A stretch of 64,000 bases of DNA from Escherichia phage vB_EcoM_TH18, in sequence record ON075799, one strand, 5' to 3'. Positions 1-64,000 of this stretch are shown piece by piece (positions within the stretch are counted from its first letter, which is position 1; the number at the start of each line of letters is the position of its first letter). A program made the translations under genes and the position numbers. Under the pieces are notes generated by a model. That model was not told where the DNA came from and did no database searches. It saw only the letters and a program-made list of their open reading frames with translations.

Positions 1-575
1 GCAAGTTTTGCAAAAGGTGTAAATCTTGTTAATTTTGATTTATTGGTTGGTGTAGGATCTTTTTCTACTGTAAATCCTTCCGCTATTAGTTCACGAGAGC
101 TTGTTAAAAATTCACTTATTCCTGCTTGTCCTGGGTCAACACTGAAAATTATGGTAACATCATCACCATCAAAATAAGCCTGTTTCTTAATGATAACATC
201 ACGTTCCCCAGCTTTTTTACAGAATCTCCCCTGCGTTTGAGTTGAATATCTACCATCATCAAAAAATTCAGGACAATAATCACCAGACAAATAGTAAAAG
301 CCATCATTGTCTTTACTTACCTTAACAGATGCTGTAAAGTCAGGATATCTGTTTCCAGATGTTCTTTCTGTACCTGCTTTATCATACGGACGAACAGATA
401 CAACACCGAGAGGTAAGCAGGGAACCTCTTTTAAATAAGATCTCTGGAAATAGTTTGCCCCTTCAGGTCTTGCGTTCCAGTTTCCATGCAATAACTGGGC
501 TTTTTCTACCTCTGGAAGACCTTCAAGGAATGCTAGATAATCTGGGTTATTCTCCAGCATGGGAGGATTATCGAA
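1..575 (-). CDS. terminase large subunit-like protein, 3' exon (partial, continues beyond window start)
   Basis: Minus-strand frame open from ~575 to position 1, translating DNPPMLENNPDYLAFLEGLPEVEKAQLLHGNWN...VTIIFSVDPGQAG; follows the putative intron 3' end; in-frame stop just upstream marks exon start. Confidence 0.5.
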
Positions 576-1570
576 TCCTTGTATTCAAGGTTGGACGCAA
601 CGCCAACCCCCGCACCACTACGTGCTGCTGCATGTCACCATGCAGAGTAGACTATATCACCACCCACACATAATGGGTGCTTCGCTTTTCGAACGCCATT
701 AGCTTGCGATCTACTCCCTTGCGGGATAGTCGTTGAACTACATTACCATTCATAGTTGTTTGAGATATAGATGTAAGTTTTTCTATCTTTTATTCTTCTA
801 ACAAGATTAAAACTAACACCCCATTTTTTAGATATCTTATTAATGCTTAGGATACCGTCTCTCAGATCTTCACATATCCCTATAACTTTGGATTCACTAA
901 TTCTGTTGGAAGAAGGAACCATCCTGAAATTAAACTCTTTAGAAATGTCTGGGTAGACTCTCCCAGCTTTGATACTACTAACCACAGTCTGCCCAATACC
1001 AAACATCTCACTGATATCCTTTACTCTAGCACCCTGCTCAAGTAATCTGCATATCTCAAGGGCAGTGTTATCATCAAGAGGCCTGTAACTGTTTACATAA
1101 GACTTCTTAAGCCCTATTTCATGTGCGTGATGTGTGCTTTCCTTTGCAGTTGTCCACTCAAGATTCCACGCTGCGTTATTAAGTTTGTTTCCATCTAAAT
1201 GGTTCACTTGAGTTTTTGTATCAGGGCTATCATTCTCGACAAAAGCAAAAGCAATAACCCTATGGACAAGAACTTGAAACTTTTTACCATCCTCACACAA
1301 CGTTAACATTGCATAGCCAGTTTTCTTATGGACATTAGGATGTAAAAATTTGTGGGAATACAAACTATAAATTCTTCCATCATACGTCGCACAATAATGG
1401 GAATACCCTAAAAATCCTAAATTTTTCATCTCAAACATTCTCCCTACTACAGTTTCGGAAAAGTAATTATAGCTGCTGATTGCCCTTATACAAAGGGTTT
1501 CCCAGCAATTAACGAAGTTATTCGACATGCATTACTGCATGAAGCCACTATTCTTTTAATGGTTGCGGAA
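576..1570 (-). mobile_element. putative group I intron carrying an HNH homing endonuclease ORF (boundaries approximate)
   Basis: Separates two coding segments of one ATPase gene; R-like (revcomp of gatagtcgtt ~725) and S-like (revcomp of agactatatc ~650) elements in correct order at the 3' end. Confidence 0.5.
743..1528 (-). CDS. HNH homing endonuclease (intron-encoded)
   Basis: 261 aa ORF with HNH motif HRVIAFAFVEN...VNHLDGNKLNN; sits inside the intervening sequence; start codon uncertain. Confidence 0.7.
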   Translation of the reverse strand: MSNNFVNCWETLCIRAISSYNYFSETVVGRMFEMKNLGFLGYSHYCATYDGRIYSLYSHKFLHPNVHKKTGYAMLTLCEDGKKFQVLVHRVIAFAFVENDSPDTKTQVNHLDGNKLNNAAWNLEWTTAKESTHHAHEIGLKKSYVNSYRPLDDNTALEICRLLEQGARVKDISEMFGIGQTVVSSIKAGRVYPDISKEFNFRMVPSSNRISESKVIGICEDLRDGILSINKISKKWGVSFNLVRRIKDRKTYIYISNNYEW

Positions 1571-1902
1571 ATGAAGGAAAATGAAAGCGGTTTAGGCTTT
1601 CTTTTCTCATCCTTGCCATCCCAATACTTTTCAATTAATTCTTGCTCTGAGTCACCCCAGATAAATTCTCCGTCACGTCTTATAAACCATCTAATCACCC
1701 CATCTCGTTCAGGTATAGGATATCCCTCATCGTCTAAATACCAAGAAATCAACTCCTTAATCTTATGATCTGGATCAGGGTTACAAGAGATAACCATCCT
1801 GCTCGGATATTTAGAGTTTGAACGTAGACGAGATATCAGATAATCTATCTGTGACCATGTGAATTGTGTTCCCTCATCAAAGCCGATGAAGGTATACTGC
1901 AA
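1486..1902 (-). CDS. terminase large subunit-like protein, central exon (Walker B region); ORF ends likely run into introns
   Basis: Translation FIGFDEGTQF (hhhhDE Walker B-like) ...IWGDSEQELIEKYWDG; no plausible own start; flanked by intron-like sequence. Confidence 0.5.
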   Translation of the reverse strand: MQYTFIGFDEGTQFTWSQIDYLISRLRSNSKYPSRMVISCNPDPDHKIKELISWYLDDEGYPIPERDGVIRWFIRRDGEFIWGDSEQELIEKYWDGKDEKRKPKPLSFSFISATIKRIVASCSNACRITSLIAGKPFV

Positions 1903-1904
1903 CT

Positions 1905-2160
1905 TATTGTCCCCTCAGTTCGCTACACTGAGGCGGTGTGCCAAGACACCCGCCACATGTTTCCATGTGGAACAGACTATATCTTCCATCCTTGGCGTGC
2001 CGTTTGGATCACCAATCGCTTGTGATTCTACTCTCCTACACTCATCGGAGATAGTCGTTACACCCAGATTTTATATTTCCATATTCTGTGGCACGGTATT
2101 TTCCCATAGGGAGTTCCACCGTTATAGGCACGAAGGGCAAGCTATTCACCCTGATGATCT
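1905..2160 (-). mobile_element. putative small group I intron, no ORF (boundaries approximate)
   Basis: ~250 nt non-coding insert between exons; same R-like (gatagtcgtt ~2052) and S-like (agactatatc ~1975) motifs as the other three intervening sequences. Confidence 0.45.
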
Positions 2161-3512
2161 AATTTGTTATTCTCATACTCCATGTGTCTCCACAACACCT
2201 TTGCCCCAGATGGGAAAATTGCTTCCAGAGCTTTCTCCCTGAACTTCGGCTTCCATTCCTTATCGAGTTGCAAATAAATACTTTTTGCTGTATCAAAAAG
2301 CCCACCTGCACCTGTCAATTGAGGTGTTGTCCTACGAAACATTATACATGCTGTCTGCGGGTCATCGACATAAGCAAGCGGCATCAATTGTAGGAGATAT
2401 GATTTTCCACTATTCCCAGTGACAACCACACAATCTTCTAGTCTGGTAACAAAGAAACCTGTTTGTGTTACAAAGCAGTATTTAAACCCATCCGTAGGTA
2501 TAAACTCTTTAAACTCAGCTTTTCTGTCTTTATTAGCCAGTGACCTTAATCCTTTTCCTCTAGCCATAATATTAACAGTATAACTGTCCTTTCCACTTCT
2601 TGTATCATGGTTTATGGTGGTATTATAACCAAGAGAAGATCCTACAAACTGAACAAAATCAGCGTTCATCTTATGGACAGTAAAATATCTACCTGTAAAG
2701 CTGTTATGTGTTTTACCGCCATATGGCTTACAAAAAGAACCATCCCAATGAAAAATCTCATCAAGTATTATCTCCAGTTGTTCATTTGAACACTGATAGT
2801 ATTTCTCTGTAAATTTTTTATCAGGATATTTAGGCCATACAATAACCTCGTACTGTTCCCCAGTGGTATATCTTTCACTGGGTTTTGATCCTCTATCTTC
2901 ATATCTTAATCCAAACTTTTTACAAAGTTCGATTAAGCGGTCATATTTACGCTTTTTAGCAAAGCGCATCTGTGTATAATTATCTTTCCCTTCTTTAACA
3001 ACTCTCCCATCAGCCATGACAGCAACCTGAAGCCGTAATTCCCCTTCTGTCATGTCTATCCCAGGACCATCATAGTTAAATGTAGTTATGAACTTACCTG
3101 TCCAACCTTTTTTAACAGAGTTGTTATGTCTTTCTGCCACTTCAGAAAAAGAAAGTGTTCTTGGCTGTGATTTATAGTCTGGTTTATAAATCACAGTATG
3201 TTCGTCAGATAGCTCTTGACAAATGCCATTACCTTCTATTCTTGTAAGTTTTTCGCAAGGGAGTTTAACAAACTCTAAAGGGGGGATAAATTTAGCCTCC
3301 CCAGTGGCTTTGTCATATTGCAGAATGTCCTGCCCTGACCATTCTGATATCTTAATCCAGCCAGATGGTGTCAACACCTCGTGGTCTTTAGACAAACACC
3401 CGGCGGCCCCACCAATTATTAGAATTTGGGCTTTACTCTCCAAAATCATTTTTTGCTTAGGACTGGCAGGTCCAAATACTTTACTCAAAAGACCTCCATA
3501 TTTTCTATTCAT
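2142..3512 (-). CDS. terminase large subunit-like protein, 5' exon, with in-frame intein
   Basis: N-terminus ...ILIIGGAAG then intein then SGKSYLLQLM: extein junction reconstitutes a GGAAGSGKS P-loop (Walker A). Confidence 0.6.
   Translation of the reverse strand: MNRKYGGLLSKVFGPASPKQKMILESKAQILIIGGAAGCLSKDHEVLTPSGWIKISEWSGQDILQYDKATGEAKFIPPLEFVKLPCEKLTRIEGNGICQELSDEHTVIYKPDYKSQPRTLSFSEVAERHNNSVKKGWTGKFITTFNYDGPGIDMTEGELRLQVAVMADGRVVKEGKDNYTQMRFAKKRKYDRLIELCKKFGLRYEDRGSKPSERYTTGEQYEVIVWPKYPDKKFTEKYYQCSNEQLEIILDEIFHWDGSFCKPYGGKTHNSFTGRYFTVHKMNADFVQFVGSSLGYNTTINHDTRSGKDSYTVNIMARGKGLRSLANKDRKAEFKEFIPTDGFKYCFVTQTGFFVTRLEDCVVVTGNSGKSYLLQLMPLAYVDDPQTACIMFRRTTPQLTGAGGLFDTAKSIYLQLDKEWKPKFREKALEAIFPSGAKVLWRHMEYENNKLDHQGE
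2412..3398 (-). mobile_element. putative intein with LAGLIDADG-type endonuclease domain (residues ~39-367)
   Basis: Begins CLSKDHEVLTP (block A-like), contains LQVAVMADGR and LEIILDEIFHWDGSF, ends ...VVVTGN before Ser+1; interrupts the P-loop. Confidence 0.6.
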
Positions 3513-3583
3513 ACCATAGAGGGTAGTTTACCACGAATAACGATAAAAATAAAGCCCTTATCATTAAATAAGGGCATTGTCAA

Positions 3584-3877
3584 CTATTTATCTGAAGTAA
3601 ATATTGTCTTTACATACTGTTGTAGCGTTCTTAATTTCATACGATCTTCAGCAGCCTTAATGTTGTTTTTCTTGATCACCTCTATAGCATCCGCATTACT
3701 AAGACCACCTGGCAATTTTTCAGGTTCTTTCGGTGGTATCATAGCTTCAGCGGGTGGTCTTGCTAAGATATCGCTTATTATGATCTCTTTTGCAACAGGA
3801 ACAACTCTCTCAGGCGGTGAAGTGCACCCTGTTAACATCAATAATAGAAAAGGAACCATGATGACACACTTTTTCAT
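3584..3877 (-). CDS. o-spanin-like outer-membrane lipoprotein
   Basis: Signal peptide with lipobox LTGC, proline-rich mature part; overlaps the upstream i-spanin-like gene by 4 nt. Confidence 0.55.
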   Translation of the reverse strand: MKKCVIMVPFLLLMLTGCTSPPERVVPVAKEIIISDILARPPAEAMIPPKEPEKLPGGLSNADAIEVIKKNNIKAAEDRMKLRTLQQYVKTIFTSDK

Positions 3878-4275
3878 TTCACCCCCAGACTATCGTTATA
3901 AATATCAACAAACTGGTTATCTAGGCAAACCTGTTTTCCTGCTTGTGTTTTGCTATAACTTTTAACCTTTTTATCAAGGTCTTCTTTCAGTTGGTTATTA
4001 ATTTCTCTCTCTTTCACCAACATGGTTGACAACTCATCGATCTTATCCTGCTGTTGTTTTTTAAAAGCGTTGTTGTGATCTCTAACTTGCTGGTTAATCC
4101 TCTCCCATTTAAGGTCAGTATCGCTGACACCTGCGTTGTAGGATGATGTTAACTGGTCATTATACCAATGCTTTATCTCCACAACACCCCAAACGAGCAT
4201 CACACAACACAAAACGACACCTATCTGTTTTATGTTCTTAGAAAAGAAAGTTAACAGCGTTTTAAACCATATCAT
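3874..4275 (-). CDS. i-spanin-like protein (N-terminal TM helix plus coiled coil)
   Basis: 133 aa; hydrophobic N-terminus (IGVVLCCVMLVWGVV) followed by charged heptad-rich region. Confidence 0.55.
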   Translation of the reverse strand: MIWFKTLLTFFSKNIKQIGVVLCCVMLVWGVVEIKHWYNDQLTSSYNAGVSDTDLKWERINQQVRDHNNAFKKQQQDKIDELSTMLVKEREINNQLKEDLDKKVKSYSKTQAGKQVCLDNQFVDIYNDSLGVK

Positions 4276-5609
4276 GATATATCACCATCACACTCAATAA
4301 TATTTTCAATCTTCAACGTTGTTTTTCTGTTTTCAGAAATACACAGACTATTAAAATTGCTAATATCGTACTGGATCTTAGATGTATCGCTTACAGAAAC
4401 CTCTAACAGAACTGCTCCAGGCTGATATATTGTAAACCCATAACTATCTCCCTCCCCGTTCTCACACAGAATTTTGTACTCTCCTCTTGCCTCCGCTTCA
4501 TCAACATAAAGTCTGAGAGTTGGAAAATTATTTGCTATATCTTCTTTGTGAAGCCCAACATGATGTTTATCTTTTGTTGGCATCATGAGATAGAAAACTT
4601 CCGCAGGACAAACTCCATATAGTTTTGTAAAATATTTCCTACCTGTTGCTTTTCTTAATCTTTGGAAAATACTGAACATATTAACTTTAGATACATCATT
4701 AAACGGCAACGGTTGCACAGGGGTAACATTTTTGTCTACCTGCTGGCAACAAGATTCTAATCTGTCTAGGAACTCAACCAAAGAATCAAGTGAAAACTGT
4801 TTTGTCTCATCAAAGATATCTGACAGTTTCATTCCGTACATCCCGCTAAGATGTGACTTTGCCGATTCCCAACTTTCTATCTGAAGGCTGGCAATAGCCA
4901 TAGCCAGTTTCATTGTCTCTTTTTTCGAAATTGTATAGCCACGAGATTTGTATTTTTCAGATCTCAAAAGTGATATAATCGGGTATTCAGTCTTATGATT
5001 TACAACTAAGACTCTTTGAGCAATATGTTTTAAGAAATTGCTATCAAATTCCCACACACCATCCTTGAAGTTAAAAGCGCCCATGTTGATTGTAAAATCA
5101 ACTTTGCTAAAGATATCTTCTGTTGTTTTGAACACATCCACAGCAACACACTGTAATACAGGATCCTGCCCAAAGTACAGCGTTACGCTCTTATCTGTCA
5201 CACCAACTCTGGTAAGATTTGGGAGATCATCTTCTTCAAGATGAAAATTTTCACATCTGGACAAAGGGTCTGTGAAACATAAATGCGTATCCTGCCCATT
5301 ATCAAGGTTATAAAAATACCTAAAAGTTCTTTTTTGATTTTCCCATCCGTTTGTCTGTGCGGTTAAATCATACTTTCCACTTAAAAGATTTTTATCCATC
5401 ATGTACGCAATGAATATCTCAAGATTTTCCCAAGATGGGAAATACAAATCAAGATCGTTGACTTTACTATTAGAGAACAAAGAGGTTATTGCCCCGCCAG
5501 CTATCTTAACATCCAGCTTCGACAATAAATCATAAACACCTTTTGGTATAAAAGAGCACAAAATGTCGTACTCTCTTTGAAAATCTTCTTTTTTGAAAAC
5601 ATGCAACAT
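4272..5609 (-). CDS. Pol-beta-superfamily nucleotidyltransferase-fold protein, function unknown
   Basis: Start refined to MLHVFKK (ATG at 5609); motif IAGGAITSLFSNSKVNDLDLYF fits the hG[GS]-x9-13-DhD nucleotidyltransferase signature; long C-terminal domain unassigned. Confidence 0.55.
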   Translation of the reverse strand: MLHVFKKEDFQREYDILCSFIPKGVYDLLSKLDVKIAGGAITSLFSNSKVNDLDLYFPSWENLEIFIAYMMDKNLLSGKYDLTAQTNGWENQKRTFRYFYNLDNGQDTHLCFTDPLSRCENFHLEEDDLPNLTRVGVTDKSVTLYFGQDPVLQCVAVDVFKTTEDIFSKVDFTINMGAFNFKDGVWEFDSNFLKHIAQRVLVVNHKTEYPIISLLRSEKYKSRGYTISKKETMKLAMAIASLQIESWESAKSHLSGMYGMKLSDIFDETKQFSLDSLVEFLDRLESCCQQVDKNVTPVQPLPFNDVSKVNMFSIFQRLRKATGRKYFTKLYGVCPAEVFYLMMPTKDKHHVGLHKEDIANNFPTLRLYVDEAEARGEYKILCENGEGDSYGFTIYQPGAVLLEVSVSDTSKIQYDISNFNSLCISENRKTTLKIENIIECDGDIS

Positions 5610-5660
5610 CTTAGCTATCCTTAAGTACAAAACAAGATGCGTAGAGACTAGCACATAAAG

Positions 5661-5682
5661 AAAAACCCCGCAAGAGGCGGGG
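5661..5682 (-). terminator. rho-independent terminator downstream of the tRNA cluster
   Basis: Hairpin ccccgc-aagag-gcgggg with A-run on plus strand (U-run on minus-strand transcript). Confidence 0.55.
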
Positions 5683-5814
5683 TTAGGCATAGGAGAGGAG
5701 ATTGATTGGATTATTATTATAGTTATTTGAGAAAAGTGGCGAAGGAACCTTTACATGTCGAGAGTGTCTTACCGTTTACTCAGCCACGACCCTCCTTAGT
5801 GTCCACTTTAATTC

Positions 5815-5893
5815 TGGTTGCGAGTATTGGAATCGAACCTGCAATCTTCAGGGTATGAACCTAACATGGTAAATCCATTTCCACCAATCTGCA
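5815..5893 (-). tRNA. degenerate tRNA-like element (anticodon-loop CAU; weak acceptor and T stems)
   Basis: Canonical T-loop GGTTCGATTCC, D stem and anticodon arm TTAGG-TTCATAC-CCTGA present, but T stem and acceptor have several mismatches. Confidence 0.3.
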
Positions 5894-5899
5894 ATAATT

Positions 5900-5975
5900 T
5901 GGTGTGACGGACAGGATTCGAACCTGTGACCACCTAGTCTTCAGCAAGGCACTCTACCAACTGAGTTACCGTCAC
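5900..5975 (-). tRNA. tRNA-Phe (anticodon GAA)
   Basis: Manual cloverleaf: acceptor GTGACGG/CCGTCAC, D arm ACTC/GAGT, anticodon loop CTGAAGA, T loop TTCGAAT, encoded CCA. Confidence 0.8.
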
Positions 5976-5980
5976 ATAAT

Positions 5981-6057
5981 TGGTGGGCGATGAGGGACTC
6001 GAACCCCCAAAATTCAGGTTCTAAGCCTGACATGTATACCAATTCCATCAATCGCCC
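5981..6057 (-). tRNA. tRNA with anticodon UAG (Leu-reading) but short variable arm
   Basis: Acceptor GGGCGAT/ATCGCCC, anticodon arm TCAGG-CTTAGAA-CCTGA, T arm GGGGG-TTCGAGT-CCCTC, CCA encoded; D stem has one mismatch. Confidence 0.55.
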
Positions 6058-6071
6058 ATCTATATTAACAG

Positions 6072-6263
6072 TTATGGTTTTCCACGATACACAGAAATAG
6101 TTTTCCCATTAGCATTGATAACATAAGCGGTCTGATCCTCAGACAAAAACACTTTTTGATCAATGCCGGAAATAGCTATAGACTTTTGATGAGCACAATA
6201 CCCAACAATTTTCCCACAAAAAATTTGTTCATCATTTGGAGAGACGACTTTAACTGTTAACAT
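6072..6263 (-). CDS. small hypothetical protein (63 aa) inside the tRNA cluster
   Basis: Start refined to MLTVKVV with RBS agagga 6 nt upstream; the longer ORF-track start would overlap tRNA-Pro. Confidence 0.45.
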   Translation of the reverse strand: MLTVKVVSPNDEQIFCGKIVGYCAHQKSIAISGIDQKVFLSEDQTAYVINANGKTISVYRGKP

Positions 6264-6305
6264 GGTATCCTCTGTACATTTCTGCTTTGATATGTTTATG
6301 TTTGT

Positions 6306-6383
6306 TGGTCTGTCCGGTTGGATTTGAACCAACGACCTGGTCATCCCAAGTGACCCGCGCTACCCAAGCTGCGCTACGGACAG
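6306..6383 (-). tRNA. tRNA-Pro (anticodon UGG)
   Basis: Perfect cloverleaf: acceptor CTGTCCG/CGGACAG, D arm GCGC/GCGC, anticodon arm GGTCA-CTTGGGA-TGACC, T loop TTCAAAT, CCA encoded. Confidence 0.85.
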
Positions 6384-6467
6384 AGAAATGTAGATTTTAA
6401 TTGTCCCAGAATCTACTAACTGGTATCGCTGGCTAGGTGATATCTGTGACTTGATTAAGTCAAGAAT

Positions 6468-6559
6468 TGGCGGTTCCTGAAGGATTCGAACCTTCGGTGG
6501 GGAGATTCATTCCCAACGGCTTAACAGGCCGTCACCATCGACCACTCGGTCAAAGAACC
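6468..6559 (-). tRNA. type II (long variable arm) tRNA with anticodon GUU; identity uncertain
   Basis: 92 nt; acceptor GGTTCTT/AGGAACC (one G-U), anticodon arm ACGGC-CTGTTAA-GCCGT, ~20 nt variable arm, T arm GAAGG-TTCGAAT-CCTTC, CCA encoded. Confidence 0.55.
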
Positions 6560-6568
6560 TGAATATTT

Positions 6569-6645
6569 TGGTGGATCTGGTTGGGGTCGAACCAACAATC
6601 TCTCGATTAAAAGTCGAGTGACTTAAACCATTTGGCTACAAATCC
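6569..6645 (-). tRNA. tRNA-Lys (anticodon UUU), weak D arm
   Basis: Acceptor GGATTTG/CAGATCC, anticodon arm CTCGA-CTTTTAA-TCGAG, T arm GTTGG-TTCGACC-CCAAC, CCA encoded; D stem poorly paired. Confidence 0.55.
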
Positions 6646-6663
6646 GTTAAATTATCTTTAAAA

Positions 6664-6691
6664 TAGCTAATTACTCGCACATAATTAGCTA
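6664..6691 (-). terminator. hairpin plus U-run (terminator-like) within tRNA cluster
   Basis: Inverted repeat tagctaatt...aattagcta followed on the minus strand by TTTTAAAGA. Confidence 0.3.
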
Positions 6692-6878
6692 TACGCAACA
6701 ACTCTCCAAGGAGAGCACACTAATGATCGATTACGATTATATGACTAAATTTAGACCATCATAAGTGTTTGGCTTACGCCAGTAAAGAGCGGACTGCTCT
6801 GGGGTATCGGTAAGATGGTTGCAGCCATCTACCGAAAAATCACACCAAGCAACTAAACAAGCTACATTAAAGATAACT

Positions 6879-6967
6879 TGGAGGAGGCTGACAGAATCGA
6901 ACTGTCACCATATCTCTACAGCGGGACTGGGTTCAAACCAGCTTGTGCACCATGCACCCCAGCCTCC
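6879..6967 (-). tRNA. tRNA-Ser (anticodon UGA), type II
   Basis: 89 nt; acceptor GGAGGCT/AGCCTCC, anticodon arm GCTGG-TTTGAAC-CCAGT, long variable arm, T arm GACAG-TTCGATT-CTGTC, CCA encoded. Confidence 0.7.
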
Positions 6968-7038
6968 AAAGATAGCCTCTGCCGAGGATATACACCCAAC
7001 AAAGGAGGCGCTCAGGTCAGAAGAAATCTGAGCCTTAA

Positions 7039-7132
7039 TGGAGGAAGATGCCAGACTTGAACTGGCACACCCATTTCTGGGTTACTATCTCCTTAGCAGG
7101 GAGATCCCTTACCAAATTAGGGTTAATCTTCC
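7039..7132 (-). tRNA. tRNA-Ser (anticodon GCU), type II
   Basis: 94 nt; acceptor GGAAGAT/ATCTTCC, 3-bp D stem, anticodon arm TCTCC-CTGCTAA-GGAGA, T arm GCCAG-TTCAAGT-CTGGC, CCA encoded. Confidence 0.75.
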
Positions 7133-7153
7133 AATACCTTAGTAATTAAAAAC

Positions 7154-7243
7154 TGGTGGAGAAGGAGAGAATCGAACTCTCAAGCCGTTTTACCAGTCAG
7201 CACATTTCCAATGTGCTTTCGTCGCCAATCGATTTGCTTCTCC
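7154..7243 (-). tRNA. tRNA-Ser (anticodon GGA), type II
   Basis: 90 nt; acceptor GGAGAAG/CTTCTCC, anticodon arm GCACA-TTGGAAA-TGTGC, long variable arm, T arm GAGAG-TTCGATT-CTCTC, CCA encoded. Confidence 0.65.
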
Positions 7244-7252
7244 GTTTTAACT

Positions 7253-7328
7253 TGGCAGGGGATGGTTGATTCGAACAACCGATCACGGGGTCAAAGCCCG
7301 TTGCATTAGGCCACTATGCTAATCCCCT
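7253..7328 (-). tRNA. tRNA-Gln (anticodon UUG)
   Basis: Perfect cloverleaf: acceptor AGGGGAT/ATCCCCT, D arm GCAT/ATGC, anticodon arm ACGGG-CTTTGAC-CCCGT, T loop TTCGAAT, CCA encoded. Confidence 0.85.
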
Positions 7329-7333
7329 TTTGC

Positions 7334-7410
7334 ACGAGAGTGAGGAATAGAACCTCTTAGTCACTGGTTTTGGAGGCCAGCCTTCACCCAGTGAAGTTAC
7401 GCTACTCTCA
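7334..7410 (-). tRNA. non-canonical tRNA-like element
   Basis: Good acceptor (TGAGAGT/ACTCTCG) and T-loop-like GGTTCTATTCC, but D and anticodon regions do not fold into standard arms; no encoded CCA. Confidence 0.3.
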
Positions 7411-7417
7411 TTAAAAA

Positions 7418-7975
7418 CTATTTTCGAAAAGGACTTATGAAAAATGCCAACATCACTCTCTCTCTTGAAAAAGCTCTGTCTTCAGGAACCACACTCTTCA
7501 GTTTCCAACCGACATAAATTCGCCAGTAAAATTGTTTTCCAAACAATCTAAAAGACGGGACAAACGCGAATACACCCCACGCATTGTCATTCCACATCAA
7601 CAAATAGCCTTGTTGGTTATCCTCCACATCAGAGCTTACATGGAGGTTTCCTTTCCACTTTGTCACAGATGTGATTTCACGTCCAAGTACGTGATAGGAG
7701 AAATTGTAGGCTTTATTTCTCCACAACCAAGCAACTCGTTGTAGGTAAACACCAAAACTTCCTATTTTACGGACTTCTTCCCATCTCTCTATGTGTCCTC
7801 TATCACCGTCTATAGGATTATCATATGTCTCCATCCACCTGAAAATATAAGGCAGATGCCCTGTCTTCTCATTATAGAACGGAACAACAAAAGGAGCCAG
7901 AATAACACAGAGAACCGACATAACTGGGTCAAGAGGTGCTAACAGGATCCACGATAAATATTTTAAGTATCTCAT
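7418..7975 (-). CDS. hypothetical protein (185 aa, hydrophobic N-terminus)
   Basis: ORF from six-frame track; start overlaps stop of upstream gene (ATGA). Confidence 0.5.
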   Translation of the reverse strand: MRYLKYLSWILLAPLDPVMSVLCVILAPFVVPFYNEKTGHLPYIFRWMETYDNPIDGDRGHIERWEEVRKIGSFGVYLQRVAWLWRNKAYNFSYHVLGREITSVTKWKGNLHVSSDVEDNQQGYLLMWNDNAWGVFAFVPSFRLFGKQFYWRIYVGWKLKSVVPEDRAFSRERVMLAFFISPFRK

Positions 7976-8202
7976 GCAGGATCAAGCCTAGATATAATGT
8001 ACTGGTTTAAATCTGAATATGGGAAGATACTTTCAAAGATAACCTGTTTAAATCTGAAGCCGCACAAACCGAAAAGTACCTTCTGACACTCACCAAAAGA
8101 GCAATCTTTACCAACTTTTATCACAACCGTATCGGCAATCTGCACACTTTCTATCTCTTTAGATTCATGATGCCGTACTATGATTACTTTAGAAACCATC
8201 AT
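7972..8202 (-). CDS. hypothetical protein (76 aa)
   Basis: ORF from six-frame track; translationally coupled to downstream gene. Confidence 0.45.
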   Translation of the reverse strand: MMVSKVIIVRHHESKEIESVQIADTVVIKVGKDCSFGECQKVLFGLCGFRFKQVIFESIFPYSDLNQYIISRLDPA

Positions 8203-8327
8203 ACTCGTCCATATTAAAGCCTTCTACTAAAGATAGTAGATGTCTAGGGTTGGACCGCAAACGCAACCCCATGGAATTTGTTACGGTCTTCAGTTGACCC
8301 AAGCGGATTTCATTGACATCTTTTAAC

Positions 8328-8402
8328 TGGAGCATCCAGAGGGTATCGAACCCTCGACTTCAGCTTGGAAGGCTGTAGTTTTCCCAATTAAACTATGGAT
8401 GC
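8328..8402 (-). tRNA. tRNA-Gly (anticodon UCC)
   Basis: Acceptor GCATCCA/TGGATGC, D arm GTTT/AAAC, anticodon arm (A)CAGC-CTTCCAA-GCTG, T arm GAGGG-TTCGATA-CCCTC, CCA encoded. Confidence 0.75.
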
Positions 8403-8407
8403 ATATT

Positions 8408-8483
8408 TGGTGGGAGTGGTAGGCTCTGCCCCTACGTCCTCTCGATTATCGGTCGAGCGATCTACTAACTGATCTACACTCCC
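8408..8483 (-). tRNA. tRNA-like cloverleaf with Ile-type anticodon GAU but non-canonical D and T loops and C at position 33
   Basis: All four stems perfectly paired, CCA encoded, but D loop AGTTAGTA lacks GG, T loop is GGCAGAG (no TTC), anticodon loop is CCGATAA. Confidence 0.5.
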
Positions 8484-8546
8484 AAACTGTACTGGCCCAA
8501 CAACCACGATTGGAGGGTATCGTCACACATCAAAGCCAGTACAGTT
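8484..8546. other. long perfect hairpin (13-bp stem, ~37-nt loop) between two tRNA genes
   Basis: aaactgtactggc (8484-8496) and gccagtacagttt (8534-8546) are exact reverse complements. Confidence 0.6.
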
Positions 8547-8551
8547 TTAGT

Positions 8552-8641
8552 TGGTGTGCCGTGATAGAGTCGAACTACCCGAGTCCCTTTCGAGACAGGA
8601 GATTTACAGTCTCCCCCGCTACCCCTACGGTCTAACGACAC
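8552..8641 (-). tRNA. tRNA-Tyr (anticodon GUA), type II
   Basis: 90 nt; acceptor GTGTCGT/ACGGCAC (one G-U), anticodon arm GGAGA-CTGTAAA-TCTCC, long variable arm, T loop TTCGACT, CCA encoded. Confidence 0.7.
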
Positions 8642-8642
8642 A

Positions 8643-8990
8643 TTAACCTTGTTTGAATTGAACAATATCCGTCGAGAACGGTTTAGCTGCCTTAATAGGT
8701 GCTTTTTCTGAGTTATCTTTTTCGAGTAACTCTTCGTTTTCCTCATCAAAGTAATCAGAAAGCATCTGCTCACCTTTCTCAATAACATAACGAGCTATAT
8801 TTTCTCTGATATTGTCTTTTGTATTCACATTCTTCATCAAATCCCTAAGAACCTGATGAGCTTCAGGAATCATTGCAATCAGATTCGTTTTTAAATCTAG
8901 GATATTTTTCTCTAACTGAATTGCATTAGATTCCTCTTTCAGAGGACGACCTTTTCCTCTTCTACGTTTTGTAAGCTGCTTAGTAGCCAT
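8643..8990 (-). CDS. hypothetical protein (116 aa, basic N-terminus)
   Basis: Start refined to MATKQLTKRRRGKG; the longer ORF-track N-terminus overlaps the tRNA cluster; sigma70-like promoter just upstream. Confidence 0.5.
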   Translation of the reverse strand: MATKQLTKRRRGKGRPLKEESNAIQLEKNILDLKTNLIAMIPEAHQVLRDLMKNVNTKDNIRENIARYVIEKGEQMLSDYFDEENEELLEKDNSEKAPIKAAKPFSTDIVQFKQG

Positions 8991-9009
8991 TTTAAAACCC
9001 CACTTAATG

Positions 9010-9039
9010 ATATTATCAAATAAAAACATATCTGTCAAG
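9010..9039 (-). promoter_or_regulatory. sigma70-like promoter (TTGACA, 18-nt spacer, TAATAT)
   Basis: Minus strand reads TTGACA...TAATAT shortly upstream of the ATG at 8990. Confidence 0.5.
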
Positions 9040-9075
9040 TGGTATTTTAACATATTTACCAAGAAATTGAAAGTT

Positions 9076-9152
9076 TGGAGCACGGTGTCGGACTTGAACC
9101 GACATATATCTGTTTTGCAGACAGATCCGTAACCAAATTCCAGCAACCGTGC
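9076..9152 (-). tRNA. tRNA-Cys (anticodon GCA)
   Basis: Acceptor GCACGGT/ACCGTGC, anticodon arm TCTGT-CTGCAAA-ACAGA, T arm GTCGG-TTCAAGT-CCGAC, CCA encoded; D stem weak. Confidence 0.65.
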
Positions 9153-9228
9153 AATAAGTACCCCAGGTAGAGAACCTATAGAGTGGGTCTTACGAGCCGC
9201 GCTGACGATTCTCAAGTTGGGGTTAATC

Positions 9229-9305
9229 TGGTCGAGGAGACAGGATTCGAACCTGTGACCTACGGCTTAGAAGGCCGCTGCTCTATCCAACTGAGCTACA
9301 CCCCG
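9229..9305 (-). tRNA. tRNA-Arg (anticodon UCU)
   Basis: D arm GCTC-AGTTGGATA-GAGC, anticodon arm GCGGC-CTTCTAA-GCCGT, T arm ACAGG-TTCGAAT-CCTGT, CCA encoded; acceptor has one mismatch. Confidence 0.7.
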
Positions 9306-9505
9306 AAAATAAGAATGCTTTATAGTGTATGGTTACTCAACCTCACTCCAACTTCCACAGTTGGTGCTCTACGAGCATGACTACGTTTGAAATCAACGTT
9401 GCGCACCGATAGCTTTCTCACGCATTGTATGCCTCATTCCCAACAAATGCTGATCAGACATTTATATCGAATAATATAAGCTAATACACTATAAAACAAA
9501 CTTGT

Positions 9506-9602
9506 GGCTGGGTGATGGAATCGAACCACCTATGTATTCAACGGCTTCCCCGTCTATTTTCAGGATTATAAATCCTCGCCCTTGCCAAAGGGCTTACCCA
9601 GC
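9506..9602 (-). tRNA. over-long (97 nt) tRNA-like element, anticodon arm ambiguous
   Basis: Perfect acceptor (GCTGGGT/ACCCAGC), D arm GCCC-TTTGGCAA-GGGC, T arm GGTGG-TTCGATT-CCATC; central region has only a 4-bp stem with loop TTTATAA and ~30 extra nt; no encoded CCA. Confidence 0.35.
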
Positions 9603-9604
9603 AT

Positions 9605-9679
9605 TGGTGCTCGCAGCAGGTTTCGAACCTGCAACCCCCTGCTTACAAGGCAGGTGCTCTACCGTTGAGCTATACGAGC
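9605..9679 (-). tRNA. tRNA-Thr (anticodon UGU)
   Basis: Acceptor GCTCGTA/TGCGAGC, D arm GCTC/GAGC, anticodon arm CCTGC-CTTGTAA-GCAGG, T arm GCAGG-TTCGAAA-CCTGC, CCA encoded. Confidence 0.85.
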
Positions 9680-10044
9680 AATAAGACATTGCTTCCGATT
9701 AACAGCCTTGAGGCTTTACAGACCATATCTTGTGAGCCATAACCTGTGCCAAGGATTTCAGATGATAAACGAAATTTTATCTTTCAAGAGTCAACTTTCA
9801 AGTTTCATCTTTTACATTTAACCATTGACCTTTATTGTATGAACTTTTACTTAGTGGAAACAACAAGGCATCTTCGTGTGCCTCGCTGCATCTATGTCCT
9901 GTATTATCCTCATACATATACGATACATGGTGGGGGATATTTAACCTCCAACCCCCAGGAGGCAAGATGATGTAAACTTCGTTAATCAAAAGCAATGTTT
10001 TAAATTTCAAAACAAAGGAACGATAATGATATTATCAGAGCCTT

Positions 10045-10692
10045 TTAGAGAGAGTGCTCAATCTCAATTTCTGTCTTAGCGTTTGACTCAGACAACGCAA
10101 AATCAACGTTAGACAAGAAATCTTCAATCTCTTCTTCAAGAGAACGAATCTTAGAAGCCAGTTCAAGAGGATCCACAACCGATGGTGTGTTCATCATTCG
10201 AATAGGAGCTTCCACAGTCTTAATCTGCTCTGCATCTGGCGCTTTATCACGTTGGATATATGGCGCTCTTGCATTTTCAAGTTTATCTTCCAGAGATTTT
10301 TCTTCTTTTGCCAGAAGAAGCTGTGCAGAAGCACGCTGTGCACAAAGTTTGTTTAACAACTCTTGTTTAAAGCAAATCGTCCGTTTGCGTTCGATTGCCT
10401 CAGCAACTGTCATAGACACATTACCAATTTTGACAATTGTCTCAGCATTAGACTTAACAATTTTTGCTTTCAGTTCATCACGCACTGCCAAGAGGTCTTG
10501 CAGACTTTGATAGTCGTTGATCGCAGATTTCTTAAAATCATCAACAGAGCCGATATAACCCGGAATCTTACAATTATTCTCAGTTCCTTTTGCAATCTTA
10601 ATACAATCAAGATTGTAGATACGCTTATTGATCTTATCTTCAATTTTAGAGATAGAAGCAAGTGCACGAGTTACGGAAATCTTAGTAGACAT
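10045..10692 (-). CDS. hypothetical protein (215 aa, charged coiled-coil-like)
   Basis: ORF from six-frame track; charged, heptad-like composition. Confidence 0.55.
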   Translation of the reverse strand: MSTKISVTRALASISKIEDKINKRIYNLDCIKIAKGTENNCKIPGYIGSVDDFKKSAINDYQSLQDLLAVRDELKAKIVKSNAETIVKIGNVSMTVAEAIERKRTICFKQELLNKLCAQRASAQLLLAKEEKSLEDKLENARAPYIQRDKAPDAEQIKTVEAPIRMMNTPSVVDPLELASKIRSLEEEIEDFLSNVDFALSESNAKTEIEIEHSL

Positions 10693-10765
10693 GCGATCTC
10701 TCCTATGTAAATCAGCTTTGATAAAGTAACTATCCAGAAAAACAAAAACTATGTCAAGAAAAATT

Positions 10766-10957
10766 TTAATCTTTTACAGCATCTTTTATAGAATCACAAA
10801 GATCTTGAACAACATCAGATGTCGGTGACAAAATCATCTCGTCGGCTGCTGCTATAGCATCTGATGCTAAATCAACAAACGGAGTTGTTACCGCAGAAGT
10901 CACTTCAACAGCCGTTATTGTTACTTCGCTTGCAATCTTAAGCAAAGATCCTATCAT
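10766..10957 (-). CDS. hypothetical small acidic protein (63 aa)
   Basis: ORF from six-frame track in an otherwise gene-free gap. Confidence 0.4.
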   Translation of the reverse strand: MIGSLLKIASEVTITAVEVTSAVTTPFVDLASDAIAAADEMILSPTSDVVQDLCDSIKDAVKD

Positions 10958-11033
10958 AATCTCAACCCTCCTGAATATCCGTGATTCCCTTTATTTAACG
11001 ACGCTGGCTCACGGTGGCACTCTCGTCAATAAA

Positions 11034-11357
11034 CTATTTTTTAGTTTTCTTACCGTTTTCTACAGAAATGCTTGTTTTCTGTTTCGCTTCTCGTTCGCGC
11101 TTTGTTTTCCCAGTGCGAATACGATATGAAGCAGAAATAACTTCACCACCAATGACACGAGACACAGATTCGTAATACATTTCAGTATTACCGTCTTCAT
11201 CTTTGCGTTTTTTCAGAACTGCTACAGTTTGCGTTTTACCACCAAGGCGCACATCGTGCGGTGCAGAATGTGTCTGCGTGGATTTTGATCCAAACTGAAA
11301 AGGTTGCTTTATCGCCTCGATAGCTGACACCTTTTTAGCAGACTGTTTCTTAGCCAT
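11034..11357 (-). CDS. hypothetical basic protein (107 aa)
   Basis: Start refined to MAKKQSAKK with strong RBS ggagga upstream; lysine/arginine-rich. Confidence 0.55.
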   Translation of the reverse strand: MAKKQSAKKVSAIEAIKQPFQFGSKSTQTHSAPHDVRLGGKTQTVAVLKKRKDEDGNTEMYYESVSRVIGGEVISASYRIRTGKTKREREAKQKTSISVENGKKTKK

Positions 11358-11408
11358 TAAGTTTTCTCCTCCGAAAACAATAAACATAGTTTATTTCGTG
11401 TGCCACAT

Positions 11409-11485
11409 TTGGTGGCCCCTGCTGGACTTGAACCAGCGACCAAGCGATTATGAGTCACCTGCTCTATCCAACTGAGCTAAGGGGC
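11409..11485 (-). tRNA. tRNA-Met (anticodon CAU; initiator/elongator/Ile2 not distinguished)
   Basis: Acceptor GGCCCCT/AGGGGCC, D arm GCTC-AGTTGGATA-GAGC, anticodon loop CTCATAA, T arm GCTGG-TTCAAGT-CCAGC, CCA encoded. Confidence 0.8.
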
Positions 11486-11818
11486 CGAATCTCTTAATAT
11501 GAGATGATATTATCCTGTATGATCTACATTGTCAAGAGATATTTTAAAATTTTATACATCCCAGTTTTCTTCTTGATAACAACCTTCCCCGAATCCAACT
11601 TCTTTTTCAAAATCAATACCTTTTTTCATACATTCCTCACATTAACAGATATTGTTTTCAAACTCAAAACGTAAAATACGAACTCTGTCAATACACTGCT
11701 GTAATCTACAAAGCAACAACTCAACTTGTTTATGCGTCTCTTCAGTATACGTTTTGGTCATCTTGCTTTTCTCCGTGATCTTTTCATTGCAGCTTCTGCA
11801 CGTCTTTGTTTACGATTT

Positions 11819-12067
11819 TTAGATGGTTGTTCTAAGGATCCTGATAACGTACTTTGTTGTGCTAATCCCTTCGATGGGGTAGAAATAATATAATCCCCCT
11901 TCTTCACCGAACGATGCAATATATTTCCAGGATTCAATTCCAAAACCAGTTGTAGAAAAAGCGACATCATCCGCTTCTTCAAGCGCATCATCATGTGTTT
12001 TATGGAAAGACTCATGTTCTACGTACTCCCCGTTATCAGACTTAAGAACCATTTTTAATTTAAACAT
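11819..12067 (-). CDS. hypothetical acidic protein (82 aa)
   Basis: ORF from six-frame track with ggtga RBS-like sequence upstream; preferred over the overlapping frame 11758..12015. Confidence 0.45.
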   Translation of the reverse strand: MFKLKMVLKSDNGEYVEHESFHKTHDDALEEADDVAFSTTGFGIESWKYIASFGEEGGLYYFYPIEGISTTKYVIRILRTTI

Positions 12068-12135
12068 AACAAATCACCACTAATTTTATTTTTATCTTGT
12101 TATTAGATCTTATCAGTGGTGTTTATTTTTGTCAA

Positions 12136-12342
12136 TTAAACTATTCCAAAAGCCTTGACACCACGCTCGTATTCTGCTACTGCAAGCTCATGAGGAGAAA
12201 GGTCACATGAGGCATCCTTGCAAAGACCGACTTCGATGTAATGTTCTTCTAGTCCATCAAGGATATCTGGCTCCCACGCTTTTTTCATGTCTGGATGGAC
12301 TGATGCACGATTTCTATCGTACTTCGCTACGAGATTTCTCAA
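12136..12342 (-). CDS. hypothetical protein (68 aa)
   Basis: ORF from six-frame track, downstream of the nadV terminator. Confidence 0.45.
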   Translation of the reverse strand: MRNLVAKYDRNRASVHPDMKKAWEPDILDGLEEHYIEVGLCKDASCDLSPHELAVAEYERGVKAFGIV

Positions 12343-12354
12343 AACATTCTCCTC

Positions 12355-12382
12355 AAAATAAAAACCCCTCCATGTGGAGGGG
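12355..12382 (-). terminator. rho-independent terminator after nadV
   Basis: Hairpin cccctcca/tggagggg preceded on the plus strand by an A-run (U-run on the minus transcript). Confidence 0.55.
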
Positions 12383-12395
12383 AATGATTATGGTG

Positions 12396-14111
12396 TTAAA
12401 GCTGTGATAAGGCTCTTTGGCGAATTTCTTCAAGATCCTCATCCACAAGCAGCTTACCATTAACAAAAACTGTTCTAAGCTCGTTATCATGGTCAGATAC
12501 TTGGTTAATACCAAGATTATCTACCAGCTTCAACTCGCCATCATCACCACGAATAACTTTAACAAAACCTTTCGCAGATTTCTTCCCAAGATCAGTCTTA
12601 GGCTCTTTTACGACCATTACTTGTCTGCCATCAATCACAGCACCAGTAGCTTTTACAGCCATCCCAAGAGAATCACGGGTTGTATATTGCGTTGTATAAG
12701 ACCCTACACCAAACACAATGTTACTGGAAGCAAACCCTCGTTCTTCAAGGCGCTCAAAGATCTCTTTAGCACGGGAGATTGTGATAGAGTCTCCGTAGAT
12801 TAAACCAACATGGCTATCAAGAACTTTGTAACCCAAAGAGTTTACACTACCACCAAAGATTTCCCACAAGCATTGTACAGCACCCTTAACTTCCTCTTTT
12901 GTCAGATAATTTGTAAATTCATCACCTGTCAAAGATTTCCAATCTACGAGGTTGCCTTCCGAATCTCGCATCCATGAAGTGTCTCTGGACATCTCGTATA
13001 AAGTGACATATTTGCCATTTTTAAACAGCACAGCATCCATGTCACAGCACTGCCCCGTTGCCCATTCTTCCTGAGAGCACACGCGATAACCAGCAATGAT
13101 GTGCTCTGGGATCCCACTGTCAGGTCGGAAGACCAGCTTGCCATCACGAGACATAATCTCATCTTTCAGGATTTTTGCTGCCTGTGTAATGATTGCCCAA
13201 AAATCATAGCTGTCAGCGACGTATGAAGCATAACCTGATGGGAAAATCTCTGTCACATAACGCTTTAAGAACTCAACTTCAGCACGAAAACGTGCTTCAT
13301 CAAGCGGCATATCAGGATTTTCCTGCTGGATACGCTCAACAATAAAACCAATGTTCGTTGTCGCTACGCTATGCTCAGATGCGGGAATAGACCCAGCAAC
13401 AAAGCGACCTTTCATGTTGTAATAGCGATTTGCGTAAACAATCGCTGGAATTGTATCTGTGCCCATTGAGCTAATCAGTTGCCCAAATTCGCTCTGTGCT
13501 GCGTCATGTGTTCCAGCTTCACCACGGTATGCAAAACAATGGTTCTGGAAAGGAACATGATCGTTGTTATCACATGTTTTCTTTGCCCACAGTTCTGATA
13601 GTTTACGGTATTGCCAGAAAGTCGTTGCCGTGGTAATTGTCTTCCAAGTCTCCGATGAGATCACGCTCTCAAGGAAGTTCGGCAGCCAGTAAAAATCAGG
13701 ATGCGTGTTCTGAATCGTGAACATGGGAACCTGAACAGGAACAAGAGTTCCTTCAGGCAAAGCCCTAATTTCAATTGGGAGATAACCAAGGTCATGCAAT
13801 TTCTCAAAACCCCAAGTTTCAACAGCATCCTTCCCAATGCTCAAATCACAAATCTCTTTGTAATCCTGAATCGCCTTTTCTTTCGGTAAAGCGAAGAAAT
13901 TATTATTAAACATGTCGATCAGGAACCACTTGATAAATCCCTGAAGACCTGCAAACATCACACGATGGTCATCATCTGCAAAGTGTACAAAGTGTTTCAC
14001 ATTGCGTGGGGTCATGTTGTCTTGAACAAACTGTGAACGTCTATCGTACATCGAGATGTGACTTGGTTTATAAAAATCTGCGAACAGCAATGGACTTTCT
14101 TTGTGAAGCAT
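12396..14111 (-). CDS. nadV: nicotinamide phosphoribosyltransferase (NAMPT/NadV family)
   Basis: 571 aa; overall resemblance to the NAMPT family by eye (not searched); adjacent to a PRPP synthetase gene. Confidence 0.7.
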   Translation of the reverse strand: MLHKESPLLFADFYKPSHISMYDRRSQFVQDNMTPRNVKHFVHFADDDHRVMFAGLQGFIKWFLIDMFNNNFFALPKEKAIQDYKEICDLSIGKDAVETWGFEKLHDLGYLPIEIRALPEGTLVPVQVPMFTIQNTHPDFYWLPNFLESVISSETWKTITTATTFWQYRKLSELWAKKTCDNNDHVPFQNHCFAYRGEAGTHDAAQSEFGQLISSMGTDTIPAIVYANRYYNMKGRFVAGSIPASEHSVATTNIGFIVERIQQENPDMPLDEARFRAEVEFLKRYVTEIFPSGYASYVADSYDFWAIITQAAKILKDEIMSRDGKLVFRPDSGIPEHIIAGYRVCSQEEWATGQCCDMDAVLFKNGKYVTLYEMSRDTSWMRDSEGNLVDWKSLTGDEFTNYLTKEEVKGAVQCLWEIFGGSVNSLGYKVLDSHVGLIYGDSITISRAKEIFERLEERGFASSNIVFGVGSYTTQYTTRDSLGMAVKATGAVIDGRQVMVVKEPKTDLGKKSAKGFVKVIRGDDGELKLVDNLGINQVSDHDNELRTVFVNGKLLVDEDLEEIRQRALSQL

Positions 14112-14174
14112 GATCTCAACCCTCCAACCTAAAAGCGTATTTTTTCACTAAAACGTATCTTTGTCAAGATGTAA

Positions 14175-14984
14175 TTAAAAATTTTCTGTCCAGTCGTAGT
14201 ACGCATAGATTTCGTCAACGCCACCGTTGAGAATAAATTCTTTCCCACGAGAGAAAATCCCATGCGTGACATACAAGATAACACGTTTAGCACCAGCAGC
14301 TTTCAAGGCTTGAGCTAAGTTTGTAAACGTAAACCCACCATCGCAGATATCATCAACAATCAGGCACATCTTCCCATCGACATCACCAAACACTGTTGTG
14401 CCTGTGATTGCCCCTGTTCCCACATCACGGATTTTACCAGCTTCAACCACAGATAGTTCCAAGGCATCAGCTACCTTCTGGGTCTTCTTGCGTGCACCTG
14501 CATCTGGAGCAACCAACACAAGCGATTCGTCCGTAAGCAGATCAAAATCAAACTTCATGTTCAAGAACAATTCAGTCTGAGAACGAATTTTCACGTTATC
14601 AAGCAGTGCTGCGGATACGTCACTGTGTGGGTCATCGACGATGACTTTGTGGAAACCCAGCGAGTTAATCATTGTGGCAAAGACTTTCACCGACAGAGCT
14701 TCACCAGGGTTCATAACTCGGTCTTGTCGAGCATACGGGATGTACGGCAGGTGTAAAACCTTTTCCACACCAACATCCAAATTGCCAAGACGATTGACTG
14801 CATCAACAAGCAACGCAAGACACATCACATCTTGGGAGTGCTTAATGCGAGCGAAGATATCCACAAAACCAATCGAACCCTTAGGGATATAGTGCATATC
14901 GATCTTCACCTGCTCCTCACCACCACTGAAGGTAAAATGGTCAACTGGAACATGCAACTTGTTCAAACTCAAACGAATATTCAT
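14175..14984 (-). CDS. prs: ribose-phosphate pyrophosphokinase (PRPP synthetase)-like
   Basis: Motifs PYIPYARQDR, VAPDAGARKK and PRPP-binding LIVDDICDGGFT match the Prs family pattern. Confidence 0.7.
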   Translation of the reverse strand: MNIRLSLNKLHVPVDHFTFSGGEEQVKIDMHYIPKGSIGFVDIFARIKHSQDVMCLALLVDAVNRLGNLDVGVEKVLHLPYIPYARQDRVMNPGEALSVKVFATMINSLGFHKVIVDDPHSDVSAALLDNVKIRSQTELFLNMKFDFDLLTDESLVLVAPDAGARKKTQKVADALELSVVEAGKIRDVGTGAITGTTVFGDVDGKMCLIVDDICDGGFTFTNLAQALKAAGAKRVILYVTHGIFSRGKEFILNGGVDEIYAYYDWTENF

Positions 14985-15382
14985 GATTTATCTCCTCTAG
15001 CACGATTGACGATAATATAATTTCTTGGTTTCACGTTACCATCAGAATCCTGAAATCCTGATCTGACACGCCTGACATAACCAAAGCTCTCCATCCGAGA
15101 CAGAAATTCAGACACTTTGGTTCGTGAGTTTTCGTTCCACCCCAACAGACCACACAAGGATTGCTGTGACGGAAAGAATACCAGTTCCCCACCCAAGGGG
15201 TTCCGACTCTTGAAATACTCGTATCTCCACAACAAGCGTATCAGTCTTTGCAGATCGCTTGGTGATAACCGTTCATCAAAAACCCACTCTGTCGGCACAG
15301 CGATGTACGACCCAGCTTTCGGATTTACATGGAAACCCCCAACATTCGATTTCAAGGCAAACTCCGGTGTGTAATTCAACAC
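14981..15382 (-). CDS. hypothetical protein (133 aa)
   Basis: ORF from six-frame track; first minus-strand gene beside the AT-rich strand-switch region. Confidence 0.5.
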   Translation of the reverse strand: MLNYTPEFALKSNVGGFHVNPKAGSYIAVPTEWVFDERLSPSDLQRLIRLLWRYEYFKSRNPLGGELVFFPSQQSLCGLLGWNENSRTKVSEFLSRMESFGYVRRVRSGFQDSDGNVKPRNYIIVNRARGDKS

Positions 15383-15452
15383 CGAGAATGCTACTCATAA
15401 CACCACACAATGTCAACCCCTCCCATATGTCCCCATTTCAGGGACATTATGA

Positions 15453-15540
15453 TCTAATATAATATATATTATATAATATAATTTAATATAATACTACGTA
15501 TTATATATATTATAATATATATATATAATTTATATAAAAT
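15453..15540. repeat. AT-only low-complexity repeat tract (TA/ATA-type)
   Basis: ~90 nt of taatataatatatattatataatataatttaatataat... between divergent gene blocks. Confidence 0.8.
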
Positions 15541-15640
15541 ACACTAAGTCTTGAAGAATGTCAAGACTTGATTTTAAATATTTTTGTTGATATGATTCGA
15601 TTGAGTCGAATCGTATGGTTCGATGATTTCGAATCATAGA
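15541..15640. promoter_or_regulatory. cluster of palindromes at the divergent intergenic region
   Basis: agtcttga-agaatg-tcaagact, gattcga-ttgag-tcgaatc and atgattTCGAAtcat dyads next to the AT tract. Confidence 0.5.
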
Positions 15641-15976
15641 GTTCATGTTGTTTTGCCTGAAATCGTGAGTCGATGAGACTCTTCAGGCAATACGTGAGTG
15701 TGTAAGATGCTCACTGCGCTGATAGCTTGTGATCATCTAACCCTCATGAGCCATTCTGAGATAAACCCACATCAACAAACCCCACAGGTTTGTCTCTGTG
15801 TGTTAATCTCAATCATGGATTCGGGTTGTCACAAGTCACTATGTGACTCTGTGTGGGGATTTCGAATGTGTACCGGAGCATGGCGCACAGGACTGGTTCA
15901 TCTGTCCGTCTCAACTGGGGCGCGGCGGGGGTTAAGGTTTAGTTTTACGTTTTGTGTGGGTGTGGAGGAGAGTTTT

Positions 15977-16255
15977 ATGGCCTACGATGAAAATTCTATC
16001 CGGGTGCTGTCACCTGATGATATCAAACAACGATTTGACTGGGTACGCATCGGGGATTTGGTTCACGAATATAACTTACCTGTGGATTGGGTCAGACGTG
16101 GCTTTGAAGCGTGCTGGAGGTTAAACATCGAGCCTGATTATTTTATCAACAAGTACATCCTCAAGCAGGATGTTGAACCTGTACCTGATTTCGAGGTTGT
16201 TTTTAAAGAGATTGTTATGGAGTCTCGATTCAAGGATCAGGTATGCTCCAGGTAG
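15977..16255 (+). CDS. hypothetical protein (92 aa)
   Basis: Start refined to MAYDEN with RBS ggaggag 6 nt upstream. Confidence 0.55.
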   Translation: MAYDENSIRVLSPDDIKQRFDWVRIGDLVHEYNLPVDWVRRGFEACWRLNIEPDYFINKYILKQDVEPVPDFEVVFKEIVMESRFKDQVCSR

Positions 16256-16373
16256 TCTCAAAAACGCACCTGTGAATCAGATTTGCAAATGTAGTCCACA
16301 GATAGGTAAAAACATCAACGCAAATCGATTCTCCGCTGGATCTACAGAGTAAATTTTCAATTTTCGGAGAAAA

Positions 16374-16748
16374 ATGATGAAACGTACCATGACAGACAAA
16401 GAGCGCGAAATTGCCCTCCAGTTAGCAAGAGAAAAAAGAGAGCAACAAAAGCGAGAATGGGCTGCGCTGGCAGAAGCGGGAAAAATACGCCAACATTTCG
16501 CTGACGCTAATCACTGGGCAAGGCTCCGTAGTCAATACGGGATTACATCTCCGTACAAATTAGCTCCGGCAGAAAGTGATCATGGCATGAAAATTCTTAG
16601 ACGAACGATCAGACTGACCGGAGGATTCGAGTGGTTCAATGAGTCTTTCGGTATGGACATCAAGCAGTTTGTCAGAATGAACCCTACGTGGTCTGCATAC
16701 GCTATTCAGGGGGTAATCCTTGAAGAGTGGGATGATTATCAGAATTGA
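16374..16748 (+). CDS. hypothetical protein (124 aa)
   Basis: ORF from six-frame track with ggaga RBS. Confidence 0.55.
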   Translation: MMKRTMTDKEREIALQLAREKREQQKREWAALAEAGKIRQHFADANHWARLRSQYGITSPYKLAPAESDHGMKILRRTIRLTGGFEWFNESFGMDIKQFVRMNPTWSAYAIQGVILEEWDDYQN

Positions 16749-16841
16749 TTTTTGTTGTGTTTCTGGTAATCAACTGGTATGTTTATTACAGGGAGTGATA
16801 ACCACTCCCGTGTTACTTGTTTTATACAGGAGTATTAATAT

Positions 16842-17465
16842 ATGTCTTGGCCTTTTTTGATTTATCTTATTGATGTTCTTAGCACAGACGGGAAGTATGA
16901 AGGTTGGGGATTCTTGTTGTTTCTGTGTGTTATTGTATACATGCTGATGCGTATTCTTCCAAAGATCCTCGAAGAACCTAAGCTGGATATCTATCCAGGA
17001 CAAAACCTTGTTTTAGCACAAGACTGGTCACGATTTAAAGCCGGAGATGTTCTTGTTGTGAAGGATACTGCGGGTGGTGATGTTCTTCTTCGCCACGGGG
17101 AGGAATCACTTGGTTCTTGGGTGAGTAAGAGCATTTTACGAAAAGTGTGTAAACTTGATGAAAAACAAGGATATATCCCACAGCAAGATGCGATGGAAAC
17201 ACCGCGAAAGTTAACTGTGATTGCTATGGTTGTCTGTGTGATGGGTATTCTATACGCCAACTTCATGCCGCAGAAAGAGACTTCTTACAAGATGCTTGCT
17301 GCGTATGTTGGTCAAAACATTGTAGAATCTCCAAGGACTCAACAACTTGCGGATAGCACAATCAAGTATCTGGATGCCCAAATCAAGAAGTACACTCAAG
17401 AATTAGGTGATACTTCAGGAGTGGCGAGTAAGGATTCTAAGCCTGGTGAGAAGGTGAAAGAGTGA
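16842..17465 (+). CDS. hypothetical membrane protein (207 aa, 2-3 predicted TM segments)
   Basis: Hydrophobic stretches FLLFLCVIVYMLM and LTVIAMVVCVMGILYANF; aggag RBS. Confidence 0.55.
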   Translation: MSWPFLIYLIDVLSTDGKYEGWGFLLFLCVIVYMLMRILPKILEEPKLDIYPGQNLVLAQDWSRFKAGDVLVVKDTAGGDVLLRHGEESLGSWVSKSILRKVCKLDEKQGYIPQQDAMETPRKLTVIAMVVCVMGILYANFMPQKETSYKMLAAYVGQNIVESPRTQQLADSTIKYLDAQIKKYTQELGDTSGVASKDSKPGEKVKE

Positions 17466-17827
17466 TGGGAAAGTCATTTGAAACAAAACGAATAGCGTTG
17501 GACTTTGATGATACTTTCACGCTAGAGCCTGAGAGATGGTCACAATTTGTTGCTCTATTTGCAGCAAAGGATTCAGGTTGGTGTGTTAAATTTGTTACTT
17601 ATCGCTTCGATTCAGATGATAACTCTGATATCCAGTTTTGGGCTGAAAAACTAGGTATCGGAATAATTTATTGCAATGGTGTCCAGAAAGCACAAGTTTG
17701 TGCGGAACTTGGCTGGATCCCAGATGTGTGGATAGACGATTTTCCTGTTCTCATCCCTGTGAAACAACAACTACAGGGTATGCTTTTAGGGATAGAAAAT
17801 AACGAAGAAAAACATAATGTTAAGTAG
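17462..17827 (+). CDS. hypothetical protein (121 aa)
   Basis: ORF from six-frame track; start overlaps upstream stop (translational coupling). Confidence 0.5.
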   Translation: MMGKSFETKRIALDFDDTFTLEPERWSQFVALFAAKDSGWCVKFVTYRFDSDDNSDIQFWAEKLGIGIIYCNGVQKAQVCAELGWIPDVWIDDFPVLIPVKQQLQGMLLGIENNEEKHNVK

Positions 17828-18064
17828 TTTAAGGGGGAGTGTTGAGAAGCATTGCGTATTACAAATTCAAATGTTGGGAGAAACTCTATGATTTGAGCTA
17901 CCTTATTTTTGGGAATCTCCCTGTCACTGAAGACATTAAACACAAAATGTATCTTTCATACATGAAATACCGTCTCCACGAAAGAAAGAGTGGTTGATGA
18001 GAATGTTATAATGCCCTGTAGAGAGTGTCTACAGGGCTTTAATGCTTAATCACAGGACTTACCA

Positions 18065-18895
18065 ATGACAAGTATTTTACACACGACAGGTATTTTACCA
18101 CACTATCAGAAGGAATATTCTTTCCCTGATTTATCTGGGGATATGTTGCAAATATACGACAAAGTGCAAGGCGAAGTGTCGGAGCTACAATTTAGTTCAG
18201 ACCCTGATGATGAGCAAGAGTTTGATAAACAGATTTGTCGTGTAGAAAACGAGCTTATAGAGCTACAATCATTAGCCAAATCAACAGATATCGAAGACTT
18301 AAGGCGACACGTTGAGAATCTTGAAAATTTAGTGTTCGGGCTTTCGCAAGCTATTATAAACATTGGTGAAATTGCTAAAATTGCCTCTGACAAGTTGCCA
18401 GACAACACAGAAGATATTGAAGAAGCGTTGCAGAATATCTGCTATGAAGGAAGTTCTGCTCTCGGTTGTGAATGTAATCTAGGAAATGCTCTTGAAGAGC
18501 GTGGGTGGAACCTGTTCCAAAAAACTTTTGTTTATCGTGTTATTGGTGGTGAGTTTCCTCGGCTCATACAACTTAATGCCCTTTTTGGAAACAGCCAGGG
18601 TGATAATATTGCATTAGGTATTGATGGCTGGTTCTGTTTAAGAGGTAAAGAATTAGCATTTTGTTGTGGCGATGATGTGTTAATTCTCAATGCTTATAAA
18701 CCAGGTGTTGAAATAACAACAAAATTAAATGGTAAGTCCACTAAATTTCACACCAGAGAGTTGGAAGATATTTTCATGGACATATTTGATCCTACAGAAG
18801 ACGAAATTCTTATGTATGAAATGACCAGTGGAAAAAGATATGATATTTTGTCGTGGAGAAATATTTTTGGCAAGAAGAGAAAGCCTGTAGCGTGA
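18065..18895 (+). CDS. hypothetical acidic protein (276 aa)
   Basis: Long ORF from six-frame track on the plus strand. Confidence 0.55.
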   Translation: MTSILHTTGILPHYQKEYSFPDLSGDMLQIYDKVQGEVSELQFSSDPDDEQEFDKQICRVENELIELQSLAKSTDIEDLRRHVENLENLVFGLSQAIINIGEIAKIASDKLPDNTEDIEEALQNICYEGSSALGCECNLGNALEERGWNLFQKTFVYRVIGGEFPRLIQLNALFGNSQGDNIALGIDGWFCLRGKELAFCCGDDVLILNAYKPGVEITTKLNGKSTKFHTRELEDIFMDIFDPTEDEILMYEMTSGKRYDILSWRNIFGKKRKPVA

Positions 18896-19158
18896 TATTT
18901 TATCACTGATATTTGTTTTCCCTGTGATATTTTTGTCACAGGGAAAGTTTCAATAGTGGATATTTTCTTGATACTTTAAATTCCTACCAGAAATTTAAAT
19001 TCTGTAAATTTAGAAAACTATTACTTATAGGCGTTTCGACACAATTTTGTTATGAAAGCCTTGTTTTTATATAAAAACCTGTTTTAGCATGGGTGGTAGG
19101 ATCACACTCCATACTACCTTTATTCCTACAGATGAGCATCTCCATGTTCGAAAACTCG

Positions 19159-19370
19159 GTTCTCGATCGAAAATTCATTTTCCAGATCGTATTTGCTCCT
19201 TACGGAGAAAATTTTTTAGGGCTACAAGTTTCAGTTCTCGATCGGTTTTTCGATTTCAAAATCGTATTTGTTTTTTCTTGCGAAATTTTTCGCACGCTCA
19301 GTTCTCGATCGAGTTTTCAAAATCGAAATCGTATTTGCTCTATAGTGCGAAAAAATTTTTATGGGTATCA
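19159..19370. repeat. three tandem ~67-75 bp repeats with internal dyads
   Basis: Units begin gttctcgatcg at ~19159, 19234, 19301 and share ...atcgtatttg...gcgaaa; internal palindrome tgcgaaatttttcgca. Confidence 0.75.
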
Positions 19371-19742
19371 TAATTCTATCACACACTTAAACGCAAAGCA
19401 ACATAAAAATTTTTGTTGAATGATAATCATTCTCATTTGCAGAATGACAGGTAGGATCAGTGTCTTATCCTCCCCCGTTGACCATCGTCGCCGTAGTTTG
19501 AAGTTTATAGCCGTTCTCGGCTTATCTCTTTGTTAGAGATAGATTACCATAATTGATAAAGAAAGCAAGCGTTAATTGTAATCTTTACGTTTCTTTACAA
19601 ATTTATTTTAGACAAACTACCGGCGATCGACCTTCCAACCAGCGCCCTGGTATGTTAGCCCCGCCTTTACGCCGTGGGGATGGCGTTGCCTCTTCTGTAT
19701 GTTAGGCATTATAAGCCCAATCCCTGGGCTTGTCAAACATTT

Positions 19743-20006
19743 TTATTTATTTTCTTGCCAGGTTAGGACACCTAACCAGAAATGGCAATCACCTTTCGCC
19801 CATTGTGGTATATTGCTTTCTTTCCCACCTTCCCGCGCCCAGGAATAACCGCCCGTGTAACTTTGTAATTGATAACTATCCTCGACCTTATAATCTGACA
19901 GGTTGAGAACTGTTTCTACCTTTAAGCCTGTTGCGCTCGCTACCTGGTGGATAGTTCCCCCTTGCCAGCCTAACGCGTGCATAAGGTGCATTGTGGTAGT
20001 GGTCAT
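19743..20006 (-). CDS. hypothetical protein (87 aa)
   Basis: ORF from six-frame track with gagga RBS upstream on the minus strand; isolated between plus-strand blocks. Confidence 0.45.
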   Translation of the reverse strand: MTTTTMHLMHALGWQGGTIHQVASATGLKVETVLNLSDYKVEDSYQLQSYTGGYSWAREGGKESNIPQWAKGDCHFWLGVLTWQENK

Positions 20007-20102
20007 TTTTTCTATTCCTCTGTTAGTTGGTTGTCAGAATTGTATCTATAACCAACCAGGTTAGCAAGATAAATAAAAGAGAAAAATTTTTTAAAAATAC
20101 TA

Positions 20103-20131
20103 TTGACAGCTAGATAGTATAGGTCTACTAT
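20103..20131 (+). promoter_or_regulatory. sigma70-like promoter (TTGACA, 17-nt spacer, TACTAT)
   Basis: Consensus -35 and near-consensus -10 about 55 nt upstream of the ATG at 20186. Confidence 0.55.
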
Positions 20132-20185
20132 GTGCACATCAAGGCGATACACCGCCACCAACCAACCTAAAAGGGGTAAATCAAT

Positions 20186-20809
20186 ATGAAAACCATTGTT
20201 AACGCTGAGAATGTATCTTTCGATAAGTTGAACGACGCACAAAAAGAAAAAGCCATTGATCTTATTCGTGAGCGTGAAAGAGAAAGCGCCGATAATTTCT
20301 TTGCGGATAGTGTCATTGAAGACTATAAGAATGACATTTTACCAGAGTACGGGATCGATGACGCGGTTATCTATTGGTCAGGATTCTGGTCGCAAGGCGA
20401 CGGCGCATCTATCAGCACTGATCGCGTGGATATTGAAAAATTTTTAAGAAAAGTTAAATCTTTAACAAAATTTAGAGGTATCCGCAAACTATTTGATCTT
20501 GGTGAATATAGTCAGTTATACGCAAGCATTGAGCGGGATAATTACAGCCGCTACCATCATGAAAATACTGTTTCCGGTTACGTTGAAACTATGTATTGTG
20601 GTGATTTAACGGCAAAACAGGAAGATCTAGCCAATCAGCTTGAAAACTTGTTAACTGAAACGATCCGCGATCTGTCTTGTAAACTTTACAGAGATTTAGA
20701 ATCAGCCTATGATGACCAGTTTACAGATGAAGCCATCACCGAATCAATTGAAGCCAATGATTATCGTTTTGATATTGATGAAGATGGAGAAGTTTACGCT
20801 ATCGCTTAA
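20186..20809 (+). CDS. hypothetical acidic protein (207 aa)
   Basis: ORF with RBS aaaggggtaaatcaat-ATG and own promoter. Confidence 0.6.
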   Translation: MKTIVNAENVSFDKLNDAQKEKAIDLIRERERESADNFFADSVIEDYKNDILPEYGIDDAVIYWSGFWSQGDGASISTDRVDIEKFLRKVKSLTKFRGIRKLFDLGEYSQLYASIERDNYSRYHHENTVSGYVETMYCGDLTAKQEDLANQLENLLTETIRDLSCKLYRDLESAYDDQFTDEAITESIEANDYRFDIDEDGEVYAIA

Positions 20810-20896
20810 AAGTACTTGCATTCAGTTTTAAAATAGTATTATACTACTAAAACAGGACGGGGAACTGCTCCCCGTCACATTCAGGAGATCATCAAA

Positions 20897-21109
20897 ATGG
20901 CTAATATTCGCACCTTGTTAAAAAATGCAAAGCAAGTTTTATTTTCCGATCACGATTATTTCAATAAAGACATTACAGGCGTAAAGAATATCAAAGACGT
21001 AAAAAATGTCATGGGTATCTATTGCAATATGAAGCGAGTAGGCACATTTGGCAATAAAGTATTATATCAGGCAGGTGACTATAATTTTACTTTGACAATT
21101 ATTTCATAA
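20897..21109 (+). CDS. hypothetical protein (70 aa)
   Basis: ORF with RBS caggaga; GC hairpin in 5' UTR. Confidence 0.5.
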   Translation: MANIRTLLKNAKQVLFSDHDYFNKDITGVKNIKDVKNVMGIYCNMKRVGTFGNKVLYQAGDYNFTLTIIS

Positions 21110-21174
21110 AACCACTTGCAAAGTTATATAGCTCTGTTATACTACCAACATTGACAAACGAGAGGTAAATAAAA

Positions 21175-21531
21175 ATGGCAATCCAGGCAATCATGTTAGA
21201 ACTTACAGATTTCCGTAATACTGTAAAAAATTTATCTAAGAAACAGGTTGACAATATCATCAACGGATACCGTAGCAAGATTAAAGATCTTCCGCTTAAA
21301 CGCGATCAACATGCGGCTAATATGATGTTTAATGCTATGATTAAAAAGATGATCCAATGTGATCTTTCTCTGGCTTATGAATACGCTGGCGATCTCTTTG
21401 CAACGTATAACAAGCCCGTGCTAGGTATGAGCACCACGGAAGAATTACACGCCTTAAATCTGCGGCAAGATGCTTGGGATAATATGCACCGCGTTATGGT
21501 GTGGGTAGAAAGCGGTAAAATTTATCAATAA
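21175..21531 (+). CDS. hypothetical protein (118 aa)
   Basis: ORF with RBS gagaggtaaat. Confidence 0.55.
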   Translation: MAIQAIMLELTDFRNTVKNLSKKQVDNIINGYRSKIKDLPLKRDQHAANMMFNAMIKKMIQCDLSLAYEYAGDLFATYNKPVLGMSTTEELHALNLRQDAWDNMHRVMVWVESGKIYQ

Positions 21532-21586
21532 AAGTAGTTGACTTTTAGTTATGCCGTGATAGAATACACGGCATAGATAAGAGAAA
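21531..21586 (+). promoter_or_regulatory. promoter with dyad operator-like element, copy 1 of a 56-nt direct repeat
   Basis: TTGACT-17-TAGAAT with inverted repeat atgccgtg...cacggcat bracketing the -10; near-identical copy at 25765-25820. Confidence 0.6.
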
Positions 21587-21607
21587 CTACTTATCAGAGT
21601 TTAAAAG

Positions 21608-21826
21608 ATGAAAAATATTACGGGTAAAACCGAACTATTAAAGGCGCTTTCTGTTGGTGAGTCAGCTTTATGGGTATGTGAAAAAGATCGCCTACCATCG
21701 CGAGAGATGGCCTTATTTAAGGCTTTATCTCTGAAGCTGAAAATTAAATTATCCCAAAAATTAGCGGTTGTTGCCGCACCGAGGGAAACCGCTTTCAGTG
21801 TTGTAATGGTTAAACGGTTGGAGTAG
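21608..21826 (+). CDS. hypothetical protein (72 aa)
   Basis: ORF downstream of the repeat promoter; RBS weak. Confidence 0.45.
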   Translation: MKNITGKTELLKALSVGESALWVCEKDRLPSREMALFKALSLKLKIKLSQKLAVVAAPRETAFSVVMVKRLE

Positions 21827-21912
21827 AAAAAAATTAAAAATTATCTTGACAAGCAAAACAGCAAAAATTAAACTTACACACAGTTAAACAAACAATATTG
21901 ACGAGGTAAATC

Positions 21913-22284
21913 ATGAAACAGTTAACCGCTTCCCAAAAAACAATGATCCGTGAGTATGTTTTAAATTCTCTTTCTTTTGATCTTGAATCTGATCTCAAAC
22001 AAGATCAGATTCAAGAATTAAAAAACCGCTTTGAATCTGAATACTGGTACGATAGCAACAAGAAACGCTATCAAAATGATAAAGTACAAGGCCTTAAAAA
22101 CTGGCTACAAGGCTTGCCAAGCGGTGTTGATATTGATTTCACTTATTACGATATTGAGCAACGCCTTAAGGATTTTGGAATCATCACCGACACGACCAGA
22201 GAAAGCACCATTGAAAAATATGTTTCTGAGTGGTGGGATCTAGTAGCGCCGTTTTATGTGGGTCTGATCGTAAACTTAAAATAA
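21913..22284 (+). CDS. hypothetical protein (123 aa)
   Basis: ORF with RBS gaggtaaatc and upstream TTGACA-17-TAAACT. Confidence 0.55.
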   Translation: MKQLTASQKTMIREYVLNSLSFDLESDLKQDQIQELKNRFESEYWYDSNKKRYQNDKVQGLKNWLQGLPSGVDIDFTYYDIEQRLKDFGIITDTTRESTIEKYVSEWWDLVAPFYVGLIVNLK

Positions 22285-22361
22285 TTCTTGAAAACTGTTT
22301 TAAATTGGCTTAAATTAAAGGGGTGAATTTAATCACCCCCAACATGAAAGAGGTTAATCAA

Positions 22362-22673
22362 ATGAATACTTATTTTTCTACTCGTTCACTTGCACGCATT
22401 GCAGCGAAAGAAACAGGCGGTAAAGTTTTAGACAATGGCAAAGATTCACCGATCGGTAAACGTTGGCAGGTTATCCCCGGTTATGTTGTCGAAGCCTCCC
22501 AGGATACAGCAAAACAACGCGCGGAGATGGAAAATAAACCAGTAGTTACCTTATCCATCGGCAAGCGTAGCAATGTAGCGAATAAAGCCCGTAAGGCGCT
22601 TTATTACGCCATCAATTACGCAAGAAATAATAAAACTGTACCAGTTTATCATAAGCGTTCATTTAAGAAATAA
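22362..22673 (+). CDS. hypothetical basic protein (103 aa)
   Basis: Start refined to MNTYF (RBS agaggttaatcaa); ORF-track start is a GTG inside the 5' UTR hairpin. Confidence 0.5.
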   Translation: MNTYFSTRSLARIAAKETGGKVLDNGKDSPIGKRWQVIPGYVVEASQDTAKQRAEMENKPVVTLSIGKRSNVANKARKALYYAINYARNNKTVPVYHKRSFKK

Positions 22674-22743
22674 TTTTTAATTAGATAAAAAAGCGCCCTA
22701 GGAAATGGGCGCTAAACAAAAACACTTAAAGAGGTAAATTATT

Positions 22744-23094
22744 ATGACTAATATTGCAGAAGCTTTTCAAAAAGCTATCGAAAATAAAAACGCTGAGTTG
22801 TCTTTAACTTCTCTGGATTTTACGGATGTGTACGGTAACACTTATTTTGTTTATGAGCTTGCTTTTACTTGTCCTGAGTTAAAAACATGGGAAACGTTGC
22901 ATAAATCTCGCGAGCTGCAATATGGTTATGGCGATCATGTTCTTCATGTTGCAATGAAAGACCTTTCAACTATCGCCGAGGTAAAATCTGAGGCCGCATA
23001 TATTACCCGTTGGGCGCATGACAACGGCTTAAAAATTAGTGTCAACAAGCGCACCAATTGCCGGAAAAAAGATTTAAAACAGTTTATCGCTTGA
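22744..23094 (+). CDS. hypothetical protein (116 aa)
   Basis: ORF with RBS agaggtaaatt; GC hairpin in 5' UTR. Confidence 0.55.
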
Positions 23095-23119
23095 TCCTGT
23101 TAATCATCTTGGTGGTTGT

Positions 23120-23470
23120 ATGATTCAGTTTTATATAATCATCGCGGCGCTTGCAATTTACTTAGGATTGCACAAAAAAGTATTCAGGTTAATTCTCTGG
23201 TTTTATTACGAGTACAGGATCAGAATGGTTTTCCATTATATTGAATACTCTTTCCACGGTGAGAGATACCACACAAGGAGATCCGGCCCATTAAATGATC
23301 TTGAGGGAAACGGTTTAATCTGTGAGGTTAAAAAGCGTGGCGGGAAAATTCTTTACCACAAAGAGGGCACTTTTGATTATATTGATGAGGTGATTAATTT
23401 TAGGCAACAAGCCGTAAAAGATCACGCAAGCAAAATAATCAACGGCAGCTATAAACGCAAAGCGGGGTAA
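23120..23470 (+). CDS. hypothetical protein with N-terminal TM helix (116 aa)
   Basis: N-terminus MIQFYIIIAALAIYLGL hydrophobic. Confidence 0.5.
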   Translation: MIQFYIIIAALAIYLGLHKKVFRLILWFYYEYRIRMVFHYIEYSFHGERYHTRRSGPLNDLEGNGLICEVKKRGGKILYHKEGTFDYIDEVINFRQQAVKDHASKIINGSYKRKAG

Positions 23471-23471
23471 T

Positions 23472-23654
23472 ATGCGGAATTTTGAAAAAATTGTTAAAGC
23501 TAATCGCCTGGAATACGGGGAAACAGACGAAAAACGGGAACGGGTAGGCAAACGCCACAAGCCTAAAAAGGTTCCTAAATTGTGGTGCCCTGATAAATAC
23601 GACCACAAATTAAAACAACGCATCGCTGAAAAACAGCGATTAAATGCAAGATAA
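23472..23654 (+). CDS. hypothetical basic protein (60 aa)
   Basis: ORF immediately followed by a rho-independent terminator. Confidence 0.45.
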   Translation: MRNFEKIVKANRLEYGETDEKRERVGKRHKPKKVPKLWCPDKYDHKLKQRIAEKQRLNAR

Positions 23655-23660
23655 CAGACA

Positions 23661-23686
23661 AGGCCGGAACTATCCGGCCTTTTTAG
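23661..23686 (+). terminator. rho-independent terminator
   Basis: aggccgga-actat-ccggcct followed by TTTT. Confidence 0.7.
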
Positions 23687-23873
23687 CACCTAGTAGCGCC
23701 TGTAACGATTAAAAAGGCCAACGGTGGCATGATGCACCACAAAATAAAATAGCTCGTTAGAGAGTGTTTTAGAGGCCTTAAAATCGATCCGAAAAATATC
23801 TATAAAAATGCTTGCAATGCTTTCCCGCTATCGTTATAGTGTTCCCAACAAGCAAGCAAACGAGGTAACGGCA

Positions 23874-24011
23874 ATGATTGAGATTCTTAAAAATCCTATT
23901 TTGTGTGGTATGGTTGTTTCTGTGTCACTTCCGATCGTGCTGTTAGTCGTTAGCGAAATAGATGATTTTATTTTCAATAAAAGACTTGCCAACAAGTCAA
24001 AAACAAATTAA
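23874..24011 (+). CDS. small membrane peptide (45 aa)
   Basis: Start refined to MIEIL with RBS gaggtaacggca; hydrophobic core LCGMVVSVSLPIVLLVV. Confidence 0.4.
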   Translation: MIEILKNPILCGMVVSVSLPIVLLVVSEIDDFIFNKRLANKSKTN

Positions 24012-24048
24012 TATAGTACCAACATACTAACTAGCGAGGTGATTTAAT

Positions 24049-24267
24049 ATGTTTGGTTTTATTGTTCTATCTTGTTCTCTTTCTGTTACTGCTGCAAAGG
24101 TAGAATGTAACTACACTGTAAAAGAGACTTTTAATGATGAAAAGTCTTGCAATGTATACGAAAATAATTATAAACTAGGAGACGGGGAGCAGTTCGGGAT
24201 CTGTGATGAATTAAAGGACGGTATCAAGAAAGGCGATAAGCGCCCGATCTTGGTCCTGAAAAAATAA
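24049..24267 (+). CDS. small secreted or lipo-protein (72 aa)
   Basis: N-terminal hydrophobic segment MFGFIVLSCSLSVTAA; RBS gaggtga. Confidence 0.5.
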   Translation: MFGFIVLSCSLSVTAAKVECNYTVKETFNDEKSCNVYENNYKLGDGEQFGICDELKDGIKKGDKRPILVLKK

Positions 24268-24308
24268 TTTTTCTAATCATGTTGATCAATTTTTAAGAGG
24301 TGAATAAA

Positions 24309-24596
24309 ATGTTTGAAGTTTTCGCGGGTATGTGTTTTTATACAGCTTTGGCAATTCGTCAGTGTGATGATTATATCGTTGAATCATACGATGATCAGCT
24401 GACTTGCGAAATAGTCGCTAATGACTACGGCAAAAAAGATCGCTGGATTAATCCGGCTTGCATACCATCCCCAGAGGTAGAAGCCATGCCGGAAGGGGAA
24501 GAGGTATCAGATCCAGTTGTGGCGGTATCCTCCTTTTTCGTTGACAACCTGGACGCCCAAGAATTGATCGACATGTATGTAAAAAATCAAAAATAA
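24309..24596 (+). CDS. hypothetical acidic protein (95 aa)
   Basis: Start refined to MFEVF (RBS aagagg 8 nt upstream); ORF-track GTG start lies in the RBS. Confidence 0.5.
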   Translation: MFEVFAGMCFYTALAIRQCDDYIVESYDDQLTCEIVANDYGKKDRWINPACIPSPEVEAMPEGEEVSDPVVAVSSFFVDNLDAQELIDMYVKNQK

Positions 24597-24602
24597 CGCT
24601 TG

Positions 24603-24640
24603 ACGTTGATTTGTGCCGCTTTATAATAGGCGGCATAGGC
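24603..24640 (+). promoter_or_regulatory. sigma70-like promoter (TTGACG-17-TATAAT) with dyad around the -10
   Basis: Inverted repeat tgccgc...gcggca flanks TATAAT; shares CGGCATA motif with other promoters of this block. Confidence 0.5.
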
Positions 24641-24686
24641 AAGCGAAAGCGGATATAAATCTTAAACAAGTTAAGAGAGGTAAATC

Positions 24687-25007
24687 ATGGAACAAGCGAA
24701 TAAATTTTTCTTTCTGGCTGGGATCGTGGATAATGTGAAATGTGATTTCAAGCGTGAAAATGATAAGACGTTACTCACTTTCTGCGATATGCTTGATCAT
24801 GAGAATGCCGACACGTTACGAATCGAGATCCGCACGATAACCAATATCGACAATTTAAGCCGTTTAATTTATAAATCTCATTCTATAGCCTACAACCTGG
24901 AAACATCAACAAGCTGCCTCCAACAAGGAGAGAGCTTGCCCATTCTAAATAGTGCCGATGTATTTGGCGCGGTTGTTGCAATTGTAAATGATGTTTTTTC
25001 TCGTTGA
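24687..25007 (+). CDS. hypothetical protein (106 aa)
   Basis: ORF with RBS agagaggtaaatc. Confidence 0.55.
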   Translation: MEQANKFFFLAGIVDNVKCDFKRENDKTLLTFCDMLDHENADTLRIEIRTITNIDNLSRLIYKSHSIAYNLETSTSCLQQGESLPILNSADVFGAVVAIVNDVFSR

Positions 25008-25223
25008 TTGGTGTTAATATTATGTTAGAGAATATTGTGTTCTTGTGTGGTGTCGTTCTTGCTGTTGTGGTTGGCCTCCTGGCGACGATGGCGAATATTG
25101 TGATCTCAAACAACCTGGCAGGGTAAAAATTTTTAAAAATAGTATTGACATACTTGCGGCATATGGTATTATTTACCACATGAAGGGGCAAGATTGACTT
25201 GCCTCACTAACGAAAGGTAAATA

Positions 25224-25493
25224 ATGATGAACATTTCTAAAACTACTTTTAACTTTGCTAAAAAGCGCGGTATTGAGCTTGAGCTGATCGAAGCGGATGA
25301 TCGCTTGGTCCTGGCTTTTTATGAGGCTAAAAATGAATGTGAATGGATGTTCTCTTATAATGTTAATCATGATTGCCTAACATGGCGCGGCAATATCTAT
25401 CTTTCAAACGAAGTAAAAGAGGAGTTACCCGCCACGATCACGACTGAGAAAAAACTACGTGAGGTTATTGATTTCATCTCTAAAAATATCTAA
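25224..25493 (+). CDS. hypothetical protein (89 aa)
   Basis: ORF with RBS aaaggtaaat and TTGACA-17-TATTAT promoter upstream. Confidence 0.55.
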   Translation: MMNISKTTFNFAKKRGIELELIEADDRLVLAFYEAKNECEWMFSYNVNHDCLTWRGNIYLSNEVKEELPATITTEKKLREVIDFISKNI

Positions 25494-25540
25494 GATTACA
25501 TGAAAAGGGGCGAAAGCCCCTACCGAAGAAGGTAATAAAA

Positions 25541-25765
25541 ATGGATAAAGTAACAAAGATTGAGCATGAGGTAATTGACTTGGCACGGGCCAACAAGCCA
25601 TTTGATAAGATTTATTCTAAGGAGAATAAAGAGATCTTGAAAGACCTAACGCAAGGTCAAAAAGATGGCTTGCGCCGCTTATATCGTGAGGCGTATGACT
25701 ATTTTCGTTGGTGGGAAATAGAAGAGGCTAACGCGAAAATAGAAGGCCTAGAAAATTTAGTATAA
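25541..25765 (+). CDS. hypothetical protein (74 aa)
   Basis: ORF with RBS gaaggtaat; GC hairpin ggggcgaaagcccc in 5' UTR. Confidence 0.5.
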   Translation: MDKVTKIEHEVIDLARANKPFDKIYSKENKEILKDLTQGQKDGLRRLYREAYDYFRWWEIEEANAKIEGLENLV

Positions 25766-25820
25766 AAGTAGTTGACTTTTAGTTATGCCGTGATAGAATG
25801 CACGGCATAGATAAGAGAGA
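25765..25820 (+). promoter_or_regulatory. promoter with dyad operator-like element, copy 2 of the 56-nt direct repeat
   Basis: Differs from the 21531-21586 copy by a single base (tagaatG vs tagaatA). Confidence 0.6.
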
Positions 25821-25860
25821 CGGCACAAGCCATTGATTAAACTTAAAGAGGTAAATTATT

Positions 25861-26262
25861 ATGAATACTTACAAAACTGTTTTTAATTTCGACAATTTCA
25901 AAGCTATCTGCGACGACCAGATCGGCAAGTGCCGTAAAGAAAAAGGATTCTATAAATCTTATAAGTTGATTGCGGTTGTTGATGAAGAGATCACCGAAGT
26001 GGCAACGCTCAACCTGTACCACACTAACGCTACTAATTACGCTTGCTTATGGATGCACTGGGCCAATATTAAAGGTTGGGATCATGGCTATGTTGGCGGG
26101 AAAGCAAGCGGATACGGTTACAACAGGGAGGAGGCCGCGATCCATGTCGCAGCTAATAAACTCGGTATCACTGGCAACTGGTTTAACGGTGAACAATTGT
26201 TAGATGCAATGGCACGTAATTTTGATATGAAAGGCGCGAAGGTTATCTGCTGCAACGCGTGA
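25861..26262 (+). CDS. hypothetical protein (133 aa)
   Basis: ORF with RBS agaggtaaatt downstream of repeat promoter copy 2. Confidence 0.55.
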   Translation: MNTYKTVFNFDNFKAICDDQIGKCRKEKGFYKSYKLIAVVDEEITEVATLNLYHTNATNYACLWMHWANIKGWDHGYVGGKASGYGYNREEAAIHVAANKLGITGNWFNGEQLLDAMARNFDMKGAKVICCNA

Positions 26263-26309
26263 TCACTCAATAGCGGGGAATATTCCCCGCTTATAGATAG
26301 GGCATAATC

Positions 26310-26768
26310 ATGATTTACGATCTTAAATATTACGACGAATTGAGTATTGCAGCACAATTAACCGCCCGTGTCAATATTATAGCAGACCTGGAAAATCACC
26401 ATAGAAAGCGCATAGTCCAGACTATAGCCAGTTTTAAAAATGATCCTCATAAAGTGATTAATGACACGAAGCACATTCAACGCCTCATAAACGGCGCAAA
26501 GACGCTTTATAGTGTACGTCATTACGGGGATGATTACCTTATAAAGTTTATTCGTGATAATCGTTTGATCTTTACCCCTGGTGGTAGCTATATAACCTAT
26601 AGCGACGGCTTTATGATGATTATTGGAGGTAAGGAATACACCCCCACGGCCTCACAACAAAAAGCATTGAGAGAGCTTTATATAGCCATTAATGAGCGTG
26701 GTCAATCATATCATGATTGGTTATATAGAATGCACCACAAAATAAAAATTTTTATGATTCCCGCTTGA
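26310..26768 (+). CDS. hypothetical protein (152 aa)
   Basis: ORF from six-frame track; GC hairpin agcgggga...tccccgct upstream. Confidence 0.5.
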   Translation: MIYDLKYYDELSIAAQLTARVNIIADLENHHRKRIVQTIASFKNDPHKVINDTKHIQRLINGAKTLYSVRHYGDDYLIKFIRDNRLIFTPGGSYITYSDGFMMIIGGKEYTPTASQQKALRELYIAINERGQSYHDWLYRMHHKIKIFMIPA

Positions 26769-26846
26769 CACCTACATAAAAACGCCTTATTATCTATCTC
26801 ATAAGGCGGGGAGCGGTTCCCCGCCACACTTAAGAGGTAAATAATC

Positions 26847-27236
26847 ATGCGTAACCTGGTTCATGTTTCCAACGTTGAAAAATTCCAATCTTTACAGGCT
26901 ATCGTAAACGATACAGCGCCTTTTATCGTTAAAGGCTTGATTGCCAGAATGCAACAGAAAAAACCTGAAATCTGGGCTAATTATTGCCTTGATAATGATG
27001 ATCAGGCTGCCGCTTTCATGGTTGGCGAACTGCTGGGAAGTGTAGGGAACATGCTACCGGAAAACATCGCAGAAGAGATCACCTACCGTTATAATATGGC
27101 GATAACTTATCAGGAAGTCGCACAATTTAACCTGATGGATGACGACGAACAACAGGATCAGGAAATTTTCTGGGAGTATGCCGACCGCCAAGCCGTTTTT
27201 GATGAGCGGTTAGAGATGTACTATAACGAATGGTAA
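26847..27236 (+). CDS. hypothetical acidic protein (129 aa)
   Basis: ORF with RBS agaggtaaat; promoter TTGACA-17-TTATTA with dyad cgccttat/ataaggcg. Confidence 0.55.
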   Translation: MRNLVHVSNVEKFQSLQAIVNDTAPFIVKGLIARMQQKKPEIWANYCLDNDDQAAAFMVGELLGSVGNMLPENIAEEITYRYNMAITYQEVAQFNLMDDDEQQDQEIFWEYADRQAVFDERLEMYYNEW

Positions 27237-27332
27237 TAAACAGGCCGCTAATATGCGGCCTTTAATTTTTCTATTGACAATATCGCACTAACCTTTAAAA
27301 TGTTCTTTGTTAAGTATCTTTAAAGGTGTAAC

Positions 27333-27512
27333 ATGTTCCAATCAATCATTGATATTCTATCAGTCGCTAATAACGTGATGAACGTAATTACAATGATTAA
27401 ACTTGTTGCGTGGTTTGTTTCCGGGGATTATCGCTATATTAAATGGCGCAAGCCAACCATAAAAGACGTAGTGAAGATCTCATTTGAAGCAATGACAGAA
27501 TATTATCTATAA
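27333..27512 (+). CDS. hypothetical small protein (59 aa), not in ORF track (<60 aa)
   Basis: ATG at 27333 with RBS aaaggtg; translation MFQSIIDILSVANN... Confidence 0.4.
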   Translation: MFQSIIDILSVANNVMNVITMIKLVAWFVSGDYRYIKWRKPTIKDVVKISFEAMTEYYL

Positions 27513-27868
27513 CGATTATTTTTTGTTGACATCCAAAAGATTTTTCAATACCATTGATCACATAAGGGCGGCAATGATGCTGCCCACAACTGAAAGAGAA
27601 ATCACCATGGCGCTTAAAAAACTAACAAGTAATACACGTTGGGATGAAATCGGCGGGGAAGTATACATTTTTACCCGTAAACCAGGTGACCAAAAATGAT
27701 CAAAGGCTTTTACTTGCCACCCTGCAACCATAGACCTGATAAAAAGGGAAGGTTTACGCGAAGCAGTAGCAAGAAGTTTACTGATCCCTTATAAAAAATA
27801 GTTTGAAATTAATTTCACTATTGATAAAATATTATATAAAACTTTAACCTAAAAAGGGGTAAATTAAT

Positions 27869-28069
27869 ATGAAACGTTTTACTTATGGTGTGGTTGATGG
27901 TTATGTATCTAACCGTTTTTACAATACCGAGCGTGGTGCTAAAAATGCGGCTACCCGTGAACATGGCAATAGTGTAAATTTACAAGTTGGCTATATTAGC
28001 AAAATTAGCGGTATGTTTATTCCGGTTGCTCAACGCGGCATGTATTGCATAAACTGGATGCCAATGTAA
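27869..28069 (+). CDS. hypothetical protein (66 aa)
   Basis: ORF with RBS aaaggggtaaat. Confidence 0.5.
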   Translation: MKRFTYGVVDGYVSNRFYNTERGAKNAATREHGNSVNLQVGYISKISGMFIPVAQRGMYCINWMPM

Positions 28070-28084
28070 AAAGGAGTAATAAAA

Positions 28085-28276
28085 ATGGATGTATCACAAG
28101 TTAGAAAGGTATTAGCAGCGTTACGCTATCACAATCATAGCAAGGTGAAGAATGATCCTGATTATGTTGATTCAAGTCTGGAGGAAGACACCTTGCAAGC
28201 TATAAGCCATATGCAGGAATTGCTTAAGCGTATGACAGAGAAGAACAGATCTGACTATATAGGTGACGAGATCTAA
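28085..28276 (+). CDS. hypothetical protein (63 aa)
   Basis: ORF with RBS aaaggagtaat. Confidence 0.5.
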   Translation: MDVSQVRKVLAALRYHNHSKVKNDPDYVDSSLEEDTLQAISHMQELLKRMTEKNRSDYIGDEI

Positions 28277-28372
28277 TCTTTACAATCTCGCCTATTGACA
28301 CCGGATCACGCTTACATTATTATCTATCTTGTAGGGCAAGCAATACCGCAAGCCCACAAAGAGGACAATAAA

Positions 28373-28741
28373 ATGAGCAAATCAGCAATTAAAGCACTTG
28401 AAAAAGCGCAAAAAGTGATCGCTACTTCCACCACTGGCGCAAGTATTAATCTGATCGCTTACTTGGAAGATGAAACTATCCGTAAAAATTGGCGTAATAC
28501 TGATTTGCTGGCTTGCTTATTGATTAATAGTGTTGCTAATGCTTTCCAGTGTGAAACAGCCGAGAGCCTGGAAGAAAACTTGTTTGACAATATGGATCAA
28601 GCCATTGAAACCTATATCCAATCAAATCTGGATAGCTGGAACAGTAAAACATGGCCCGACAGCTTACGCGATACAACTGACCAACTGATCCGCCTTGCGG
28701 TGATGGTTGAACGCGATAACGTTTACAGCCGCACAAAGTAA
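28373..28741 (+). CDS. hypothetical protein (122 aa)
   Basis: Start refined to MSKSAIK with RBS aagagga; promoter TTGACA-17-TATTAT upstream. Confidence 0.55.
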   Translation: MSKSAIKALEKAQKVIATSTTGASINLIAYLEDETIRKNWRNTDLLACLLINSVANAFQCETAESLEENLFDNMDQAIETYIQSNLDSWNSKTWPDSLRDTTDQLIRLAVMVERDNVYSRTK

Positions 28742-28750
28742 GATAGTACA

Positions 28751-28779
28751 AAGGGCGCTTAATGCGCCCTTTCTTTTTG
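28751..28779 (+). terminator. strong rho-independent terminator closing the plus-strand block
   Basis: aagggcgc-ttaa-tgcgccctt followed by TTCTTTTT. Confidence 0.75.
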
Positions 28780-29165
28780 CCCTAACAAACATGATAAGTT
28801 TTATCTATCAAAACACCACACAGAAAGAAAGTGAATAAAACGCGGTATCGAGCTAAACGAGGGTGGGCAATACAACGGCAAGGCTAAACAATTAAGGCTG
28901 TTATAACGCGATTTAGGCCGCTTAAAATCGATCCCCACCACAAACAACACCCACAAAATGACCAAAACGACACAACATGACTTAAATGATAACCATTCCC
29001 AACAACATAAGCATTTTTATGCAATTTGAGTGAATATCTATTTAAATGATAATGACTCTCAACAACAAACTAACACGACCGAAGCGATTCAATCGCCTAC
29101 CACAAAATTAATCACTTGTAAAGAGTAATTTGAAAAAAGCTGCGTAGGTGGCGCGACCGTAGGGA

Positions 29166-29440
29166 GCGACACAATAACGCAGTAGTAGCCCCTCACCCCT
29201 CCTTCCAGTCGCCCCCGGTATCGGGGCAGCGTTATTGTGTCGCTAAGCGACAACGCGTTAACAATTTTGCAAGATTTTATTAATACTTTAACTGTTATAA
29301 TTTTATTGCAAAATTGTTAACCTACTGCGTTATTGTGTCACGTAGTGATTAGTTACATATGTAACTAACAGCTATCACTGCAAAATTGTGTCACGTAGTG
29401 ATTAGCTGAGAATCAGCTAACCCGTAAAACGGGCTAAATT
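29166..29440. repeat. cluster of inverted and direct repeats flanking an AT-rich core (candidate origin or regulatory hub)
   Basis: gcgacacaataacgcagtag at 29166-29185 with reverse-complement copies at 29229-29243 and 29321-29340; 16-bp dyad 29257-29272/29306-29321; direct repeat attgtgtcacgtagtgattag at 29332 and 29385; palindromes gttacatatgtaac and agctgagaatcagct. Confidence 0.7.
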
Positions 29441-30604
29441 GTGTCCGGTACGGATGAGATAATCTCTCATTAATCCCCGATTATTACGCAGTAAATCACC
29501 ATGAATCACCTGTTTTTAACCCTGTTATTGTGTTCTTGCCCAGGGATAACCGCTTACTATGCGGTTAAATGCTGTATAGTCGCTACGCGATTAAGCGCGA
29601 TGCGCTTAACCTGCAAAGCAGGCTTCTAAGTGCCTGAAATGCCAGATCAATTTGGTCACTGCGTGATCATGATTGCGACAATAATTTGCTTATGATTTGC
29701 TATTTATTTGTTTGTAGTTGGTTATAGTTGTTATGGTTTGTTTGTTAATAGTTGCTATAATTTTGCTTTATTTGATTTTATTTGTTAAACACCCTTTTAT
29801 CATTCCTCTTACATTTTCGCAATATTTATTTTTGTTATCGTTTTCCCTCATTTCATTTCGTTATTGAAAACAAGAATTATTATCAATGCGCCTTAACAGG
29901 CTGACAGGTCTGTTAGTGGGCTAGCTCTCTGTGTGGTTATGTGTCGGCTGTTATTGTTAGCTTGCTTATTGTTGTGTGGTGTATGTACCAGTTAACTAGT
30001 ACATTGTGTGGTGCGCATAACGTGTATTATGTTAAATCGCTAAGCCCACAAATCAGGTGACTTGTCAATAACAATAAGTGCTGTGTGCGGTAGGTCTGAC
30101 CTATCAGTGTGCCCCTTTGTTGTGTGGTGCTTCCAATGGCTGGTCTGCCTGCTGTCTGTGCTGCGTCAGGAATCGAGGGGACTCGATCGCAATAGCTGTA
30201 AGATATTTTGTAAAGATTCGTAGTTTTTCTTGACACCCACAATCGTCTGCCTAACCCTTCAGAGATAAATACTTCAGAGATTTATCTGGGCTTTTTACCC
30301 TTCAGGTATAGAGACGTGTGTTTTATCCCTCACTTCTGAGATAAAGCCGTAGATATTTTCACTCTTCACATCATGTGCAAGTTAATACATGTATGTCTTT
30401 ACAGACGGGGTGGGGTAACAATCAGGAAGTGGTCTGGCAGTGATAACGCACTGGATAAAAGCTCTGTGTGGATTGTCGATGATATTTGTGTGTGTGGGAA
30501 ATGCTGATAGGCAAGAGATAAGACACTTGTCTCCGGCAGGGGTGGGGTGTGGAAAAGAAATGGGCCTGTCCGACCCATTGTGTTACAGAGATGAAACGCC
30601 TATC

Positions 30605-30856
30605 TCACCATTGACCAGGTAAGCCAATATCAAGGCCAAATTCGTGACATTCATCCCAGTCAAGACTTTGATTCCAGTTTGTAACTGTTTGCTCTGTGTG
30701 GTGGGTGTGTGATGCTCTCTGTGACTGCTTGGGCATCTTTTTTGTCTGGGATTTCCCGAAGAGAGGTGTGTTGTCATTAAGTCTTCCGGCAGCCTTTTCA
30801 CCCTTTTTGACTTGTCTCCCACGGGCATTCCACTGCTCCAGTGTCCTGTAACACAT
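30605..30856 (-). CDS. possible small basic protein (83 aa)
   Basis: ORF with aggaga RBS ~9 nt upstream; lies in an otherwise low-complexity non-coding region. Confidence 0.3.
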   Translation of the reverse strand: MCYRTLEQWNARGRQVKKGEKAAGRLNDNTPLFGKSQTKKMPKQSQRASHTHHTEQTVTNWNQSLDWDECHEFGLDIGLPGQW

Positions 30857-31247
30857 AAAATGATTCTCCTGTAATATCTGGTGTGGGAATGATAGTGGAG
30901 AATGTCAGTCGTGTCAAGTAGGTTGCTCAGAGGCGCTATTATAAAAATTTTTTGGTGGCTTTCTGGGGCTTGTTGTGGGACTGTAAACAAGCTGTGGAGC
31001 CAGATGTGACGGGGCTTTCAGCCATGTTGTGTGTTGATAGCAAATAAGGATAAAATAATCAATATAAATGCGGATAAATGTTGTTTTATTGCGGTTGTGT
31101 GACTAGTGTGTCAATTCTTGATAGGCTATGTCTTGTACATATTTTGTACAATTGTGTGGTGTGTGGAGTTTGGGTGGCAATTCCCCAGACGGGGTAGGGT
31201 AGGTTATGGTGGGGAGCAGGGGCATGGTTAGCCCCATATGATCAGGG

Positions 31248-31565
31248 TTATGCGTCTGTTTGTTTGAACTGGTCTTTTGAACGTATTATATAGCTGCATC
31301 CGTATTTTCTTAGCCAGACAAGTTCCCATGGACTATCACTCAGGTTCTTCCTGTTTATCTCTTTTAGCTGGGCAACCGCATCGTCCCATGATGTGACTTC
31401 GAGATAACCGATAAGACAGTCCTCTCCAAAATCTCCGTAATCAAATGTGCATCTGACCTTGGCGATAAACTCTGTTTGTGGGCTTGTTGGTTTTACAAAA
31501 GCCCGGTGAAAGATTTGTTCTGTGCAGTGCTCATTAACCCATCTGATTTGTGTGGTCATAATCAC
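31248..31565 (-). CDS. hypothetical protein (105 aa)
   Basis: ORF from six-frame track; last gene of the minus-strand block. Confidence 0.55.
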   Translation of the reverse strand: MIMTTQIRWVNEHCTEQIFHRAFVKPTSPQTEFIAKVRCTFDYGDFGEDCLIGYLEVTSWDDAVAQLKEINRKNLSDSPWELVWLRKYGCSYIIRSKDQFKQTDA

Positions 31566-31568
31566 CCC

Positions 31569-32192
31569 TCATCGTATAATTTCGCCTCGGAAAACTGTCT
31601 CTTGCTCCTGAAGATGCCTTGTCATGTAGTCTTTGATCCGATCATCAACCCATTTAATACGTTCTGGGTTGGTGTGGCAATTAGCGTTGGTACTTTCCAA
31701 CCAGTAAGCCGCCTGGTCCGTGGCGAATGGAAAATTCAATGGACGACCCGCAGCTACGAATTGTGCTTGCATCTCCCGAAGTAAGTTATCCCTTTCTCGC
31801 CATGACCAGCGCCATTCTGCATAAGCCTTCAGATTGTTTTTCAGGCCTGTCTGTGTTGAAAACTTATACCCTAAATATTTGTCAGGGTCATTAAGCCATT
31901 TCTGGTAAGCCGTGTAAAACTCATACAGTTTTTCACTTGAAACTTTTATCTTTGTTGCCTGTGTGGGTGGCAGAGGCAGATATCTCCAGTGTGTTGGTTC
32001 ACACACAATACGCGTGTCATCGTGGTAAGCATACTGAAACACACCTTGCCCAATATGAGCACCAACAAACATTTCTTTAGTGTCTGAACAGAACACCAGA
32101 ACATCTACAAAATCTTGTGGTAACTTATCGGAACACATTGCCCATGTATCTTGATGATAGGTTTTTAATTCCGCAAAAAATTTATTTTCCAT
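31569..32192 (-). CDS. hypothetical protein (207 aa)
   Basis: Start refined to MENKFF with gagggtg RBS. Confidence 0.55.
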   Translation of the reverse strand: MENKFFAELKTYHQDTWAMCSDKLPQDFVDVLVFCSDTKEMFVGAHIGQGVFQYAYHDDTRIVCEPTHWRYLPLPPTQATKIKVSSEKLYEFYTAYQKWLNDPDKYLGYKFSTQTGLKNNLKAYAEWRWSWRERDNLLREMQAQFVAAGRPLNFPFATDQAAYWLESTNANCHTNPERIKWVDDRIKDYMTRHLQEQETVFRGEIIR

Positions 32193-32194
32193 AC

Positions 32195-32383
32195 CTACAC
32201 CCTCAAAAATAAGGAAAACAGACAGGCAATCCCACCGAATACACTGACGCAACTTAGAAGAATACCCCTGAGCCTTTTCCAACCTTTAACAGAGGCACTT
32301 TCCCAGAGTCCACTGACTGCCAATACGAAATTGGCAATCCCAAGAAAGGCTAGTAGTAAATTTAATAGTATATCCATTATCGG
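32195..32383 (-). CDS. small membrane protein (~62 aa)
   Basis: Two hydrophobic segments; start ambiguous (overlaps upstream gene). Confidence 0.35.
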   Translation of the reverse strand, partial: PIMDILLNLLLAFLGIANFVLAVSGLWESASVKGWKRLRGILLSCVSVFGGIACLFSLFLRV

Positions 32384-32385
32384 CA

Positions 32386-32742
32386 TCACCCAAACCACAT
32401 TACTATCCCCAGTACCACGAAAAGAAACCCAAGTAAACAAAAGGAGGTCATTCTCTCTTTCTTTTTAAACTCTTTTGTTGGGTTGTAATTTTCCTGTTTT
32501 AATACAAGGTTCTCATCATACCAAGTAATCCGTTGCCCGTTCAGGTTATAATACCGCTTATGAAGCTGCACAGCTTTTTTGGCAATATCTCCTGTTGGGT
32601 ATGGGTTTGAGTACATGGCATCGCCATCATCTGAAACTACTGTTTGATTTATCGCATTACCATCGTAGTACACTTCCCAGCAGGATTTAGTTATAACCCC
32701 ATCAACCATGTCTTCTATGTGGTATATATTGTACTTGCTCAT
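32386..32742 (-). CDS. hypothetical protein with C-terminal TM anchor (118 aa)
   Basis: C-terminus FCLLGFLFVVLGIVMWFG hydrophobic. Confidence 0.5.
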   Translation of the reverse strand: MSKYNIYHIEDMVDGVITKSCWEVYYDGNAINQTVVSDDGDAMYSNPYPTGDIAKKAVQLHKRYYNLNGQRITWYDENLVLKQENYNPTKEFKKKERMTSFCLLGFLFVVLGIVMWFG

Positions 32743-33092
32743 ACGTACTCTTTTATCTCCTGGATTGCATCTTTCGATAGCCAGTTATCAACAGGAATAC
32801 TACTGAAATCCTTGTGCCCCTCCCTATGGTCAAGGGGACATATATCCTCTGGCACTTTAAAATGAATGCCTTCGATATCGTAATAGTTTCCGTCTATAAG
32901 GGTATAGACGTGTCCTTGTATCCTGCTATAGCATATTTGTGCTTGTGGAAAAATGTGTTTAAGTACTAATGCCACCTGGTAGCACTTTCCATTCTGACCA
33001 ACCCACACACTATCTACTTGTGGTGGGAAAATATCTCTGATTTTTCTTATCAAAGATGTTATATGGTTCTCTACACAACCTGCCATACTCAT
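32739..33092 (-). CDS. hypothetical protein (117 aa)
   Basis: ORF from six-frame track; coupled overlaps with neighbours. Confidence 0.5.
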   Translation of the reverse strand: MSMAGCVENHITSLIRKIRDIFPPQVDSVWVGQNGKCYQVALVLKHIFPQAQICYSRIQGHVYTLIDGNYYDIEGIHFKVPEDICPLDHREGHKDFSSIPVDNWLSKDAIQEIKEYV

Positions 33093-33385
33093 CGCCTTGT
33101 TTTTAGCAGTGCCTTGAAAAATTTTCTCGCTGCTTTTTCTGCTTGCCCCTTACGAGAAAACTCATTCTCTCTGAATCTCCATTTCCCAGTGTCCTCGTCC
33201 TTCCAGACTTCTGTGTCAAGGAAATCAAGGATAGTCATCTTGTCTATGTACATAGTGCTTGGAATCATTCCAATATCCTCATCTGTAAACCAGTATTTTA
33301 TAACTCCGTTATAGACTTCTCGGAGGTACTCTCTACGATCATTACCAGAAATCATATTTTTCCCTGATAGCTGCTCCCAGTCCAA
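33089..33385 (-). CDS. hypothetical protein (98 aa)
   Basis: ORF from six-frame track. Confidence 0.5.
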   Translation of the reverse strand: MDWEQLSGKNMISGNDRREYLREVYNGVIKYWFTDEDIGMIPSTMYIDKMTILDFLDTEVWKDEDTGKWRFRENEFSRKGQAEKAARKFFKALLKTRR

Positions 33386-33527
33386 TACCGATAGCTAATA
33401 ATACTGCCACAGTGATCAACCAAAAGAGATAAGCATTGCCAAAAATGGTTGTTGGAAACACAACAATGAACAAAACAAGCAGTACGACAGGAACCCCGAT
33501 ACACAAATTCTTCAGCACTTCCTTCAT
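33342..33527 (-). CDS. small membrane protein (61 aa, two TM helices)
   Basis: Sequence almost entirely hydrophobic (VVLLVLFIVVF...LITVAVLLAIGIGLGAAI). Confidence 0.5.
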   Translation of the reverse strand: MKEVLKNLCIGVPVVLLVLFIVVFPTTIFGNAYLFWLITVAVLLAIGIGLGAAIREKYDFW

Positions 33528-33529
33528 AA

Positions 33530-33820
33530 TTACAAACTATCCTCTTTCTTTGGTAAAGGTTTAAAGCATGGCGGTAATTCACCACCTAACGACCAACGTA
33601 GAAGATAATTATATCCTGGAAGTCTCTTGATACCGCCTTCTCCTTTATACACCCACGGAACAAGCGTAGATTCAAATTTTCTCTTGCCTGTCTTTGACTC
33701 ATACAATAGCCACATACCTTTGGTATTGGTTCCTGTATCCGTCCAGTTTATCTGCCACTCTGATGTTCCCACTAATTCGAAATTGTCTGTTTCTTTCTTT
33801 TTCTTAAACCATCCAAACAT
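33530..33820 (-). CDS. hypothetical protein (~96 aa)
   Basis: Start tentatively MFGWFKKKK; ORF from six-frame track. Confidence 0.45.
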   Translation of the reverse strand: MFGWFKKKKETDNFELVGTSEWQINWTDTGTNTKGMWLLYESKTGKRKFESTLVPWVYKGEGGIKRLPGYNYLLRWSLGGELPPCFKPLPKKEDSL

Positions 33821-33977
33821 TACTCTATCCTTACTGATACATATCGCCATGTTCTTTTGTAATATTCTACAGTTTCCTTCAGTTTGTCAAGAGGTACTTT
33901 GGTTTTCAACACCCACCAGTTTCCCAAGTATTCGGCAGAACATGCACTCATCCTGCCACATATGGTATACGTTGCCA

Positions 33978-34178
33978 CTACATCCTCCACGTTAGTTTCT
34001 GAGCGATCTCTAACAAGGCATCTATCTTGTGCATATACTCTTTCCTTTTCTCACTACCAGGAGGGAATTGGTCTCTCGTTTGCATCAAGGTTTTTATCTC
34101 TTCAGACAGATGATTAAGGATTTCAACGCGCTCACGTTTTCGACCTAGTTGCTCAATTTCTTTATCACGACAATTCAT
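33978..34178 (-). CDS. hypothetical protein (66 aa)
   Basis: ORF from six-frame track; divergent from the plus-strand gene at 34258. Confidence 0.45.
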   Translation of the reverse strand: MNCRDKEIEQLGRKRERVEILNHLSEEIKTLMQTRDQFPPGSEKRKEYMHKIDALLEIAQKLTWRM

Positions 34179-34194
34179 AATACACCCTACAGTG

Positions 34195-34223
34195 TTGTCA
34201 AACTATGAGAGTATGATAATATA
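34195..34223 (+). promoter_or_regulatory. sigma70-like promoter (TTGTCA, ~16-nt spacer, TAATAT)
   Basis: Upstream of the lone plus-strand gene starting at 34258. Confidence 0.45.
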
Positions 34224-34257
34224 TGGTGCAACAACTTACAATAGCAGGAGACGATTT

Positions 34258-34539
34258 ATGACTGTAAAAATCCCTAAAGGTGGCAGACCAGATAGAAATG
34301 CATGTGACATGCGTGTAAGGGTAGGGAGAATGTGTCTAATTTATGGAATAACTTATCCACCAATGGTGCGACTTAATGGTAAAATATGTAAGGTCATCGA
34401 CATACCAAAAGATAACACAACACGCTTCTTGTGCAAGGTCAAAGATGAAGAGAAGGTTTTTAACATCCCACACAAAAACCTAACAGTTTTGGATCTTAAT
34501 GACAACATTGTTATCTCTAAATACCGTTGTATAAGCTAA
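34258..34539 (+). CDS. hypothetical protein (93 aa), lone plus-strand gene within the minus-strand block
   Basis: Start refined to MTVKIPKGG with RBS aggag; own promoter and terminator. Confidence 0.5.
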   Translation: MTVKIPKGGRPDRNACDMRVRVGRMCLIYGITYPPMVRLNGKICKVIDIPKDNTTRFLCKVKDEEKVFNIPHKNLTVLDLNDNIVISKYRCIS

Positions 34540-34542
34540 CAT

Positions 34543-34566
34543 AAAAGCCCCGCATGGGGCTTTTAT
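34543..34566. terminator. bidirectional rho-independent terminator
   Basis: aaaagccccg-cat-ggggctttt with A-run and T-run on either side, between convergent genes. Confidence 0.7.
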
Positions 34567-34568
34567 GT

Positions 34569-35309
34569 TTATTCAAAATCATCAACACCACTATCGGTAA
34601 GGTTTTCTCTGCTTGAAGGTTTTGTCGAAAGAACTTGCTCAAGCAGAGAGGAAAATTTCTGCAAATTACTTACAGAAGAAGTACCTGCTGCCATGGCAAG
34701 CATATCCACTTCTTTTTCGGTAGGTTGAGCCCAGTCTAGAAACATCTCTTTCATGTACAACGTTGATGACCCTATTGGTGTGGCGAGGTCAACCCTATCA
34801 GCATAGATCCAGAAAAGAACCTCTTTCTCTATACATACACACAAAGCAGCACCCAACGAGTATCCTGTAACGATGGATGGATATCTTGCAACGAGGATCT
34901 CGACATTCAGGTCATCCCAGTGAAATACAACACCCAAATACTTCATACCCACAATGTCTTCCACTGCGGGTTTTAGCTCCTCATGGGAAGAAAGGGAGTC
35001 ATAGTTAATATTCTTTATGAATTTAAGAACGTCTTGGCGGTTGTAGGCACAATCGTTATCACCTTGCTTCCAATAACCCCAAAATGAAGTCGATAAATTC
35101 AACCAAAAACTTGCAGTTGTCCCTAATGTCTCAGCCAGTTTTTCAGCCACATCTTCTGATACTTCTTCCATGTTATAAAGGATGGTTCTCAACTTATTTA
35201 CCGGTATACCAGATTTGTCGGCAAGATCATCCACACACCAACCTAATGGATCTAGATATTCGTGGATAATAACCTCACCTGGTGATACTGGTGCTCTTTC
35301 TTTTAACAT
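34569..35309 (-). CDS. HTH (XRE/HigA-like) DNA-binding domain fused to an unknown C-terminal domain
   Basis: Start refined to MLKERAP; N-terminus PGEVIIHEYLDPLGWCVDDLADKSGIPVNKLRTIL resembles HigA/XRE HTH; ~180 aa C-terminal part unassigned. Confidence 0.55.
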   Translation of the reverse strand: MLKERAPVSPGEVIIHEYLDPLGWCVDDLADKSGIPVNKLRTILYNMEEVSEDVAEKLAETLGTTASFWLNLSTSFWGYWKQGDNDCAYNRQDVLKFIKNINYDSLSSHEELKPAVEDIVGMKYLGVVFHWDDLNVEILVARYPSIVTGYSLGAALCVCIEKEVLFWIYADRVDLATPIGSSTLYMKEMFLDWAQPTEKEVDMLAMAAGTSSVSNLQKFSSLLEQVLSTKPSSRENLTDSGVDDFE

Positions 35310-35365
35310 TCTTGCTCCTCTATCTATATCAGAAAACCCTGCAAAGCAGCAGGGTTCTGTCACTC

Positions 35366-35569
35366 TTAACACTTAGGTGAGCATTTATCGCACGAACATG
35401 AAATTCCGTGGAAACACAATCCTGTCCCGTCTTTCTTGACCCCTGTTCCACCACACTGGGGACAACTATCGTGTAAACATTTTGTTTTTGTTGTCTCCTC
35501 TTTATCTTTATTAAAGAGGTTTTTCATAATCATTTTCTGTTGTTCAATCGTAAACATTTGCGTCCCCAA
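35366..35569 (-). CDS. small Cys-rich (zinc-binding-like) protein (67 aa)
   Basis: CPQCGG...CFHGISCSCDKCSPKC cysteine pattern. Confidence 0.5.
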   Translation of the reverse strand: MGTQMFTIEQQKMIMKNLFNKDKEETTKTKCLHDSCPQCGGTGVKKDGTGLCFHGISCSCDKCSPKC

Positions 35570-35850
35570 AATCTTTCAAGTGCTTCTGCCTCTTCCATGT
35601 TCGGGAAGATACCGTAGAAACAGAACTTACCTTTAGAGAAGTACGGAATAAATACCCGCCCATCACTGGTTTCAAACATCTTATCAAAATTTGGTAGCTT
35701 CAGGTGTGATTTTATAGCCTCTTTAATACTTTTATCCCATTGATGCTGCCATTTACAGGCTTTTAGGTATTCACTAATATTGTAAGAACCTACTCTCCTC
35801 AAAATACTGGTGAGAAACTTTTTGTTTTTACGAATAATCTTCTTTTTCAC
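35530..35850 (-). CDS. hypothetical protein (106 aa), paralog of the next gene
   Basis: N-terminus MKKKIIRKNKKFLTSIL similar to MKKKLARRNKLFLSKSL of 35828..36133. Confidence 0.5.
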   Translation of the reverse strand: MKKKIIRKNKKFLTSILRRVGSYNISEYLKACKWQHQWDKSIKEAIKSHLKLPNFDKMFETSDGRVFIPYFSKGKFCFYGIFPNMEEAEALERFWGRKCLRLNNRK

Positions 35851-36133
35851 TCAAAAGCCTCATTTCTTCAAACTGCTCTGGTGTCAATAAACTTGTTCCT
35901 ACACGACTGCCATTACCACACATAAGAGGTACGGCAATCATATGGCTATCCTTTTCTGCATTACCTAAATCAAGGTACTCCCCATAACGTTTGATAAGTC
36001 GAATGCTCATTTTTGAATTAGCTAAAGCCCTTGTGTTATAGAGATAATCCTCAAGGTACAAATGTAGATCGTTTGCCACCTTTAAAGATTTTGATAAGAA
36101 TAATTTATTACGCCGTGCCAGTTTTTTCTTCAT
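35828..36133 (-). CDS. hypothetical protein (101 aa), paralog of the previous gene
   Basis: Shared N-terminal basic motif with 35530..35850. Confidence 0.5.
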   Translation of the reverse strand: MKKKLARRNKLFLSKSLKVANDLHLYLEDYLYNTRALANSKMSIRLIKRYGEYLDLGNAEKDSHMIAVPLMCGNGSRVGTSLLTPEQFEEMRLLSEKEDYS

Positions 36134-36326
36134 ACACCCCTCGCTTGTGCCTGTACATTGCCAGAGGCCATACAGAACTCACTATAAAGCATTTCCATGC
36201 CCAACCCCATGCAGTTTTTGGTGCATAGACCTGTTCAAGTGTTTTACTATTCTCCATCTCTGCGGTATGCACAAACCATACCGCAATATACAATGTAACT
36301 GTAATGTAGATAAAGCTATTAATCAT
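36108..36326 (-). CDS. small membrane protein (72 aa)
   Basis: Two hydrophobic segments (FIYITVTLYIAVWFV; CFIVSSVWPLAM). Confidence 0.45.
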   Translation of the reverse strand: MINSFIYITVTLYIAVWFVHTAEMENSKTLEQVYAPKTAWGWAWKCFIVSSVWPLAMYRHKRGVYEEKTGTA

Positions 36327-37380
36327 TCATCTTATCCCAACACATTTGTTGCGCTGTCATCAAGACGTCAGCAGCAAAATCAAGGTCTGTTGACTTCGGT
36401 AAATGCGTGCTCTTGTACAGAGTGTTACGAATATAATCATCCTTCTCTTCTGCCCAAGCCAAGAGCTTCTCCAAAGACCATGCACCATTCCTGATTGCAA
36501 GAAGCTCCTGAGCATCAGGTCTTTTTACTAAGACTTTACCTTCTGCTAGGATCTCCTCAGCCATACGCATCAATCTTACCAAATGGAGAGCATGTTTGCA
36601 ATCGTACCCGTACTTTTCTTCTAAGTCATGCCGAACCAGATTTCTGTTTTTAACCCATGCCCAGTAGTTCTTATGTTTTTCCTTTGCTTGTTTATGCTCC
36701 TCTGCCAGATATTTAACAATTAAAATTGGCTTACGTCTCTTATCCTCGTCAGAGAACTGCTCGTAAGGAACTTTACGAATAGAACCATCAGAGTTAAACA
36801 AGCCAGCATTGTCGTGTGTTCCGATCACGCCATAGATATTATCACCCATGGGTAAAAAGACACACAACTTGTTAAGATCATCCAACATTTTCTGGAAGTC
36901 TTTGTGTTTTGTAAGATTATCATCCATCCACGAGTGTGTCAAGCGCATGAACTCTTTTTGTGTTGGTTGCTCTTTAGGTTGCGGGTTATTAATCCATTTA
37001 TTATGGCCTTTGATACGCTTAAGTTGCGCCATCGCATACCCAGAAAAAGTAAAAGCAACTTTGCTGGATAGGAGTTTTGGCGCTTGCTCGCGTAGGTACT
37101 CGTAAACATCTGAAGTTTGCAGAATGTCACCTCTATCAACAAACATAAGCTCGATGATGTTTGGGTTCATATCAACGAACAACTTCATGTAGTTTGTTAG
37201 CTCATACAGCTTACCATCCTCTTCATCAATAAGGGTCATTTCTCTGTCAACGAAAAATGGGGTAAGAATGCTTTTAGGCTCTGCACAATAAATTCCGCGA
37301 ATATCCACATCGGATGTTGGTAAGTTAGTTCCATATGCAATGCTGCCGGAGTAACAGCGCATTAGTTCTAGTTTCTTCAT
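36319..37380 (-). CDS. Pol-beta-superfamily nucleotidyltransferase, function unknown
   Basis: N-terminal signature YSGSIAYGTNLPTSDVDIRGIY (GS-x9-13-DhD) typical of minimal and cGAS/DncV-like nucleotidyltransferases; 353 aa. Confidence 0.6.
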   Translation of the reverse strand: MKKLELMRCYSGSIAYGTNLPTSDVDIRGIYCAEPKSILTPFFVDREMTLIDEEDGKLYELTNYMKLFVDMNPNIIELMFVDRGDILQTSDVYEYLREQAPKLLSSKVAFTFSGYAMAQLKRIKGHNKWINNPQPKEQPTQKEFMRLTHSWMDDNLTKHKDFQKMLDDLNKLCVFLPMGDNIYGVIGTHDNAGLFNSDGSIRKVPYEQFSDEDKRRKPILIVKYLAEEHKQAKEKHKNYWAWVKNRNLVRHDLEEKYGYDCKHALHLVRLMRMAEEILAEGKVLVKRPDAQELLAIRNGAWSLEKLLAWAEEKDDYIRNTLYKSTHLPKSTDLDFAADVLMTAQQMCWDKMND

Positions 37381-37739
37381 TCTCGTACCTTTGTGCTTTT
37401 TCTTACATTATCCCAAAAATCAAGGATATTTTGGTATCGGATCTTGTCTTCCATATATTCAGCCTCATCACGAAGATCGCATACATGGTCTATTAAGGCA
37501 CACACTTCATTATAGTGTTCTGTATCACTTGTGATGTGCTTAATCATACAAGATCCTGCTTTCCACTTTGAAAGTGAGTATCTCAGATTATCATCTTTCT
37601 CTGTGGGGGACGCGTCAACTAATATTTTTGCCTTATTGCCTTTTATCTTTTGTACCACCCCTCTGCGCAATTCATTATTACCCCAATAGATAAATACTGT
37701 ATCGCCAACAAACAGTTTTGTTCCGCTTGCGTCTCTCAT
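37377..37739 (-). CDS. hypothetical protein (120 aa)
   Basis: ORF from six-frame track; coupled to the nucleotidyltransferase gene (overlapping stop/start). Confidence 0.5.
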   Translation of the reverse strand: MRDASGTKLFVGDTVFIYWGNNELRRGVVQKIKGNKAKILVDASPTEKDDNLRYSLSKWKAGSCMIKHITSDTEHYNEVCALIDHVCDLRDEAEYMEDKIRYQNILDFWDNVRKSTKVRE

Positions 37740-37740
37740 T

Positions 37741-38085
37741 TTAAGACCCTAGTAAGAAGAAATAATAAATGGTTATTGCTGCAAAGTAAGTAATCCCGCT
37801 CAATAACCCAAACCAACATTGCTTGGCAGTATAAACTTTCTCTGACAAAAGATTATTCCCTGCTACAATATGCCTACACAACCAAACTCCCATCAAGAAT
37901 CCACCTATTAAGCCACCCGTCGGAGGTGTTAACATGGTGATCATTGCAAGACCTTCAAGCAAAGAGAATATTAAAAAACATGGGAATGCTTTTCTTTTAC
38001 ATTTAAAACCTTTTCCATCGACACAAACTTTGGCTAGGCTTGCTATGCAAAAGACCGTCCAAAGCACATACAATGTATAAACCAT
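37741..38085 (-). CDS. membrane protein (114 aa, 3-4 TM helices)
   Basis: Highly hydrophobic throughout. Confidence 0.5.
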   Translation of the reverse strand: MVYTLYVLWTVFCIASLAKVCVDGKGFKCKRKAFPCFLIFSLLEGLAMITMLTPPTGGLIGGFLMGVWLCRHIVAGNNLLSEKVYTAKQCWFGLLSGITYFAAITIYYFFLLGS

Positions 38086-38149
38086 AATCCACTTAACCTT
38101 CGAATGTTAACCTCTCCTATTCTATCAGAGAGGTTTCAAAAATGATCTA

Positions 38150-38647
38150 CTACTCACCTTTTAGCTTAAAACTTTTCAACGTTTTGATAAAGTCTTTCTC
38201 TGCTGGTGTGTAAGTGTGAACTAAACCTGTTTCTTCACAGGTGTAGGTATCATTAACCTCCATTGCATGTTGAGGGATAAATGTACCTTCAGGAACAGGC
38301 TTATATTCTGGGTTGTAGATAAACTCCGGCAGCACAACAGCCACAGCAGTCATTGCTCCATTCAAGGCTTCCTCTTCTTCACGCCACCAAGCATATGGAT
38401 AAGTTTTGAGAGGCATAAGTTGAGCAAGAAAATCTTGGAGTACTGACTGATAACCACCATTTAAAATAATGATGGTCTTATCTTTTTCTCTCCAACATTT
38501 CAACCAGTGGTGTGCGGTTAACTCCTCTGGCGCTCCTGCTGGTTGGTCATACCATGTCATGAGTTCCGCAATAGCATGTGCCGATTGGATACCTGCATGG
38601 ATACCGGAGATATACTGATTAACAACACAATACATTCTTGTTTTCAT
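38150..38647 (-). CDS. hypothetical protein (165 aa)
   Basis: ORF from six-frame track. Confidence 0.5.
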   Translation of the reverse strand: MKTRMYCVVNQYISGIHAGIQSAHAIAELMTWYDQPAGAPEELTAHHWLKCWREKDKTIIILNGGYQSVLQDFLAQLMPLKTYPYAWWREEEEALNGAMTAVAVVLPEFIYNPEYKPVPEGTFIPQHAMEVNDTYTCEETGLVHTYTPAEKDFIKTLKSFKLKGE

Positions 38648-38862
38648 TTTTCTTTCTTCCTAAAGATTATTCTATCTTCACTAAAAATTTCCTGTAACCC
38701 AGCAGCTATCAGTGCAAATATTGCTACCCACCATACAACTAACAGGAGTACCCCAACAAGCAAATCTCTACCTGTGATCTGTTGCTCAACCCTGTAGGTA
38801 ATAATAAAGAAAGCTACGGATACTAAAGCACCAACAAAGAAGTAGATAAACACTTCAGTCAT
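38644..38862 (-). CDS. small membrane protein (~73 aa)
   Basis: Start refined to MTEVFIYFF (ggaga RBS) to remove the frame overlap with the upstream gene. Confidence 0.45.
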   Translation of the reverse strand: MTEVFIYFFVGALVSVAFFIITYRVEQQITGRDLLVGVLLLVVWWVAIFALIAAGLQEIFSEDRIIFRKKEK

Positions 38863-39173
38863 TATCTCTTTTCTCCAAGTACCTTTTTTACCATAAGGGC
38901 CACAACGTAAATTCCCACAAGACAAATCCAGAATGTGAAAATAATAGGTAAAAGCATTACCGCAAGCGTTATAAACAGTGGTCCTGCAACAGTGACGAAT
39001 GCTGTTCCAAGCAACAACAAAAATACTACATATCTAACCGTTTCATCCACCTTCTTAAGATACACACCTAAACACACAGAAGACAATAGGAATGATAGAA
39101 TGGACAGCAACAGATACCAATTATCAATGAAAATGACAATTGGACTAGCAACATTTTCTAACCACCACATCAT
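38862..39173 (-). CDS. membrane protein (103 aa, 3 TM helices)
   Basis: Hydrophobic throughout. Confidence 0.5.
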   Translation of the reverse strand: MMWWLENVASPIVIFIDNWYLLLSILSFLLSSVCLGVYLKKVDETVRYVVFLLLLGTAFVTVAGPLFITLAVMLLPIIFTFWICLVGIYVVALMVKKVLGEKR

Positions 39174-39187
39174 ATATTCATACCTCT

Positions 39188-40432
39188 TTAGAATAACATA
39201 TCCCTGCTAATTGCTTTACGAATAGCATCAATACGGGCTACTCGCACAGCTTCACCAATCTCTTTACCCTTCTTACCTTTTTCCAGAAGAGGGTTTGTGA
39301 TAGCTTTAGAATCAACTTTTGTCATAGCGTCATAGGCTTCCAACAAAATATGACCTTGAAGGTAAGGTTTATGCCTAAAATCACCACCTCTTCCTTTAGC
39401 ATCACAATAACATGCATCTGCAAGTGTGTAAACCTTCATTTTCTGATCAGCTTGTCCAGCAGCTTCAAATATTTTCATGATGCTTTTTGGTTTCAAACCG
39501 TTGTTACCATCTGTGGGAGAGATGGCGTGCACTTTTGTGTGATTTTCTGCAACATATTTTGCCGTGTCACGATAGATATTATAAATCTTTAACCTTTCGC
39601 ACAAAGATTGGATAACATCCGCACCAGCTTTTTCATGACCATGCAAATTACCATTGTTCTTGTAAGTTACAGCTTTGCCAAAATCATGGCAAAGCACAGC
39701 AAACTTGGTCAGTGGATCAGCTTCTAATTCATCGGCAACCCGTAACGCTAGAATTGTATGAGTGTAAGCATCCCCTTCTGGGTGGTGTTCTTTAGGTTGT
39801 TGTACACGACGCAGGGCTTCCAGTTCAGGAAGCTCGCCAATACGTCCCATATTGACAGCAAAAGATCTGAAATAATCACTCTTTAAGGCTTTCAACATTT
39901 CATTCCATTTACGCTCGGCGCTTATTTCTGCCAAAGAGTGTCGGTTGTCATAAGCCAGTTTAAAAGTCTCTGGGTGGATATGCCATTCTTCCCCAAGCTG
40001 GGCTTTAAATCTAAACAGGCGTAGAATACGTAACGGGTCTTCAATAAATGCCTGTGATGTATGACGTAATGTTTTAAGTCCTAAATCAACCTGGCCACCA
40101 AAAGGATCAATAATCTCACCACTGTCAACATCCATCGCCATGGAGTTGATGGTTAGATCTCTACGTGCCAAATCCTCTTCCAGAGTTACATCTGGGCTAA
40201 AGCATACCTCAAATCCTTTATGGCCTTCGCCTGTTTTTCTTTCTGTGCGTGCAAGAGCGTACTCTTCTTTTGTTTCTGGGTGAAGATAAACTGGAAAAGA
40301 TGCGCCAACTTGTGTGAACCCTCTTTTCAACATCTCTTCATGCGTAGCTCCAACAACAACATAATCACGGTCTGATAATTCACGACCCAATAATTTATCT
40401 CTAACCGCCCCACCTACCAAATATACCTTCAT
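39188..40432 (-). CDS. cca: tRNA nucleotidyltransferase (CCA-adding enzyme) with HD domain
   Basis: Start MKVYLVGGAVRDKLLG...DRDYVVVG (class II head) and HD-domain region; ATGA overlap with upstream stop. Confidence 0.85.
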   Translation of the reverse strand: MKVYLVGGAVRDKLLGRELSDRDYVVVGATHEEMLKRGFTQVGASFPVYLHPETKEEYALARTERKTGEGHKGFEVCFSPDVTLEEDLARRDLTINSMAMDVDSGEIIDPFGGQVDLGLKTLRHTSQAFIEDPLRILRLFRFKAQLGEEWHIHPETFKLAYDNRHSLAEISAERKWNEMLKALKSDYFRSFAVNMGRIGELPELEALRRVQQPKEHHPEGDAYTHTILALRVADELEADPLTKFAVLCHDFGKAVTYKNNGNLHGHEKAGADVIQSLCERLKIYNIYRDTAKYVAENHTKVHAISPTDGNNGLKPKSIMKIFEAAGQADQKMKVYTLADACYCDAKGRGGDFRHKPYLQGHILLEAYDAMTKVDSKAITNPLLEKGKKGKEIGEAVRVARIDAIRKAISRDMLF

Positions 40433-40701
40433 TTCTTCACCCACATGTTCATATAATTAACAATATCTTTTATGGTTCTCTTGCCGTCCAGTGGATAAAC
40501 CATGTCATCGCTCATCCCACCGTGTTTTAGCATTGCTACCAGCCTAGTATATACCCCTTTTGGTCTTTTGCAAGTTCTTTTCTTCCATTTATGACCGTCT
40601 GGGGAGTACTCCTTATCTTCAAGAGAGATATGAAGTATATCTCCTATAAACTCTTTTGCCTGTGTGCTGTAAAGTGGACGGTAGAATATGTAGAATTTCA
40701 T
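40429..40701 (-). CDS. hypothetical protein (~90 aa)
   Basis: Start tentatively MKFYIFYRPLY; stop overlaps cca start. Confidence 0.45.
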   Translation of the reverse strand: MKFYIFYRPLYSTQAKEFIGDILHISLEDKEYSPDGHKWKKRTCKRPKGVYTRLVAMLKHGGMSDDMVYPLDGKRTIKDIVNYMNMWVKK

Positions 40702-40760
40702 CGCTTGCTCCTTTGTTGTAATAACAATACCAGTGCAAGCCACCTGTGTCAACACATAAA

Positions 40761-40785
40761 GAAAAACCCGCTAAAAAGCGGGTTA
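40761..40785 (-). terminator. rho-independent terminator (hairpin usable in both directions)
   Basis: aacccgc-taaaaa-gcgggtt flanked by A/T runs. Confidence 0.6.
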
Positions 40786-40790
40786 ATCTC

Positions 40791-41072
40791 TTACCATGTT
40801 ACAAATATGTTTATAGATGTGCCTTGTTTTGTTGGTTGATAGCTAATAATATCCACCATGAAACCACCACCACGAAGATCGCCAACAATATGAGGCAGGT
40901 AATCACCCATTTCCTCCGGGAACTGTAGTGACATACCCATTCCAAATAGACCTTTCTTTGCACATTGGCTTATCCCGTTTACTATCTGGTCGTACAGTTC
41001 CACCAGAGATTTTGGGGTATCCTTCTTTGACTTGTTCGCTATCTCTCTCATTTTGCTGGCGACATTTGCCAT
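40791..41072 (-). CDS. hypothetical protein (93 aa)
   Basis: Strong RBS aagaggtaaaga upstream; overlaps the 3' end of the methyltransferase ORF in another frame. Confidence 0.5.
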   Translation of the reverse strand: MANVASKMREIANKSKKDTPKSLVELYDQIVNGISQCAKKGLFGMGMSLQFPEEMGDYLPHIVGDLRGGGFMVDIISYQPTKQGTSINIFVTW

Positions 41073-41583
41073 CTTTACCTCTTAAAAAATAGAAAGGCTT
41101 CAAATTAAGGGTGTTCTTTTTGTCCCACACATACCATGCATACCCGCTTCCATCTGTCTTACCATCCTCTGTAAAAGATGGTCTTTGAGAAAGTACAAGC
41201 AGAGATGTTGGGGGATTATCTTGCCACCACTCCCACCTTTTCATACTTTCAAGAAAACCAAGACGTAGAAGCATGATAACGACATCAGCATCACGTAGAG
41301 CTTTCTCAACAAACTCTTGAGCCAGTGAGTATGGAGGGTTAGAGATTATGATGTCTGTGTGATTATACTCTGTTGTCAGATAATCAACACCTTGGCGTAT
41401 TTCTCCCCAAGCACTTCCGATTGGTAGAAAATTATAAATCCTACCGGAAGCTCTGCACGGCTCCATATATTTCTTTTTCATATCTATGGGGATGACTTCC
41501 AACAGGGCTTCAACAGCCCATACTGGGGTTTCATACGTGTCGTACTCTCTCCGATCACCCTTCCTTTTCAGAGGTGCTACCAT
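40903..41583 (-). CDS. DNA N6-adenine methyltransferase
   Basis: Motif IV DIIISNPPY; the last ~55 residues are low-complexity and overlap the next gene, so the true 3' end is uncertain. Confidence 0.65.
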   Translation of the reverse strand: MVAPLKRKGDRREYDTYETPVWAVEALLEVIPIDMKKKYMEPCRASGRIYNFLPIGSAWGEIRQGVDYLTTEYNHTDIIISNPPYSLAQEFVEKALRDADVVIMLLRLGFLESMKRWEWWQDNPPTSLLVLSQRPSFTEDGKTDGSGYAWYVWDKKNTLNLKPFYFLRGKDGKCRQQNERDSEQVKEGYPKISGGTVRPDSKRDKPMCKERSIWNGYVTTVPGGNG

Positions 41584-42530
41584 CAGTTACCAACCTTTTC
41601 GATAGTTTCTTTCAAAATATCTTCGGAAACACTAAGAATTTGATTCAGTAGAATGTCTCTTTTGTGTGGTATTACTCTGGTCTCATTCTCACCATATTGC
41701 AGGTTGTTTAATTGCGCAAGAATTTCTTTTAGCTCGTCAACGTTAAAACCATCAAAATCACGGTCGTTCAAAGTTGACATATTGAAACTAAAATTCTCGC
41801 CACCAACGGTAATGTTCATAAGCATTTCTTGTACCTCACCCTTAGGAACGGCATCTATGTTTTTGGGTGTGACATTCTTAACCACTGTTGTTTTTGTGGT
41901 TTTTAGGCCAGTTACATACCGCAAACCTTGCTGTTCTCTTCGGATATTCTCTTTATCCAGTAAAGCGGCTTCAGTGCGTACCAAAATATCTTCTTCTGTC
42001 AGCCAAACTTCCCCACCACCTTTAATGGTTTCCATTTCTTCAGGTGTTAGCACATCCTTATAGAAATGATCGAAGACACGATCAAAGTAGTCTTTTTGGA
42101 ACACAGCTTGGCGGTAAATGTTGGATCCGTCCCCGCCTATCCAACCCTGATAGTTATGGAACATAAAAATTGTCAATGGTGAGACAGTTCTGCGCTCACA
42201 TGCCAACCATAATACTGTTCCTGCTGAACACACTTGGCCTTCTGCATGAACAATAACCATGGCCTGACTTTCTCGGATGGCGCTAACGTATGCCATAGCA
42301 ATAGCAACATCCCCACCCAATGTATTTATAATAATGCGTACTGTATCCTCTGGATTGGCTGCACGAATTGTTTGTAATCGCTCTTGGTGGTCTTCCAACC
42401 AATGCATCTCATTAACGTATATGACATGATTATTAGCATGAGCACGATATGTAAAAACGTTAGCAGTCTCTACACGGTTAACATTAAAACCATTATTCAG
42501 TTTTTGCATTACAACCTTCTCCGTTTTCAA
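41583..42530 (-). CDS. ClpP-family (S14) serine protease-like protein
   Basis: TLGGDVAIAMAYVSAI and GQVCSAGTVL resemble the ClpP fold and active-site serine region; 315 aa. Confidence 0.55.
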   Translation of the reverse strand: MKTEKVVMQKLNNGFNVNRVETANVFTYRAHANNHVIYVNEMHWLEDHQERLQTIRAANPEDTVRIIINTLGGDVAIAMAYVSAIRESQAMVIVHAEGQVCSAGTVLWLACERRTVSPLTIFMFHNYQGWIGGDGSNIYRQAVFQKDYFDRVFDHFYKDVLTPEEMETIKGGGEVWLTEEDILVRTEAALLDKENIRREQQGLRYVTGLKTTKTTVVKNVTPKNIDAVPKGEVQEMLMNITVGGENFSFNMSTLNDRDFDGFNVDELKEILAQLNNLQYGENETRVIPHKRDILLNQILSVSEDILKETIEKVGN

Positions 42531-42990
42531 TGAGGATGCCCCTCAAAATATGACTATTACTCAAAAGCCAATCTATGTTTATGCCACACTCCTCATCAAC
42601 AATAACTTTGTCGCTGTACATGGAGCACCGGATAACTCTACGGGCATATTCAGCCGCTATAGCTGCTTGGTGTATAATTGTAAACCTATCGAGATCTTTT
42701 TTAGCAAGATAAATGAACTTAGATTTGCCATTCATACAGATAAGGTGCTCTAGCAACTCAATTCTGTTAGAGAACATCAATTCGGCATCCCTCTTAGCAG
42801 CACTTTCAGAATAAAACATACTAGCCAAGAAGCCTTTATTAACAATTCTCAAAGAATTAGCTACTGTGATCATATATCTATTATAAAGCTCAGTAGCCAT
42901 CTCTTCAAACACGTCAGGCTCTACAACCCCACAATTCTGTAACTTTACCAAGGTATCGTTTGTTAAGACACTGTAGACAGTACTTTTCAT
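42493..42990 (-). CDS. hypothetical protein (165 aa)
   Basis: ORF from six-frame track. Confidence 0.5.
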   Translation of the reverse strand: MKSTVYSVLTNDTLVKLQNCGVVEPDVFEEMATELYNRYMITVANSLRIVNKGFLASMFYSESAAKRDAELMFSNRIELLEHLICMNGKSKFIYLAKKDLDRFTIIHQAAIAAEYARRVIRCSMYSDKVIVDEECGINIDWLLSNSHILRGILIENGEGCNAKTE

Positions 42991-42996
42991 TGTCCC

Positions 42997-43326
42997 CTAC
43001 CTAGCAATTAAATATCGTATCTTTCCGTCATCTTCCTGATACCCGACATCTACAACATAGTATTCTCCAACATCAGGAATCAACAACTTATCCCCAACTT
43101 CATACTCTTTTTGGGTATGATACACCATTGACTCTGTAAAATATTTGTACTTATTTGTATCGTTAATGTTGCATGAAACTTCCATTTCTCCGCTCTTGTT
43201 GAGGATAAGAATATCCTCACCATTCTTTTTTCCAACCACATAACCGCCAGCCAATGTCTTGACCAAGCACAGTGTTTTATTGAGTTTGTCTTGGAACTTT
43301 GGCAAAAGAGTCCTCCATCTTGTCAA
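42997..43326 (-). CDS. hypothetical protein (109 aa)
   Basis: ORF from six-frame track. Confidence 0.5.
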   Translation of the reverse strand: MTRWRTLLPKFQDKLNKTLCLVKTLAGGYVVGKKNGEDILILNKSGEMEVSCNINDTNKYKYFTESMVYHTQKEYEVGDKLLIPDVGEYYVVDVGYQEDDGKIRYLIAR

Positions 43327-43921
43327 GGAAAGTTTTTAGGAGTTTTATTCTTTCTGGTGTGTTAAGATTAAGAGTTTTAATCCCTTTCATTTTGGCAAGG
43401 TTGACAGCAGTGGCTGTACCTCCTTTCGGGTTTCCGTTCTTATCTTCTTTTGCAAAGTAAAGCACAAAGGAAGATGGCTTTGGGTTGTTAATATTCACTC
43501 CCAATACTTGATGCACATTCCTGGAATGTAGAGCAAATGCTGCTCTGTTTCTCAGCAATGCTTGTGGGTTTGGATGCACCTTTTGTACTAACTCATTTCG
43601 GTATTCCATTTGCTCGATATACAGATGGTTAATATATTGTAAGTCATAATCCCAGTTATCGTACAAATCAGCTTCTTTATCACCAAAACCTTTCCATGGT
43701 ATGTAAATTTCTGCGAGTCTGTTACCATACAACATCTTTGTTTTATCGTCAAGGCTATTGAAATATCGCTGCATCCCTCTCTGGAACGCTGCATCGGCTC
43801 CTTCTGCCTTACCGCTCCGCAATGTAAACCCTAACCCAGCCAGTCTAAAAGCAGCGTCTTCCATGACGCTGATAACTTCTGGGGGTGTTTCACGAGAACC
43901 TACCCCAGTATAATAACGCAT
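43277..43921 (-). CDS. Rossmann-fold protein of the DprA/LOG-like (SLOG) type
   Basis: N-terminal YTGVGSRETP...SGKAEGADAAFQRG motif. Confidence 0.5.
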   Translation of the reverse strand: MRYYTGVGSRETPPEVISVMEDAAFRLAGLGFTLRSGKAEGADAAFQRGMQRYFNSLDDKTKMLYGNRLAEIYIPWKGFGDKEADLYDNWDYDLQYINHLYIEQMEYRNELVQKVHPNPQALLRNRAAFALHSRNVHQVLGVNINNPKPSSFVLYFAKEDKNGNPKGGTATAVNLAKMKGIKTLNLNTPERIKLLKTFLDKMEDSFAKVPRQTQ

Positions 43922-43929
43922 AAACCCCC

Positions 43930-44715
43930 TTATGATGCCATTGGTGTGTAAATACCTTTATCTCTGTCTTTCAACAATCCCTTGGCGATCTCCTTGACAA
44001 CACCACCACGGACTACATCCTGTAGTTGATTAAATTGAACAATACCCACACCAGAAATATTATGTCTGTGGAGAAAATCTTCAACCCATTCCAAACCAGA
44101 GACACCACGTATATCTTTTTGACTTTCATCCCCCATGATGACAAGAGTGCAATTATCTGAAATGCGAGTTACAATACTCAGCATTTCTTCTGGAGTGCTT
44201 TGTTGTGCCTCGTCAATCAGCAGGAAGCTGTTTTCATCAAACGATCTTCCTCTAATACTTTCCAACTCTTGCACCTCGATACGTCCATGCAATCCATCTT
44301 TCAATGAATTGTAATACGCCCCATCACCCATTCTTTTACGAATTGTGTCGAGCATATTTCTTACGTAAGGATATAGTTTCTCCAGAGTAGAACCAGGTTT
44401 GAAGCCTGAGGTCTTTCCCGTTTGCACATATGGTCTTGCCACAATGATTTTATCTATCTCATTTTTCCTGAGAAGATCAGCAGCATATGCAGAGGCGAGA
44501 TATGTCTTTCCTGTTCCAAAGATCCCTTTTGCTATAATGATGTTACAGGTCTTAAGTTTTTGGAGGTAATCTTGTTGCTTTCTATTCATGGCAACAAGTG
44601 CTGGGGCGCTGTTTCTATCTTCATCAAACTTAGGATTGTATTTCATCTTTCTTTCAGCGCGTGCTTTCTTCCTTGCGGCAAGTTTCAAAGCACGCGTCTC
44701 TTTACTTCTTCCCAT
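43930..44715 (-). CDS. phoH: PhoH-like ATPase
   Basis: Walker A GIFGTGKTYLA and Walker B LLIDEAQ in PhoH-typical context. Confidence 0.85.
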   Translation of the reverse strand: MGRSKETRALKLAARKKARAERKMKYNPKFDEDRNSAPALVAMNRKQQDYLQKLKTCNIIIAKGIFGTGKTYLASAYAADLLRKNEIDKIIVARPYVQTGKTSGFKPGSTLEKLYPYVRNMLDTIRKRMGDGAYYNSLKDGLHGRIEVQELESIRGRSFDENSFLLIDEAQQSTPEEMLSIVTRISDNCTLVIMGDESQKDIRGVSGLEWVEDFLHRHNISGVGIVQFNQLQDVVRGGVVKEIAKGLLKDRDKGIYTPMAS

Positions 44716-44727
44716 CAGAGGGTCTCC

Positions 44728-45432
44728 TTAAGAGTTCAGAACAGATTTAGCTTTATTATAGTATGCAGTTCTTTCAGACAGATGGTTTGTCCCACCATTC
44801 ACAAGTTTTGTTATTTTTACAATATCATCAGCATCACAAGCTGCATTAATATTCCTAGATTGCCAGTACCAACCAGCACTTAATACAGCATATTCCGGCT
44901 GCTCAAGAAGCTCTGGGTGATTAATCAAATCTATGCCTAGAGCTTTGCCACAATCTCTGTAATTGGCATAACCTGTAATCTGGATAAGGCCTCTTCCTTT
45001 ATACTTTGCCCCATCACCATCTTTTTCCGGTGTATTGCCGAGTTTTTTTGCTAGGCTACCTGTGTCATACTTGTCAAAATAGGAATCATTCCCAAGTTCC
45101 CTAACATATTTAAATTCAGCAGATTCAACCCCTATCTGGGATAGGAAACCAGCTATCCTGTTTGTGGTGTTTATATTTGTCTTTGAGAATAGCTCATTCA
45201 GAGGCTCAAGAAATTTAGAATTTCTGTTGGCTTTCGCACCTGTAGGAAAGATCTTATCTAGTTGCGATTGTGTTAGTAGTGTATTCCCCCCGTTTGTTGA
45301 GTTAGCTTTCTGTATGCATTTTTCCAATGCGGATTTAGTGGCGGGGCCATATATTCCATCAGCCCCTGATTTTCCTACACTAAAACCACCATTTATCAGC
45401 ATACGTTGAATTTCGGCTATCGCAGAGTTCAT
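44728..45432 (-). CDS. endolysin: peptidoglycan-binding domain plus GH19-type lysozyme/chitinase domain
   Basis: N-terminal ...GADGIYGPATKSAL (PG-binding-like) and C-terminal GRGLIQITGYANY (GH19 signature). Confidence 0.8.
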   Translation of the reverse strand: MNSAIAEIQRMLINGGFSVGKSGADGIYGPATKSALEKCIQKANSTNGGNTLLTQSQLDKIFPTGAKANRNSKFLEPLNELFSKTNINTTNRIAGFLSQIGVESAEFKYVRELGNDSYFDKYDTGSLAKKLGNTPEKDGDGAKYKGRGLIQITGYANYRDCGKALGIDLINHPELLEQPEYAVLSAGWYWQSRNINAACDADDIVKITKLVNGGTNHLSERTAYYNKAKSVLNS

Positions 45433-45447
45433 TTTCCCTCTTCTGTG

Positions 45448-45906
45448 TTAGCCCTCTCCAATTGCCTCACTAAAAGCTGTTTGAAAACTGGAAGCAACTC
45501 CAGCAAGTTTAATCGTAATTCTTTCTTGATAAATTGCATACGCTAGCTCATCTGGCGAGAGAGCTTCTTTCAAATGACCAGCCATTACACCCATTACTTT
45601 CTCAAGTGTATCTTCAGATAACATCTTCTTGAGCCGTTTCTGGGCTGTGTTTAACTCTTTCTCAAGAGTTGGATTAGAGTCTTTCTTAGCTTGCGCTTTC
45701 ATCATCTTCATGGAATCAATCATTAACTGAGTGTCCTCAGTCACCTGATTAATCAATCTTGGGAAGATCAATTCTGCGAAAATATAGGCCAACTCTTGAT
45801 GAGTTTTAAGGAGTAAACTATCAATCGCTAGTTTTGGTGCGTACAAGTTTTCTTCATTAATGATATCTGCCATGATATTATCCTCTACGGGTTGCTCGTG
45901 CTGCAT
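45448..45906 (-). CDS. hypothetical protein (152 aa)
   Basis: ORF from six-frame track. Confidence 0.5.
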   Translation of the reverse strand: MQHEQPVEDNIMADIINEENLYAPKLAIDSLLLKTHQELAYIFAELIFPRLINQVTEDTQLMIDSMKMMKAQAKKDSNPTLEKELNTAQKRLKKMLSEDTLEKVMGVMAGHLKEALSPDELAYAIYQERITIKLAGVASSFQTAFSEAIGEG

Positions 45907-46024
45907 TATCAGCCATTACCTGAAACAATTCCTCTTCGGTAATTTTTCTTTTCTTGCGTTTTCCACTGCGCAGCGCCAGCGCAAGCTCTTTTTCATATGC
46001 TTTTCGTAGAGTTTTCTTACTCAT
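45878..46024 (-). CDS. possible small basic protein (48 aa), not in ORF track
   Basis: ATG directly after nrdG stop with RBS aggaga; MSKKTLRKAYEKELALALRSGKRKKRK... Confidence 0.35.
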   Translation of the reverse strand: MSKKTLRKAYEKELALALRSGKRKKRKITEEELFQVMADNAARATRRG

Positions 46025-46498
46025 TTAAATCTCCTCTTTCCACAAACCATCTTTTTTAACCCACATTTTTTGGTTATCAGAACCCCTGAACCTTTTGGTT
46101 GTAGGCTTAGACATATCATACTTACCATCTATAACAATGTCAACAAGATTTTTAATACTTTCAGGTATTTCTTCAAATAAATATCCTGTCCACAGCCAAA
46201 TGTCTTTATCATCTCCGTAAACTGACCGTACCTTTAAAATAATCTTTATAACACCATCAATATTTTGTGGATCAAGTGGTTCCCCACCTAAAATTGAGAG
46301 TCCTTTTATTTGCTTACGTGCCAAATCCTTTATAATTCTATCTAAGTGTTCGTCTGTAAACATTTCACCATAGCTATATGACCAAGCTCTTTGGTTAAAG
46401 CATCCGCGACAACAATGACCACATCCGCTAACCCAGAGGGAGCATCGCACTCCCTCCCCGTTGATCATATCTGTTGGTTCATAACCGCAGAAATTCAT
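46025..46498 (-). CDS. nrdG: anaerobic ribonucleotide reductase activating protein
   Basis: Cys cluster SGCGHCCRGCFN typical of the NrdG glycyl-radical activase; adjacent to nrdD. Confidence 0.85.
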   Translation of the reverse strand: MNFCGYEPTDMINGEGVRCSLWVSGCGHCCRGCFNQRAWSYSYGEMFTDEHLDRIIKDLARKQIKGLSILGGEPLDPQNIDGVIKIILKVRSVYGDDKDIWLWTGYLFEEIPESIKNLVDIVIDGKYDMSKPTTKRFRGSDNQKMWVKKDGLWKEEI

Positions 46499-46875
46499 GT
46501 ATGTTTCACTCTCTCTACAACTTCTTGCATCTTACCCTTGTTATAAGGACGGCTGTTTGGAGCAGACAAATATCCAGACACACGTCTAATCACACTTATT
46601 GTTTCTTCATCATGATTGCCACAAGAAGGGCACTCGAATCCCTTAGCTGTGGCCTTGAACTCACCAGAGAAACCACACTCGTAACATCTATCTACAGGCT
46701 GATTTATACCAAAATAAGGGATGTGTTCATATCCATAATCCACTAAGGCTTCCAACGCTTGCATGTTGTTTCTTAGATTAGGAACTTCCACATAACCTAT
46801 GTTACCACCATTGCTTATCTCAGCAAACCCACATTCATAATCCCATTTGGAGAATGGATCAGACGTTTTCCACAC
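46495..46875 (-). CDS. nrdD: anaerobic ribonucleotide reductase NrdD, 3' exon (glycyl-radical and zinc-ribbon region)
   Basis: CYECGFSGEF...CPSCGNHD zinc ribbon and RRVSGYL glycyl-radical motif. Confidence 0.75.
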   Translation of the reverse strand: MWKTSDPFSKWDYECGFAEISNGGNIGYVEVPNLRNNMQALEALVDYGYEHIPYFGINQPVDRCYECGFSGEFKATAKGFECPSCGNHDEETISVIRRVSGYLSAPNSRPYNKGKMQEVVERVKHT

Positions 46876-46879
46876 TGGT

Positions 46880-47240
46880 TGATGAAACGAGTTTGTCAGA
46901 TAATCTCTTTCGATTAATCCTGGGTATGCTTCTTTAAGTTTTGTGGCAAATTTATAACACAGAGATTCTGCCGATGTACCGCTGCTTTCGCAGTATTTTC
47001 ACGGACTAGACTATATCACGATCTTGTGACCACTCACAAGACCCTCCACATTTCGCCATTCAAGGCTACTCTACTCGCTTCTTCACATCAGGTGAAGCTG
47101 ATGCTATGCTTTCGATAGTCGTTAGAGACAATCTCTTGCCTACGGGGTTAGCTCTGCCCCAACAGGGTTTAGCCTTTCTTACCAGCTTATTGTTTATTCA
47201 GCTATGCCCGTTTAGTGGAGTTATTCGACAACCATCACTG
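46880..47240 (-). mobile_element. putative group I intron in nrdD (no ORF; boundaries approximate)
   Basis: ~360 nt non-coding insert between nrdD segments; R-like gatagtcgtt (~47120) and S-like agactatatc (~47003) elements. Confidence 0.5.
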
Positions 47241-47753
47241 GTTGAAGGCCCAATTGTGTTTAGGCGTGCCATATAGGCTAAATGCTAAACCACTTCGCTC
47301 TTTAAAATCAGCACAAATATCCTTCATATATTTCAAGATATTCATTGCCATCTCTTTACGAACTGGTTCGCCATACAAAATTTCAACTGCTTCATAAAGA
47401 CCCACATAGCCAATACTGATTGATGCGTAGCCATTAAAGAAGAGTTTACTAATCTTTTCATCAGGTCCGAGCCGTGCAATAGCCCCCTCCATAAACATTG
47501 TGGGATTCTGGGATGCTTTTACATCCATCAATCTACCGACTCTAACCATGTGCGCTTTATACGCCATTTCCATGTGCTTTTCAAGCAATTCGGTAAACAG
47601 AGTTTTCTTAGATTTTGCTTCTGCTGCAATCATAGGTAAGTTTAGAGAGACAACACCAAGATTGAATCTACCATCATATTTCTCACCATGTTCTGTTGCA
47701 TAATAAGATAAGAAACTTCTACACATTATGTTCGAAGTGGTTCGCAAGGCCAC
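47235..47753 (-). CDS. nrdD: anaerobic ribonucleotide reductase NrdD, central exon (ORF ends extend into introns)
   Basis: In-frame segment between two intron-like inserts, assigned to nrdD by position; true exon limits likely ~47245-47725. Confidence 0.6.
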   Translation of the reverse strand: MALRTTSNIMCRSFLSYYATEHGEKYDGRFNLGVVSLNLPMIAAEAKSKKTLFTELLEKHMEMAYKAHMVRVGRLMDVKASQNPTMFMEGAIARLGPDEKISKLFFNGYASISIGYVGLYEAVEILYGEPVRKEMAMNILKYMKDICADFKERSGLAFSLYGTPKHNWAFNQ

Positions 47754-47985
47754 TCCCGCACCACTACGTGCTGCTGCATGTCACCATGCAGACCAGACCA
47801 TATCTTCATGCTTAAAGCATGTCTGCCGTTTGGGGTGTCATCAGCTTACACTCTACATCCCTACATTCATCAGGATTGGTCGTTAGGCATTTACGGTTGA
47901 TACCGATTTAGCACGGGATTCCCTCCATAGAGGATTCCCCCGTTTAGGCAGATTTTACATGAGCAGTTATAGTTTACCCATGCTT
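47726..47985 (-). mobile_element. putative group I intron in nrdD (no ORF; boundaries approximate)
   Basis: Non-coding insert with a 38-nt block (47755-47792) identical to one in the terminase intron (609-646); S-like agaccatatc and R-like ggtcgtta elements. Confidence 0.5.
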
Positions 47986-49142
47986 GTAACACGCCCGTCT
48001 GAAGAACCTGTTACCTTTTTATTCAACGGTACAGATATGAAATCTGGATAAATCCTTTCAACACAACACTCCATGGCTAATTGCTTTAAGTCGTAGTTGG
48101 GATCGCCAGGTTTCATGTTTACACCATCTTCCAAGAAGAAGATAACTTTTGGAAAAACAGGTGTGACTTTGTCTTTGCCAAGTCCGTTTTTGTGAACAAG
48201 AAGATAATTCTTTGTAATCATTCTCCCAAAATAGGAAGTATCAAGCCCAAGACTCAAGGTGATAAATGGGCATTGACCGTTAGCACTCATCAAGGTATTT
48301 ACCTGATAAAGCAATGTCTGCATAGCATCGTAAACATCTTTTTCCGTCATCTGCATAGCTACACCTTCTGGGTCTGGCAGCCATTGCTCCTGACAAAATT
48401 TTAGATTTTTATCGTAACTTGCCTTGGCATATTGTTTTAATCCTTCATCAATATGGGTGTATGACTGACCACCATATTGAACCGAAGAAACTGATTGGGA
48501 TATCTGGCTAAGAATGGTACAGGCAACACCTATCGATTTCGGCTTTTCTATTTTTGCATTGCCAATTTTAAAACCGTTCTCCAACATATCCCTATAATTT
48601 ACAAGACTGCAATTAGTTAATGGGCTTATCAAATAATCTAAGTCATGTATATGACCATAACCATTTGTATGCCATTCAGCCAATTCTTTTGGTAGAATTT
48701 GAGTTAGTGAGACGTGCTTGCTAAGGATACCCGCGAGAAGATCACGATGGCTACTAACCACCCCACTTGGTTTATTAGCGTTTTCTTTAGTAAATTCATC
48801 GGCAGTTTGTTCTAAGAATCCCGTAATATCTGCAAACAGTTTTCCTTTACCTTCCCTAACGTTATCACGCGTTTTACGATATTCAATATACGCCCGTGCA
48901 GCGTTCTTGAGGTCAAGATCCATTAGTGAATCTTCCACAATGCGGTGAATATCACAAACAGCCACTTTCTCTTGCGGTGGTTCTGATTTTTCCAGAGTTT
49001 CATAGGCTTGCTCGCCAACTGCACACGCCAGAGGATATGATTTCTCACCATAACCAGCAGCAATTAAAGCGGCTTCTGCCGCTTTAATAACTTTCACACC
49101 ATCATAATCTTCTTCACGCCCATCACGTTTAACAACTTTCAT
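47967..49142 (-). CDS. nrdD: anaerobic ribonucleotide reductase NrdD, 5' exon (N-terminal region)
   Basis: N-terminus MKVVKRDGREEDYDGVKVIKAAEAA (ATP-cone-like); ORF 3' end likely runs a few codons into the intron. Confidence 0.75.
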   Translation of the reverse strand: MKVVKRDGREEDYDGVKVIKAAEAALIAAGYGEKSYPLACAVGEQAYETLEKSEPPQEKVAVCDIHRIVEDSLMDLDLKNAARAYIEYRKTRDNVREGKGKLFADITGFLEQTADEFTKENANKPSGVVSSHRDLLAGILSKHVSLTQILPKELAEWHTNGYGHIHDLDYLISPLTNCSLVNYRDMLENGFKIGNAKIEKPKSIGVACTILSQISQSVSSVQYGGQSYTHIDEGLKQYAKASYDKNLKFCQEQWLPDPEGVAMQMTEKDVYDAMQTLLYQVNTLMSANGQCPFITLSLGLDTSYFGRMITKNYLLVHKNGLGKDKVTPVFPKVIFFLEDGVNMKPGDPNYDLKQLAMECCVERIYPDFISVPLNKKVTGSSDGRVTSMGKL

Positions 49143-49145
49143 TGT

Positions 49146-49415
49146 TTATTCCCCCAGTTCAGTATTAATAAACGCAATAAATTCATCTGCCGTGCCAACA
49201 TATACAGTATCGACACCGCACTCATAAAAAATCCGTGGGACTGTTTTTGGGATAACAGGAGAGCATTTTAAGACCAATTCCTCTTTGGTGAAATCTTCTC
49301 CTAATTTCTTATAGATAAAGTTAAGTCCTTTTTGTTTTGCAAACTCTTTTGCTCTTACACAATGAGGGCAATTATCTTTCCCATAAATTACAAACGTGCA
49401 TTCTTTAAAGTTCAT
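49146..49415 (-). CDS. glutaredoxin/thioredoxin-like redoxin
   Basis: Start refined to MNFKECTFVIYGKDNCPHC (CxxC active site); next to nrdB. Confidence 0.7.
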   Translation of the reverse strand: MNFKECTFVIYGKDNCPHCVRAKEFAKQKGLNFIYKKLGEDFTKEELVLKCSPVIPKTVPRIFYECGVDTVYVGTADEFIAFINTELGE

Positions 49416-49416
49416 C

Positions 49417-50505
49417 TTAAAAATCCCAGATTTCTTCTTCTGCATCATTCACCGTTGTGTTAACACGATAGTCTGTGTTGGACATTTCTTGGTTAGCCGT
49501 CTGCTGCAATGCAGGATTCATCCATACTTGCATTAACGGTAAAGGGTCTTTGGAAGGAGGGTTGAAGTCCCTATCAAATCCAAAATGGTCATAGATAGGA
49601 GCACAATTATAATCAACCCACTCTTTCAGCAATGATTCGTTAAGGCCAATGATTGCCCTACCATCACTGAAGATATAGTGACTCCAACTATACTCTTTAA
49701 ATCTAACTTCGTCAAGAATTTCTTTCAATTCATGTTTGATGGCATTAAAGCTGTTCAACCATACAGGATCTTCTAACAGAATTTCAATAATTGCAAAGTC
49801 GTTTTTTGTATGGAGAATCTCATCAAGCATTATTTTTTGCACAAGCTGTGCAACTTGAACAAAAATCCCCTGTTCCGCTAGAGCAAATGTGCACGCAAAA
49901 CTGGATATGAACTCTATGGCCTCTAGGCCAAGCAGAGCAAACATAGCTCTCAGAATACCTCTACGGATATCTTCTTTATCTATAGAAGCAGGATCCAGTC
50001 TGTATTTAGCACCAAGAACTTCTAGTTCACGCATATATTTGACAATGACACCAGATCTGTTTAAAACTTCTTGGTTGTTTTGTACTTCTTCAATAATTTC
50101 TCGTGCATTTGGCAAACACTGTCTGACAATTTCTGAGTATGTCAAAGCATGAAGCACTTCGATTTCTGCCTGTTTCATCATCAAAGCGTATAATTCACTG
50201 TTTGTGATGAATGGGGCAAATAAACAGATAATTGATTGCGCTGCAACACTATCAGCTTCCCATTGCCACATCAAAGTTTGCACCATAACATCATAGGTTG
50301 ATTTACTGCATGTAGCAAAATCTGAAATTGATTGTACTAAATCAACTTCGTCTTCTGACCAGTCTTGCTCTTTTTGTTTTTTATACAAATCGAAAAGTTT
50401 TGGGTATTTTTTATTAATGGAGTCATACATCCCCATCTGCTGACCAAGAAACAGAGGGTAATCCCCAGTTTTATGTGCTGTGTTTTCTGTATTGAATAAT
50501 GCCAT
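49417..50505 (-). CDS. nrdB: ribonucleotide reductase small subunit (class I beta)
   Basis: 362 aa; assigned by overall resemblance to the R2 family and position directly downstream of nrdA. Confidence 0.85.
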   Translation of the reverse strand: MALFNTENTAHKTGDYPLFLGQQMGMYDSINKKYPKLFDLYKKQKEQDWSEDEVDLVQSISDFATCSKSTYDVMVQTLMWQWEADSVAAQSIICLFAPFITNSELYALMMKQAEIEVLHALTYSEIVRQCLPNAREIIEEVQNNQEVLNRSGVIVKYMRELEVLGAKYRLDPASIDKEDIRRGILRAMFALLGLEAIEFISSFACTFALAEQGIFVQVAQLVQKIMLDEILHTKNDFAIIEILLEDPVWLNSFNAIKHELKEILDEVRFKEYSWSHYIFSDGRAIIGLNESLLKEWVDYNCAPIYDHFGFDRDFNPPSKDPLPLMQVWMNPALQQTANQEMSNTDYRVNTTVNDAEEEIWDF

Positions 50506-50516
50506 TTAAACCTCGA

Positions 50517-50539
50517 TGAAAAAGGGGCTTTCGCCCCTT
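50517..50539 (-). terminator. hairpin plus U-run between nrdA and nrdB (terminator/attenuator-like)
   Basis: aaaggggc-tttc-gcccctt; on the minus strand followed by TTTTTCATCGAGG and the nrdB RBS. Confidence 0.5.
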
Positions 50540-50545
50540 AATAAA

Positions 50546-52861
50546 TTACAATGCACAACTCTCGCAGTACGGATCTTCAACTGAACTGTCTGCAATCAAA
50601 GGATAGTTCTTTTTAGTTTCTTCCTCAGCTTGTCTCTTCGCGTGAAGTTCCGCTGTCAAGGAATCACCAGCACCAACCTTAGAATTTAGATAGTACCACG
50701 TTTTCATACCCACTTTTGTTGCTTTGATAAGATACCCTAGCTGCTCTTTCATAGAAATCTTACCATCTTTTTGTTTGGTGTAATCAAGGTAGAGATCTGC
50801 ACTGATCGTCTGCCCAGTAAATTTCTGGAATAGAGCATAGATATCTATCATGTCATTTGTTGGTGTATCCCAAGCAGATGTGTAGTAATCTTTTAATTCT
50901 TCATAATCAGGGACAATAAAAAGAACCTGACCTTGAGGTGATTTTTTAAAGATCACATGATCACGAACAGGGTATATACCATTTGTTGTGTTTGTTGCCA
51001 AAGACGAACTTTCGTTCGGCATGTAGGCTTCCAGCACACTGTTCCTTATTCCACCAAAATCAATAATCTCCTTGCGTAATGACTCCCAATCCTGTTTGAG
51101 TGTGGGATCCTCCACCACACTATCAATCGCCTTATTATAGGTATCGATCGGTAGCCAGCCAGACGGGTATTTTGTTTTACCAATCCACTCACAAACACCA
51201 CGTTCTTTAGCTAACCGCAGACTTGCCTTATGAAGGCTGTAGCTGTGCAATTCAGCTAAATCATGTACCAACTGTTTGCTCTCAGGAGAACCATAAGGAA
51301 CTCTATGTGTCGCAATATAATGTGCCACGTTTGTGATGCCAACACCAATAGACCTGCGTTTTTTAACTGTACTCTCCATATTTTCATACGGATAGGTCAT
51401 GATATCCATCACGTTGTCAATCATGAGTACGGTATAGTATGCCACATCTTCATATTCTTCTGGTTTAACTCTGCCAGCAACCAACGAGGCCAAGAAGCAC
51501 AAAGCAACTTCACCATCTTCAGCATCATACTTGAAGAGGTTACGCATATCTGAATAACCTTTTGTTGGGAGTGATATCTCACAACACAGATTGCTTGAAT
51601 AAATAATTTCCTTAAATGGGGTGTGTCTATTCATCTCGTCAGTCCAGTAAACATAAAGTCTACCAGTTTCTGTACGCTGGGTAATTATCTCTATTGCCAA
51701 ATCTCTTGCCTTAATCCAAGTTTTTGGAATAGAAGCATCTTTGGCAATCTTATCAACTTCAGAGTCAAACTCCTCCATTGTCATAGTGAACATCCCATCA
51801 TGGAGTTGTGGGGCATCTTTATAAGATACCAGCATCCAATCCAAGTTTTTCGCAACACGATTGACAAAAGATTTGTTAATACCAACGGAATAATCCATTG
51901 TGTTAATTCGCTTAGATGTCACAGTCATAGGGTTACGTAAGCGAATTAATTCATCAATTTGTGGATCAAGAGCTAAGAAAGAAACTGTTGCTGAACCACC
52001 TCTGGACTGTTGCCTATTCTCTTTTACCCCAGCATCAATACCACGATAGTAAGGTAGTTTGCCCATATGCTTGATTGTGTTCCCTCTAACACCATCACCA
52101 ATAGAGCGAGATGCTAGATAATAACCAATACCAGCTTGATTAACAGTCATCGTATATGCAACTTCTCGTGCAACACCGATGGATTTAGCTGTATCGTCTG
52201 CCTTGATTACACAACATGAAGCATATCCTGTTTTTCCGGTACGAAGCCCGTTAAGGTATGGTGTCGGGGCGTTAATCTTAAGATCAGACAAATATGTGTA
52301 CAATTTTGTCACATCTTTAATACGACGAGCCTTGGGCATATTCTTCATAACTGCCATTGCCATCCCCATAAACATCATCTGCGGGGATTCAAAAAGGATG
52401 TCATTAACAGCGTCCTTAATACCGTACTTATCACGGAACTGTTTCAATACAGCATACCCATAAGACAGGTCTTTACTATGGTCGATAACAGCTTCTAATG
52501 CTGTTAGTTCCAAACCTGTGTATTTCATATCTTCCCAATAGCCTGAATCAACCATACGGTGATAGAAATTTGGCAAACTAGGAATTTTTGTGAACCCACC
52601 AAAGGCTTCTTTATAAATCTGCCCGACTAAAACTCTACCAGCCATCCGTGCATGTGCTTCATCTTTACGGCTAATACACGCATCTATAATAGCTTGGTTA
52701 ACTTCTTTTGTTGTGCAACCATCATATAATCTTCTATATGCGTCAAGAGCAATGTGTGACCAGTTGCCGTTGCCATCATCACCAAAAATGGCAGCTTTGT
52801 TAAGACGCTCAGGATCGAACACTACCTCTGACCCATCGCTTTTAATAACTTTAGTAATCAA
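50546..52861 (-). CDS. nrdA: ribonucleotide reductase large subunit (class I alpha)
   Basis: 771 aa; ATP cone VIKSDGSEVVFDPERLNKA and catalytic region NLCCEISLPT. Confidence 0.9.
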   Translation of the reverse strand: MITKVIKSDGSEVVFDPERLNKAAIFGDDGNGNWSHIALDAYRRLYDGCTTKEVNQAIIDACISRKDEAHARMAGRVLVGQIYKEAFGGFTKIPSLPNFYHRMVDSGYWEDMKYTGLELTALEAVIDHSKDLSYGYAVLKQFRDKYGIKDAVNDILFESPQMMFMGMAMAVMKNMPKARRIKDVTKLYTYLSDLKINAPTPYLNGLRTGKTGYASCCVIKADDTAKSIGVAREVAYTMTVNQAGIGYYLASRSIGDGVRGNTIKHMGKLPYYRGIDAGVKENRQQSRGGSATVSFLALDPQIDELIRLRNPMTVTSKRINTMDYSVGINKSFVNRVAKNLDWMLVSYKDAPQLHDGMFTMTMEEFDSEVDKIAKDASIPKTWIKARDLAIEIITQRTETGRLYVYWTDEMNRHTPFKEIIYSSNLCCEISLPTKGYSDMRNLFKYDAEDGEVALCFLASLVAGRVKPEEYEDVAYYTVLMIDNVMDIMTYPYENMESTVKKRRSIGVGITNVAHYIATHRVPYGSPESKQLVHDLAELHSYSLHKASLRLAKERGVCEWIGKTKYPSGWLPIDTYNKAIDSVVEDPTLKQDWESLRKEIIDFGGIRNSVLEAYMPNESSSLATNTTNGIYPVRDHVIFKKSPQGQVLFIVPDYEELKDYYTSAWDTPTNDMIDIYALFQKFTGQTISADLYLDYTKQKDGKISMKEQLGYLIKATKVGMKTWYYLNSKVGAGDSLTAELHAKRQAEEETKKNYPLIADSSVEDPYCESCAL

Positions 52862-53136
52862 ACATTCTCCTTCTCTTCTACATCATATCTAGCCAAAAAT
52901 AAAGCAGCTTCATCATTAAGATCTTCTTTTAAAGAGTCTCTATCATCTGCAAGGATATTAATTACTTTTCCTGTGTATGCGTCATAATAAACATCATCAT
53001 ACATCTTGCTATCATCTGTAAGATCATTAAAATATAACCACCCAGCATAATGATATTTATCATCAAAACCGCGATCTTTCCATTTGGTCTTTTCTCGTGC
53101 CATTAATCCCCCAGACCAAACATATCGCCAAGCCAT
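52858..53136 (-). CDS. hypothetical protein (92 aa)
   Basis: ORF from six-frame track; coupled to nrdA. Confidence 0.5.
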   Translation of the reverse strand: MAWRYVWSGGLMAREKTKWKDRGFDDKYHYAGWLYFNDLTDDSKMYDDVYYDAYTGKVINILADDRDSLKEDLNDEAALFLARYDVEEKENV

Positions 53137-53579
53137 GATTCATCTTTAGAATCAAAGTTAATATCTAAACTCTGCTTTCTTTCTCCACGCTTTGTGTATT
53201 TTCTGACATTGACTTTTTCTGTCACAGGAAGATCATACGGAAGATCAATAACAAATTCCATATCCTTTTCTGAATACATTTCTACATCAAGAATATCTAT
53301 GCCATTATAAATTCCTGCGTATGGATAATCATTCCTCATATCACCTACAAAAATTGTTGTTTTTCTATAGGTTGATGGGTAGTTGGCACAACGAACATTC
53401 TTGTTGTGTAGCATTGTAATATGTTTAGGAAGTCCATCAGCATCACTGACTTGGAATCCAATAGCATACAACGCAGCACGAAGTTGATTTTCTTCTTTAA
53501 TATTAAAACCGGGGATTGTGCGAAGAAAGTCCAGCGTCACAGAAATATGCTGTGTAGGTTTACGTTTTGTTTTTTTCAT
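53103..53579 (-). CDS. hypothetical protein (158 aa)
   Basis: ORF from six-frame track, downstream of a sigma70-like promoter. Confidence 0.5.
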   Translation of the reverse strand: MKKTKRKPTQHISVTLDFLRTIPGFNIKEENQLRAALYAIGFQVSDADGLPKHITMLHNKNVRCANYPSTYRKTTIFVGDMRNDYPYAGIYNGIDILDVEMYSEKDMEFVIDLPYDLPVTEKVNVRKYTKRGERKQSLDINFDSKDESWLGDMFGLGD

Positions 53580-53638
53580 ATATTCTCCACCACATTTGCA
53601 AACTAGGGGACAAATAGCCCCCTATACATCATGCAAAC

Positions 53639-53668
53639 ATAATATGTATTTTTATTAAATTTGTCAAC
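53639..53668 (-). promoter_or_regulatory. sigma70-like promoter (TTGACA, ~18-nt spacer, TATTAT)
   Basis: Consensus hexamers on the minus strand ~50 nt upstream of the ATG at 53579; GC hairpin in the UTR. Confidence 0.55.
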
Positions 53669-55553
53669 CTGCCACAACATTGTTGGGAACTAGTTGGCGG
53701 TATTGTACCCACCCACGTAGATTTCCTGACCACATGTTTCCCTTTCTATCCATATGCGTCACGCCGTCACTTGCCTGTCCATCCCACCACAATGAAGCCT
53801 CATTCTCCAACATAGGTGTTGCAACATGCTCAAAAGGAGAGGCGTGTACCTTATCACCACTTGTTAACTTTTTATAGATATCAAGGGCTTTATCCTTAGT
53901 GTTGTTAAGCACGCGATAAGAGACTTGTGCACAACAAGACACAGAAATAGCAATTGCCTCATCAACACGTAGCATCACAGGTTCGTTGTTTTCGTCTAAA
54001 ACACAATACCCCTGAAATTCTCCAACACCCTCACCAACCTCAACTGTGTAGAGGTGCGCTACATATGGGGTGTGCCACTGCCCAGGTTCTAATGGTTCAG
54101 GTACAGACTCATCCACAGCTTGTTTCATGAGAGATGCTAGTTTATGGATCGTCGGGTCCGCATCTCCATCTTCGCGCAGATGGAAAAAATTATTCCAATC
54201 CGTAGCAGTAACAACAGTTTTCATCCTCTGGAACGGTTCCAGTAAGCGATTTGCCACCTGCTTGTGGTATCCAGCTTGTGAGTATGCTTCGGCAAAACGT
54301 GATGCACTTAAAGCCGCCAATTGCCACCAATCCTCTGGGGAATATCCAGCATCTATTTCAGCATTGTGATTACCATCATCTTGCATACCAGGTTTATTCT
54401 TACCAAATTGAACAGGCATGGCAGGATTTTTTCGTACTTGCTCAATCATCTTAGAGATTGGAATTGCTCTGCTACTCATGGCATTCCTGCTAAACAGTCT
54501 ATGCGTCATAAGTTCACAGTTCCCACTGATAAATACGACACCTTCCCTTCGAACAACCACGTAGGAGGTGTCTACACTTACACAATACACCTTCCCTACA
54601 TAGTCCTCATACTCGAAGATATCTTTATCCTGCCTTAGACTAATGTAGTTCGTAACTTTAAATGAGCATTTATACAGAGAGCCATACTTACGAATATTCA
54701 CAGAGTCACCATTCAGGTGAGCTAACACCTGAATTTGGTTAATCAGTGTTTTGGATGTGGTGTTATACTCCATGTTGTCAATATTGCCGTCTGAGAGTAG
54801 CAATGCTCTCTTAAATAAGCGGTACTGCTCCTTATTTAACCCTCTGATATATTTTGGTAATTTTTTCTCCCCTTCTCCAGTGTAACATGCTTCTGTTAAT
54901 GGGTTTTTATTAAAACTGATAACTATATCGTCCCCATATATAGAGGTGCTATATTCGTATCCACACTCTTCAAGGATACGTGTAACTTCCTGTACCTTCC
55001 GAGACTTTTTAAAGTGGAAGTTTGCCTTATTCCCCTTTTCTGGGGTATGCCCATCAGCAGCAAACCAAACACAAAATTCAATCTCCGCATCAGAAAGGTC
55101 ACACTTTGCATCCATTACCCCAGACTGCTCGATACGTAATGTTCCATAGTCTCCTACAAGTTCCTCAGCAAGAATCGTCTTACTTACAAATTTACCCCCA
55201 GTGGTCCTTTTTTTTTTCGTAAGGACTCGATGCTTGTCTGTAACAAGCATGGGGAACTTCTTCTTGTTCAGAGATACCATCCGATGACGACCTTCGTTCT
55301 CTATGTGTGCGGATGGGGTTACAAAGCTAATAGCTCCTGTTGTATCATCATACTGTGCTACCTTAGCATTGAGTGCAAATACTTCCCTGAAAGATCTGAA
55401 CTCTGGCAATTCCGAGTTAATCTGACTGAGTATCTCTGTCTTCTCGTCAAAGCAGTGAATAATGCGAGGGTATTCCAACTCAAAAGTGGTAATTCTGATA
55501 CCTTGTGGGGAAATACTGTCAGCTACGATATGTACAGAAATCTGATTATTCAT
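53664..55553 (-). CDS. thyX: ThyX-like (flavin-dependent thymidylate synthase family) protein containing an in-frame intein
   Basis: Extein motifs ELMTHRLFSRNAMSSR (RHR-x7-S-x-R spacing), NFFHLR and SPFEH; 312-aa insert with intein and LAGLIDADG features. Confidence 0.55.
   Translation of the reverse strand: MNNQISVHIVADSISPQGIRITTFELEYPRIIHCFDEKTEILSQINSELPEFRSFREVFALNAKVAQYDDTTGAISFVTPSAHIENEGRHRMVSLNKKKFPMLVTDKHRVLTKKKRTTGGKFVSKTILAEELVGDYGTLRIEQSGVMDAKCDLSDAEIEFCVWFAADGHTPEKGNKANFHFKKSRKVQEVTRILEECGYEYSTSIYGDDIVISFNKNPLTEACYTGEGEKKLPKYIRGLNKEQYRLFKRALLLSDGNIDNMEYNTTSKTLINQIQVLAHLNGDSVNIRKYGSLYKCSFKVTNYISLRQDKDIFEYEDYVGKVYCVSVDTSYVVVRREGVVFISGNCELMTHRLFSRNAMSSRAIPISKMIEQVRKNPAMPVQFGKNKPGMQDDGNHNAEIDAGYSPEDWWQLAALSASRFAEAYSQAGYHKQVANRLLEPFQRMKTVVTATDWNNFFHLREDGDADPTIHKLASLMKQAVDESVPEPLEPGQWHTPYVAHLYTVEVGEGVGEFQGYCVLDENNEPVMLRVDEAIAISVSCCAQVSYRVLNNTKDKALDIYKKLTSGDKVHASPFEHVATPMLENEASLWWDGQASDGVTHMDRKGNMWSGNLRGWVQYRQLVPNNVVAG
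54519..55454 (-). mobile_element. putative intein with LAGLIDADG-type endonuclease domain (residues ~34-345)
   Basis: Begins CFDEKTEIL, block-B-like VTDKHRVLT, LAGLIDADG-like FCVWFAADGHT and FKRALLLSDGNID, ends ...VVFISGN before Cys+1. Confidence 0.6.
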
Positions 55554-55873
55554 TATAAAGCCCCTTCCAGTTTCTTTAGAAAGTCATCTTTAAAACTATC
55601 TACCAGTTTCATATATTCTTCTGCAATCATATCCTCAATAATCCCACGGCGTTCAGAATATTTTTTATCGAAGGAGATCATTTCTTCGATTTCTTCTGCG
55701 GTGAAGATTTTTAAGTGCATATCGTTAATAATTTTAGTAACAAATTCCTCTGTGATACCCAGATCTTCAATTGTGATCCCTGTTCCTTCAAGGCCAAGGA
55801 TAGGGATGATTTTACCTGCACGAGCAATCATTTCAGTCTTAAGGTATTCAAAAGATTCTTTTTTCAACATCAT
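55553..55873 (-). CDS. hypothetical acidic protein (106 aa)
   Basis: ORF from six-frame track; stop overlaps the next start (TAATG). Confidence 0.5.
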   Translation of the reverse strand: MMLKKESFEYLKTEMIARAGKIIPILGLEGTGITIEDLGITEEFVTKIINDMHLKIFTAEEIEEMISFDKKYSERRGIIEDMIAEEYMKLVDSFKDDFLKKLEGAL

Positions 55874-56067
55874 CTTCCTCTCTTTTTTATCTTGAACTTT
55901 GTTTGTGGATCCATGCCAGCTTTAAAAACAAGATATCTTGTAAGAATATCGTTACACATATCGCTGGTAGCTTTAAAAGATATTAAGAAGTCTCCACTCT
56001 CTGTGAAAACTTCTACCCAATCTCCATATTTTACTACAAAATCACCTTTTGTGCATCGTCTAATCAT
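55870..56067 (-). CDS. hypothetical protein (65 aa)
   Basis: ORF from six-frame track. Confidence 0.45.
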   Translation of the reverse strand: MIRRCTKGDFVVKYGDWVEVFTESGDFLISFKATSDMCNDILTRYLVFKAGMDPQTKFKIKKRGR

Positions 56068-56669
56068 GCTATATCTAAAACAAAATCACGTATTGTATAC
56101 CAATCATCTGTTTCAAGGTCTAGGGATGTCTTTAATTCTTCAGACTGATCGTAAGGTGTTTTAAATTTAATTTTAATAACCTCTGGACCAAACTGATTAA
56201 GGAACTCATTCCTATCATCAATAATAACATCAACATCTACCCCAGCTTTATGCTTTGTTGCATAGAAAGCATGACCGGAACCAGGCTCTAGGCTGAAAAA
56301 CTCTTCTGTTTCTCTTTTTAGAAAGCGCACTTTAGATGAAAAATGACCTTTCATGCAATAAGAGACAAAATGATTAAAATGACCAGCTTTAGCCCATGCA
56401 GCCACGGCTTCCACTGCACCGGGGAGAGGTTTCAACTTATCGTAAAGATAAGGATCCTCCCAAAATTCATAAGGACTAAGCTGATGCACCTTCGCAGGTG
56501 GGAAATACTTAGAAACATTGTAATACAGCATACCTTGTGGATTAGGTGGTGGTAATGATAAATCCATTTTAACACCATAAACCTTTTCCAACCACTCAAT
56601 CCAAGGTGTTCCAGAGTCAACAAATGTCAAATCCACATCAATTCCGATCTTAAGCCTGTTCATCCTCAC
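56064..56669 (-). CDS. HAD-family phosphatase (5'-nucleotidase/deoxyribonucleotidase-like)
   Basis: N-terminal motif IGIDVDLTF (DxDxT HAD motif I). Confidence 0.55.
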   Translation of the reverse strand: MRMNRLKIGIDVDLTFVDSGTPWIEWLEKVYGVKMDLSLPPPNPQGMLYYNVSKYFPPAKVHQLSPYEFWEDPYLYDKLKPLPGAVEAVAAWAKAGHFNHFVSYCMKGHFSSKVRFLKRETEEFFSLEPGSGHAFYATKHKAGVDVDVIIDDRNEFLNQFGPEVIKIKFKTPYDQSEELKTSLDLETDDWYTIRDFVLDIA

Positions 56670-57274
56670 TTCACCTCACCAAGACCAGTTACTGAAAAAA
56701 CGAACCACTTATGGATTGATTTGGCACACTCTTCCATCTTACCATCAATATTCTCGAAATCTCTTTCGTACCCTCGGATCCCGTCTAAACAGAGCCAATT
56801 ACGACTATCATTGCCCCAGTCGCAACCTTCTCTGTGAATACGTGCCAAGAAGAATTTACCGCCAGTTTCATAGGCATAGTTGGAAAGCTCAAGAATCTCT
56901 TCTTTAAAACCACCATCTGAAAAAACAACCAACCACGCTTCTTGATAATTTTTCTTTAAGTTCTCTACAGCAGCTTTGCCAAATGCATTCTCACCGAAAA
57001 TTGGTTTAATCACATTCTCTGAACAATGGATCATCCATTCTCGTGGTGAAACATGCTTTCCATCAATTTGCAGGTAAGGGCACGGTTTTTCTTTGTATCT
57101 ACGGTCATAAAGACTGTTCCATAAATCTTTTGAAACTCCAGAAGACCTAACAGCAACTTCAAAAAGCAATTTCTTCACTTCTTCGTGAAAAACACCAGAA
57201 ATATTCTCACACAAATAAGAGCAAATAGCGTCTTTTCCAGCACCAGGTGGTGCATTTAAAACAAGAATATGCAT
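56666..57274 (-). CDS. P-loop kinase (deoxynucleoside monophosphate kinase-like)
   Basis: N-terminal Walker A ILVLNAPPGAGKD; size and context fit a phage dNMP kinase. Confidence 0.55.
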   Translation of the reverse strand: MHILVLNAPPGAGKDAICSYLCENISGVFHEEVKKLLFEVAVRSSGVSKDLWNSLYDRRYKEKPCPYLQIDGKHVSPREWMIHCSENVIKPIFGENAFGKAAVENLKKNYQEAWLVVFSDGGFKEEILELSNYAYETGGKFFLARIHREGCDWGNDSRNWLCLDGIRGYERDFENIDGKMEECAKSIHKWFVFSVTGLGEVK

Positions 57275-57288
57275 TCAATCTCCAACAA

Positions 57289-58263
57289 TCAGATGATATT
57301 GACAAGAGTATTAGCCATCTCTTCTTTGGTGCGGATATTACGTCTATCACGCATAACAGATCCGCAACATTCGCAACGGTAAGCCTGGAATTTTGATAAA
57401 TATGTTGTCCCTACCTTACCATCCATAACTGACAAATTATCAGAATTGCATCTTACGCAACGAAGCCCCACATTATCATCCGGCTCATTAAAAAGCGTAA
57501 CGTTAGGATGTTTTTTCATAAAAGGTCTTACTTTAAGGTAAATACCTTCCAGTGTTGGAATATCACCAATATTATAGTACTCCATTTCCTCAAACGCCTT
57601 AACATCTCCGTGGCAGCATCGTTTCCACAAAGAGATCCCTTCGTGGTGTCTTTTACGAGCTTCCAGTTGAAAGTAGTTACACGCAGCTTCTAAGGAGTTA
57701 GAAGGTAATGAAAAAGCATTCTTTAACTCAGCAAGAGTATCAATAACAATATATGGCGAGGGGGGGTTCATACCATGAAAAGCAAATCTTTGGTTTGCCC
57801 AACCCTTATCAAATTTAGCATTATGTGCAATAAAAATATCACACTCATCCAGAATATGCCACAAATCTTCCACAAGCTCTCTGTCATTATGGATATCTGT
57901 TTTAAATGTTTCGTAGTCAGGTAATTTACGACTTAATATTGCGGGGTTGTCTAACCACTTTCCTGCCCATGTTAACATATATGGTTCGCTCTCTACGTGG
58001 GACGGAGAGATGTTTTCTTTAACTCTTCTAAAAACCCAAGCCAATGTTGGTGCTACTTCCACATCACCAAGAAAAATCTTTGCCCCTGGTTTTTTAGTTA
58101 GGACTTCGACAATCTGTTTTGATGCCCCAGCATTCTGAGCGTGAGCTTTAAGAACTAACCTGATATGGGACTCTTTGCTTTCTTTTCCCAGATACCGACG
58201 AGCTATTTCTCTGTTGCTCAAGCCTTTAGATTTTAACTCTAGAATTTCTTCTGCACTAAGCAT
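57289..58263 (-). CDS. DEDD-family 3'-5' exonuclease with N-terminal HTH-like and C-terminal zinc-ribbon segments
   Basis: Exo motifs IFLGDVEV (DxE) and IAHNAKFD (H-x4-D); C-terminal CVRCN...CECCGS. Confidence 0.65.
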   Translation of the reverse strand: MLSAEEILELKSKGLSNREIARRYLGKESKESHIRLVLKAHAQNAGASKQIVEVLTKKPGAKIFLGDVEVAPTLAWVFRRVKENISPSHVESEPYMLTWAGKWLDNPAILSRKLPDYETFKTDIHNDRELVEDLWHILDECDIFIAHNAKFDKGWANQRFAFHGMNPPSPYIVIDTLAELKNAFSLPSNSLEAACNYFQLEARKRHHEGISLWKRCCHGDVKAFEEMEYYNIGDIPTLEGIYLKVRPFMKKHPNVTLFNEPDDNVGLRCVRCNSDNLSVMDGKVGTTYLSKFQAYRCECCGSVMRDRRNIRTKEEMANTLVNII

Positions 58264-58475
58264 TACACCTCTCTAACAAACTCGATGATATCGTTAACAG
58301 CAAAATCACGGACATCACCCTTGTCGATATCGTATGCCCTCATTAACCATTGGGGTTTTTTGTGATAAGGGGTCGTTCCAAACCACAATTTTGGGTCTAA
58401 AACATTCCTGTACCCACACTTACCTTTCCAGTTTTTATAATAAAAACGTAGAGGGTTATTCAAATCTTCAGCCAA
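58263..58475 (-). CDS. hypothetical protein (70 aa)
   Basis: ORF from six-frame track. Confidence 0.45.
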   Translation of the reverse strand: MAEDLNNPLRFYYKNWKGKCGYRNVLDPKLWFGTTPYHKKPQWLMRAYDIDKGDVRDFAVNDIIEFVREV

Positions 58476-58755
58476 ACTTCTCCTCCGTCTGCCTCACAAA
58501 TTCCTTCAAATACAAGATGATACTATCCTGCTTCTTAGCAGTTGAAGGAATGTCTAATCCAAGGTCTTGTTTTGCTCTTTCGATAATCTTTTCATTAGAG
58601 CATCTTCTTAAGAATTTTAGCATGTCATCCTTATATGAGGGATGTAATGGGTAACTGCTAAAATCCCTCTCAAGATAATCTGCAAGGTTTCTTAATGCTG
58701 TAGACAAAGATGTTTCTGTGTGAAGTGACACATACTTCATCCAAGCCTTCAACAC
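58468..58755 (-). CDS. hypothetical protein (95 aa)
   Basis: ORF from six-frame track. Confidence 0.45.
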   Translation of the reverse strand: MLKAWMKYVSLHTETSLSTALRNLADYLERDFSSYPLHPSYKDDMLKFLRRCSNEKIIERAKQDLGLDIPSTAKKQDSIILYLKEFVRQTEEKFG

Positions 58756-58979
58756 GTAACCTTCGAAAGTGTTAACACACTGACTAAGGACTCCACGGCA
58801 TTTTCCTTCAAAATGGTCATGATCAAGACAAGGGTTGCGAAGTGGCTCACCTAAAACAGGATCAAGACCATTCTGGTCTAAGATCAGATATTCTCTAAAC
58901 TCAGCTATTTGCTTAGGATTTTTTAACCAGAGACTATCGTTGAGAGGGACGCTTACTGCTTTCTTCCTTGGCTTACGTT

Positions 58980-59609
58980 TTACTTTCTGTTGTTTTTGTC
59001 TTTTTCTTGGGATAATTCCTCCAAGAATTTTTTACCTATTAGGTAAGCATCAGCATAATCGGATTTACCAGCAGCCAATGTAATACCATCTAACCAACCA
59101 GGACAAACACAATCAACAGCTCGTATCATGTGTGATTTTTCCATCTTTACTTTACGAGATGAGTATACCTTTTTCCCAGTCTTTTTGTCAAGTCTTTCTT
59201 TAACTATTTCTCTATCTTTTTCTGGGAGTAAGTTTCTGGCAAAAGACTTTAGAGAAGTTGGTGGTATTTTATGTATATTATCAAGCCACTCAGGTGATTT
59301 ATCACATAAGGCATAGACAATGCAATGGAACAAACCTGCCAAATCACGCGTCGCATTCCCTACAGATCCGAAACTCAAATCCTCCATCACATACTTATCT
59401 ATCTTGTACTTATCAACTAATTCCAAGATCTTTTGAACTATGTGTCTGATTTGTTCGTAGACTGTATCGTAATAAACGACATCTTTATTTTTCTTAGACC
59501 TGCTGGAGTTAGATCCTGTTCTAATCATCTCTCTATATATGGGAACACCATGCTCCCATATAACAACAGCGCAGTGGGAGATTGACTGGTCAACCGACAT
59601 CAGTCGCAT
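58980..59609 (-). CDS. RuvC-like Holliday junction resolvase
   Basis: N-terminal MSVDQSISHCAVVIWE, central VMEDLSFG...NATRDLAGL and C-terminal DYADAYLIG resemble RuvC catalytic motifs. Confidence 0.6.
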   Translation of the reverse strand: MRLMSVDQSISHCAVVIWEHGVPIYREMIRTGSNSSRSKKNKDVVYYDTVYEQIRHIVQKILELVDKYKIDKYVMEDLSFGSVGNATRDLAGLFHCIVYALCDKSPEWLDNIHKIPPTSLKSFARNLLPEKDREIVKERLDKKTGKKVYSSRKVKMEKSHMIRAVDCVCPGWLDGITLAAGKSDYADAYLIGKKFLEELSQEKDKNNRK

Positions 59610-59919
59610 CTAAACCCCCGCCAAAATCTTCAACAGCCTGATCTTTAAATAAAACTAAACCACATTCTAAATCACCATGCAACACACTTGTCAGAAGAAC
59701 TAGTCTTTCTCCTTCTACCAACTCACAATCTTCTAAAATCTGTGCAGCAAACATTTTATCCTTGTTTATAAAATCATCCTTAAAAAGGATATGATCACCA
59801 TTCTCATCTTCTACTAATTTCCACTGCCCTGTACCAACCAAGAACTTCGGTTTCAAAGACGATACAGAAAGTGCTTGGGAGTCCCTCATCACAGCTTCTA
59901 TAATCATCACATCTATCAT
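59590..59919 (-). CDS. hypothetical protein (109 aa)
   Basis: ORF from six-frame track. Confidence 0.5.
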   Translation of the reverse strand: MIDVMIIEAVMRDSQALSVSSLKPKFLVGTGQWKLVEDENGDHILFKDDFINKDKMFAAQILEDCELVEGERLVLLTSVLHGDLECGLVLFKDQAVEDFGGGLDATDVG

Positions 59920-61049
59920 AGTACCCCTACCCTTTTCAATTCTGTTGCTAGTGTTGTTTTATCATTGGGGTGTCTTTTCATGTAAACCATCTGGAAAATT
60001 ACAGATGCCCATTGACCAGCACTCATCTTTTTAAGGCTTCCATCCCAAGATGTAAATTCAACCCCGTTTGGAAACCATGCCTTATACTGGTCAACAATTG
60101 CTTCCCACATCTCTTTTTCTGTTCCAAGATGCCCGATCAAATTGAAAGCCGCAGTATCCCCAAATCTTCCGTTTATATCAAAGCACTGGTATGGCTTAAT
60201 ATTGTCAGAAATATCACCACAAAGCATCTGATAACCGAAGAACTTTTTGCCCCAGCCTTTAATCTTACTACCTTCCATCCATATTTCACCCATTGAGTCA
60301 TCAATCAGCATTGGGGTTGGATGTTTCCACTGCTTCTCCCCGTTATCGCGCATCGTATCAAATAGCAGACCTGGTGTTCCTTTCTGATCCTTATCGAAGG
60401 ATGCTATCAAGAAATTAAACTTACCTGTCTTCTTATAATTTTCCCACCCTGTGTACATTAGTACGGATAAGTAATCATCTGCTTCAACACCATTGATGAC
60501 TTTTGCATTGTACTTCTTCTTAACGTAATCTCGCGTTTCCTGTAAAAGCAACGGCCTGAGTAGATCTTCCCTATTACCTTTATATCTTTCTGGGGCAGGA
60601 AGCATAAGACGGAAATTATTCTCGCCACCAAGAACACCAACACCTTGCTTGCTGCTAATTTCAAGATGATCAAAAATAGCATTAATCTTCATTTTTAGGA
60701 GATGCAAGCAATTCTCAACAGGCTCTGGTGTTTGGATATCCTCAACAAGGAAGTCTTCCCTCGTCCATGGTGTAAATGATTTTCCTGCGGCCTTCGCTTT
60801 CATTTCCATATTAGCATTTTGGTCTTTTAGCCAACCGCCTACAACTTTTTTTGTTGATCCCCAAAACTCTGTGCGATTACGAAACTCTTTAGATTTCCCA
60901 GATTTAATATGCGTCGCTCGGATGGTTCTTTTTTCAGAGCCAGCAGCCGATACGTAACATGTTTGATCTAAATCCAAGACAATTACACAATCATTTGTGA
61001 TTTTATCTTTCCAGTTTTTATCGTATGGATACCCCACAACACCTCTCAA
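59916..61049 (-). CDS. 5'-3' exonuclease / flap endonuclease (FEN family)
   Basis: N-terminal VIVLDLDQT and the hallmark GVEADDYLSVL motif. Confidence 0.7.
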   Translation of the reverse strand: MRGVVGYPYDKNWKDKITNDCVIVLDLDQTCYVSAAGSEKRTIRATHIKSGKSKEFRNRTEFWGSTKKVVGGWLKDQNANMEMKAKAAGKSFTPWTREDFLVEDIQTPEPVENCLHLLKMKINAIFDHLEISSKQGVGVLGGENNFRLMLPAPERYKGNREDLLRPLLLQETRDYVKKKYNAKVINGVEADDYLSVLMYTGWENYKKTGKFNFLIASFDKDQKGTPGLLFDTMRDNGEKQWKHPTPMLIDDSMGEIWMEGSKIKGWGKKFFGYQMLCGDISDNIKPYQCFDINGRFGDTAAFNLIGHLGTEKEMWEAIVDQYKAWFPNGVEFTSWDGSLKKMSAGQWASVIFQMVYMKRHPNDKTTLATELKRVGVL

Positions 61050-61483
61050 GTATTACCTAAATAATCTTTCAAATAGCTAACGTCAAGTTCCCATTCCTGA
61101 CGCTTACTTCTCTCACGATACAAAGCAAATGCATCTTCAACATATTTTTCGGCTACATGTTGGGGGATGTTGTTGACTTTCATGAAATGCTTCAAAGCTA
61201 TATGCCCTCTACCTCGTAAACTAGCCAAACCGATATGTTTAACTTCGTGACACGATGGACATAGTGCAATAAGACCTTTCAGGGTGATCTTACCATCTTC
61301 AAAATCCCACACCTCGTGGCATTCAACAGGGTGTTTATGCCCTTTCCCTCCGCAGATTTCACATTTGTAACCTGCCTCTACATAACATTTCTTTCTTACC
61401 TTGTCCCATTCTGATTTTGATAAGTAAGAACGTAGATTGTTGAACCATGCCGTTTTAGGTACTAGCTCAATAGTTAATTTCAT
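61046..61483 (-). CDS. zinc-binding HNH-like protein (145 aa)
   Basis: CEICGGKGHKHPVECHEVWDF and CPSCHEVKH motifs. Confidence 0.45.
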   Translation of the reverse strand: MKLTIELVPKTAWFNNLRSYLSKSEWDKVRKKCYVEAGYKCEICGGKGHKHPVECHEVWDFEDGKITLKGLIALCPSCHEVKHIGLASLRGRGHIALKHFMKVNNIPQHVAEKYVEDAFALYRERSKRQEWELDVSYLKDYLGNT

Positions 61484-61661
61484 TCTTATTTCTCCCGAAG
61501 TACATATGCAAAATTCTCATCCAACTAGGCATTGGTAAAAGAGCCAGTAGAGAACATATCATTAATGCCTTCAAATCATAATCTTGGCAAACAAGCCATC
61601 CAATGCTTACCAAACATAAAGACAGGATAAAACTTAACAACATTATTAACATATTTTTCAT
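61467..61661 (-). CDS. small membrane protein (64 aa)
   Basis: Hydrophobic segments LIMLLSFILSLCLVSIGWL. Confidence 0.45.
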   Translation of the reverse strand: MKNMLIMLLSFILSLCLVSIGWLVCQDYDLKALMICSLLALLPMPSWMRILHMYFGRNKNEINY

Positions 61662-61681
61662 AACAATCTATGTTCTATGTT

Positions 61682-61879
61682 TTAATGAAAGGTTCTTTTT
61701 GATGGGCAGCTTCCAGCACCTTCTTTAACCACTGCTTCTGTTCTATGCCCGTCGCTATAGATACAGACTTTGGAATCACCATCACGATATTCTGCCTCAA
61801 GGCTCAAGGTGTTTGTGGTAGAAATTGCTAGAGGACTAAACAGAAGTGATGAGAAGAGGATAATGTTTTTAGCTTTCAT
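61682..61879 (-). CDS. small secreted protein (~65 aa)
   Basis: Start refined to MKAKNIILFSSLLFSPLAIS (signal-peptide-like). Confidence 0.45.
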   Translation of the reverse strand: MKAKNIILFSSLLFSPLAISTTNTLSLEAEYRDGDSKVCIYSDGHRTEAVVKEGAGSCPSKRTFH

Positions 61880-61892
61880 TTTTACCACCTTT

Positions 61893-61920
61893 GAAAAAGC
61901 CCGATGAAAGCTCATCGGGC
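61893..61920 (-). terminator. rho-independent terminator after the SPFH gene
   Basis: gcccgatga-aagc-tcatcgggc preceded on the plus strand by gaaaaa (U-run on the minus transcript). Confidence 0.65.
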
Positions 61921-61933
61921 ATACGGTATATTA

Positions 61934-62824
61934 TTACTTACCTGTAGGTAATGTTACAAACGGGGCTTGTGCTCCACTAGTCATATACACAGGTGTTACA
62001 CCATTCCATTTATTAATTGCTTCAAGCTGCATAATCTCTGGATTTTTACGCAGGGCAGCACCACGTAATTCAATAGACTCTGCATCACCTTTGGCAATCA
62101 GAATTTTGGCATCTGCCTCGCCTTGTGCCTGTAGACGTTTAGACTCAGCCTCACCACGAGCAGCCTCGATACGTTTCTGAGCTTCAGCTTTCACTTGCTG
62201 AATTTCGTTTTCACGAAGCAGTGCTTTTTGGGTTGCTTCGATCTTAGCATTGATGGAAGCCGTCACCTGTGGTGGATACACCAGATCGTCTGTATAAGAC
62301 AGCTTCACAAGCACAATACCAACAGGATCAAGTTTTTGTTTCAGATGCTTGGTTACACGCTCAAGCAGTTGTGTTTTTCCATCTCCAGCTAGTGTACCGA
62401 TATCCATTGAACCAGCTTCCTTGATCAAGGCATCAGAGATATTCTGGCGAATATTTACCTCTGTAATTTCTTGCACACCTTTACGGTACGTCTGGAAAAT
62501 AGTTGTTACTTTAGAACGATCAACATAATATTCAACACCAATTTTCGCAGAAACTGTCATAGAGTCTTTTGTCTGGAAATTGAATGGTTGATCATAGTTA
62601 TGCAACTGGTTAAAAGTCGGGAACTGATAAATCTCTTCGTTCCAAGTCAGCCAGTATTTACCTACCCCAACTTCTTGTTGTTGGACACCTTTTTCATCGC
62701 CGTACAGGTCAACTTTAACGCCAACGTAACCTGCTGGAACGGTTGCACGCTCACAACCTGTCAGACCAATTGCAGAGACTGCAAGAATACCTGCAAAAAT
62801 AACTCGTTTAATAGATTTAAACAT
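61934..62824 (-). CDS. SPFH/band-7 (stomatin/prohibitin/HflC-like) domain lipoprotein
   Basis: Signal peptide with lipobox LTGC, SPFH-like core, C-terminal coiled coil QKALLRENEIQQVKAEAQKRIEAARGEAESKRLQAQGEADAK. Confidence 0.7.
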   Translation of the reverse strand: MFKSIKRVIFAGILAVSAIGLTGCERATVPAGYVGVKVDLYGDEKGVQQQEVGVGKYWLTWNEEIYQFPTFNQLHNYDQPFNFQTKDSMTVSAKIGVEYYVDRSKVTTIFQTYRKGVQEITEVNIRQNISDALIKEAGSMDIGTLAGDGKTQLLERVTKHLKQKLDPVGIVLVKLSYTDDLVYPPQVTASINAKIEATQKALLRENEIQQVKAEAQKRIEAARGEAESKRLQAQGEADAKILIAKGDAESIELRGAALRKNPEIMQLEAINKWNGVTPVYMTSGAQAPFVTLPTGK

Positions 62825-62837
62825 TAAAACAATCTCC

Positions 62838-63050
62838 TTACTTTTTACGTTTCCCAGTCTTCTTCTTAGAAGACTTGCCTAAGAATACCTTACGCCCCCA
62901 GACAAAAATAATCATCGGAGACACAAGCAACATTGCAAATCCACACACTACCATCAGTGTGTCTTTTGCAGACAGCATTGTTGGCACTACAAATCCAATA
63001 ATGACACAGATAAAAACAAGAATACCAACGCAATTTAAATACGTCTTCAC
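62838..63050 (-). CDS. small membrane protein with basic C-tail (70 aa)
   Basis: Two TM-like segments then KSSKKKTGKRKK. Confidence 0.5.
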   Translation of the reverse strand: MKTYLNCVGILVFICVIIGFVVPTMLSAKDTLMVVCGFAMLLVSPMIIFVWGRKVFLGKSSKKKTGKRKK

Positions 63051-63052
63051 AA

Positions 63053-63370
63053 TTATCCCTCACTACCAAACAAAATATCCACCTCAGCCATTTGTTCGAT
63101 CTTCTCTTCAAGATCTTTACGTTTCTTTCCTGCTTGGTATTGTCGATCAAACAGAGCATTGATCATGGCATTAATAAATTTAGGATCGTAGCCGTGACTT
63201 TCTTTTTCTACTGAAACGATATCTTTAAGCATGTCACCTGCGTCTTTTTGCATGATGCGAGCTTCAACACCTTCCAAGATAACTTTTTTCAGTCGATCGC
63301 ACTCGACAGGATCAGAAGGTAAAGTATTTTTCAGTTCAATTTTTGTTTTAGGCATACGTGGCATTTTCAT
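63053..63370 (-). CDS. hypothetical protein (105 aa)
   Basis: ORF from six-frame track. Confidence 0.5.
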   Translation of the reverse strand: MKMPRMPKTKIELKNTLPSDPVECDRLKKVILEGVEARIMQKDAGDMLKDIVSVEKESHGYDPKFINAMINALFDRQYQAGKKRKDLEEKIEQMAEVDILFGSEG

Positions 63371-63428
63371 CTCCTCTGTCTACGTATAAATTTAATTATA
63401 AAATTTTTATATGGTTTGTCAAGGGGTG

Positions 63429-63635
63429 TTAAAGAAAATCTACACCAACCAAATCACCATCACAACGAGCAATATTATCTGCCACACTGCTAAGTTCATA
63501 GACATAGCAAGTATGAGCATATTTCTTAGCTCCACCCCAACGACGCTTCACAACAAAGCGTACAACACACTTCTGAAACAGTGTTTCTGTACCACCGCGT
63601 TGTTCTATCTTCTTGATAATATCTTCGATATTCAC
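63429..63635 (-). CDS. hypothetical protein (68 aa)
   Basis: ORF from six-frame track; hairpin agcccctcataaggggct downstream. Confidence 0.45.
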   Translation of the reverse strand: MNIEDIIKKIEQRGGTETLFQKCVVRFVVKRRWGGAKKYAHTCYVYELSSVADNIARCDGDLVGVDFL

Positions 63636-63690
63636 TTTTCACCACACTTCCAAAACAAGCCCCTCATAAGGGGCTATTGTTATAGATTGA

Positions 63691-63993
63691 TTATACTTTA
63701 ATAATTGGTTCAACAAAGGTAATTGGTTTCATAATTTTACCATTGCCATCCATAAAAGCAACACGTTCACCGACCTGAGCATGGATTACAGAATTATAAC
63801 GCCCTTTTGAACGGCGTTCAATCTCTTTACATTCAAACTCCAACATCTCAAGTTCTTTATCCTTGTAGTCAGGATATTTAACAAGTAGTTGTGTGATTGT
63901 TGGGAATTTAGAGTCGTTGGAATTAAGAACCTCTTCCATATTGTATCCAAGATTGATATCCAAATTATAGCATAAAGCCACAACTTGTTTCAA
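63691..63993 (-). CDS. hypothetical protein (100 aa)
   Basis: ORF from six-frame track near window end. Confidence 0.45.
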   Translation of the reverse strand: MKQVVALCYNLDINLGYNMEEVLNSNDSKFPTITQLLVKYPDYKDKELEMLEFECKEIERRSKGRYNSVIHAQVGERVAFMDGNGKIMKPITFVEPIIKV

Positions 63994-64000
63994 AATCTCT

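What the first reader, a model, noticed from the sequence alone, without database searches (positions are those of the whole stretch)
35530..36133. Tandem paralogous small genes with a shared basic N-terminus
Two adjacent ~100-aa ORFs begin MKKKIIRKNKKFLTSIL and MKKKLARRNKLFLSKSL but diverge afterwards. Local duplication followed by divergence is a common signature of host-range or counter-defence specificity genes.
Basis: seen in the sequence. Interest (0 to 1): 0.4.

Follow-up and report, generated by a model that had tools for sequence, protein, structure and literature searches.

The report
Diverged tandem paralogs, uncharacterised phage protein family
Two neighbouring small genes in this E. 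coli phage are true but very old duplicates from an unstudied family of small, positively charged proteins; the family's few bacterial relatives sit beside antitoxin-type genes, and the second phage copy is broken in several related phages.

Summary
ORF A (36133..35828, 101 aa) and ORF B (35850..35530, 106 aa, GTG start) lie on the minus strand of an Avunavirus (Av-05-like) phage and overlap by 23 nt.

Pairwise BLASTP aligns only residues 1-18. Profile methods extend this:
- hhalign of a broad ORF A family against the ORF B family: 77 columns, A1-82 to B1-82, probability 90%, E 1.7e-6.
- An ORF A-only HMM finds ORF B as the only significant hit in the window (E 5e-5).
- AlphaFold gives both the same element order: helix, helix, four short strands, helix.

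So these are real paralogs, and the duplication is old (about 20% identity).

The family (phrog_12809-like, starting M-K-[KR]-K-L-x-x-R-N-K, pI about 10) has no significant match in Pfam, NCBIfam, PADLOC or PDB.

The tandem pair occurs only in Avunavirus relatives. ORF A is intact in all seven lineages. ORF B is broken in four of them, by at least three independent lesions.

The only two loci found in bacterial genome assemblies pair the family with a MazE/AbrB-like or a TacA/RHH-like gene. A HigA-type protein lies two genes downstream here.

My best inference, with modest confidence, is a toxin-like, nucleic-acid-directed effector family. The counter-defence specificity reading is neither shown nor excluded.

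The parts
35828..36133 (-). ORF A, 101 aa, ATG start (orthologue of Av05_0060). This is the conserved copy of the family. Predicted elements: helix 2-22, helix 27-50, strands 52-54, 60-62, 65-72 and 77-83, helix 85-100.
   Evidence: Searches give the ORF, annotation and start. phrog_12809 matches at E 1.6e-33. AlphaFold2 mean pLDDT is 93. The gene is intact in all 7 Avunavirus-like lineages. dN/dS is 0.27-0.39.
35530..35850 (-). ORF B, 106 aa, GTG start directly after an in-frame TGA (orthologue of Av05_0059). This is the divergent paralog. It keeps the N-terminal motif and the hairpin motifs 'VFIP' and 'SKGKFCFY'. At aligned positions it lacks R45, R49 and G51, which are invariant or nearly so in the ORF A family.
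   Evidence: Searches give the ORF and start. Family membership: phrog_12809 E 1.4e-4, hhalign probability 90%, ORF A-only HMM E 5e-5. The AlphaFold2 model has pLDDT 65 and the same order of elements as ORF A. The gene is broken in L024-26, L028, L029 and L030.
36068..36133 (-). Codons 1-22 of ORF A. They encode the family's N-terminal basic helix with the motif M-K-[KR]-K-L-x-x-R-N-K.
   Evidence: N9 and K10 are invariant, and M1 and K4 nearly invariant, across 31 family sequences.
35785..35850 (-). Codons 1-22 of ORF B, carrying the same N-terminal basic helix motif.
35828..35861 (-). The A/B junction. It holds the Shine-Dalgarno GAGG (35861..35858), the in-frame TGA (35853..35851) and the GTG of ORF B (35850..35848), all inside the last codons of ORF A. 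The 23-nt overlap suggests translational coupling.
   Evidence: Read directly. In L010 a 1-nt difference ends ORF A at this TGA, so there the two genes abut without overlapping.
34569..35372 (-). Context, with the link only inferred. This protein has an N-terminal HigA-family antitoxin HTH domain and a C-terminal domain of about 170 aa. It lies two genes downstream in the same tightly packed minus-strand gene string.
   Evidence: TIGR02607 scores 57.9 bits against a cut-off of 47.7. phrog_1381 matches at 7e-86. No convincing promoter or terminator separates it from ORF A and ORF B.
35366..35569 (-). Context. A Cys-rich small protein of 63-67 aa (CPQCGGTG...) between ORF B and the HigA-like gene. 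Its start region overlaps the 3' end of ORF B.
   Evidence: phrog_17149. The 3' end of ORF B is kept even where ORF B is broken.

Best explanation
Shown:
- ORF A and ORF B are ancient tandem paralogs.
- They belong to an uncharacterised family of small proteins (about 75-130 aa). The 29 phage and metagenome members of alignment A8 have pI 9.2-10.6; the two Alteromonadaceae-type members have an acidic C-terminal tail and pI 5.5-6.1.
- The family starts at residue 1 with M-K-[KR]-K-L-x-x-R-N-K.
- The predicted fold is two long helices, four short strands and a C-terminal helix, with no significant counterpart among solved structures.
- ORF A is the copy kept in every relative. ORF B is a divergent copy, intact here but independently destroyed in several sister lineages.

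Inferred:
- The family is a toxin-like effector. It probably binds or cuts a nucleic acid through a cluster of basic residues formed where the N-terminus (K2, K4, R8, N9, K10) packs against R45 and R49 of helix 2.
- In bacteria the effector is held in check by a neighbouring antitoxin-type DNA-binding protein.
- In the lytic phage, antitoxin-free or loosely linked copies are expressed from the accessory (non-structural) gene string to act on a host target, either for host takeover or for interference with host defence.
- ORF B would be a second, dispensable specificity or a redundant copy.
For: Paralogy and family membership:
- hhalign gives probability 90%, E 1.7e-6, over 77 columns.
- An ORF A-only HMM finds ORF B at E 5.2e-5, with the next hit at 0.5.
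- phrog_12809 hits both ORFs.
- The two AlphaFold2 models have the same order of secondary-structure elements.
- Distant members share 'GGRVLVPILYKN' and 'RSSKGMLLYY' with ORF B's 'DGRVFIPYFSKGKFCFY'.

The family is uncharacterised and has no known fold:
- No hit reaching a curated cut-off in Pfam or NCBIfam, and only chance-level PADLOC scores.
- No PDB sequence hit.
- Foldseek against PDB finds nothing at E <= 0.001.
- Only two uncharacterised phage proteins match in BFVD.

Basic character: 29 of the 31 sequences in alignment A8 have pI 9.2-10.6.

Link to toxin-antitoxin modules:
- The Alteromonadaceae member (132 aa) is the second gene of a 4-nt-overlapping pair. The first gene is an 80-aa MazE/AbrB-like protein (PF04014, E 3.5e-5). 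The pair is the first cargo after tnsABCDE of a Tn7-like element.
- The Klebsiella grimontii member (110 aa) is followed, with overlap, by a TacA1/DUF1778 ribbon-helix-helix ORF (30.2 bits, cut-off 21).
- These are the only two loci found in the bacterial genome collection.
- In the window a HigA-family protein lies two genes downstream.
- In L020 a weak UPF0150/HicB-like ORF lies two genes downstream.

ORF B is dispensable: it carries a 1-nt deletion in L024-26, an 88-nt deletion plus further lesions in L028 and L030, and several indels in L029. ORF A is intact in all of these.

Both genes are real: dN/dS is 0.21-0.39.
Against: - There is no experimental evidence of toxicity or of nucleic-acid binding.
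- No known toxin fold (RelE/ParE, HicA, MazF, PIN) matches the confident ORF A model.
- In the phage no antitoxin-type gene is directly adjacent. The HigA-like gene is separated from ORF B by a Cys-rich gene.
- Several other members (L008, L011, L014, L019/L023, L021, L027) have no recognisable antitoxin neighbour.
- The MazE-like hit is just below Pfam's gathering score (24.1 against 24.7).
- The antitoxin association rests on only two bacterial loci.
- The Klebsiella RHH ORF may be a bare repressor without a toxin-binding tail.
- The basic cluster is deduced from helix register, not measured on coordinates.
Confidence: 0.4

Rival explanations
1. Counter-defence or host-range specificity genes. 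ORF A and ORF B would be inhibitors of host immune or toxin systems. The duplicate would have diverged to cover a second target, and its patchy retention would reflect which hosts each phage lineage meets.
For: - ORF B is intact in some lineages and broken in others, while ORF A is constant.
- The neighbourhood is accessory and RNA-repair flavoured: a RlaP-type nucleotidyltransferase, a CCA-adding enzyme and a HigA-type antitoxin domain protein.
- Family member P0014 sits directly upstream of a Gad2 (anti-Gabija) homologue.
- dN/dS of ORF A (0.39) is the highest among nine neighbouring genes in the comparison with Av-05.
Against: - There is no gene-wide positive selection; all dN/dS values are below 0.4.
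- The duplication is ancient and never expands beyond two copies.
- Bacterial members lie in toxin-antitoxin-like gene pairs on a transposon and a mobile region, which is unusual for an anti-defence protein.
- Only a single Gad2 adjacency was seen.
- This reading is not exclusive of the toxin-like effector reading.
Confidence: 0.25
2. Small DNA-binding regulators or nucleoid-associated proteins. The basic helical hairpin would bind DNA, and the family would act as transcription factors or architectural proteins. The MazE-like and RHH neighbours would then simply be co-regulators.
For: - pI is about 10 and the long N-terminal helices are basic.
- The genes lie among small non-structural genes of the phage.
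Against: - No helix-turn-helix or ribbon-helix-helix family match.
- Strict conservation from Met1 together with R45, R49 and the D55-x-x-x-x-E60 motif looks more like a defined site than a generic DNA-binding surface.
- A 4-nt-overlapping pair with a tailed MazE-like protein is the classic antitoxin-toxin layout.
Confidence: 0.2
3. Not paralogs. The shared start would be a chance or convergent lysine-rich N-terminus, for example selected as an A-rich region that favours translation initiation, on two unrelated small genes.
For: - Pairwise BLASTP aligns only 18 residues.
- hhalign with narrow profiles reaches only residues 1-32, with probability 77%.
- Two other phage ORFs (W115_152; L021 6490-6693) share only the N-terminal module.
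Against: - Broad-profile hhalign covers 77 columns at probability 90%.
- phrog_12809 aligns ORF B residues 1-72.
- The ORF A-only HMM aligns ORF B residues 1-76 at E 5e-5.
- Both models show the same element order: helix, helix, strands, helix.
- ORF B's beta-hairpin motif recurs in distant family members.
Confidence: 0.04

Closest known systems
PHROG families phrog_12809 and phrog_7065 (function unknown)
   Same: ORF A is a full-length member of phrog_12809 (E 1.6e-33). ORF B matches it weakly over residues 1-72. Krischvirus W115_152 belongs to phrog_7065, starts VKRKLIKRNKEFL..., and matches phrog_12809 over its first 46 residues.
   Different: These are sequence clusters with no assigned function, structure or mechanism. 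ORF B's own lineage had no PHROG of its own in this search.
Type II toxin-antitoxin toxins, especially the RelE/ParE superfamily
   Same: - Size is about 100 aa and the proteins are basic.
- The order of secondary-structure elements (two N-terminal helices, then a small antiparallel sheet) resembles ParE on paper; this comparison is from my own knowledge.
- Two bacterial members form overlapping gene pairs with MazE/AbrB-like or TacA/RHH-like genes.
- A HigA-type protein is nearby in the phage.
   Different: - No sequence match to any toxin family.
- The phage copies have no directly adjacent antitoxin.
- Toxicity is untested.
Phage anti-defence loci (for example Gad2-containing loci)
   Same: One family member lies immediately upstream of a Gad2 homologue. 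ORF B varies between intact and broken among close relatives, as accessory anti-defence genes often do.
   Different: No homology to any described anti-defence protein was found. There was a single adjacency only, and bacterial members occur as transposon cargo.
GIY-YIG nuclease domain
   Same: ORF B residues 70-97 give a weak Pfam hit (E 0.027, 15.2 bits). By eye, the 'GRVFIPYFSKGKFCFYG' hairpin recalls GIY...YIG.

Membership tests
M-K-[KR]-K-L-x-x-R-N-K small basic protein family (phrog_12809-like) | N-terminal motif beginning at residue 1 | tested here: met
   ORF A starts MKKKLARRNK and ORF B starts (V/M)KKKIIRKNK. N9 and K10 are invariant across 31 sequences.
M-K-[KR]-K-L-x-x-R-N-K small basic protein family (phrog_12809-like) | Profile match beyond the N-terminal motif | tested here: met
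   For ORF A, phrog_12809 matches at 1.6e-33 over the full length. For ORF B, phrog_12809 matches at 1.4e-4 (residues 1-72), the ORF A-only HMM at 5.2e-5 (residues 1-76), and hhalign gives probability 90% over 77 columns.
M-K-[KR]-K-L-x-x-R-N-K small basic protein family (phrog_12809-like) | Predicted topology of two helices, four strands and one helix | tested here: met
   ORF A model pLDDT 93. ORF B model pLDDT 65, with the same order of elements and lower confidence in helix 2.
M-K-[KR]-K-L-x-x-R-N-K small basic protein family (phrog_12809-like) | Conserved R45, R49, G51 and the D55...E60 motif of helix 2 and the following loop | tested here: inconclusive
   ORF A has all of them. At aligned positions ORF B has E/S, S/A and L/K instead. 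ORF B does carry K43 and K47 two positions away, and the alignment is uncertain in that region.
Type II toxin-antitoxin toxin | Gene pair with an adjacent antitoxin gene | tested here: inconclusive
   For the phage ORFs this is not met in the strict sense: the neighbours are a 72-aa membrane protein, the paralog itself and a Cys-rich protein, and the HigA-type gene is two genes downstream. For bacterial relatives it is met twice. It is not met in L014 or L027.
Type II toxin-antitoxin toxin | Growth inhibition that is relieved by the cognate antitoxin | not testable with these tools
   This requires expression experiments.
RelE/ParE superfamily | Sequence or fold match to RelE/ParE | tested here: not met
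HicA / dsRBD-like toxins | Helix-strand-strand-strand-helix dsRBD fold match or HicA Pfam match | tested here: not met
   No Pfam hit. dsRBD chains appear only at Foldseek E of about 1 and probability <= 0.2.
GIY-YIG nuclease | Pfam PF01541 above the gathering score | tested here: not met
   15.2 bits against a cut-off of 22.6, for ORF B only; 2 of 31 members give the hit.
Known anti-phage defence components (PADLOC) | Match to a PADLOC model | tested here: not met
   Only chance-level scores, with E >= 0.001.

The most novel reading that the evidence does not exclude
The family would be a previously unrecognised toxin or effector class with a fold absent from the PDB. Its invariant extreme N-terminus (M-K-[KR]-K-L-x-x-R-N-K), together with R45 and R49, would form the active or binding site. 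Bacteria would keep it as a type II-like module that swaps between MazE-, RHH- and possibly HigA-type antitoxins. Lytic phages would have taken up antitoxin-free copies, duplicated in Avunavirus, for host takeover or counter-defence.
Probability: 0.25. Interest if true: 0.6.

Novelty: new member of a known kind. Interest (0 to 1): 0.35.

Why it matters
A tandem pair of diverged small phage genes is commonplace in itself. What adds some value:

- The pair led to a rare family with no significant match in Pfam, NCBIfam or PDB. The ORF A model is confident (pLDDT 93) and matches no solved fold.
- The family's N-terminus is strictly conserved from the first residue.
- The only two loci found in bacterial genome assemblies pair it with antitoxin-type genes.
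- The pair is a natural experiment: one paralog is always kept, the other is lost repeatedly.

If the toxin-like reading is right, this adds a new toxin family and a case of phage uptake of such a toxin. If it is wrong, the genes remain two more small phage proteins of unknown function.

Tried and rejected
- **Pairwise BLASTP and narrow-profile hhalign** align only the first 18-32 residues. These profiles were too shallow (Neff about 1.2), and the broader profile superseded them.
- **tblastn against 50,697 phage records** finds the two genes only in Avunavirus. At E <= 10 it adds only Krischvirus N-terminal matches. tblastn with P0015 against phages and with the Klebsiella member against plasmids found nothing.
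- **Family libraries.** Pfam, NCBIfam and PADLOC give no meaningful family for any member. I rejected the weak GIY-YIG, TetR-C_39 and AbiEi hits as noise.
- **Conserved synteny with Gad2 and zinc-finger genes.** I tested whether the window's RlaP-type nucleotidyltransferase and Cys-rich protein are homologous to the Gad2 and Cys-rich neighbours of P0014. BLASTP found no similarity.
- **Promoter and terminator scan around the pair.** Counts were not above shuffled expectation, so no operon boundary could be defined.
- **HigA-like gene as a tracer.** The full-length protein is itself restricted to Avunavirus, so co-occurrence with ORF A and ORF B tells us nothing.
- **The search for related loci with the full family alignment** failed because no stretch was conserved enough. 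A narrower alignment worked.
- **Literature search on Av-05 and Avunavirus** turned up no title or abstract that deals with these genes; none of the papers was opened.

Full report
**Source of the window and the two genes.** Bases 34500-37500 of the window are 100% identical to Escherichia phages 18-1-2, 19-1-2 and 24-2-1, and 93% identical to Escherichia phage Av-05 (Vequintavirinae, Avunavirus). The finding lies on the minus strand. ORF A is 36133..35828 (ATG, 101 aa) and ORF B is 35850..35530 (GTG, 106 aa). They correspond to Av05_0060 and Av05_0059. The 18-1-2 record does not annotate ORF B.

ORF B's GTG follows an in-frame TGA directly, so it is the earliest possible start. GAGG lies 7 nt upstream of it. 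ORF A has GAGGGG 3 nt upstream of its ATG. The genes overlap by 23 nt. They sit in a string of overlapping minus-strand genes, and no promoter or terminator signal above shuffled expectation separates them.

**Is the similarity real?** BLASTP aligns only residues 1-18 (10/18 identical, E 6e-4). hhalign with shallow profiles aligns residues 1-32 (probability 77%). Four further results overturn it.

- phrog_12809 matches ORF A over its full length (1.6e-33) and ORF B over residues 1-72 (1.4e-4).
- A HMMER search of 1.84 billion representative proteins with the ORF A profile found nine small proteins of 75-132 aa. All start MK[RK]KLxxRNK and share R45, R49-x-G51, D55-x-D-x-A-E60 and V68-P69. A tenth hit, a 519-aa repeat protein, I discarded as a false positive.
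- The broad profile built from these sequences, with no ORF B sequences in it, aligns to the ORF B family over 77 columns (A1-82 to B1-82, probability 90%, E 1.7e-6). As an HMM it finds ORF B as the only significant hit among 1131 six-frame segments of the window (E 5.2e-5, next best 0.5).
- Distant members carry 'GGRVLVPILYKN' and 'RSSKGMLLYY', which match ORF B's 'DGRVFIPYFSKGKFCFY'.

AlphaFold2 gives ORF A a confident model (pLDDT 93): helix 2-22, helix 27-50, strands 52-54, 60-62, 65-72 and 77-83, helix 85-100. ORF B's model is weaker (pLDDT 65) but has the same order of elements. Eight of the ten identical N-terminal residues use different synonymous codons. The similarity is therefore kept at protein level and does not come from recent gene conversion. 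I conclude that ORF A and ORF B are real paralogs from an old duplication, at about 20% identity.

**Copy number across relatives.** An HMM scan of all fetched loci finds the tandem pair only in Avunavirus-like sequences. Other phages, contigs and bacteria have a single copy within the fetched flanks. Two other ORFs, L021 6490-6693 and Krischvirus W115_152, share only the N-terminal module.

Within Avunavirus-like lineages ORF A is intact in all seven examined. ORF B is intact in the window, Av-05 and L010, and is broken elsewhere:
- L024-26 carry a 1-nt deletion. This variant is seen in 74 contigs.
- L028 carries a 9-nt deletion plus an 88-nt deletion.
- L030 carries a 1-nt deletion plus the same 88-nt deletion.
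- L029 carries a 1-nt insertion and two 12-nt deletions.

That is at least three independent inactivations. Where both are intact, both evolve under purifying selection. dN/dS is 0.39 for ORF A and 0.21 for ORF B against Av-05, and 0.27 for each against L010; neighbouring genes range from 0.04 to 0.39.

**Context clues to function.** The only two loci found in bacterial genome assemblies both pair the family with an antitoxin-type gene.

- In Alteromonadaceae M269 and matching metagenome contigs, a 132-aa member is the second gene of a 4-nt-overlapping pair. The first gene encodes an 80-aa MazE/AbrB-like protein with a C-terminal tail (PF04014, E 3.5e-5, 24.1 bits against a gathering score of 24.7). 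The pair is the first cargo after tnsABCDE of a Tn7-like element.
- In Klebsiella grimontii, a 110-aa member is followed, with overlap, by a TacA1/DUF1778 RHH ORF (30.2 bits against a cut-off of 21), next to an IS3-type transposase (read by eye from the ORF translation, not scanned).

In the window a protein with a HigA-family antitoxin domain lies two genes downstream (TIGR02607, 57.9 bits against a cut-off of 47.7), after a Cys-rich gene. In L020 a weak UPF0150/HicB-like ORF lies two genes downstream.

Several other members have no such neighbour. One of them, P0014, lies directly upstream of a Gad2 homologue. The window's neighbourhood includes a RlaP-type nucleotidyltransferase and, by Av-05 annotation, a CCA-adding enzyme.

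**Interpretation.** Paralogy and family membership are shown, and so is ORF B's dispensability. Function is inferred. A small basic protein that pairs with two unrelated antitoxin superfamilies in mobile DNA is, by the usual guilt-by-association logic, a candidate toxin or effector.

In a helical hairpin with its turn at residues 23-26, K2, K4 and R8 would face R45 and R49. This suggests a basic site at the open end of the hairpin, next to the sheet. I deduced this from helix register and did not measure it on coordinates. At aligned positions ORF B lacks R45, R49 and G51, which is compatible with a changed or lost activity.

The counter-defence reading is neither shown nor excluded, and it can coexist with the toxin-like reading. 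A role as a plain DNA-binding regulator is the other serious rival. The chance-similarity reading is essentially refuted.

**Verdict.** The functional interpretation is only partly supported. As a feature this is ordinary: two diverged small phage genes. It gains some interest because the family is uncharacterised, has no solved structural relative, has a plausible toxin-antitoxin link, and shows a clear pattern of one paralog always kept and the other repeatedly lost.

Noticed in passing
window 36319..37380 (-), insertion point near 36600; L010 3716-5815, L024 433-2532, L028/L029 716-2815: The RlaP-type nucleotidyltransferase is 353 aa here and in Av-05 but 699 aa in several relatives. The extra 346 aa or so sit between ...EKYGYD and CKHALHLV. 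They begin with Cys and end ...SLHGN before a Cys, which looks like an intein with a homing-endonuclease domain. The window carries the intein-free allele.
   Followed up: partly
window 34569..35372 (-): An N-terminal HigA-family antitoxin HTH domain (TIGR02607, above cut-off) is fused to a C-terminal domain of about 170 aa (phrog_1381 and phrog_19128). The full-length form is found only in Avunavirus. The HTH part has relatives in jumbo Klebsiella phages and in phage D6. No HigB-like toxin was recognised next to it.
   Followed up: partly
window 35366..35569 (-); L011 1978-2208; L020 3801-4004: Small Cys-rich proteins lie directly next to family members in three unrelated contexts. The window's protein has CPQCGGTG, and L011's has CxxCxGxG-type motifs. 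BLASTP shows no similarity between the window and L011 proteins, so this may be coincidence.
   Followed up: partly
window 35530..35660 (-), alignment A12 columns about 250-330: The last 90 nt or so of ORF B are almost invariant across all seven Avunavirus-like lineages, including those where ORF B is broken. This stretch contains the start region of the downstream Cys-rich gene. An alternative-frame 47-aa ORF (35544..35687) becomes the reading frame in the frameshifted variant P0006.
   Followed up: no
L003 2501-2746 (Escherichia phage W115, Krischvirus); L021 6490-6693: ORFs of 81 aa and 67 aa start VKRKLIKRNKEFLNNCIKVAN... and MKRKLKARNNKRLKWIFQKAD... They share only the N-terminal module of 20-45 aa with the family. 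They may be truncated relatives, or the N-terminal helix may be a portable module. L021 also carries a full-length member 2.2 kb upstream.
   Followed up: partly
L004/L005/L006/L016 (Alteromonadaceae M269 and metagenome contigs): A Tn7-like element (tnsA, B, C, D and E) carries cargo that starts with the MazE-like gene and the family member. Further cargo includes a Phage_P4_cII-like gene, a 'Beta_protein' (PF14350) gene and a weak Peptidase_M78 (ImmA-like) gene. This may be a defence or addiction cargo island.
   Followed up: no
L002 (GenBank OK136181.1) 4031-4351, equivalent to window 35530..35850: ORF B, which starts with GTG, is not annotated in the 18-1-2 record. It is annotated in Av-05.
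   Followed up: yes
window 38150..38647 (-) and about 39191..40456 (-): A 165-aa 'hydrolase' and a CCA-adding tRNA nucleotidyltransferase (named from Av-05 annotation and from Pfam on the L010 orthologue) lie upstream in the same gene string as the RlaP-type enzyme. This suggests a cluster for tRNA or RNA maintenance. NCBIfam gave no hit for the 165-aa protein.
   Followed up: no

Follow-up and report, generated by a model that had tools for sequence, protein, structure and literature searches.

In the 64,000-nucleotide stretch of phage DNA analysed here (the window), the reading frame of a putative N6-adenine methyltransferase (MTase) stays open well into the gene that follows it. The question raised by this locus is whether the two genes genuinely overlap, or whether the MTase has been left with a frameshifted or truncated C-terminus. 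A preliminary description had read the NPPY-motif methyltransferase frame as overlapping the next gene, out of frame, by about 170 nt, and the ORF coordinates agree with it in every detail (Table 1). Its other structural remarks hold as well: a strong ribosome binding site (RBS) for the downstream gene (DS) at 41072 is present as AAGAGG-N5-ATG on the minus strand, and the MTase does carry a low-complexity tail, which is also hydrophilic.

The minus strand carries all the genes in this part of the window. The start codon of the MTase and the stop codon of a ClpP-like protease gene share 1 nt (TGATG), and the ClpP-like gene is found at the same position in all related loci, its synteny with the MTase gene being conserved. 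The terminator hairpin listed in Table 1 closes the transcription unit formed by the ClpP-like, MTase and DS genes. A promoter-like site was also found past DS. The Shine-Dalgarno sequence of DS falls within the MTase ORF and contributes there to the codons for L-R-G, and the MTase tail crosses the RBS and start codon of DS before running over DS codons 1–56. Relative to the MTase, DS is read in the +1 frame, which places the tail in the −1 frame of DS, and each MTase codon in the overlap is made up of the third position of one DS codon and positions 1 and 2 of the next. The GAT at DS codon 57, into which the MTase stop codon extends, encodes the D of the DYLPHIVGDLRGGGF motif. Elsewhere in the window, an Rfam search of the repeat region at 18800–19800 gave nothing useful.

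Table 1. Features of the MTase/DS locus, with positions numbered along the window.
Feature	Position	Strand	Remarks
ClpP-like protease gene, upstream of MTase	41583..42530	minus	Pfam CLP_protease, E 3e-10
MTase ORF	40903..41583	minus	226 aa, NPPY-motif methyltransferase
MTase catalytic core, residues 1–167	41083..41583	minus	PHROG 799, AlphaFold2, orthology
T6 run (TAT TTT TTA) at end of core	41084..41089	minus	Identical in window and Av-05
DS Shine-Dalgarno sequence AAGAGG	41078..41083	minus	5-nt spacer to ATG; read directly from sequence
MTase C-terminal extension, residues 168–226	40906..41082	minus	RGKDGKCRQQNERD...VPGGNG; present in 26 protein clusters
Dual-coding stretch	40903..41072	minus	Exactly 170 nt, from ORF coordinates
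DS ORF	40791..41072	minus	93 aa; ATG at 41072–41070
MTase stop codon TGA	40903..40905	minus	Last base of DS codon 56 (GGT) and first two bases of codon 57 (GAT)
Intrinsic terminator hairpin	40765..40784	minus	Just after DS stop codon; identical in Av-05

Full-length DS is encoded in the DNA of 189 phage records, Vequintavirus included, and the DS product matches the profiles PHROG 12158 and 15143. An AlphaFold2 model (pLDDT 77) predicts a small alpha/beta fold, for which a fold search of the PDB returned no significant match. The DNA sets used for comparison comprised 17 long-form loci and three controls in which DS is not overlapped; one further locus (L100, P0029) was too short to use. In all 17 loci, DS is in the +1 frame and preceded by a strong RBS, with GGAGG, GAAGG or AGAGG located 5–9 nt before its start in every one of the related lineages. 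DS orthologues without the long overlap also exist, those of Vequintavirus sharing only a 4-nt ATGA with the MTase gene. The possibilities that DS is not a gene, or that it begins at a later start codon, are ruled out by the Shine-Dalgarno sequence at the first start in every lineage and by the non-overlapping orthologues.

The 226-aa MTase ORF has already been annotated in GenBank. The overlap has not, because DS is missing or cut to 39–52 aa in the records of this clade (Av-05, 18-1-2, SPLA5a and Ro1). Likewise, just 7 of the 5.8 billion clusters in a protein collection represent DS, compared with 189 phage genomes that encode it. Annotation pipelines usually take long same-strand overlaps for errors. 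At this locus, gene callers retain the 226-aa MTase and lose or shorten the 93-aa gene.

The MTase core contains motif X (YETP), motif I (EPCRASG, residues 41–47) and motif IV (NPPY, residues 82–85, nt 41329–41340), and this order of motifs marks it as a putative gamma-type N6-adenine methyltransferase. EPCRASG and NPPY are invariant in 27 aligned sequences. The protein matches the profile PHROG 799 ‘DNA methyltransferase’ with an E-value of 3.1e-80, and 562 phage records matched it by tblastn. Its core is modelled by AlphaFold2 with a pLDDT of 75–94 over residues 20–171, and a Foldseek search of the PDB placed class I SAM methyltransferases at the top, HsdM, PacII-M and CamA among them, at weak scores. 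With these gamma-class enzymes (Type I HsdM of EcoKI and StySJI, PacII M, CamA), the phage MTase shares the class I SAM fold, the X-I-IV motif order and the NPPY loop, a likeness at the level of fold only (E 1e-4 to 1e-2, TM about 0.45, 10–13% identity). Unlike them, it has a core of only ~167 aa, with neither a target-recognition domain nor a specificity subunit. Pfam and NCBIfam profile searches with the MTase and DS proteins returned no family match (Pfam E ≤ 0.01), and a PDB sequence search with the MTase returned none either. The Dam/D12-class and phage_N6A_met models were likewise not reached, TIGR01712 scoring 13.4 bits against a cut-off of 97.

The closest characterized relative is the N6-adenine methyltransferase of Escherichia phage Bas51 (Vequintavirus), for which GATC methylation, toxicity in E. 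coli and activation of the retrons Asa1 and Squ1 have been demonstrated (PLoS Biol 2025, PMC12548924). Loss of function of this enzyme resulted from the changes D69G, D79G and T83P (PMC12548924). In the Vequintavirus orthologue, D69, D79 and T83 are all present and are followed by NPPY (N84–Y87). The window MTase shares 60% identity with that orthologue over residues 1–167, and its equivalent residues are D67, D77 and S81 (Ser for Thr). The orthologous gene is annotated as ‘putative N6 adenine methyltransferase’ in Bas50, Bas57 and Bas58. The matching residue numbers and the annotation of these sister BASEL phages together suggest that the MTase core is orthologous to the Bas51 GATC enzyme. 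By that orthology, and by it only, the window enzyme would be a GATC m6A methyltransferase. The window itself shows no depletion of GATC, with 248 sites against 220 ± 14 expected. Its target is thus probably the same as that of Dam-type enzymes (E. coli Dam, T4 Dam, TIGR01712), although these form a separate family and the window motif is NPPY rather than DPPY.

The window and the Bas51/Vequintavirus phages share an orthologous core, the same motifs and the same synteny of ClpP-like gene, MTase and DS. The Vequintavirus enzyme differs in being 177 aa long and lacking the tail. Its gene ends in a 4-nt ATGA overlap with DS, in the other relative frame, and the Vequintavirus DS orthologue contains 5–6 stops in the frame that the window keeps open. 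The tail-less 177-aa orthologue suffices for GATC methylation in Bas51 (PMC12548924).

The long form is not confined to the window. In phages SPLA5a (Seunavirus) and Ro1 (Mydovirus), the MTases are 226–227 aa long, and their last 56 codons lie over the DS orthologue in the same relative frame. The same 56-codon extension occurs in many metagenomic lineages, and its presence in all these relatives bears out the first of the two alternatives, that of a genuine long gene overlap. In a very large protein collection, the lengths of MTase homologues are bimodal, with 20 clusters at 225–227 aa, 6 clusters at 194–220 aa and the rest at 159–186 aa. Short relatives outside the clade end at about 167–177 aa, directly after PFYF[LV]. 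A neighbour-joining tree of the core unites all long forms in one clade of ~26 protein clusters, so that the tail had a single origin. Truncated forms are scattered within this long clade, and a low-coverage contig of 721 nt is the source of one nested short form. The sister group (P0042 type) is without DS and has its own short basic tail, followed by a terminator. In Vequintavirus and at one further locus (L021), DS is found in the other relative frame, with the end of the MTase gene 4–20 nt from the DS start. Since these relatives have DS without the tail, the N-terminal half of DS is the older element and the MTase tail the overprinted novelty. The novel frame is thus retained in diverged relatives and limited to one clade, with the short form as the ancestral state. 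Both out-of-frame ORFs are independently supported, that of the MTase by homology and that of DS by its RBS, its start codon and its 189 records.

Selection keeps the tail frame of the MTase open. In 75 proxy genes of the window, the alternative frame contains 0.107 stops per codon, from which the probability that 56 codons remain open is about 0.002, and a single one of the 75 genes had no such stop in its first 56 codons. Synonymous resampling of DS with local codon usage, for which 5.2 stops are expected in the window, left the MTase frame open in 0.08% of trials. Across the 15 full-length lineages, whose DS proteins share as little as 43% identity, between 2.6 and 5.5 stops are expected per lineage and none was seen (probability of an open frame by chance, 0.0000–0.039). 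The third frame of the overlap contains 5 stops in the window and 3–7 across lineages, while non-overlapping orthologues have 3–6 real stops in the same frame as the tail.

A stop in the MTase frame requires a T at the third position of a DS codon, followed by AA, AG or GA, and stop-prone sites were counted wherever the codon could end in T. Among 13 non-redundant full-length lineages, T was found at none of the 151 stop-prone sites in the overlap. It occupied 62 of the 327 sites there that are not stop-prone (Fisher p = 1.6e-11), 19 of the 60 stop-prone sites elsewhere in DS (p = 4e-12) and 14 of 29 equivalent sites in the three non-overlapping orthologues (p = 3e-13); these p-values overstate independence because the lineages are related. 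When only five deep lineages were considered (DS identity 43–78%, with 43–54% in 9 of the 10 pairs), the counts were 0/65 and 23/121 (p = 3e-5), and the second test gave p = 2e-4. At least 21 changes have taken place at stop-prone sites, all of them exchanges between A, C and G, and none introduced a T. A general avoidance of TAA, TAG and TGA, or an overall depletion of T at third positions, was rejected as an explanation, given the 3–7 stops in the third frame and the far stronger depletion at prone sites than at others.

The end-point of the tail is also conserved, the T|GA arrangement being kept in 15/15 full-length lineages. The T-ending codon that precedes the D (or N) of DY[LCI]PH encodes eight different amino acids (GGT, AAT, AGT, CTT, CGT, GTT, CAT and GCT); the same position in non-overlapping orthologues is occupied by TCA, TCG or ACG. 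Past the MTase stop codon, the frame would run through a Trp-rich hydrophobic stretch, and avoidance of this stretch is a plausible reason for the position of the stop. The preliminary description had also raised the case of homologues with the same extended C-terminus conserved at the protein level; this is borne out for length and end-point, but amino-acid conservation is weak.

The base composition of DS also differs between the two parts of the gene. Base frequencies at its third positions are A.28, C.19, G.44 and T.09 within the overlap, against.17,.30,.15 and.38, respectively, in the rest of the gene. This G-rich and T-poor pattern is that expected of first codon positions in a hydrophilic coding frame. 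Additional conservation of DS silent sites in the overlap was not found (61% identity inside, 66% outside). Because silent identity is no higher in the overlap and the tail aligns poorly, the constraint appears to act on openness, length and composition and not on specific residues.

The tail has a pLDDT below 50 in the AlphaFold2 model and is predicted to be disordered. It is poorly conserved in sequence and includes the peptide ISGGTVRPDSK and the C-terminal SIWNGYVTTVPGGNG. The window and Av-05 diverge at 8.5% of the residues in the tail, against 2.4% in the core, and all five nucleotide differences in the overlap are silent in DS (5/5) and change an amino acid in the MTase tail (5/5). In 16 of the 20 full-length clusters, the proximal part of the tail is basic (net +1 to +5, with K+R making up 6–11 of the first 28 residues), and the distal part is acidic and Gly-rich (net −3 to −6). 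Much of this charge is forced by the K/E/N/D/A-rich N-terminus of DS. Premature stops in 6 of the 26 clusters (194–220 aa) indicate that at least the distal half of the tail can be lost; all six truncated variants retain the proximal 26–52 residues, including the basic cluster. Sister lineages have unrelated short basic tails.

The overlap is therefore probably a real, selectively maintained same-strand gene pair that arose by overprinting in a clade of Vequintavirinae made up of Avunavirus, Seunavirus, Mydovirus and relatives. An ancestral catalytic core of ~167 aa would have acquired a tail of ~59 aa once, when the ancestral stop beside DS was lost or bypassed and translation could continue in the −1 frame of DS. 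A single operon mRNA (ClpP-like, MTase and DS) would then be read in two frames over 170 nt. Ribosomes translating the MTase would cross the Shine-Dalgarno sequence and ATG of DS and halt at the TGA, just before the most conserved part of DS, and those translating DS would initiate internally at AAGAGG-N5-ATG. The tail itself is presumed to be translated, and what may matter is a hydrophilic and flexible appendage of a given length and composition rather than an exact sequence. Its most likely role would be to modulate the DNA binding, stability or activity of a minimal, toxic enzyme that lacks a target-recognition domain. Such an appendage role is favoured because length and end-point are conserved, the basic cluster is kept in truncated variants, and sister lineages have short basic tails. 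A more specific proposal, which we consider tentative and rather unlikely, is that the tail is an adaptive regulatory module born de novo, acting either as a flexible DNA tether or as a degron for the adjacent ClpP-like protease, and thereby adjusting when, or in what amount, a toxic GATC methyltransferase sensed by host retrons is present. If so, a peptide created by out-of-frame reading of a neighbouring gene would have been recruited into the phage-host arms race.

The main rival is a role at the level of translation, in which it is translation itself that is selected and not the peptide. Transit of ribosomes over the DS start and the first ~55 codons would tune DS initiation, or unfold or protect the mRNA, and the peptide would be a by-product. 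The barely conserved tail sequence and the lack of added silent-site constraint in the overlap are consistent with this reading, as is the location of the DS Shine-Dalgarno sequence within the MTase ORF in every lineage. In Vequintavirus, moreover, the two genes are coupled by the ATGA overlap, so some translational link between MTase and DS is ancestral. However, transit over the start region needs neither ~40 further open codons nor a fixed end-point, and DS already has a strong RBS of its own. The first positions of tail codons are G-rich and T-poor even where stops are impossible (19% T against 47%), which points to selection on the residues. On balance, we regard a purely translational role as unlikely.

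Neutral read-through, in which the frame was opened by a single stop loss and has since persisted without function, through inheritance and chance, is strongly disfavoured and very unlikely. It would account for a low-complexity, disordered and fast-evolving tail, for the existence of truncated variants and for the activity of tail-less orthologues. It does not account for a complete absence of stops in 15 lineages where several are expected in each, for repeated changes at prone sites that never produced a T, or for a stop position kept across eight amino-acid contexts, and it is at odds with the stops that non-overlapping orthologues carry in the same frame.

A further alternative applies to Avunavirus only. 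The heptamer T_TTT_TTA (41084–41090, minus strand) fits the −1 slippery pattern X_XXY_YYZ in the zero frame of the MTase, with a −1 stop four codons on, so a fraction of ribosomes could end in ...FFKR* and yield a short isoform beside the 226-aa protein. This could co-exist with overprinting. Nevertheless, the heptamer is restricted to Avunavirus and is not conserved in Seunavirus and other genera, a downstream stimulatory structure was not found (MFE −12.1 kcal/mol, z = +1.1), and the shifted product offers no gain, the −1 frame being over after four codons. Such slippage is considered highly improbable. A programmed −1 frameshift as a general mechanism was rejected on similar grounds, as the site is not conserved, no downstream structure is present and the shifted frames stop at once. 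Since DS is in the +1 frame at the MTase stop codon, a prfB-like +1 shift that would fuse the tail to DS residues 57–93 was also considered; it was rejected because the codon before the stop varies (GGG, GAA, GCT and others) and no slippery codon is conserved. Fusion of MTase and DS upstream of the DS start is excluded in the window by a TAA in the DS frame four codons before its ATG.

The preliminary description had suspected a sequence problem at 41060–41090, where the T6 run lies. Homopolymers are prone to error, and with one T fewer the sequence would read TTT TAA and the protein would end in ...KPFYF, the usual C-terminus of the family. The window, which belongs to an Avunavirus (Vequintavirinae), is 100% identical over the region to Escherichia phages 18-1-2, 19-1-2 and 24-2-1 (three Chinese records), and it is 95% identical to the Mexican isolate Av-05, with which it shares both the 681-nt ORF and the T6 run, so that the same MTase ORF is present in four independent records. 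Both alternative frames at the run meet a TAA within 2–4 codons. In other lineages the run is replaced (for example by TTTCCTG or TTACTTG), the junction reading TTT TAT TTC CTG GAG GGA in Seunavirus, TTT TAT TTT TTG GAG GGA in Mydovirus and TAT TAC TTG GAG at locus L091, and the long ORF is still kept. As the overlap persists across these different junctions, the T-run is not the cause of the long ORF. That the run (T TTT TTA, 41084–41090) is a sequencing error or frameshift mutation, with the true end at ~166–170 aa and the tail a pseudo-extension, has therefore a negligible probability, and the suspicion of a frameshifted or truncated C-terminus can be dropped.

To our knowledge, genuine same-strand overlaps of more than 60 nt are very uncommon except in small viruses, and among 338 prokaryotic genomes surveyed for them, no real co-directional case above 60 bp emerged (2008, PMC2478687). 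The MTase/DS pair resembles the cases considered there in being a co-directional overlap of more than 60 bp whose upstream gene is longer than its orthologues; it differs in that the extension has kept its length and end-point across a clade, with stop avoidance. Overprinting as such is an established phenomenon in viruses (reviewed in PMC3494269 and PMC8227390), and same-strand overlaps arise by loss of a stop codon (PMC3887535, PMC2268670). Like viral overprinted genes, the pair shows out-of-frame dual coding, in which the younger frame is disordered, biased in composition and faster-evolving and the older frame (here DS) is under stronger constraint. In contrast to them, the new frame lengthens an existing enzyme instead of encoding a separate protein, and it occurs in a phage with a dsDNA genome of 120–150 kb, under no obvious pressure for compression. 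The pair is thus well supported as a new and conserved example of a known phenomenon, overprinting. With the ancestral state, a single origin, natural truncations and signatures of selection all available, it offers a tractable natural model of the de novo birth and retention of a peptide, and the orthologue is easily assayed for GATC methylation (by nanopore sequencing), for toxicity and for the triggering of retrons.

Overlap with the methyltransferase gene has caused the 93-aa gene downstream of it (DS) to be lost systematically from annotation. It is missing or shortened in GenBank records of the relatives with the extended methyltransferase (loci L001, L002, L003 and L004, as well as the window). 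The records of phages 18-1-2 and Ro1 contain no CDS for DS at all, while those of Av-05 and SPLA5a carry annotated fragments of 39 and 52 aa, respectively. Metagenome gene callers also pass over it, and the 189 phage records that encode the gene compare with only seven protein clusters.

The C-terminal tail of the methyltransferase, which overlaps DS out of frame, is naturally truncated in two metagenomic relatives, L093 and L096, where T at stop-prone sites (third positions of DS codons) shortens the enzyme to 194 and 205 aa, respectively. In L093, the canonical terminal T|GA is gone as well and reads AGG GAT, as expected once translation stops short of the distal tail. The heptamer T_TTT_TTA, which is restricted to Avunavirus, matches the classic −1 slippery pattern. 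Both alternative frames at this site reach a stop within 2–4 codons, and no downstream structure was found (z = +1.1).

The terminator beyond DS comprises AACCCGCTTTTTAGCGGGTT followed by a T-run, and adjoins the DS stop codon. Immediately after it comes a promoter-like site (TTGACA-17-TATTGT, extended −10 TG) that serves the next gene (40429–40755), a homologue of the direct 3′ neighbour of the methyltransferase in lineages without DS. In one relative (L094), DS is directly followed by an inserted HNH endonuclease gene (PF13392). tRNA functions are also encoded in the window.

Features of the window and of one relative (L094)
Feature	Coordinates	Strand	Position or context
DS gene	40791–41072	-	downstream of methyltransferase
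T_TTT_TTA	41084–41090	-	methyltransferase zero frame, exactly at ancestral C-terminus
Intrinsic terminator and promoter-like site	40724–40784	-	directly 3′ of DS stop
CCA-adding tRNA nucleotidyltransferase, phage-encoded	39188–40444	-	two genes downstream of DS
16 tRNA genes	5815–11486	-	clustered
ORF-poor intergenic region, ~850 nt	18896–19742
Direct repeats	19147–19217, 19222–19292, 19289–19359		within 18896–19742
HNH endonuclease gene	1640–2128 (L094)		directly 3′ of DS

The ORF-poor intergenic region, for which no Rfam match was found, contains three direct repeats of ~70 nt each that share 65–73% identity, and both GTTCTCGATCGA and AAATCGTATTTG are present in every one of them. GATC occurs there at five sites in ~210 nt, against a window average of one per 258 nt. 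The region may be iteron-like, origin-like or regulatory, and the GATC-type enzyme of the phage might influence it through methylation.

What the first reader, a model, noticed from the sequence alone, without database searches (positions are those of the whole stretch)
41583..42530. ClpP-family protease homolog located among early/DNA-metabolism genes
The 315-aa protein has ClpP-like motifs but sits with PhoH, a methyltransferase and the CCA enzyme rather than with head genes. It may be a host-proteolysis modulator rather than a prohead protease.
Basis: inference. Interest (0 to 1): 0.35.

Follow-up and report, generated by a model that had tools for sequence, protein, structure and literature searches.

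The report
Auxiliary ClpP-like protease of a phage
This is a real, already-catalogued phage gene for a ClpP-fold serine protease that is not the capsid-maturation protease; it sits in a replication and nucleotide-metabolism gene block, carries a swappable C-terminal domain, and has no known function.

Summary
The ORF is real. The window is Escherichia phage 18-1-2 (Avunavirus, Vequintavirinae). The likely start is the ATG at 42509 (308 aa), not the TTG at 42530.

The protein has a confident ClpP fold. Ser95 and His118 are invariant in 81 homologues. Glu167 sits where ClpP has its catalytic Asp.

It is not the prohead protease. The same phage has a portal / XkdF-type (Peptidase_S78_2) protease / putative scaffold / decoration / capsid module elsewhere. 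The PhoH – DprA-like – ClpP-like – methyltransferase – CCA-enzyme order is conserved across Vequintavirinae, and partly in ICP1. In ICP1 the homologue lies at the edge of a gene range that peaks mid-infection, while the capsid protease is late.

It fails the curated thresholds for both true ClpP and ClpP-related head-maturation proteases. The ClpX/ClpA docking pocket is largely dismantled.

The 80-aa C-terminal domain has no detectable relatives. It occurs as two deep alleles exchanged by recombination exactly at the linker.

The family has been annotated since the rV5 and PVP-SE1 genomes, so this is ordinary. I found no functional study.

The parts
41583..42509 (-). ClpP-like protease gene, 308 aa plus stop.
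   Evidence: ORF list; SD sequence plus ATG; PHROG 5410 E=1.6e-125; 100% identical to UDW09910.1 of Escherichia phage 18-1-2 and 86% to Av-05 Av05_0072, annotated 'ATP-dependent protease'.
41925..42431 (-). ClpP-fold protease domain (aa 27-195), including the long handle helix 128-150.
   Evidence: AF2 model with pLDDT about 90 over this span; Foldseek top hits are all ClpP; Pfam PF00574.
42225..42227 (-). Codon for Ser95, the predicted nucleophile (motif GQVCSAGT).
   Evidence: Invariant in 81/81 homologues and aligned to ClpP Ser97.
42156..42158 (-). Codon for His118 (motif FMFHNYQG).
   Evidence: Invariant in 81/81 homologues and aligned to ClpP His122.
42009..42011 (-). Codon for Glu167, at the position of ClpP Asp171.
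   Evidence: HMMER alignment to P. aeruginosa ClpP2, 'ERDFWL' against 'GGEVWL'. The position is E in Avunavirus, rV5-like, Certrevirus and PaP1; D in ICP1, nt-1 and T5-like Spivey; Q in the PVP-SE1 group.
41826..41924 (-). Flexible, low-complexity linker (aa 196-228).
   Evidence: pLDDT below 50 for residues 202-226; variable length and sequence among homologues; omega 0.27.
41586..41825 (-). Family-specific C-terminal domain (aa 229-308): beta-hairpin, short helix and two long helices. Together with the linker it forms a recombination-swapped module.
   Evidence: AF2 model pLDDT 83.6; no structural or sequence relatives found; dS 2.3 against 0.21 for the protease domain, with omega 0.06; divergence island at 41600-41900; two alleles.
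40903..41583 (-). DNA methyltransferase gene (NPPY motif). Its start codon overlaps the protease stop codon, which suggests translational coupling.
   Evidence: PHROG 799 E=3e-80; TGATG junction. The protease-methyltransferase pair is conserved in PVP-SE1, rV5-like phages and DU_PP_I.
42493..42990 (-). Upstream 165-aa gene of unknown function (PHROG 7224). It overlaps the protease start by 17 nt.
   Evidence: Present at the same position in Av-05, PVP-SE1 and DU_PP_I; absent in rV5-like RudolfGeigy.
42997..43921 (-). A gene of about 102 aa of unknown function (PHROG 5456) and the DprA-like gene (43277..43921), both in the same conserved block.
43930..44715 (-). PhoH-like ATPase gene.
   Evidence: PF02562.
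39188..40444 (-). CCA tRNA nucleotidyltransferase gene.
   Evidence: PolyA_pol plus HD domains.
40765..40784 (-). Terminator-like hairpin followed by a T-run, downstream of the methyltransferase. It is the likely end of the transcription unit that contains the protease gene (inference).
   Evidence: Consensus scan only.

Best explanation
The gene encodes an auxiliary, non-structural ClpP-fold serine peptidase made during the replication and nucleotide-metabolism phase of infection.

Shown:
- A ClpP fold with the handle helix.
- An invariant Ser95/His118 pair, with Glu167 at the canonical Asp position.
- A disordered linker of about 30 residues.
- An 80-aa C-terminal domain under purifying selection.
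- A separate XkdF-type prohead protease in the head module.
- Conserved synteny with PhoH, a DprA-like gene, a methyltransferase and the CCA enzyme.

Inferred:
- The protease domain assembles into ClpP-like rings that enclose the active sites.
- It works in the infected-cell cytoplasm on host or phage proteins or peptides.
- It does not dock host ClpX/ClpA through the canonical IGF-loop pocket, so it is probably not ATP-dependent in the ClpXP sense.
- The tethered C-terminal domain, which is exchanged as a cassette between otherwise near-identical phages, acts as the partner- or substrate-recognition module.

The substrate is unknown.
For: Fold and active site:
-.

Not the prohead protease:
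- The head module, with a Peptidase_S78_2 protease (E=1e-15), lies elsewhere in the same phage.
- There is no second copy of either domain in the genome.

Context:
- The same gene order occurs in PVP-SE1, rV5-like phages and DU_PP_I, and in environmental contigs.
- ICP1 has lysozyme-like – PhoH – gp209 – gp210 – ClpP-like gp211.
- In nt-1 the gene lies between frd and uvsX. In PaP1 it is near the dCMP deaminase and ligase genes. In T5-like Spivey it is next to the dNMP-phosphatase gene.

Timing and virion content:
- The rV5 homologue is not among the 19 virion proteins detected by MS (PMC3606486).

Docking pocket (E. coli residue list from bioRxiv 10.1101/2023.03.01.530711; mapping):
- Replaced: Y60->R58, F82->E80, I90->H88, M92->E90, L114->S110, V44->T47.
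- Deleted: L48-A52.
- R58 and E90 are invariant in the family; E80 and H88 are at least 90% conserved.

C-terminal domain:
- It is functional and modular: omega 0.06, dS saturated against 0.21 for the protease domain, and two alleles on identical N-domains.
Against: - No experiment on any member was found. For the T5-like BF23 homologue the authors state that the function is 'currently unknown'.
- Ring assembly, lack of ClpX/ClpA docking and the role of the C-terminal domain are inferences from a monomer model and from alignments at about 20% identity to ClpP.
- The best curated HMM hit is a ClpP-related head-maturation protease model.
- The BF23 homologue was detected at low level in purified virions.
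- In most homologues sampled (67/81) the third triad position is Gln, so the acid is not universally required.
- ICP1 gp211 shares only the protease domain (34% identity; no C-domain match), so its timing transfers only by analogy.
Confidence: 0.6

Rival explanations
1. It is a genuine ClpP replacement or supplement. It docks the host ClpX or ClpA unfoldase, or co-assembles with host ClpP as in ClpP1/ClpP2 heterocomplexes. It thereby redirects ATP-dependent proteolysis in the infected cell. This corresponds to the database label 'ATP-dependent protease' and to the first reader's 'host-proteolysis modulator'.
For: - ClpP fold and handle helix.
- The best PDB sequence hits are heterocomplex-forming ClpPs: P. 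aeruginosa ClpP2 (7m1l/9ndj, E=5e-9) and ClpP chains 4jcr/4jcq (E about 8e-5), which I recall, unchecked, to be Listeria ClpP1.
- No phage-encoded Clp-type unfoldase is annotated in the related Av-05 genome, so any ATPase partner would have to come from the host.
Against: - Most IGF/ADEP-pocket residues are replaced by conserved polar or charged residues, or deleted.
- The region of ClpP helix A and the N-terminal gating loops has no counterpart and is modelled as disordered.
- The residue before the third triad position is an invariant Gly instead of ClpP Arg170.
- Scores against curated ClpP models are 18-33 bits, against cut-offs of 228-347.
- Identity to ClpP is only about 20%.
Confidence: 0.15
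2. It is a morphogenetic or virion-associated protease. It would be a second maturation enzyme that trims tail, internal or scaffold proteins, or a protease that is packaged and delivered with the DNA. The C-terminal helical domain would then act as a targeting or scaffold-like tail.
For: - The closest curated model is NF045542 'head maturation protease, ClpP-related' (53.7 bits). This scores higher than any ClpP model.
- It also matches PHROGs 1684, 94 and 53, labelled head maturation protease.
- The T5-like BF23 'Clp protease' ORF45 was detected in purified virions with 3 peptides (PMC10644984).
- From my own knowledge, ClpP-like prohead proteases often carry C-terminal targeting or scaffold extensions, as in lambda C/Nu3.
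Against: - It scores below the NF045542 cut-off of 120.
- The gene is never in a head or tail module in six phage groups examined.
- A dedicated XkdF-type protease sits between portal and scaffold.
- The ICP1 homologue gp211 bounds a gene range that peaks mid-infection, not late.
- It is absent from the rV5 virion MS list.
- The BF23 preparation also contained dihydrofolate reductase, which suggests carry-over of abundant non-structural proteins.
- The C-terminal domain has no similarity to any other protein of the phage, including the putative scaffold.
Confidence: 0.15
3. It is a catalytically dead or non-proteolytic ClpP-fold protein, for example a chaperone-like ring or a decoy that sequesters host factors.
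For: - The canonical Asp is not conserved; it is Gln in 67/81 homologues.
- The polar residues that replace the docking pocket are strongly conserved, which suggests a binding surface.
Against: - Ser95, His118, both glycines of the GG motif (oxyanion-hole glycine) and the GxGxN handle motif are invariant or nearly so.
- An acidic residue occupies the third position in seven of the eight lineages compared.
- Omega is 0.07 over the protease domain.
Confidence: 0.05

Closest known systems
PHROG 5410 / Vequintavirinae 'ATP-dependent protease' (rV5 gene 122, PVP-SE1 gp151, Av-05 Av05_0072, RudolfGeigy bas52_0175 'ClpP-like protease')
   Same: Full-length match (E=1.6e-125). It has the same two-domain architecture, the same length (303-324 aa; rV5 is annotated as 349 aa), and the same neighbours: PhoH, a DprA-like gene, the methyltransferase and the CCA enzyme.
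   Different: Nothing essential. This phage carries the rarer 'A' allele of the linker plus C-terminal domain, which is 76% identical to the Av-05-type 'B' allele, while the N-domains are 96-100% identical.
Bacterial ClpP (MEROPS S14; TIGR00493; E. coli ClpP, P. aeruginosa ClpP2)
   Same: The fold (TM 0.65-0.77), the Ser and His positions, the oxyanion GG motif, the handle helix and the Gly-rich handle strand.
   Different: - About 20% identity.
- Glu, or Gln in relatives, in place of Asp171.
- No Arg170 equivalent.
- The helix A and N-terminal gating region is not recognisable.
- A 5-residue deletion at the end of helix B.
- The IGF-loop pocket is largely polar.
- An extra linker and C-terminal domain.
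- It fails the curated ClpP score thresholds.
ClpP-related phage head-maturation proteases (NCBIfam NF045542; PHROGs 1684, 94, 53)
   Same: It is the best-scoring curated profile over residues 40-173. These are also phage-encoded and, as far as known, ATP-independent ClpP-fold enzymes.
   Different: It scores 53.7 against a cut-off of 120. The gene is not in a head module. The phage has a different (XkdF/S78_2) protease at the prohead-protease position.
Short auxiliary ClpP-like proteins of other large virulent phages (PHROG 1827: ICP1 gp211, Vibrio phage nt-1 ORF271, PaP1 gp041, T5-like Spivey gp45 / BF23 ORF45)
   Same: The protease domain is homologous (E=2.6e-42 to the PHROG; 31-39% identity). 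The Ser-His-Asp/Glu residues are retained. The genes lie among replication, nucleotide-metabolism or early genes rather than head genes, and ICP1 also has PhoH two genes upstream.
   Different: They lack the Vequintavirinae C-terminal domain. ICP1 and nt-1 have unrelated extensions and PaP1 has none. Their function is equally unknown.

Membership tests
Canonical ClpP (ATP-dependent Clp protease proteolytic subunit, S14) | ClpP alpha/beta fold with the handle region | tested here: met
   AF2 core pLDDT is about 90, with a long helix at 128-150. The Foldseek top 50 hits are all ClpP, TM 0.60-0.77 normalised on the target.
Canonical ClpP (ATP-dependent Clp protease proteolytic subunit, S14) | Ser-His-Asp catalytic triad | tested here: inconclusive
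   Ser95 and His118 are invariant. The Asp position holds Glu167 here, Gln in 67/81 homologues, and Asp in ICP1, nt-1 and T5-like relatives.
Canonical ClpP (ATP-dependent Clp protease proteolytic subunit, S14) | Scores above curated family thresholds | tested here: not met
   TIGR00493 gives 18.1 bits against 308.6. PRK12553 gives 33.5 against 228. PRK00277 gives 26 against 249. Only the permissive Pfam PF00574 passes (40.6 against 20.2), and it matches only profile positions 33-130 of 182.
Canonical ClpP (ATP-dependent Clp protease proteolytic subunit, S14) | Hydrophobic pocket that binds the IGF/IGL loops of ClpX/ClpA (the basis of ATP dependence) | tested here: not met
   Of the 16 E. coli pocket residues, three are kept as hydrophobic: V28->V29, F30->Y31 and Y62->I60. 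Six are replaced: Y60->R58, F82->E80, I90->H88, M92->E90, L114->S110 and V44->T47. Four (L48, F49, E51, A52) fall in a deletion spanning L48-A52. Three cannot be aligned. This is alignment-based, not structural.
Canonical ClpP (ATP-dependent Clp protease proteolytic subunit, S14) | N-terminal gating loops and helix A lining the axial pore | tested here: not met
   Residues 1-23 have pLDDT below 50 and no helix precedes the first strand. Profile alignments to ClpP begin only at the first strand. The family has its own conserved N-terminal motif: N6, F8, Y21.
Canonical ClpP (ATP-dependent Clp protease proteolytic subunit, S14) | Tetradecamer of two stacked heptameric rings | not testable with these tools
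   Only monomer prediction was available. The Arg that precedes the catalytic Asp in ClpP is an invariant Gly here. From my own knowledge, that Arg is the inter-ring 'oligomerisation sensor'.
ClpP-related head-maturation protease (NF045542) | Scores above the curated threshold | tested here: not met
   53.7 bits against a cut-off of 120.
ClpP-related head-maturation protease (NF045542) | Gene lies in the head module, next to portal, scaffold and major capsid protein genes | tested here: not met
   It lies between the PhoH/DprA-like genes and the methyltransferase/CCA-enzyme genes. In the related Av-05 genome the ClpP-like gene (39489-40415) lies about 45 kb around the circular 120.9-kb genome from the head module (114.8-119.5 kb). 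The head module has its own XkdF-type protease.
ClpP-related head-maturation protease (NF045542) | Late expression and presence in proheads | not testable with these tools
   Indirect evidence only. ICP1 gp211 lies at the edge of a gene range in which a subset peaks at 12 min, not late. The rV5 homologue is not among 19 virion proteins. The BF23 homologue was detected weakly in virions.
PHROG 5410 (Vequintavirinae two-domain ClpP-like protease) | Full-length match to the family profile, including the C-terminal domain | tested here: met
   E=1.6e-125 over residues 8-313 of the 315-aa form, against profile positions 1-321 of 323. The C-terminal 83 aa alone give E=5.7e-20.

The most novel reading that the evidence does not exclude
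The protein is an ATP-independent, self-compartmentalised protease. Its recombination-swapped C-terminal domain would target it to a variable host factor, for example an anti-phage defence or stress-response protein. The widespread auxiliary ClpP-like genes of large virulent phages (Vequintavirinae, ICP1, T5-like, KVP40-like, Pakpunavirus) would then be an unrecognised class of proteolytic counter-defence or host-takeover enzymes.
Probability: 0.1. Interest if true: 0.7.

Novelty: already known. Interest (0 to 1): 0.25.

Why it matters
As an observation it adds little. The gene has been annotated as a ClpP-type protease since the rV5 and PVP-SE1 genomes, and its position away from the head genes is visible in every annotated relative.

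Three points could be useful:
- The common label "ATP-dependent protease" is not supported by the sequence, because the unfoldase-docking pocket is not conserved.
- A related auxiliary ClpP-fold protease is kept by at least five unrelated groups of large lytic phages, always next to replication or nucleotide-metabolism genes, and I found no functional study of any of them.
- In the Avunavirus group the linker plus C-terminal domain is a cassette with two deep alleles. That marks it as the likely specificity element and gives a handle for experiments.

If the substrate turned out to be a host defence or regulatory protein, this would be a new host-takeover mechanism.

Tried and rejected
Searches that led nowhere:
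- Fold search of the C-terminal domain model against the PDB gave a best E of 0.53 and TM below 0.3. The top hit, ZapA, is only a loose topological resemblance.
- phmmer of the C-terminal domain against 1.8 billion representatives gave 0 hits.
- A profile of the C-terminal domain (A3) against 5.8 billion proteins returned nothing. It did not even recover the family itself, so this negative is uninformative.
- PADLOC defence models gave no hit for the protease or its three upstream neighbours, apart from a meaningless Cas6b hit at E=0.0016 for the 109-aa ORF at 42997..43326.
- I looked for a paralogue of either domain, for example in the scaffold as with lambda C/Nu3, in the whole Av-05 genome, the window and the 18-1-2 head module. 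There is none.
- I looked within ±10 kb, across six related loci, for a partner locus with the same A/B allele split. Only 41600-41900 splits that way. Other islands (37600-38100, 38700-38900) group the phages differently.
- The promoter scan found no more promoter-like sites than in shuffled sequence (27 against 24±5.7). The sigma-70-like site at 46143-46115 and the terminator at 40784-40765 are therefore only suggestions.
- No functional study of any phage auxiliary ClpP-like protein was found.

Ideas considered and rejected:
- The TTG at 42530 as the start codon. The ATG at 42509 fits better.
- Relaxed or positive selection as the cause of C-terminal divergence. Omega is 0.06 and dS is saturated, which points to recombination instead.
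Full report
**Observation**

The window matches Escherichia phage 18-1-2 at 100% identity (Avunavirus, Vequintavirinae; GenBank OK136180 plus OK136181). It is 91-94% identical to phage Av-05.

- The minus-strand ORF at 41583..42530 exists, with 315 codons from a TTG.
- Relatives are annotated from the ATG at 42509 (308 aa). That ATG follows GGAGAAGG, and the family profile match starts at residue 8 of the long form.
- I use 308-aa numbering below.
- The stop codon overlaps the start of the downstream methyltransferase gene (TGATG).
- The start overlaps the upstream 165-aa ORF by 17 nt.

**What the protein is**

Family and structure searches agree on a ClpP fold.

- Pfam CLP_protease matches at E=3e-10, but only over residues 48-143.
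- PHROG 5410 "ATP-dependent protease" matches full length at E=1.6e-125.
- An AlphaFold model built on 42 homologues gives three parts:
  - a confident ClpP core (residues 27-195, pLDDT about 90), including the long handle helix;
  - a disordered N-terminus (1-23) and a disordered linker (202-226);
  - a separate C-terminal domain (229-308).
- All top Foldseek hits in the PDB are ClpP, with TM 0.65-0.77 on the target and about 20% identity.

The catalytic residues are largely in place.

- Ser95 and His118 are invariant in 81 sequences.
- HMMER aligns ClpP's catalytic Asp to Glu167.
- Across lineages that position varies:
  - Glu in Avunavirus, rV5-like phages, Certrevirus and PaP1;
  - Asp in ICP1, nt-1 and T5-like Spivey;
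  - Gln in the PVP-SE1 group.
- A working Ser-His-acid triad is therefore plausible for this protein.

**Is it the prohead protease? No.**

- Just upstream of the window, the same phage encodes a typical head module:
  - terminase;
  - portal (Portal_Mu);
  - a Peptidase_S78_2/XkdF protease (E=1e-15, above threshold);
  - a 333-aa protein at the scaffold position;
  - a decoration protein;
  - the major capsid protein.
- Av-05 has the same layout.
- Neither domain of the ClpP-like protein has a paralogue elsewhere in the genome.
- The block Nrd – endolysin – PhoH – DprA-like – small ORFs – ClpP-like – methyltransferase … CCA enzyme is conserved in Seunavirus (PVP-SE1), Certrevirus (DU_PP_I), Vequintavirus (RudolfGeigy) and in metagenomic contigs.
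- Protease-domain homologues in other large lytic phages also sit among replication or nucleotide-metabolism genes:
  - ICP1 gp211, two genes after PhoH;
  - nt-1, between frd and uvsX;
  - PaP1;
  - T5-like Spivey, next to the dNMP phosphatase gene.
[quoted passage not shown] The capsid cluster with protease gp125 is late (PMC7567579).
- In rV5 the gene is listed as "ClpP (ATP-dependent) protease subunit". It is not among the 19 proteins detected in virions, but that survey was shallow (PMC3606486).

**Is it a true ClpP? Not by the tests I could run.**

- Curated NCBIfam ClpP models score 18-33 bits against cut-offs of 228-347.
- The best curated hit is actually "head maturation protease, ClpP-related". 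It scores 53.7 bits, also below its cut-off of 120.
- I mapped the E. coli ClpP residues that form the ADEP/IGF-loop docking site (list from bioRxiv 10.1101/2023.03.01.530711) through a family-profile alignment:
  - kept as hydrophobic: V28->V29, F30->Y31, Y62->I60;
  - replaced: Y60->R58, F82->E80, I90->H88, M92->E90, L114->S110, V44->T47;
  - deleted: L48-A52.
- R58 and E90 are invariant in the family, and E80 and H88 are nearly so.
- Helix A and the gating loops have no counterpart.
- The Arg that precedes the catalytic Asp in ClpP is an invariant Gly here.
- The label "ATP-dependent" is therefore inherited from the Pfam name, not supported by the sequence.
- These are alignment-based inferences at low identity, and multimer modelling was not available.

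**The C-terminal domain**

- Modelled alone it is confident (pLDDT 83.6): a hairpin, a short helix and two long helices.
- It has no structural relative in the PDB and no sequence relative outside the family (the second search was uninformative).
- It is shared by Seunavirus, Vequintavirus and, weakly, Certrevirus. It is absent from ICP1, nt-1 and PaP1.

One finding here is new, though small.

- Between this phage and Av-05, nucleotide identity falls to 64-78% exactly over the linker plus C-terminal domain (41586-41930). The flanks are 94-99% identical.
- Synonymous divergence is 2.3 in the C-terminal domain against 0.21 in the protease domain. Omega is about 0.06-0.07 in both.
- This is therefore a swapped module of older ancestry, not relaxed selection.
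- Homologue P0002 has an N-domain identical to the window protein, but its linker is 61% identical and its C-domain 76% identical.
- There are two alleles: A (window, P0001) and B (P0002-P0010, including Av-05).
- Within ±10 kb no other locus shows the same A/B split.
- The pattern fits a partner- or substrate-recognition module, but does not identify the partner.

**Mechanism, with confidence**

- Most likely (about 0.6 overall): an auxiliary cytoplasmic ClpP-fold serine peptidase made with the middle-phase genes.
- About 0.8 that it is an active protease distinct from the prohead protease.
- About 0.4 that it acts without host unfoldases.
- The tethered C-terminal domain would provide specificity.

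Rivals:

- **A true ClpX/ClpA-dependent ClpP substitute, or a mixed complex with host ClpP (0.15).** The best PDB sequence hits are heterocomplex-forming ClpPs.
- **A morphogenetic or virion-associated protease (0.15).** This is supported by the profile affinity to head-maturation proteases and by weak detection of the BF23 homologue in virions. That preparation also contained DHFR, and the authors call the function unknown (PMC10644984).
- **A non-catalytic ring (0.05).**

**Novelty**

The exact protein is in GenBank, where it is labelled hypothetical. Its family is catalogued as PHROG 5410 and has been annotated as ClpP-like since rV5 and PVP-SE1. In Alteromonas phage V22, which carries PhoH (CDS-146) next to a Clp protease (CDS-147), the Clp protease is listed as viral-metabolism-related (PMC7289586). 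The finding is correct but ordinary. The open question is function, which only experiments can settle.

Noticed in passing
window 41586-41930: A sharp divergence island covers exactly the linker plus C-terminal domain of the ClpP-like gene. Identity to Av-05 is 64-78%, against 94-99% in the flanks. dS is 2.3 against 0.21, with omega about 0.06. Two alleles (A and B) are shuffled relative to the N-domain among related phages and metagenomic contigs.
   Followed up: yes
window 37600-38100 and 38700-38900: Two further small mosaic islands lie in genes for small membrane proteins (ORFs 37741..38085, 38644..38925 and 38862..39173). Identity to some relatives is 56-77%. They group the related phages differently from the ClpP-like C-domain island.
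   Followed up: partly
window 15447/15448: The window runs straight across the junction between the two GenBank scaffolds of phage 18-1-2: the end of OK136180 and the start of OK136181. The order is collinear with Av-05, so the join is plausible. It could also be a concatenation of the two deposited scaffolds.
   Followed up: partly
window 1-4000 and L004:11776-15489: The terminase large-subunit gene is annotated in three pieces, interrupted by an HNH homing endonuclease gene. It is similarly fragmented in Av-05.
   Followed up: no
window about 46500-50000: The anaerobic ribonucleotide reductase gene nrdD is annotated in three pieces in this phage. Related contigs carry different insertions at the same place: a NUMOD4 protein in L013 and an HNH_3/DUF723 protein in L017. 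In L017 the nrdA product is 1102 aa and has intein and LAGLIDADG domain hits. This looks like a hotspot of mobile introns and inteins.
   Followed up: no
window 5815-11486: A cluster of 16 tRNA genes lies on the minus strand, including three tRNA-Ser and two tRNA-Met. The phage also encodes its own CCA-adding enzyme (39188..40444).
   Followed up: no
window 10500-15400 (by comparison with Av-05 10571-13159 and OK136180 76396-78984): Nicotinamide phosphoribosyltransferase and ribose-phosphate pyrophosphokinase genes are present, which suggests an NAD+ salvage module.
   Followed up: no
L004:9508-10197: The best PHROG hit of the XkdF-type prohead protease is phrog_1530, labelled 'DNA methyltransferase' (E=5.6e-58, matching only the C-terminal half of that profile). 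This is probably a label inherited from fusion proteins and could mislead automatic annotation.
   Followed up: partly
window 40791-41072: A 93-aa ORF overlaps the 3' end of the methyltransferase gene by about 170 nt in another frame. Av-05 annotates only a 39-aa ORF here, so the long form is probably not real.
   Followed up: no
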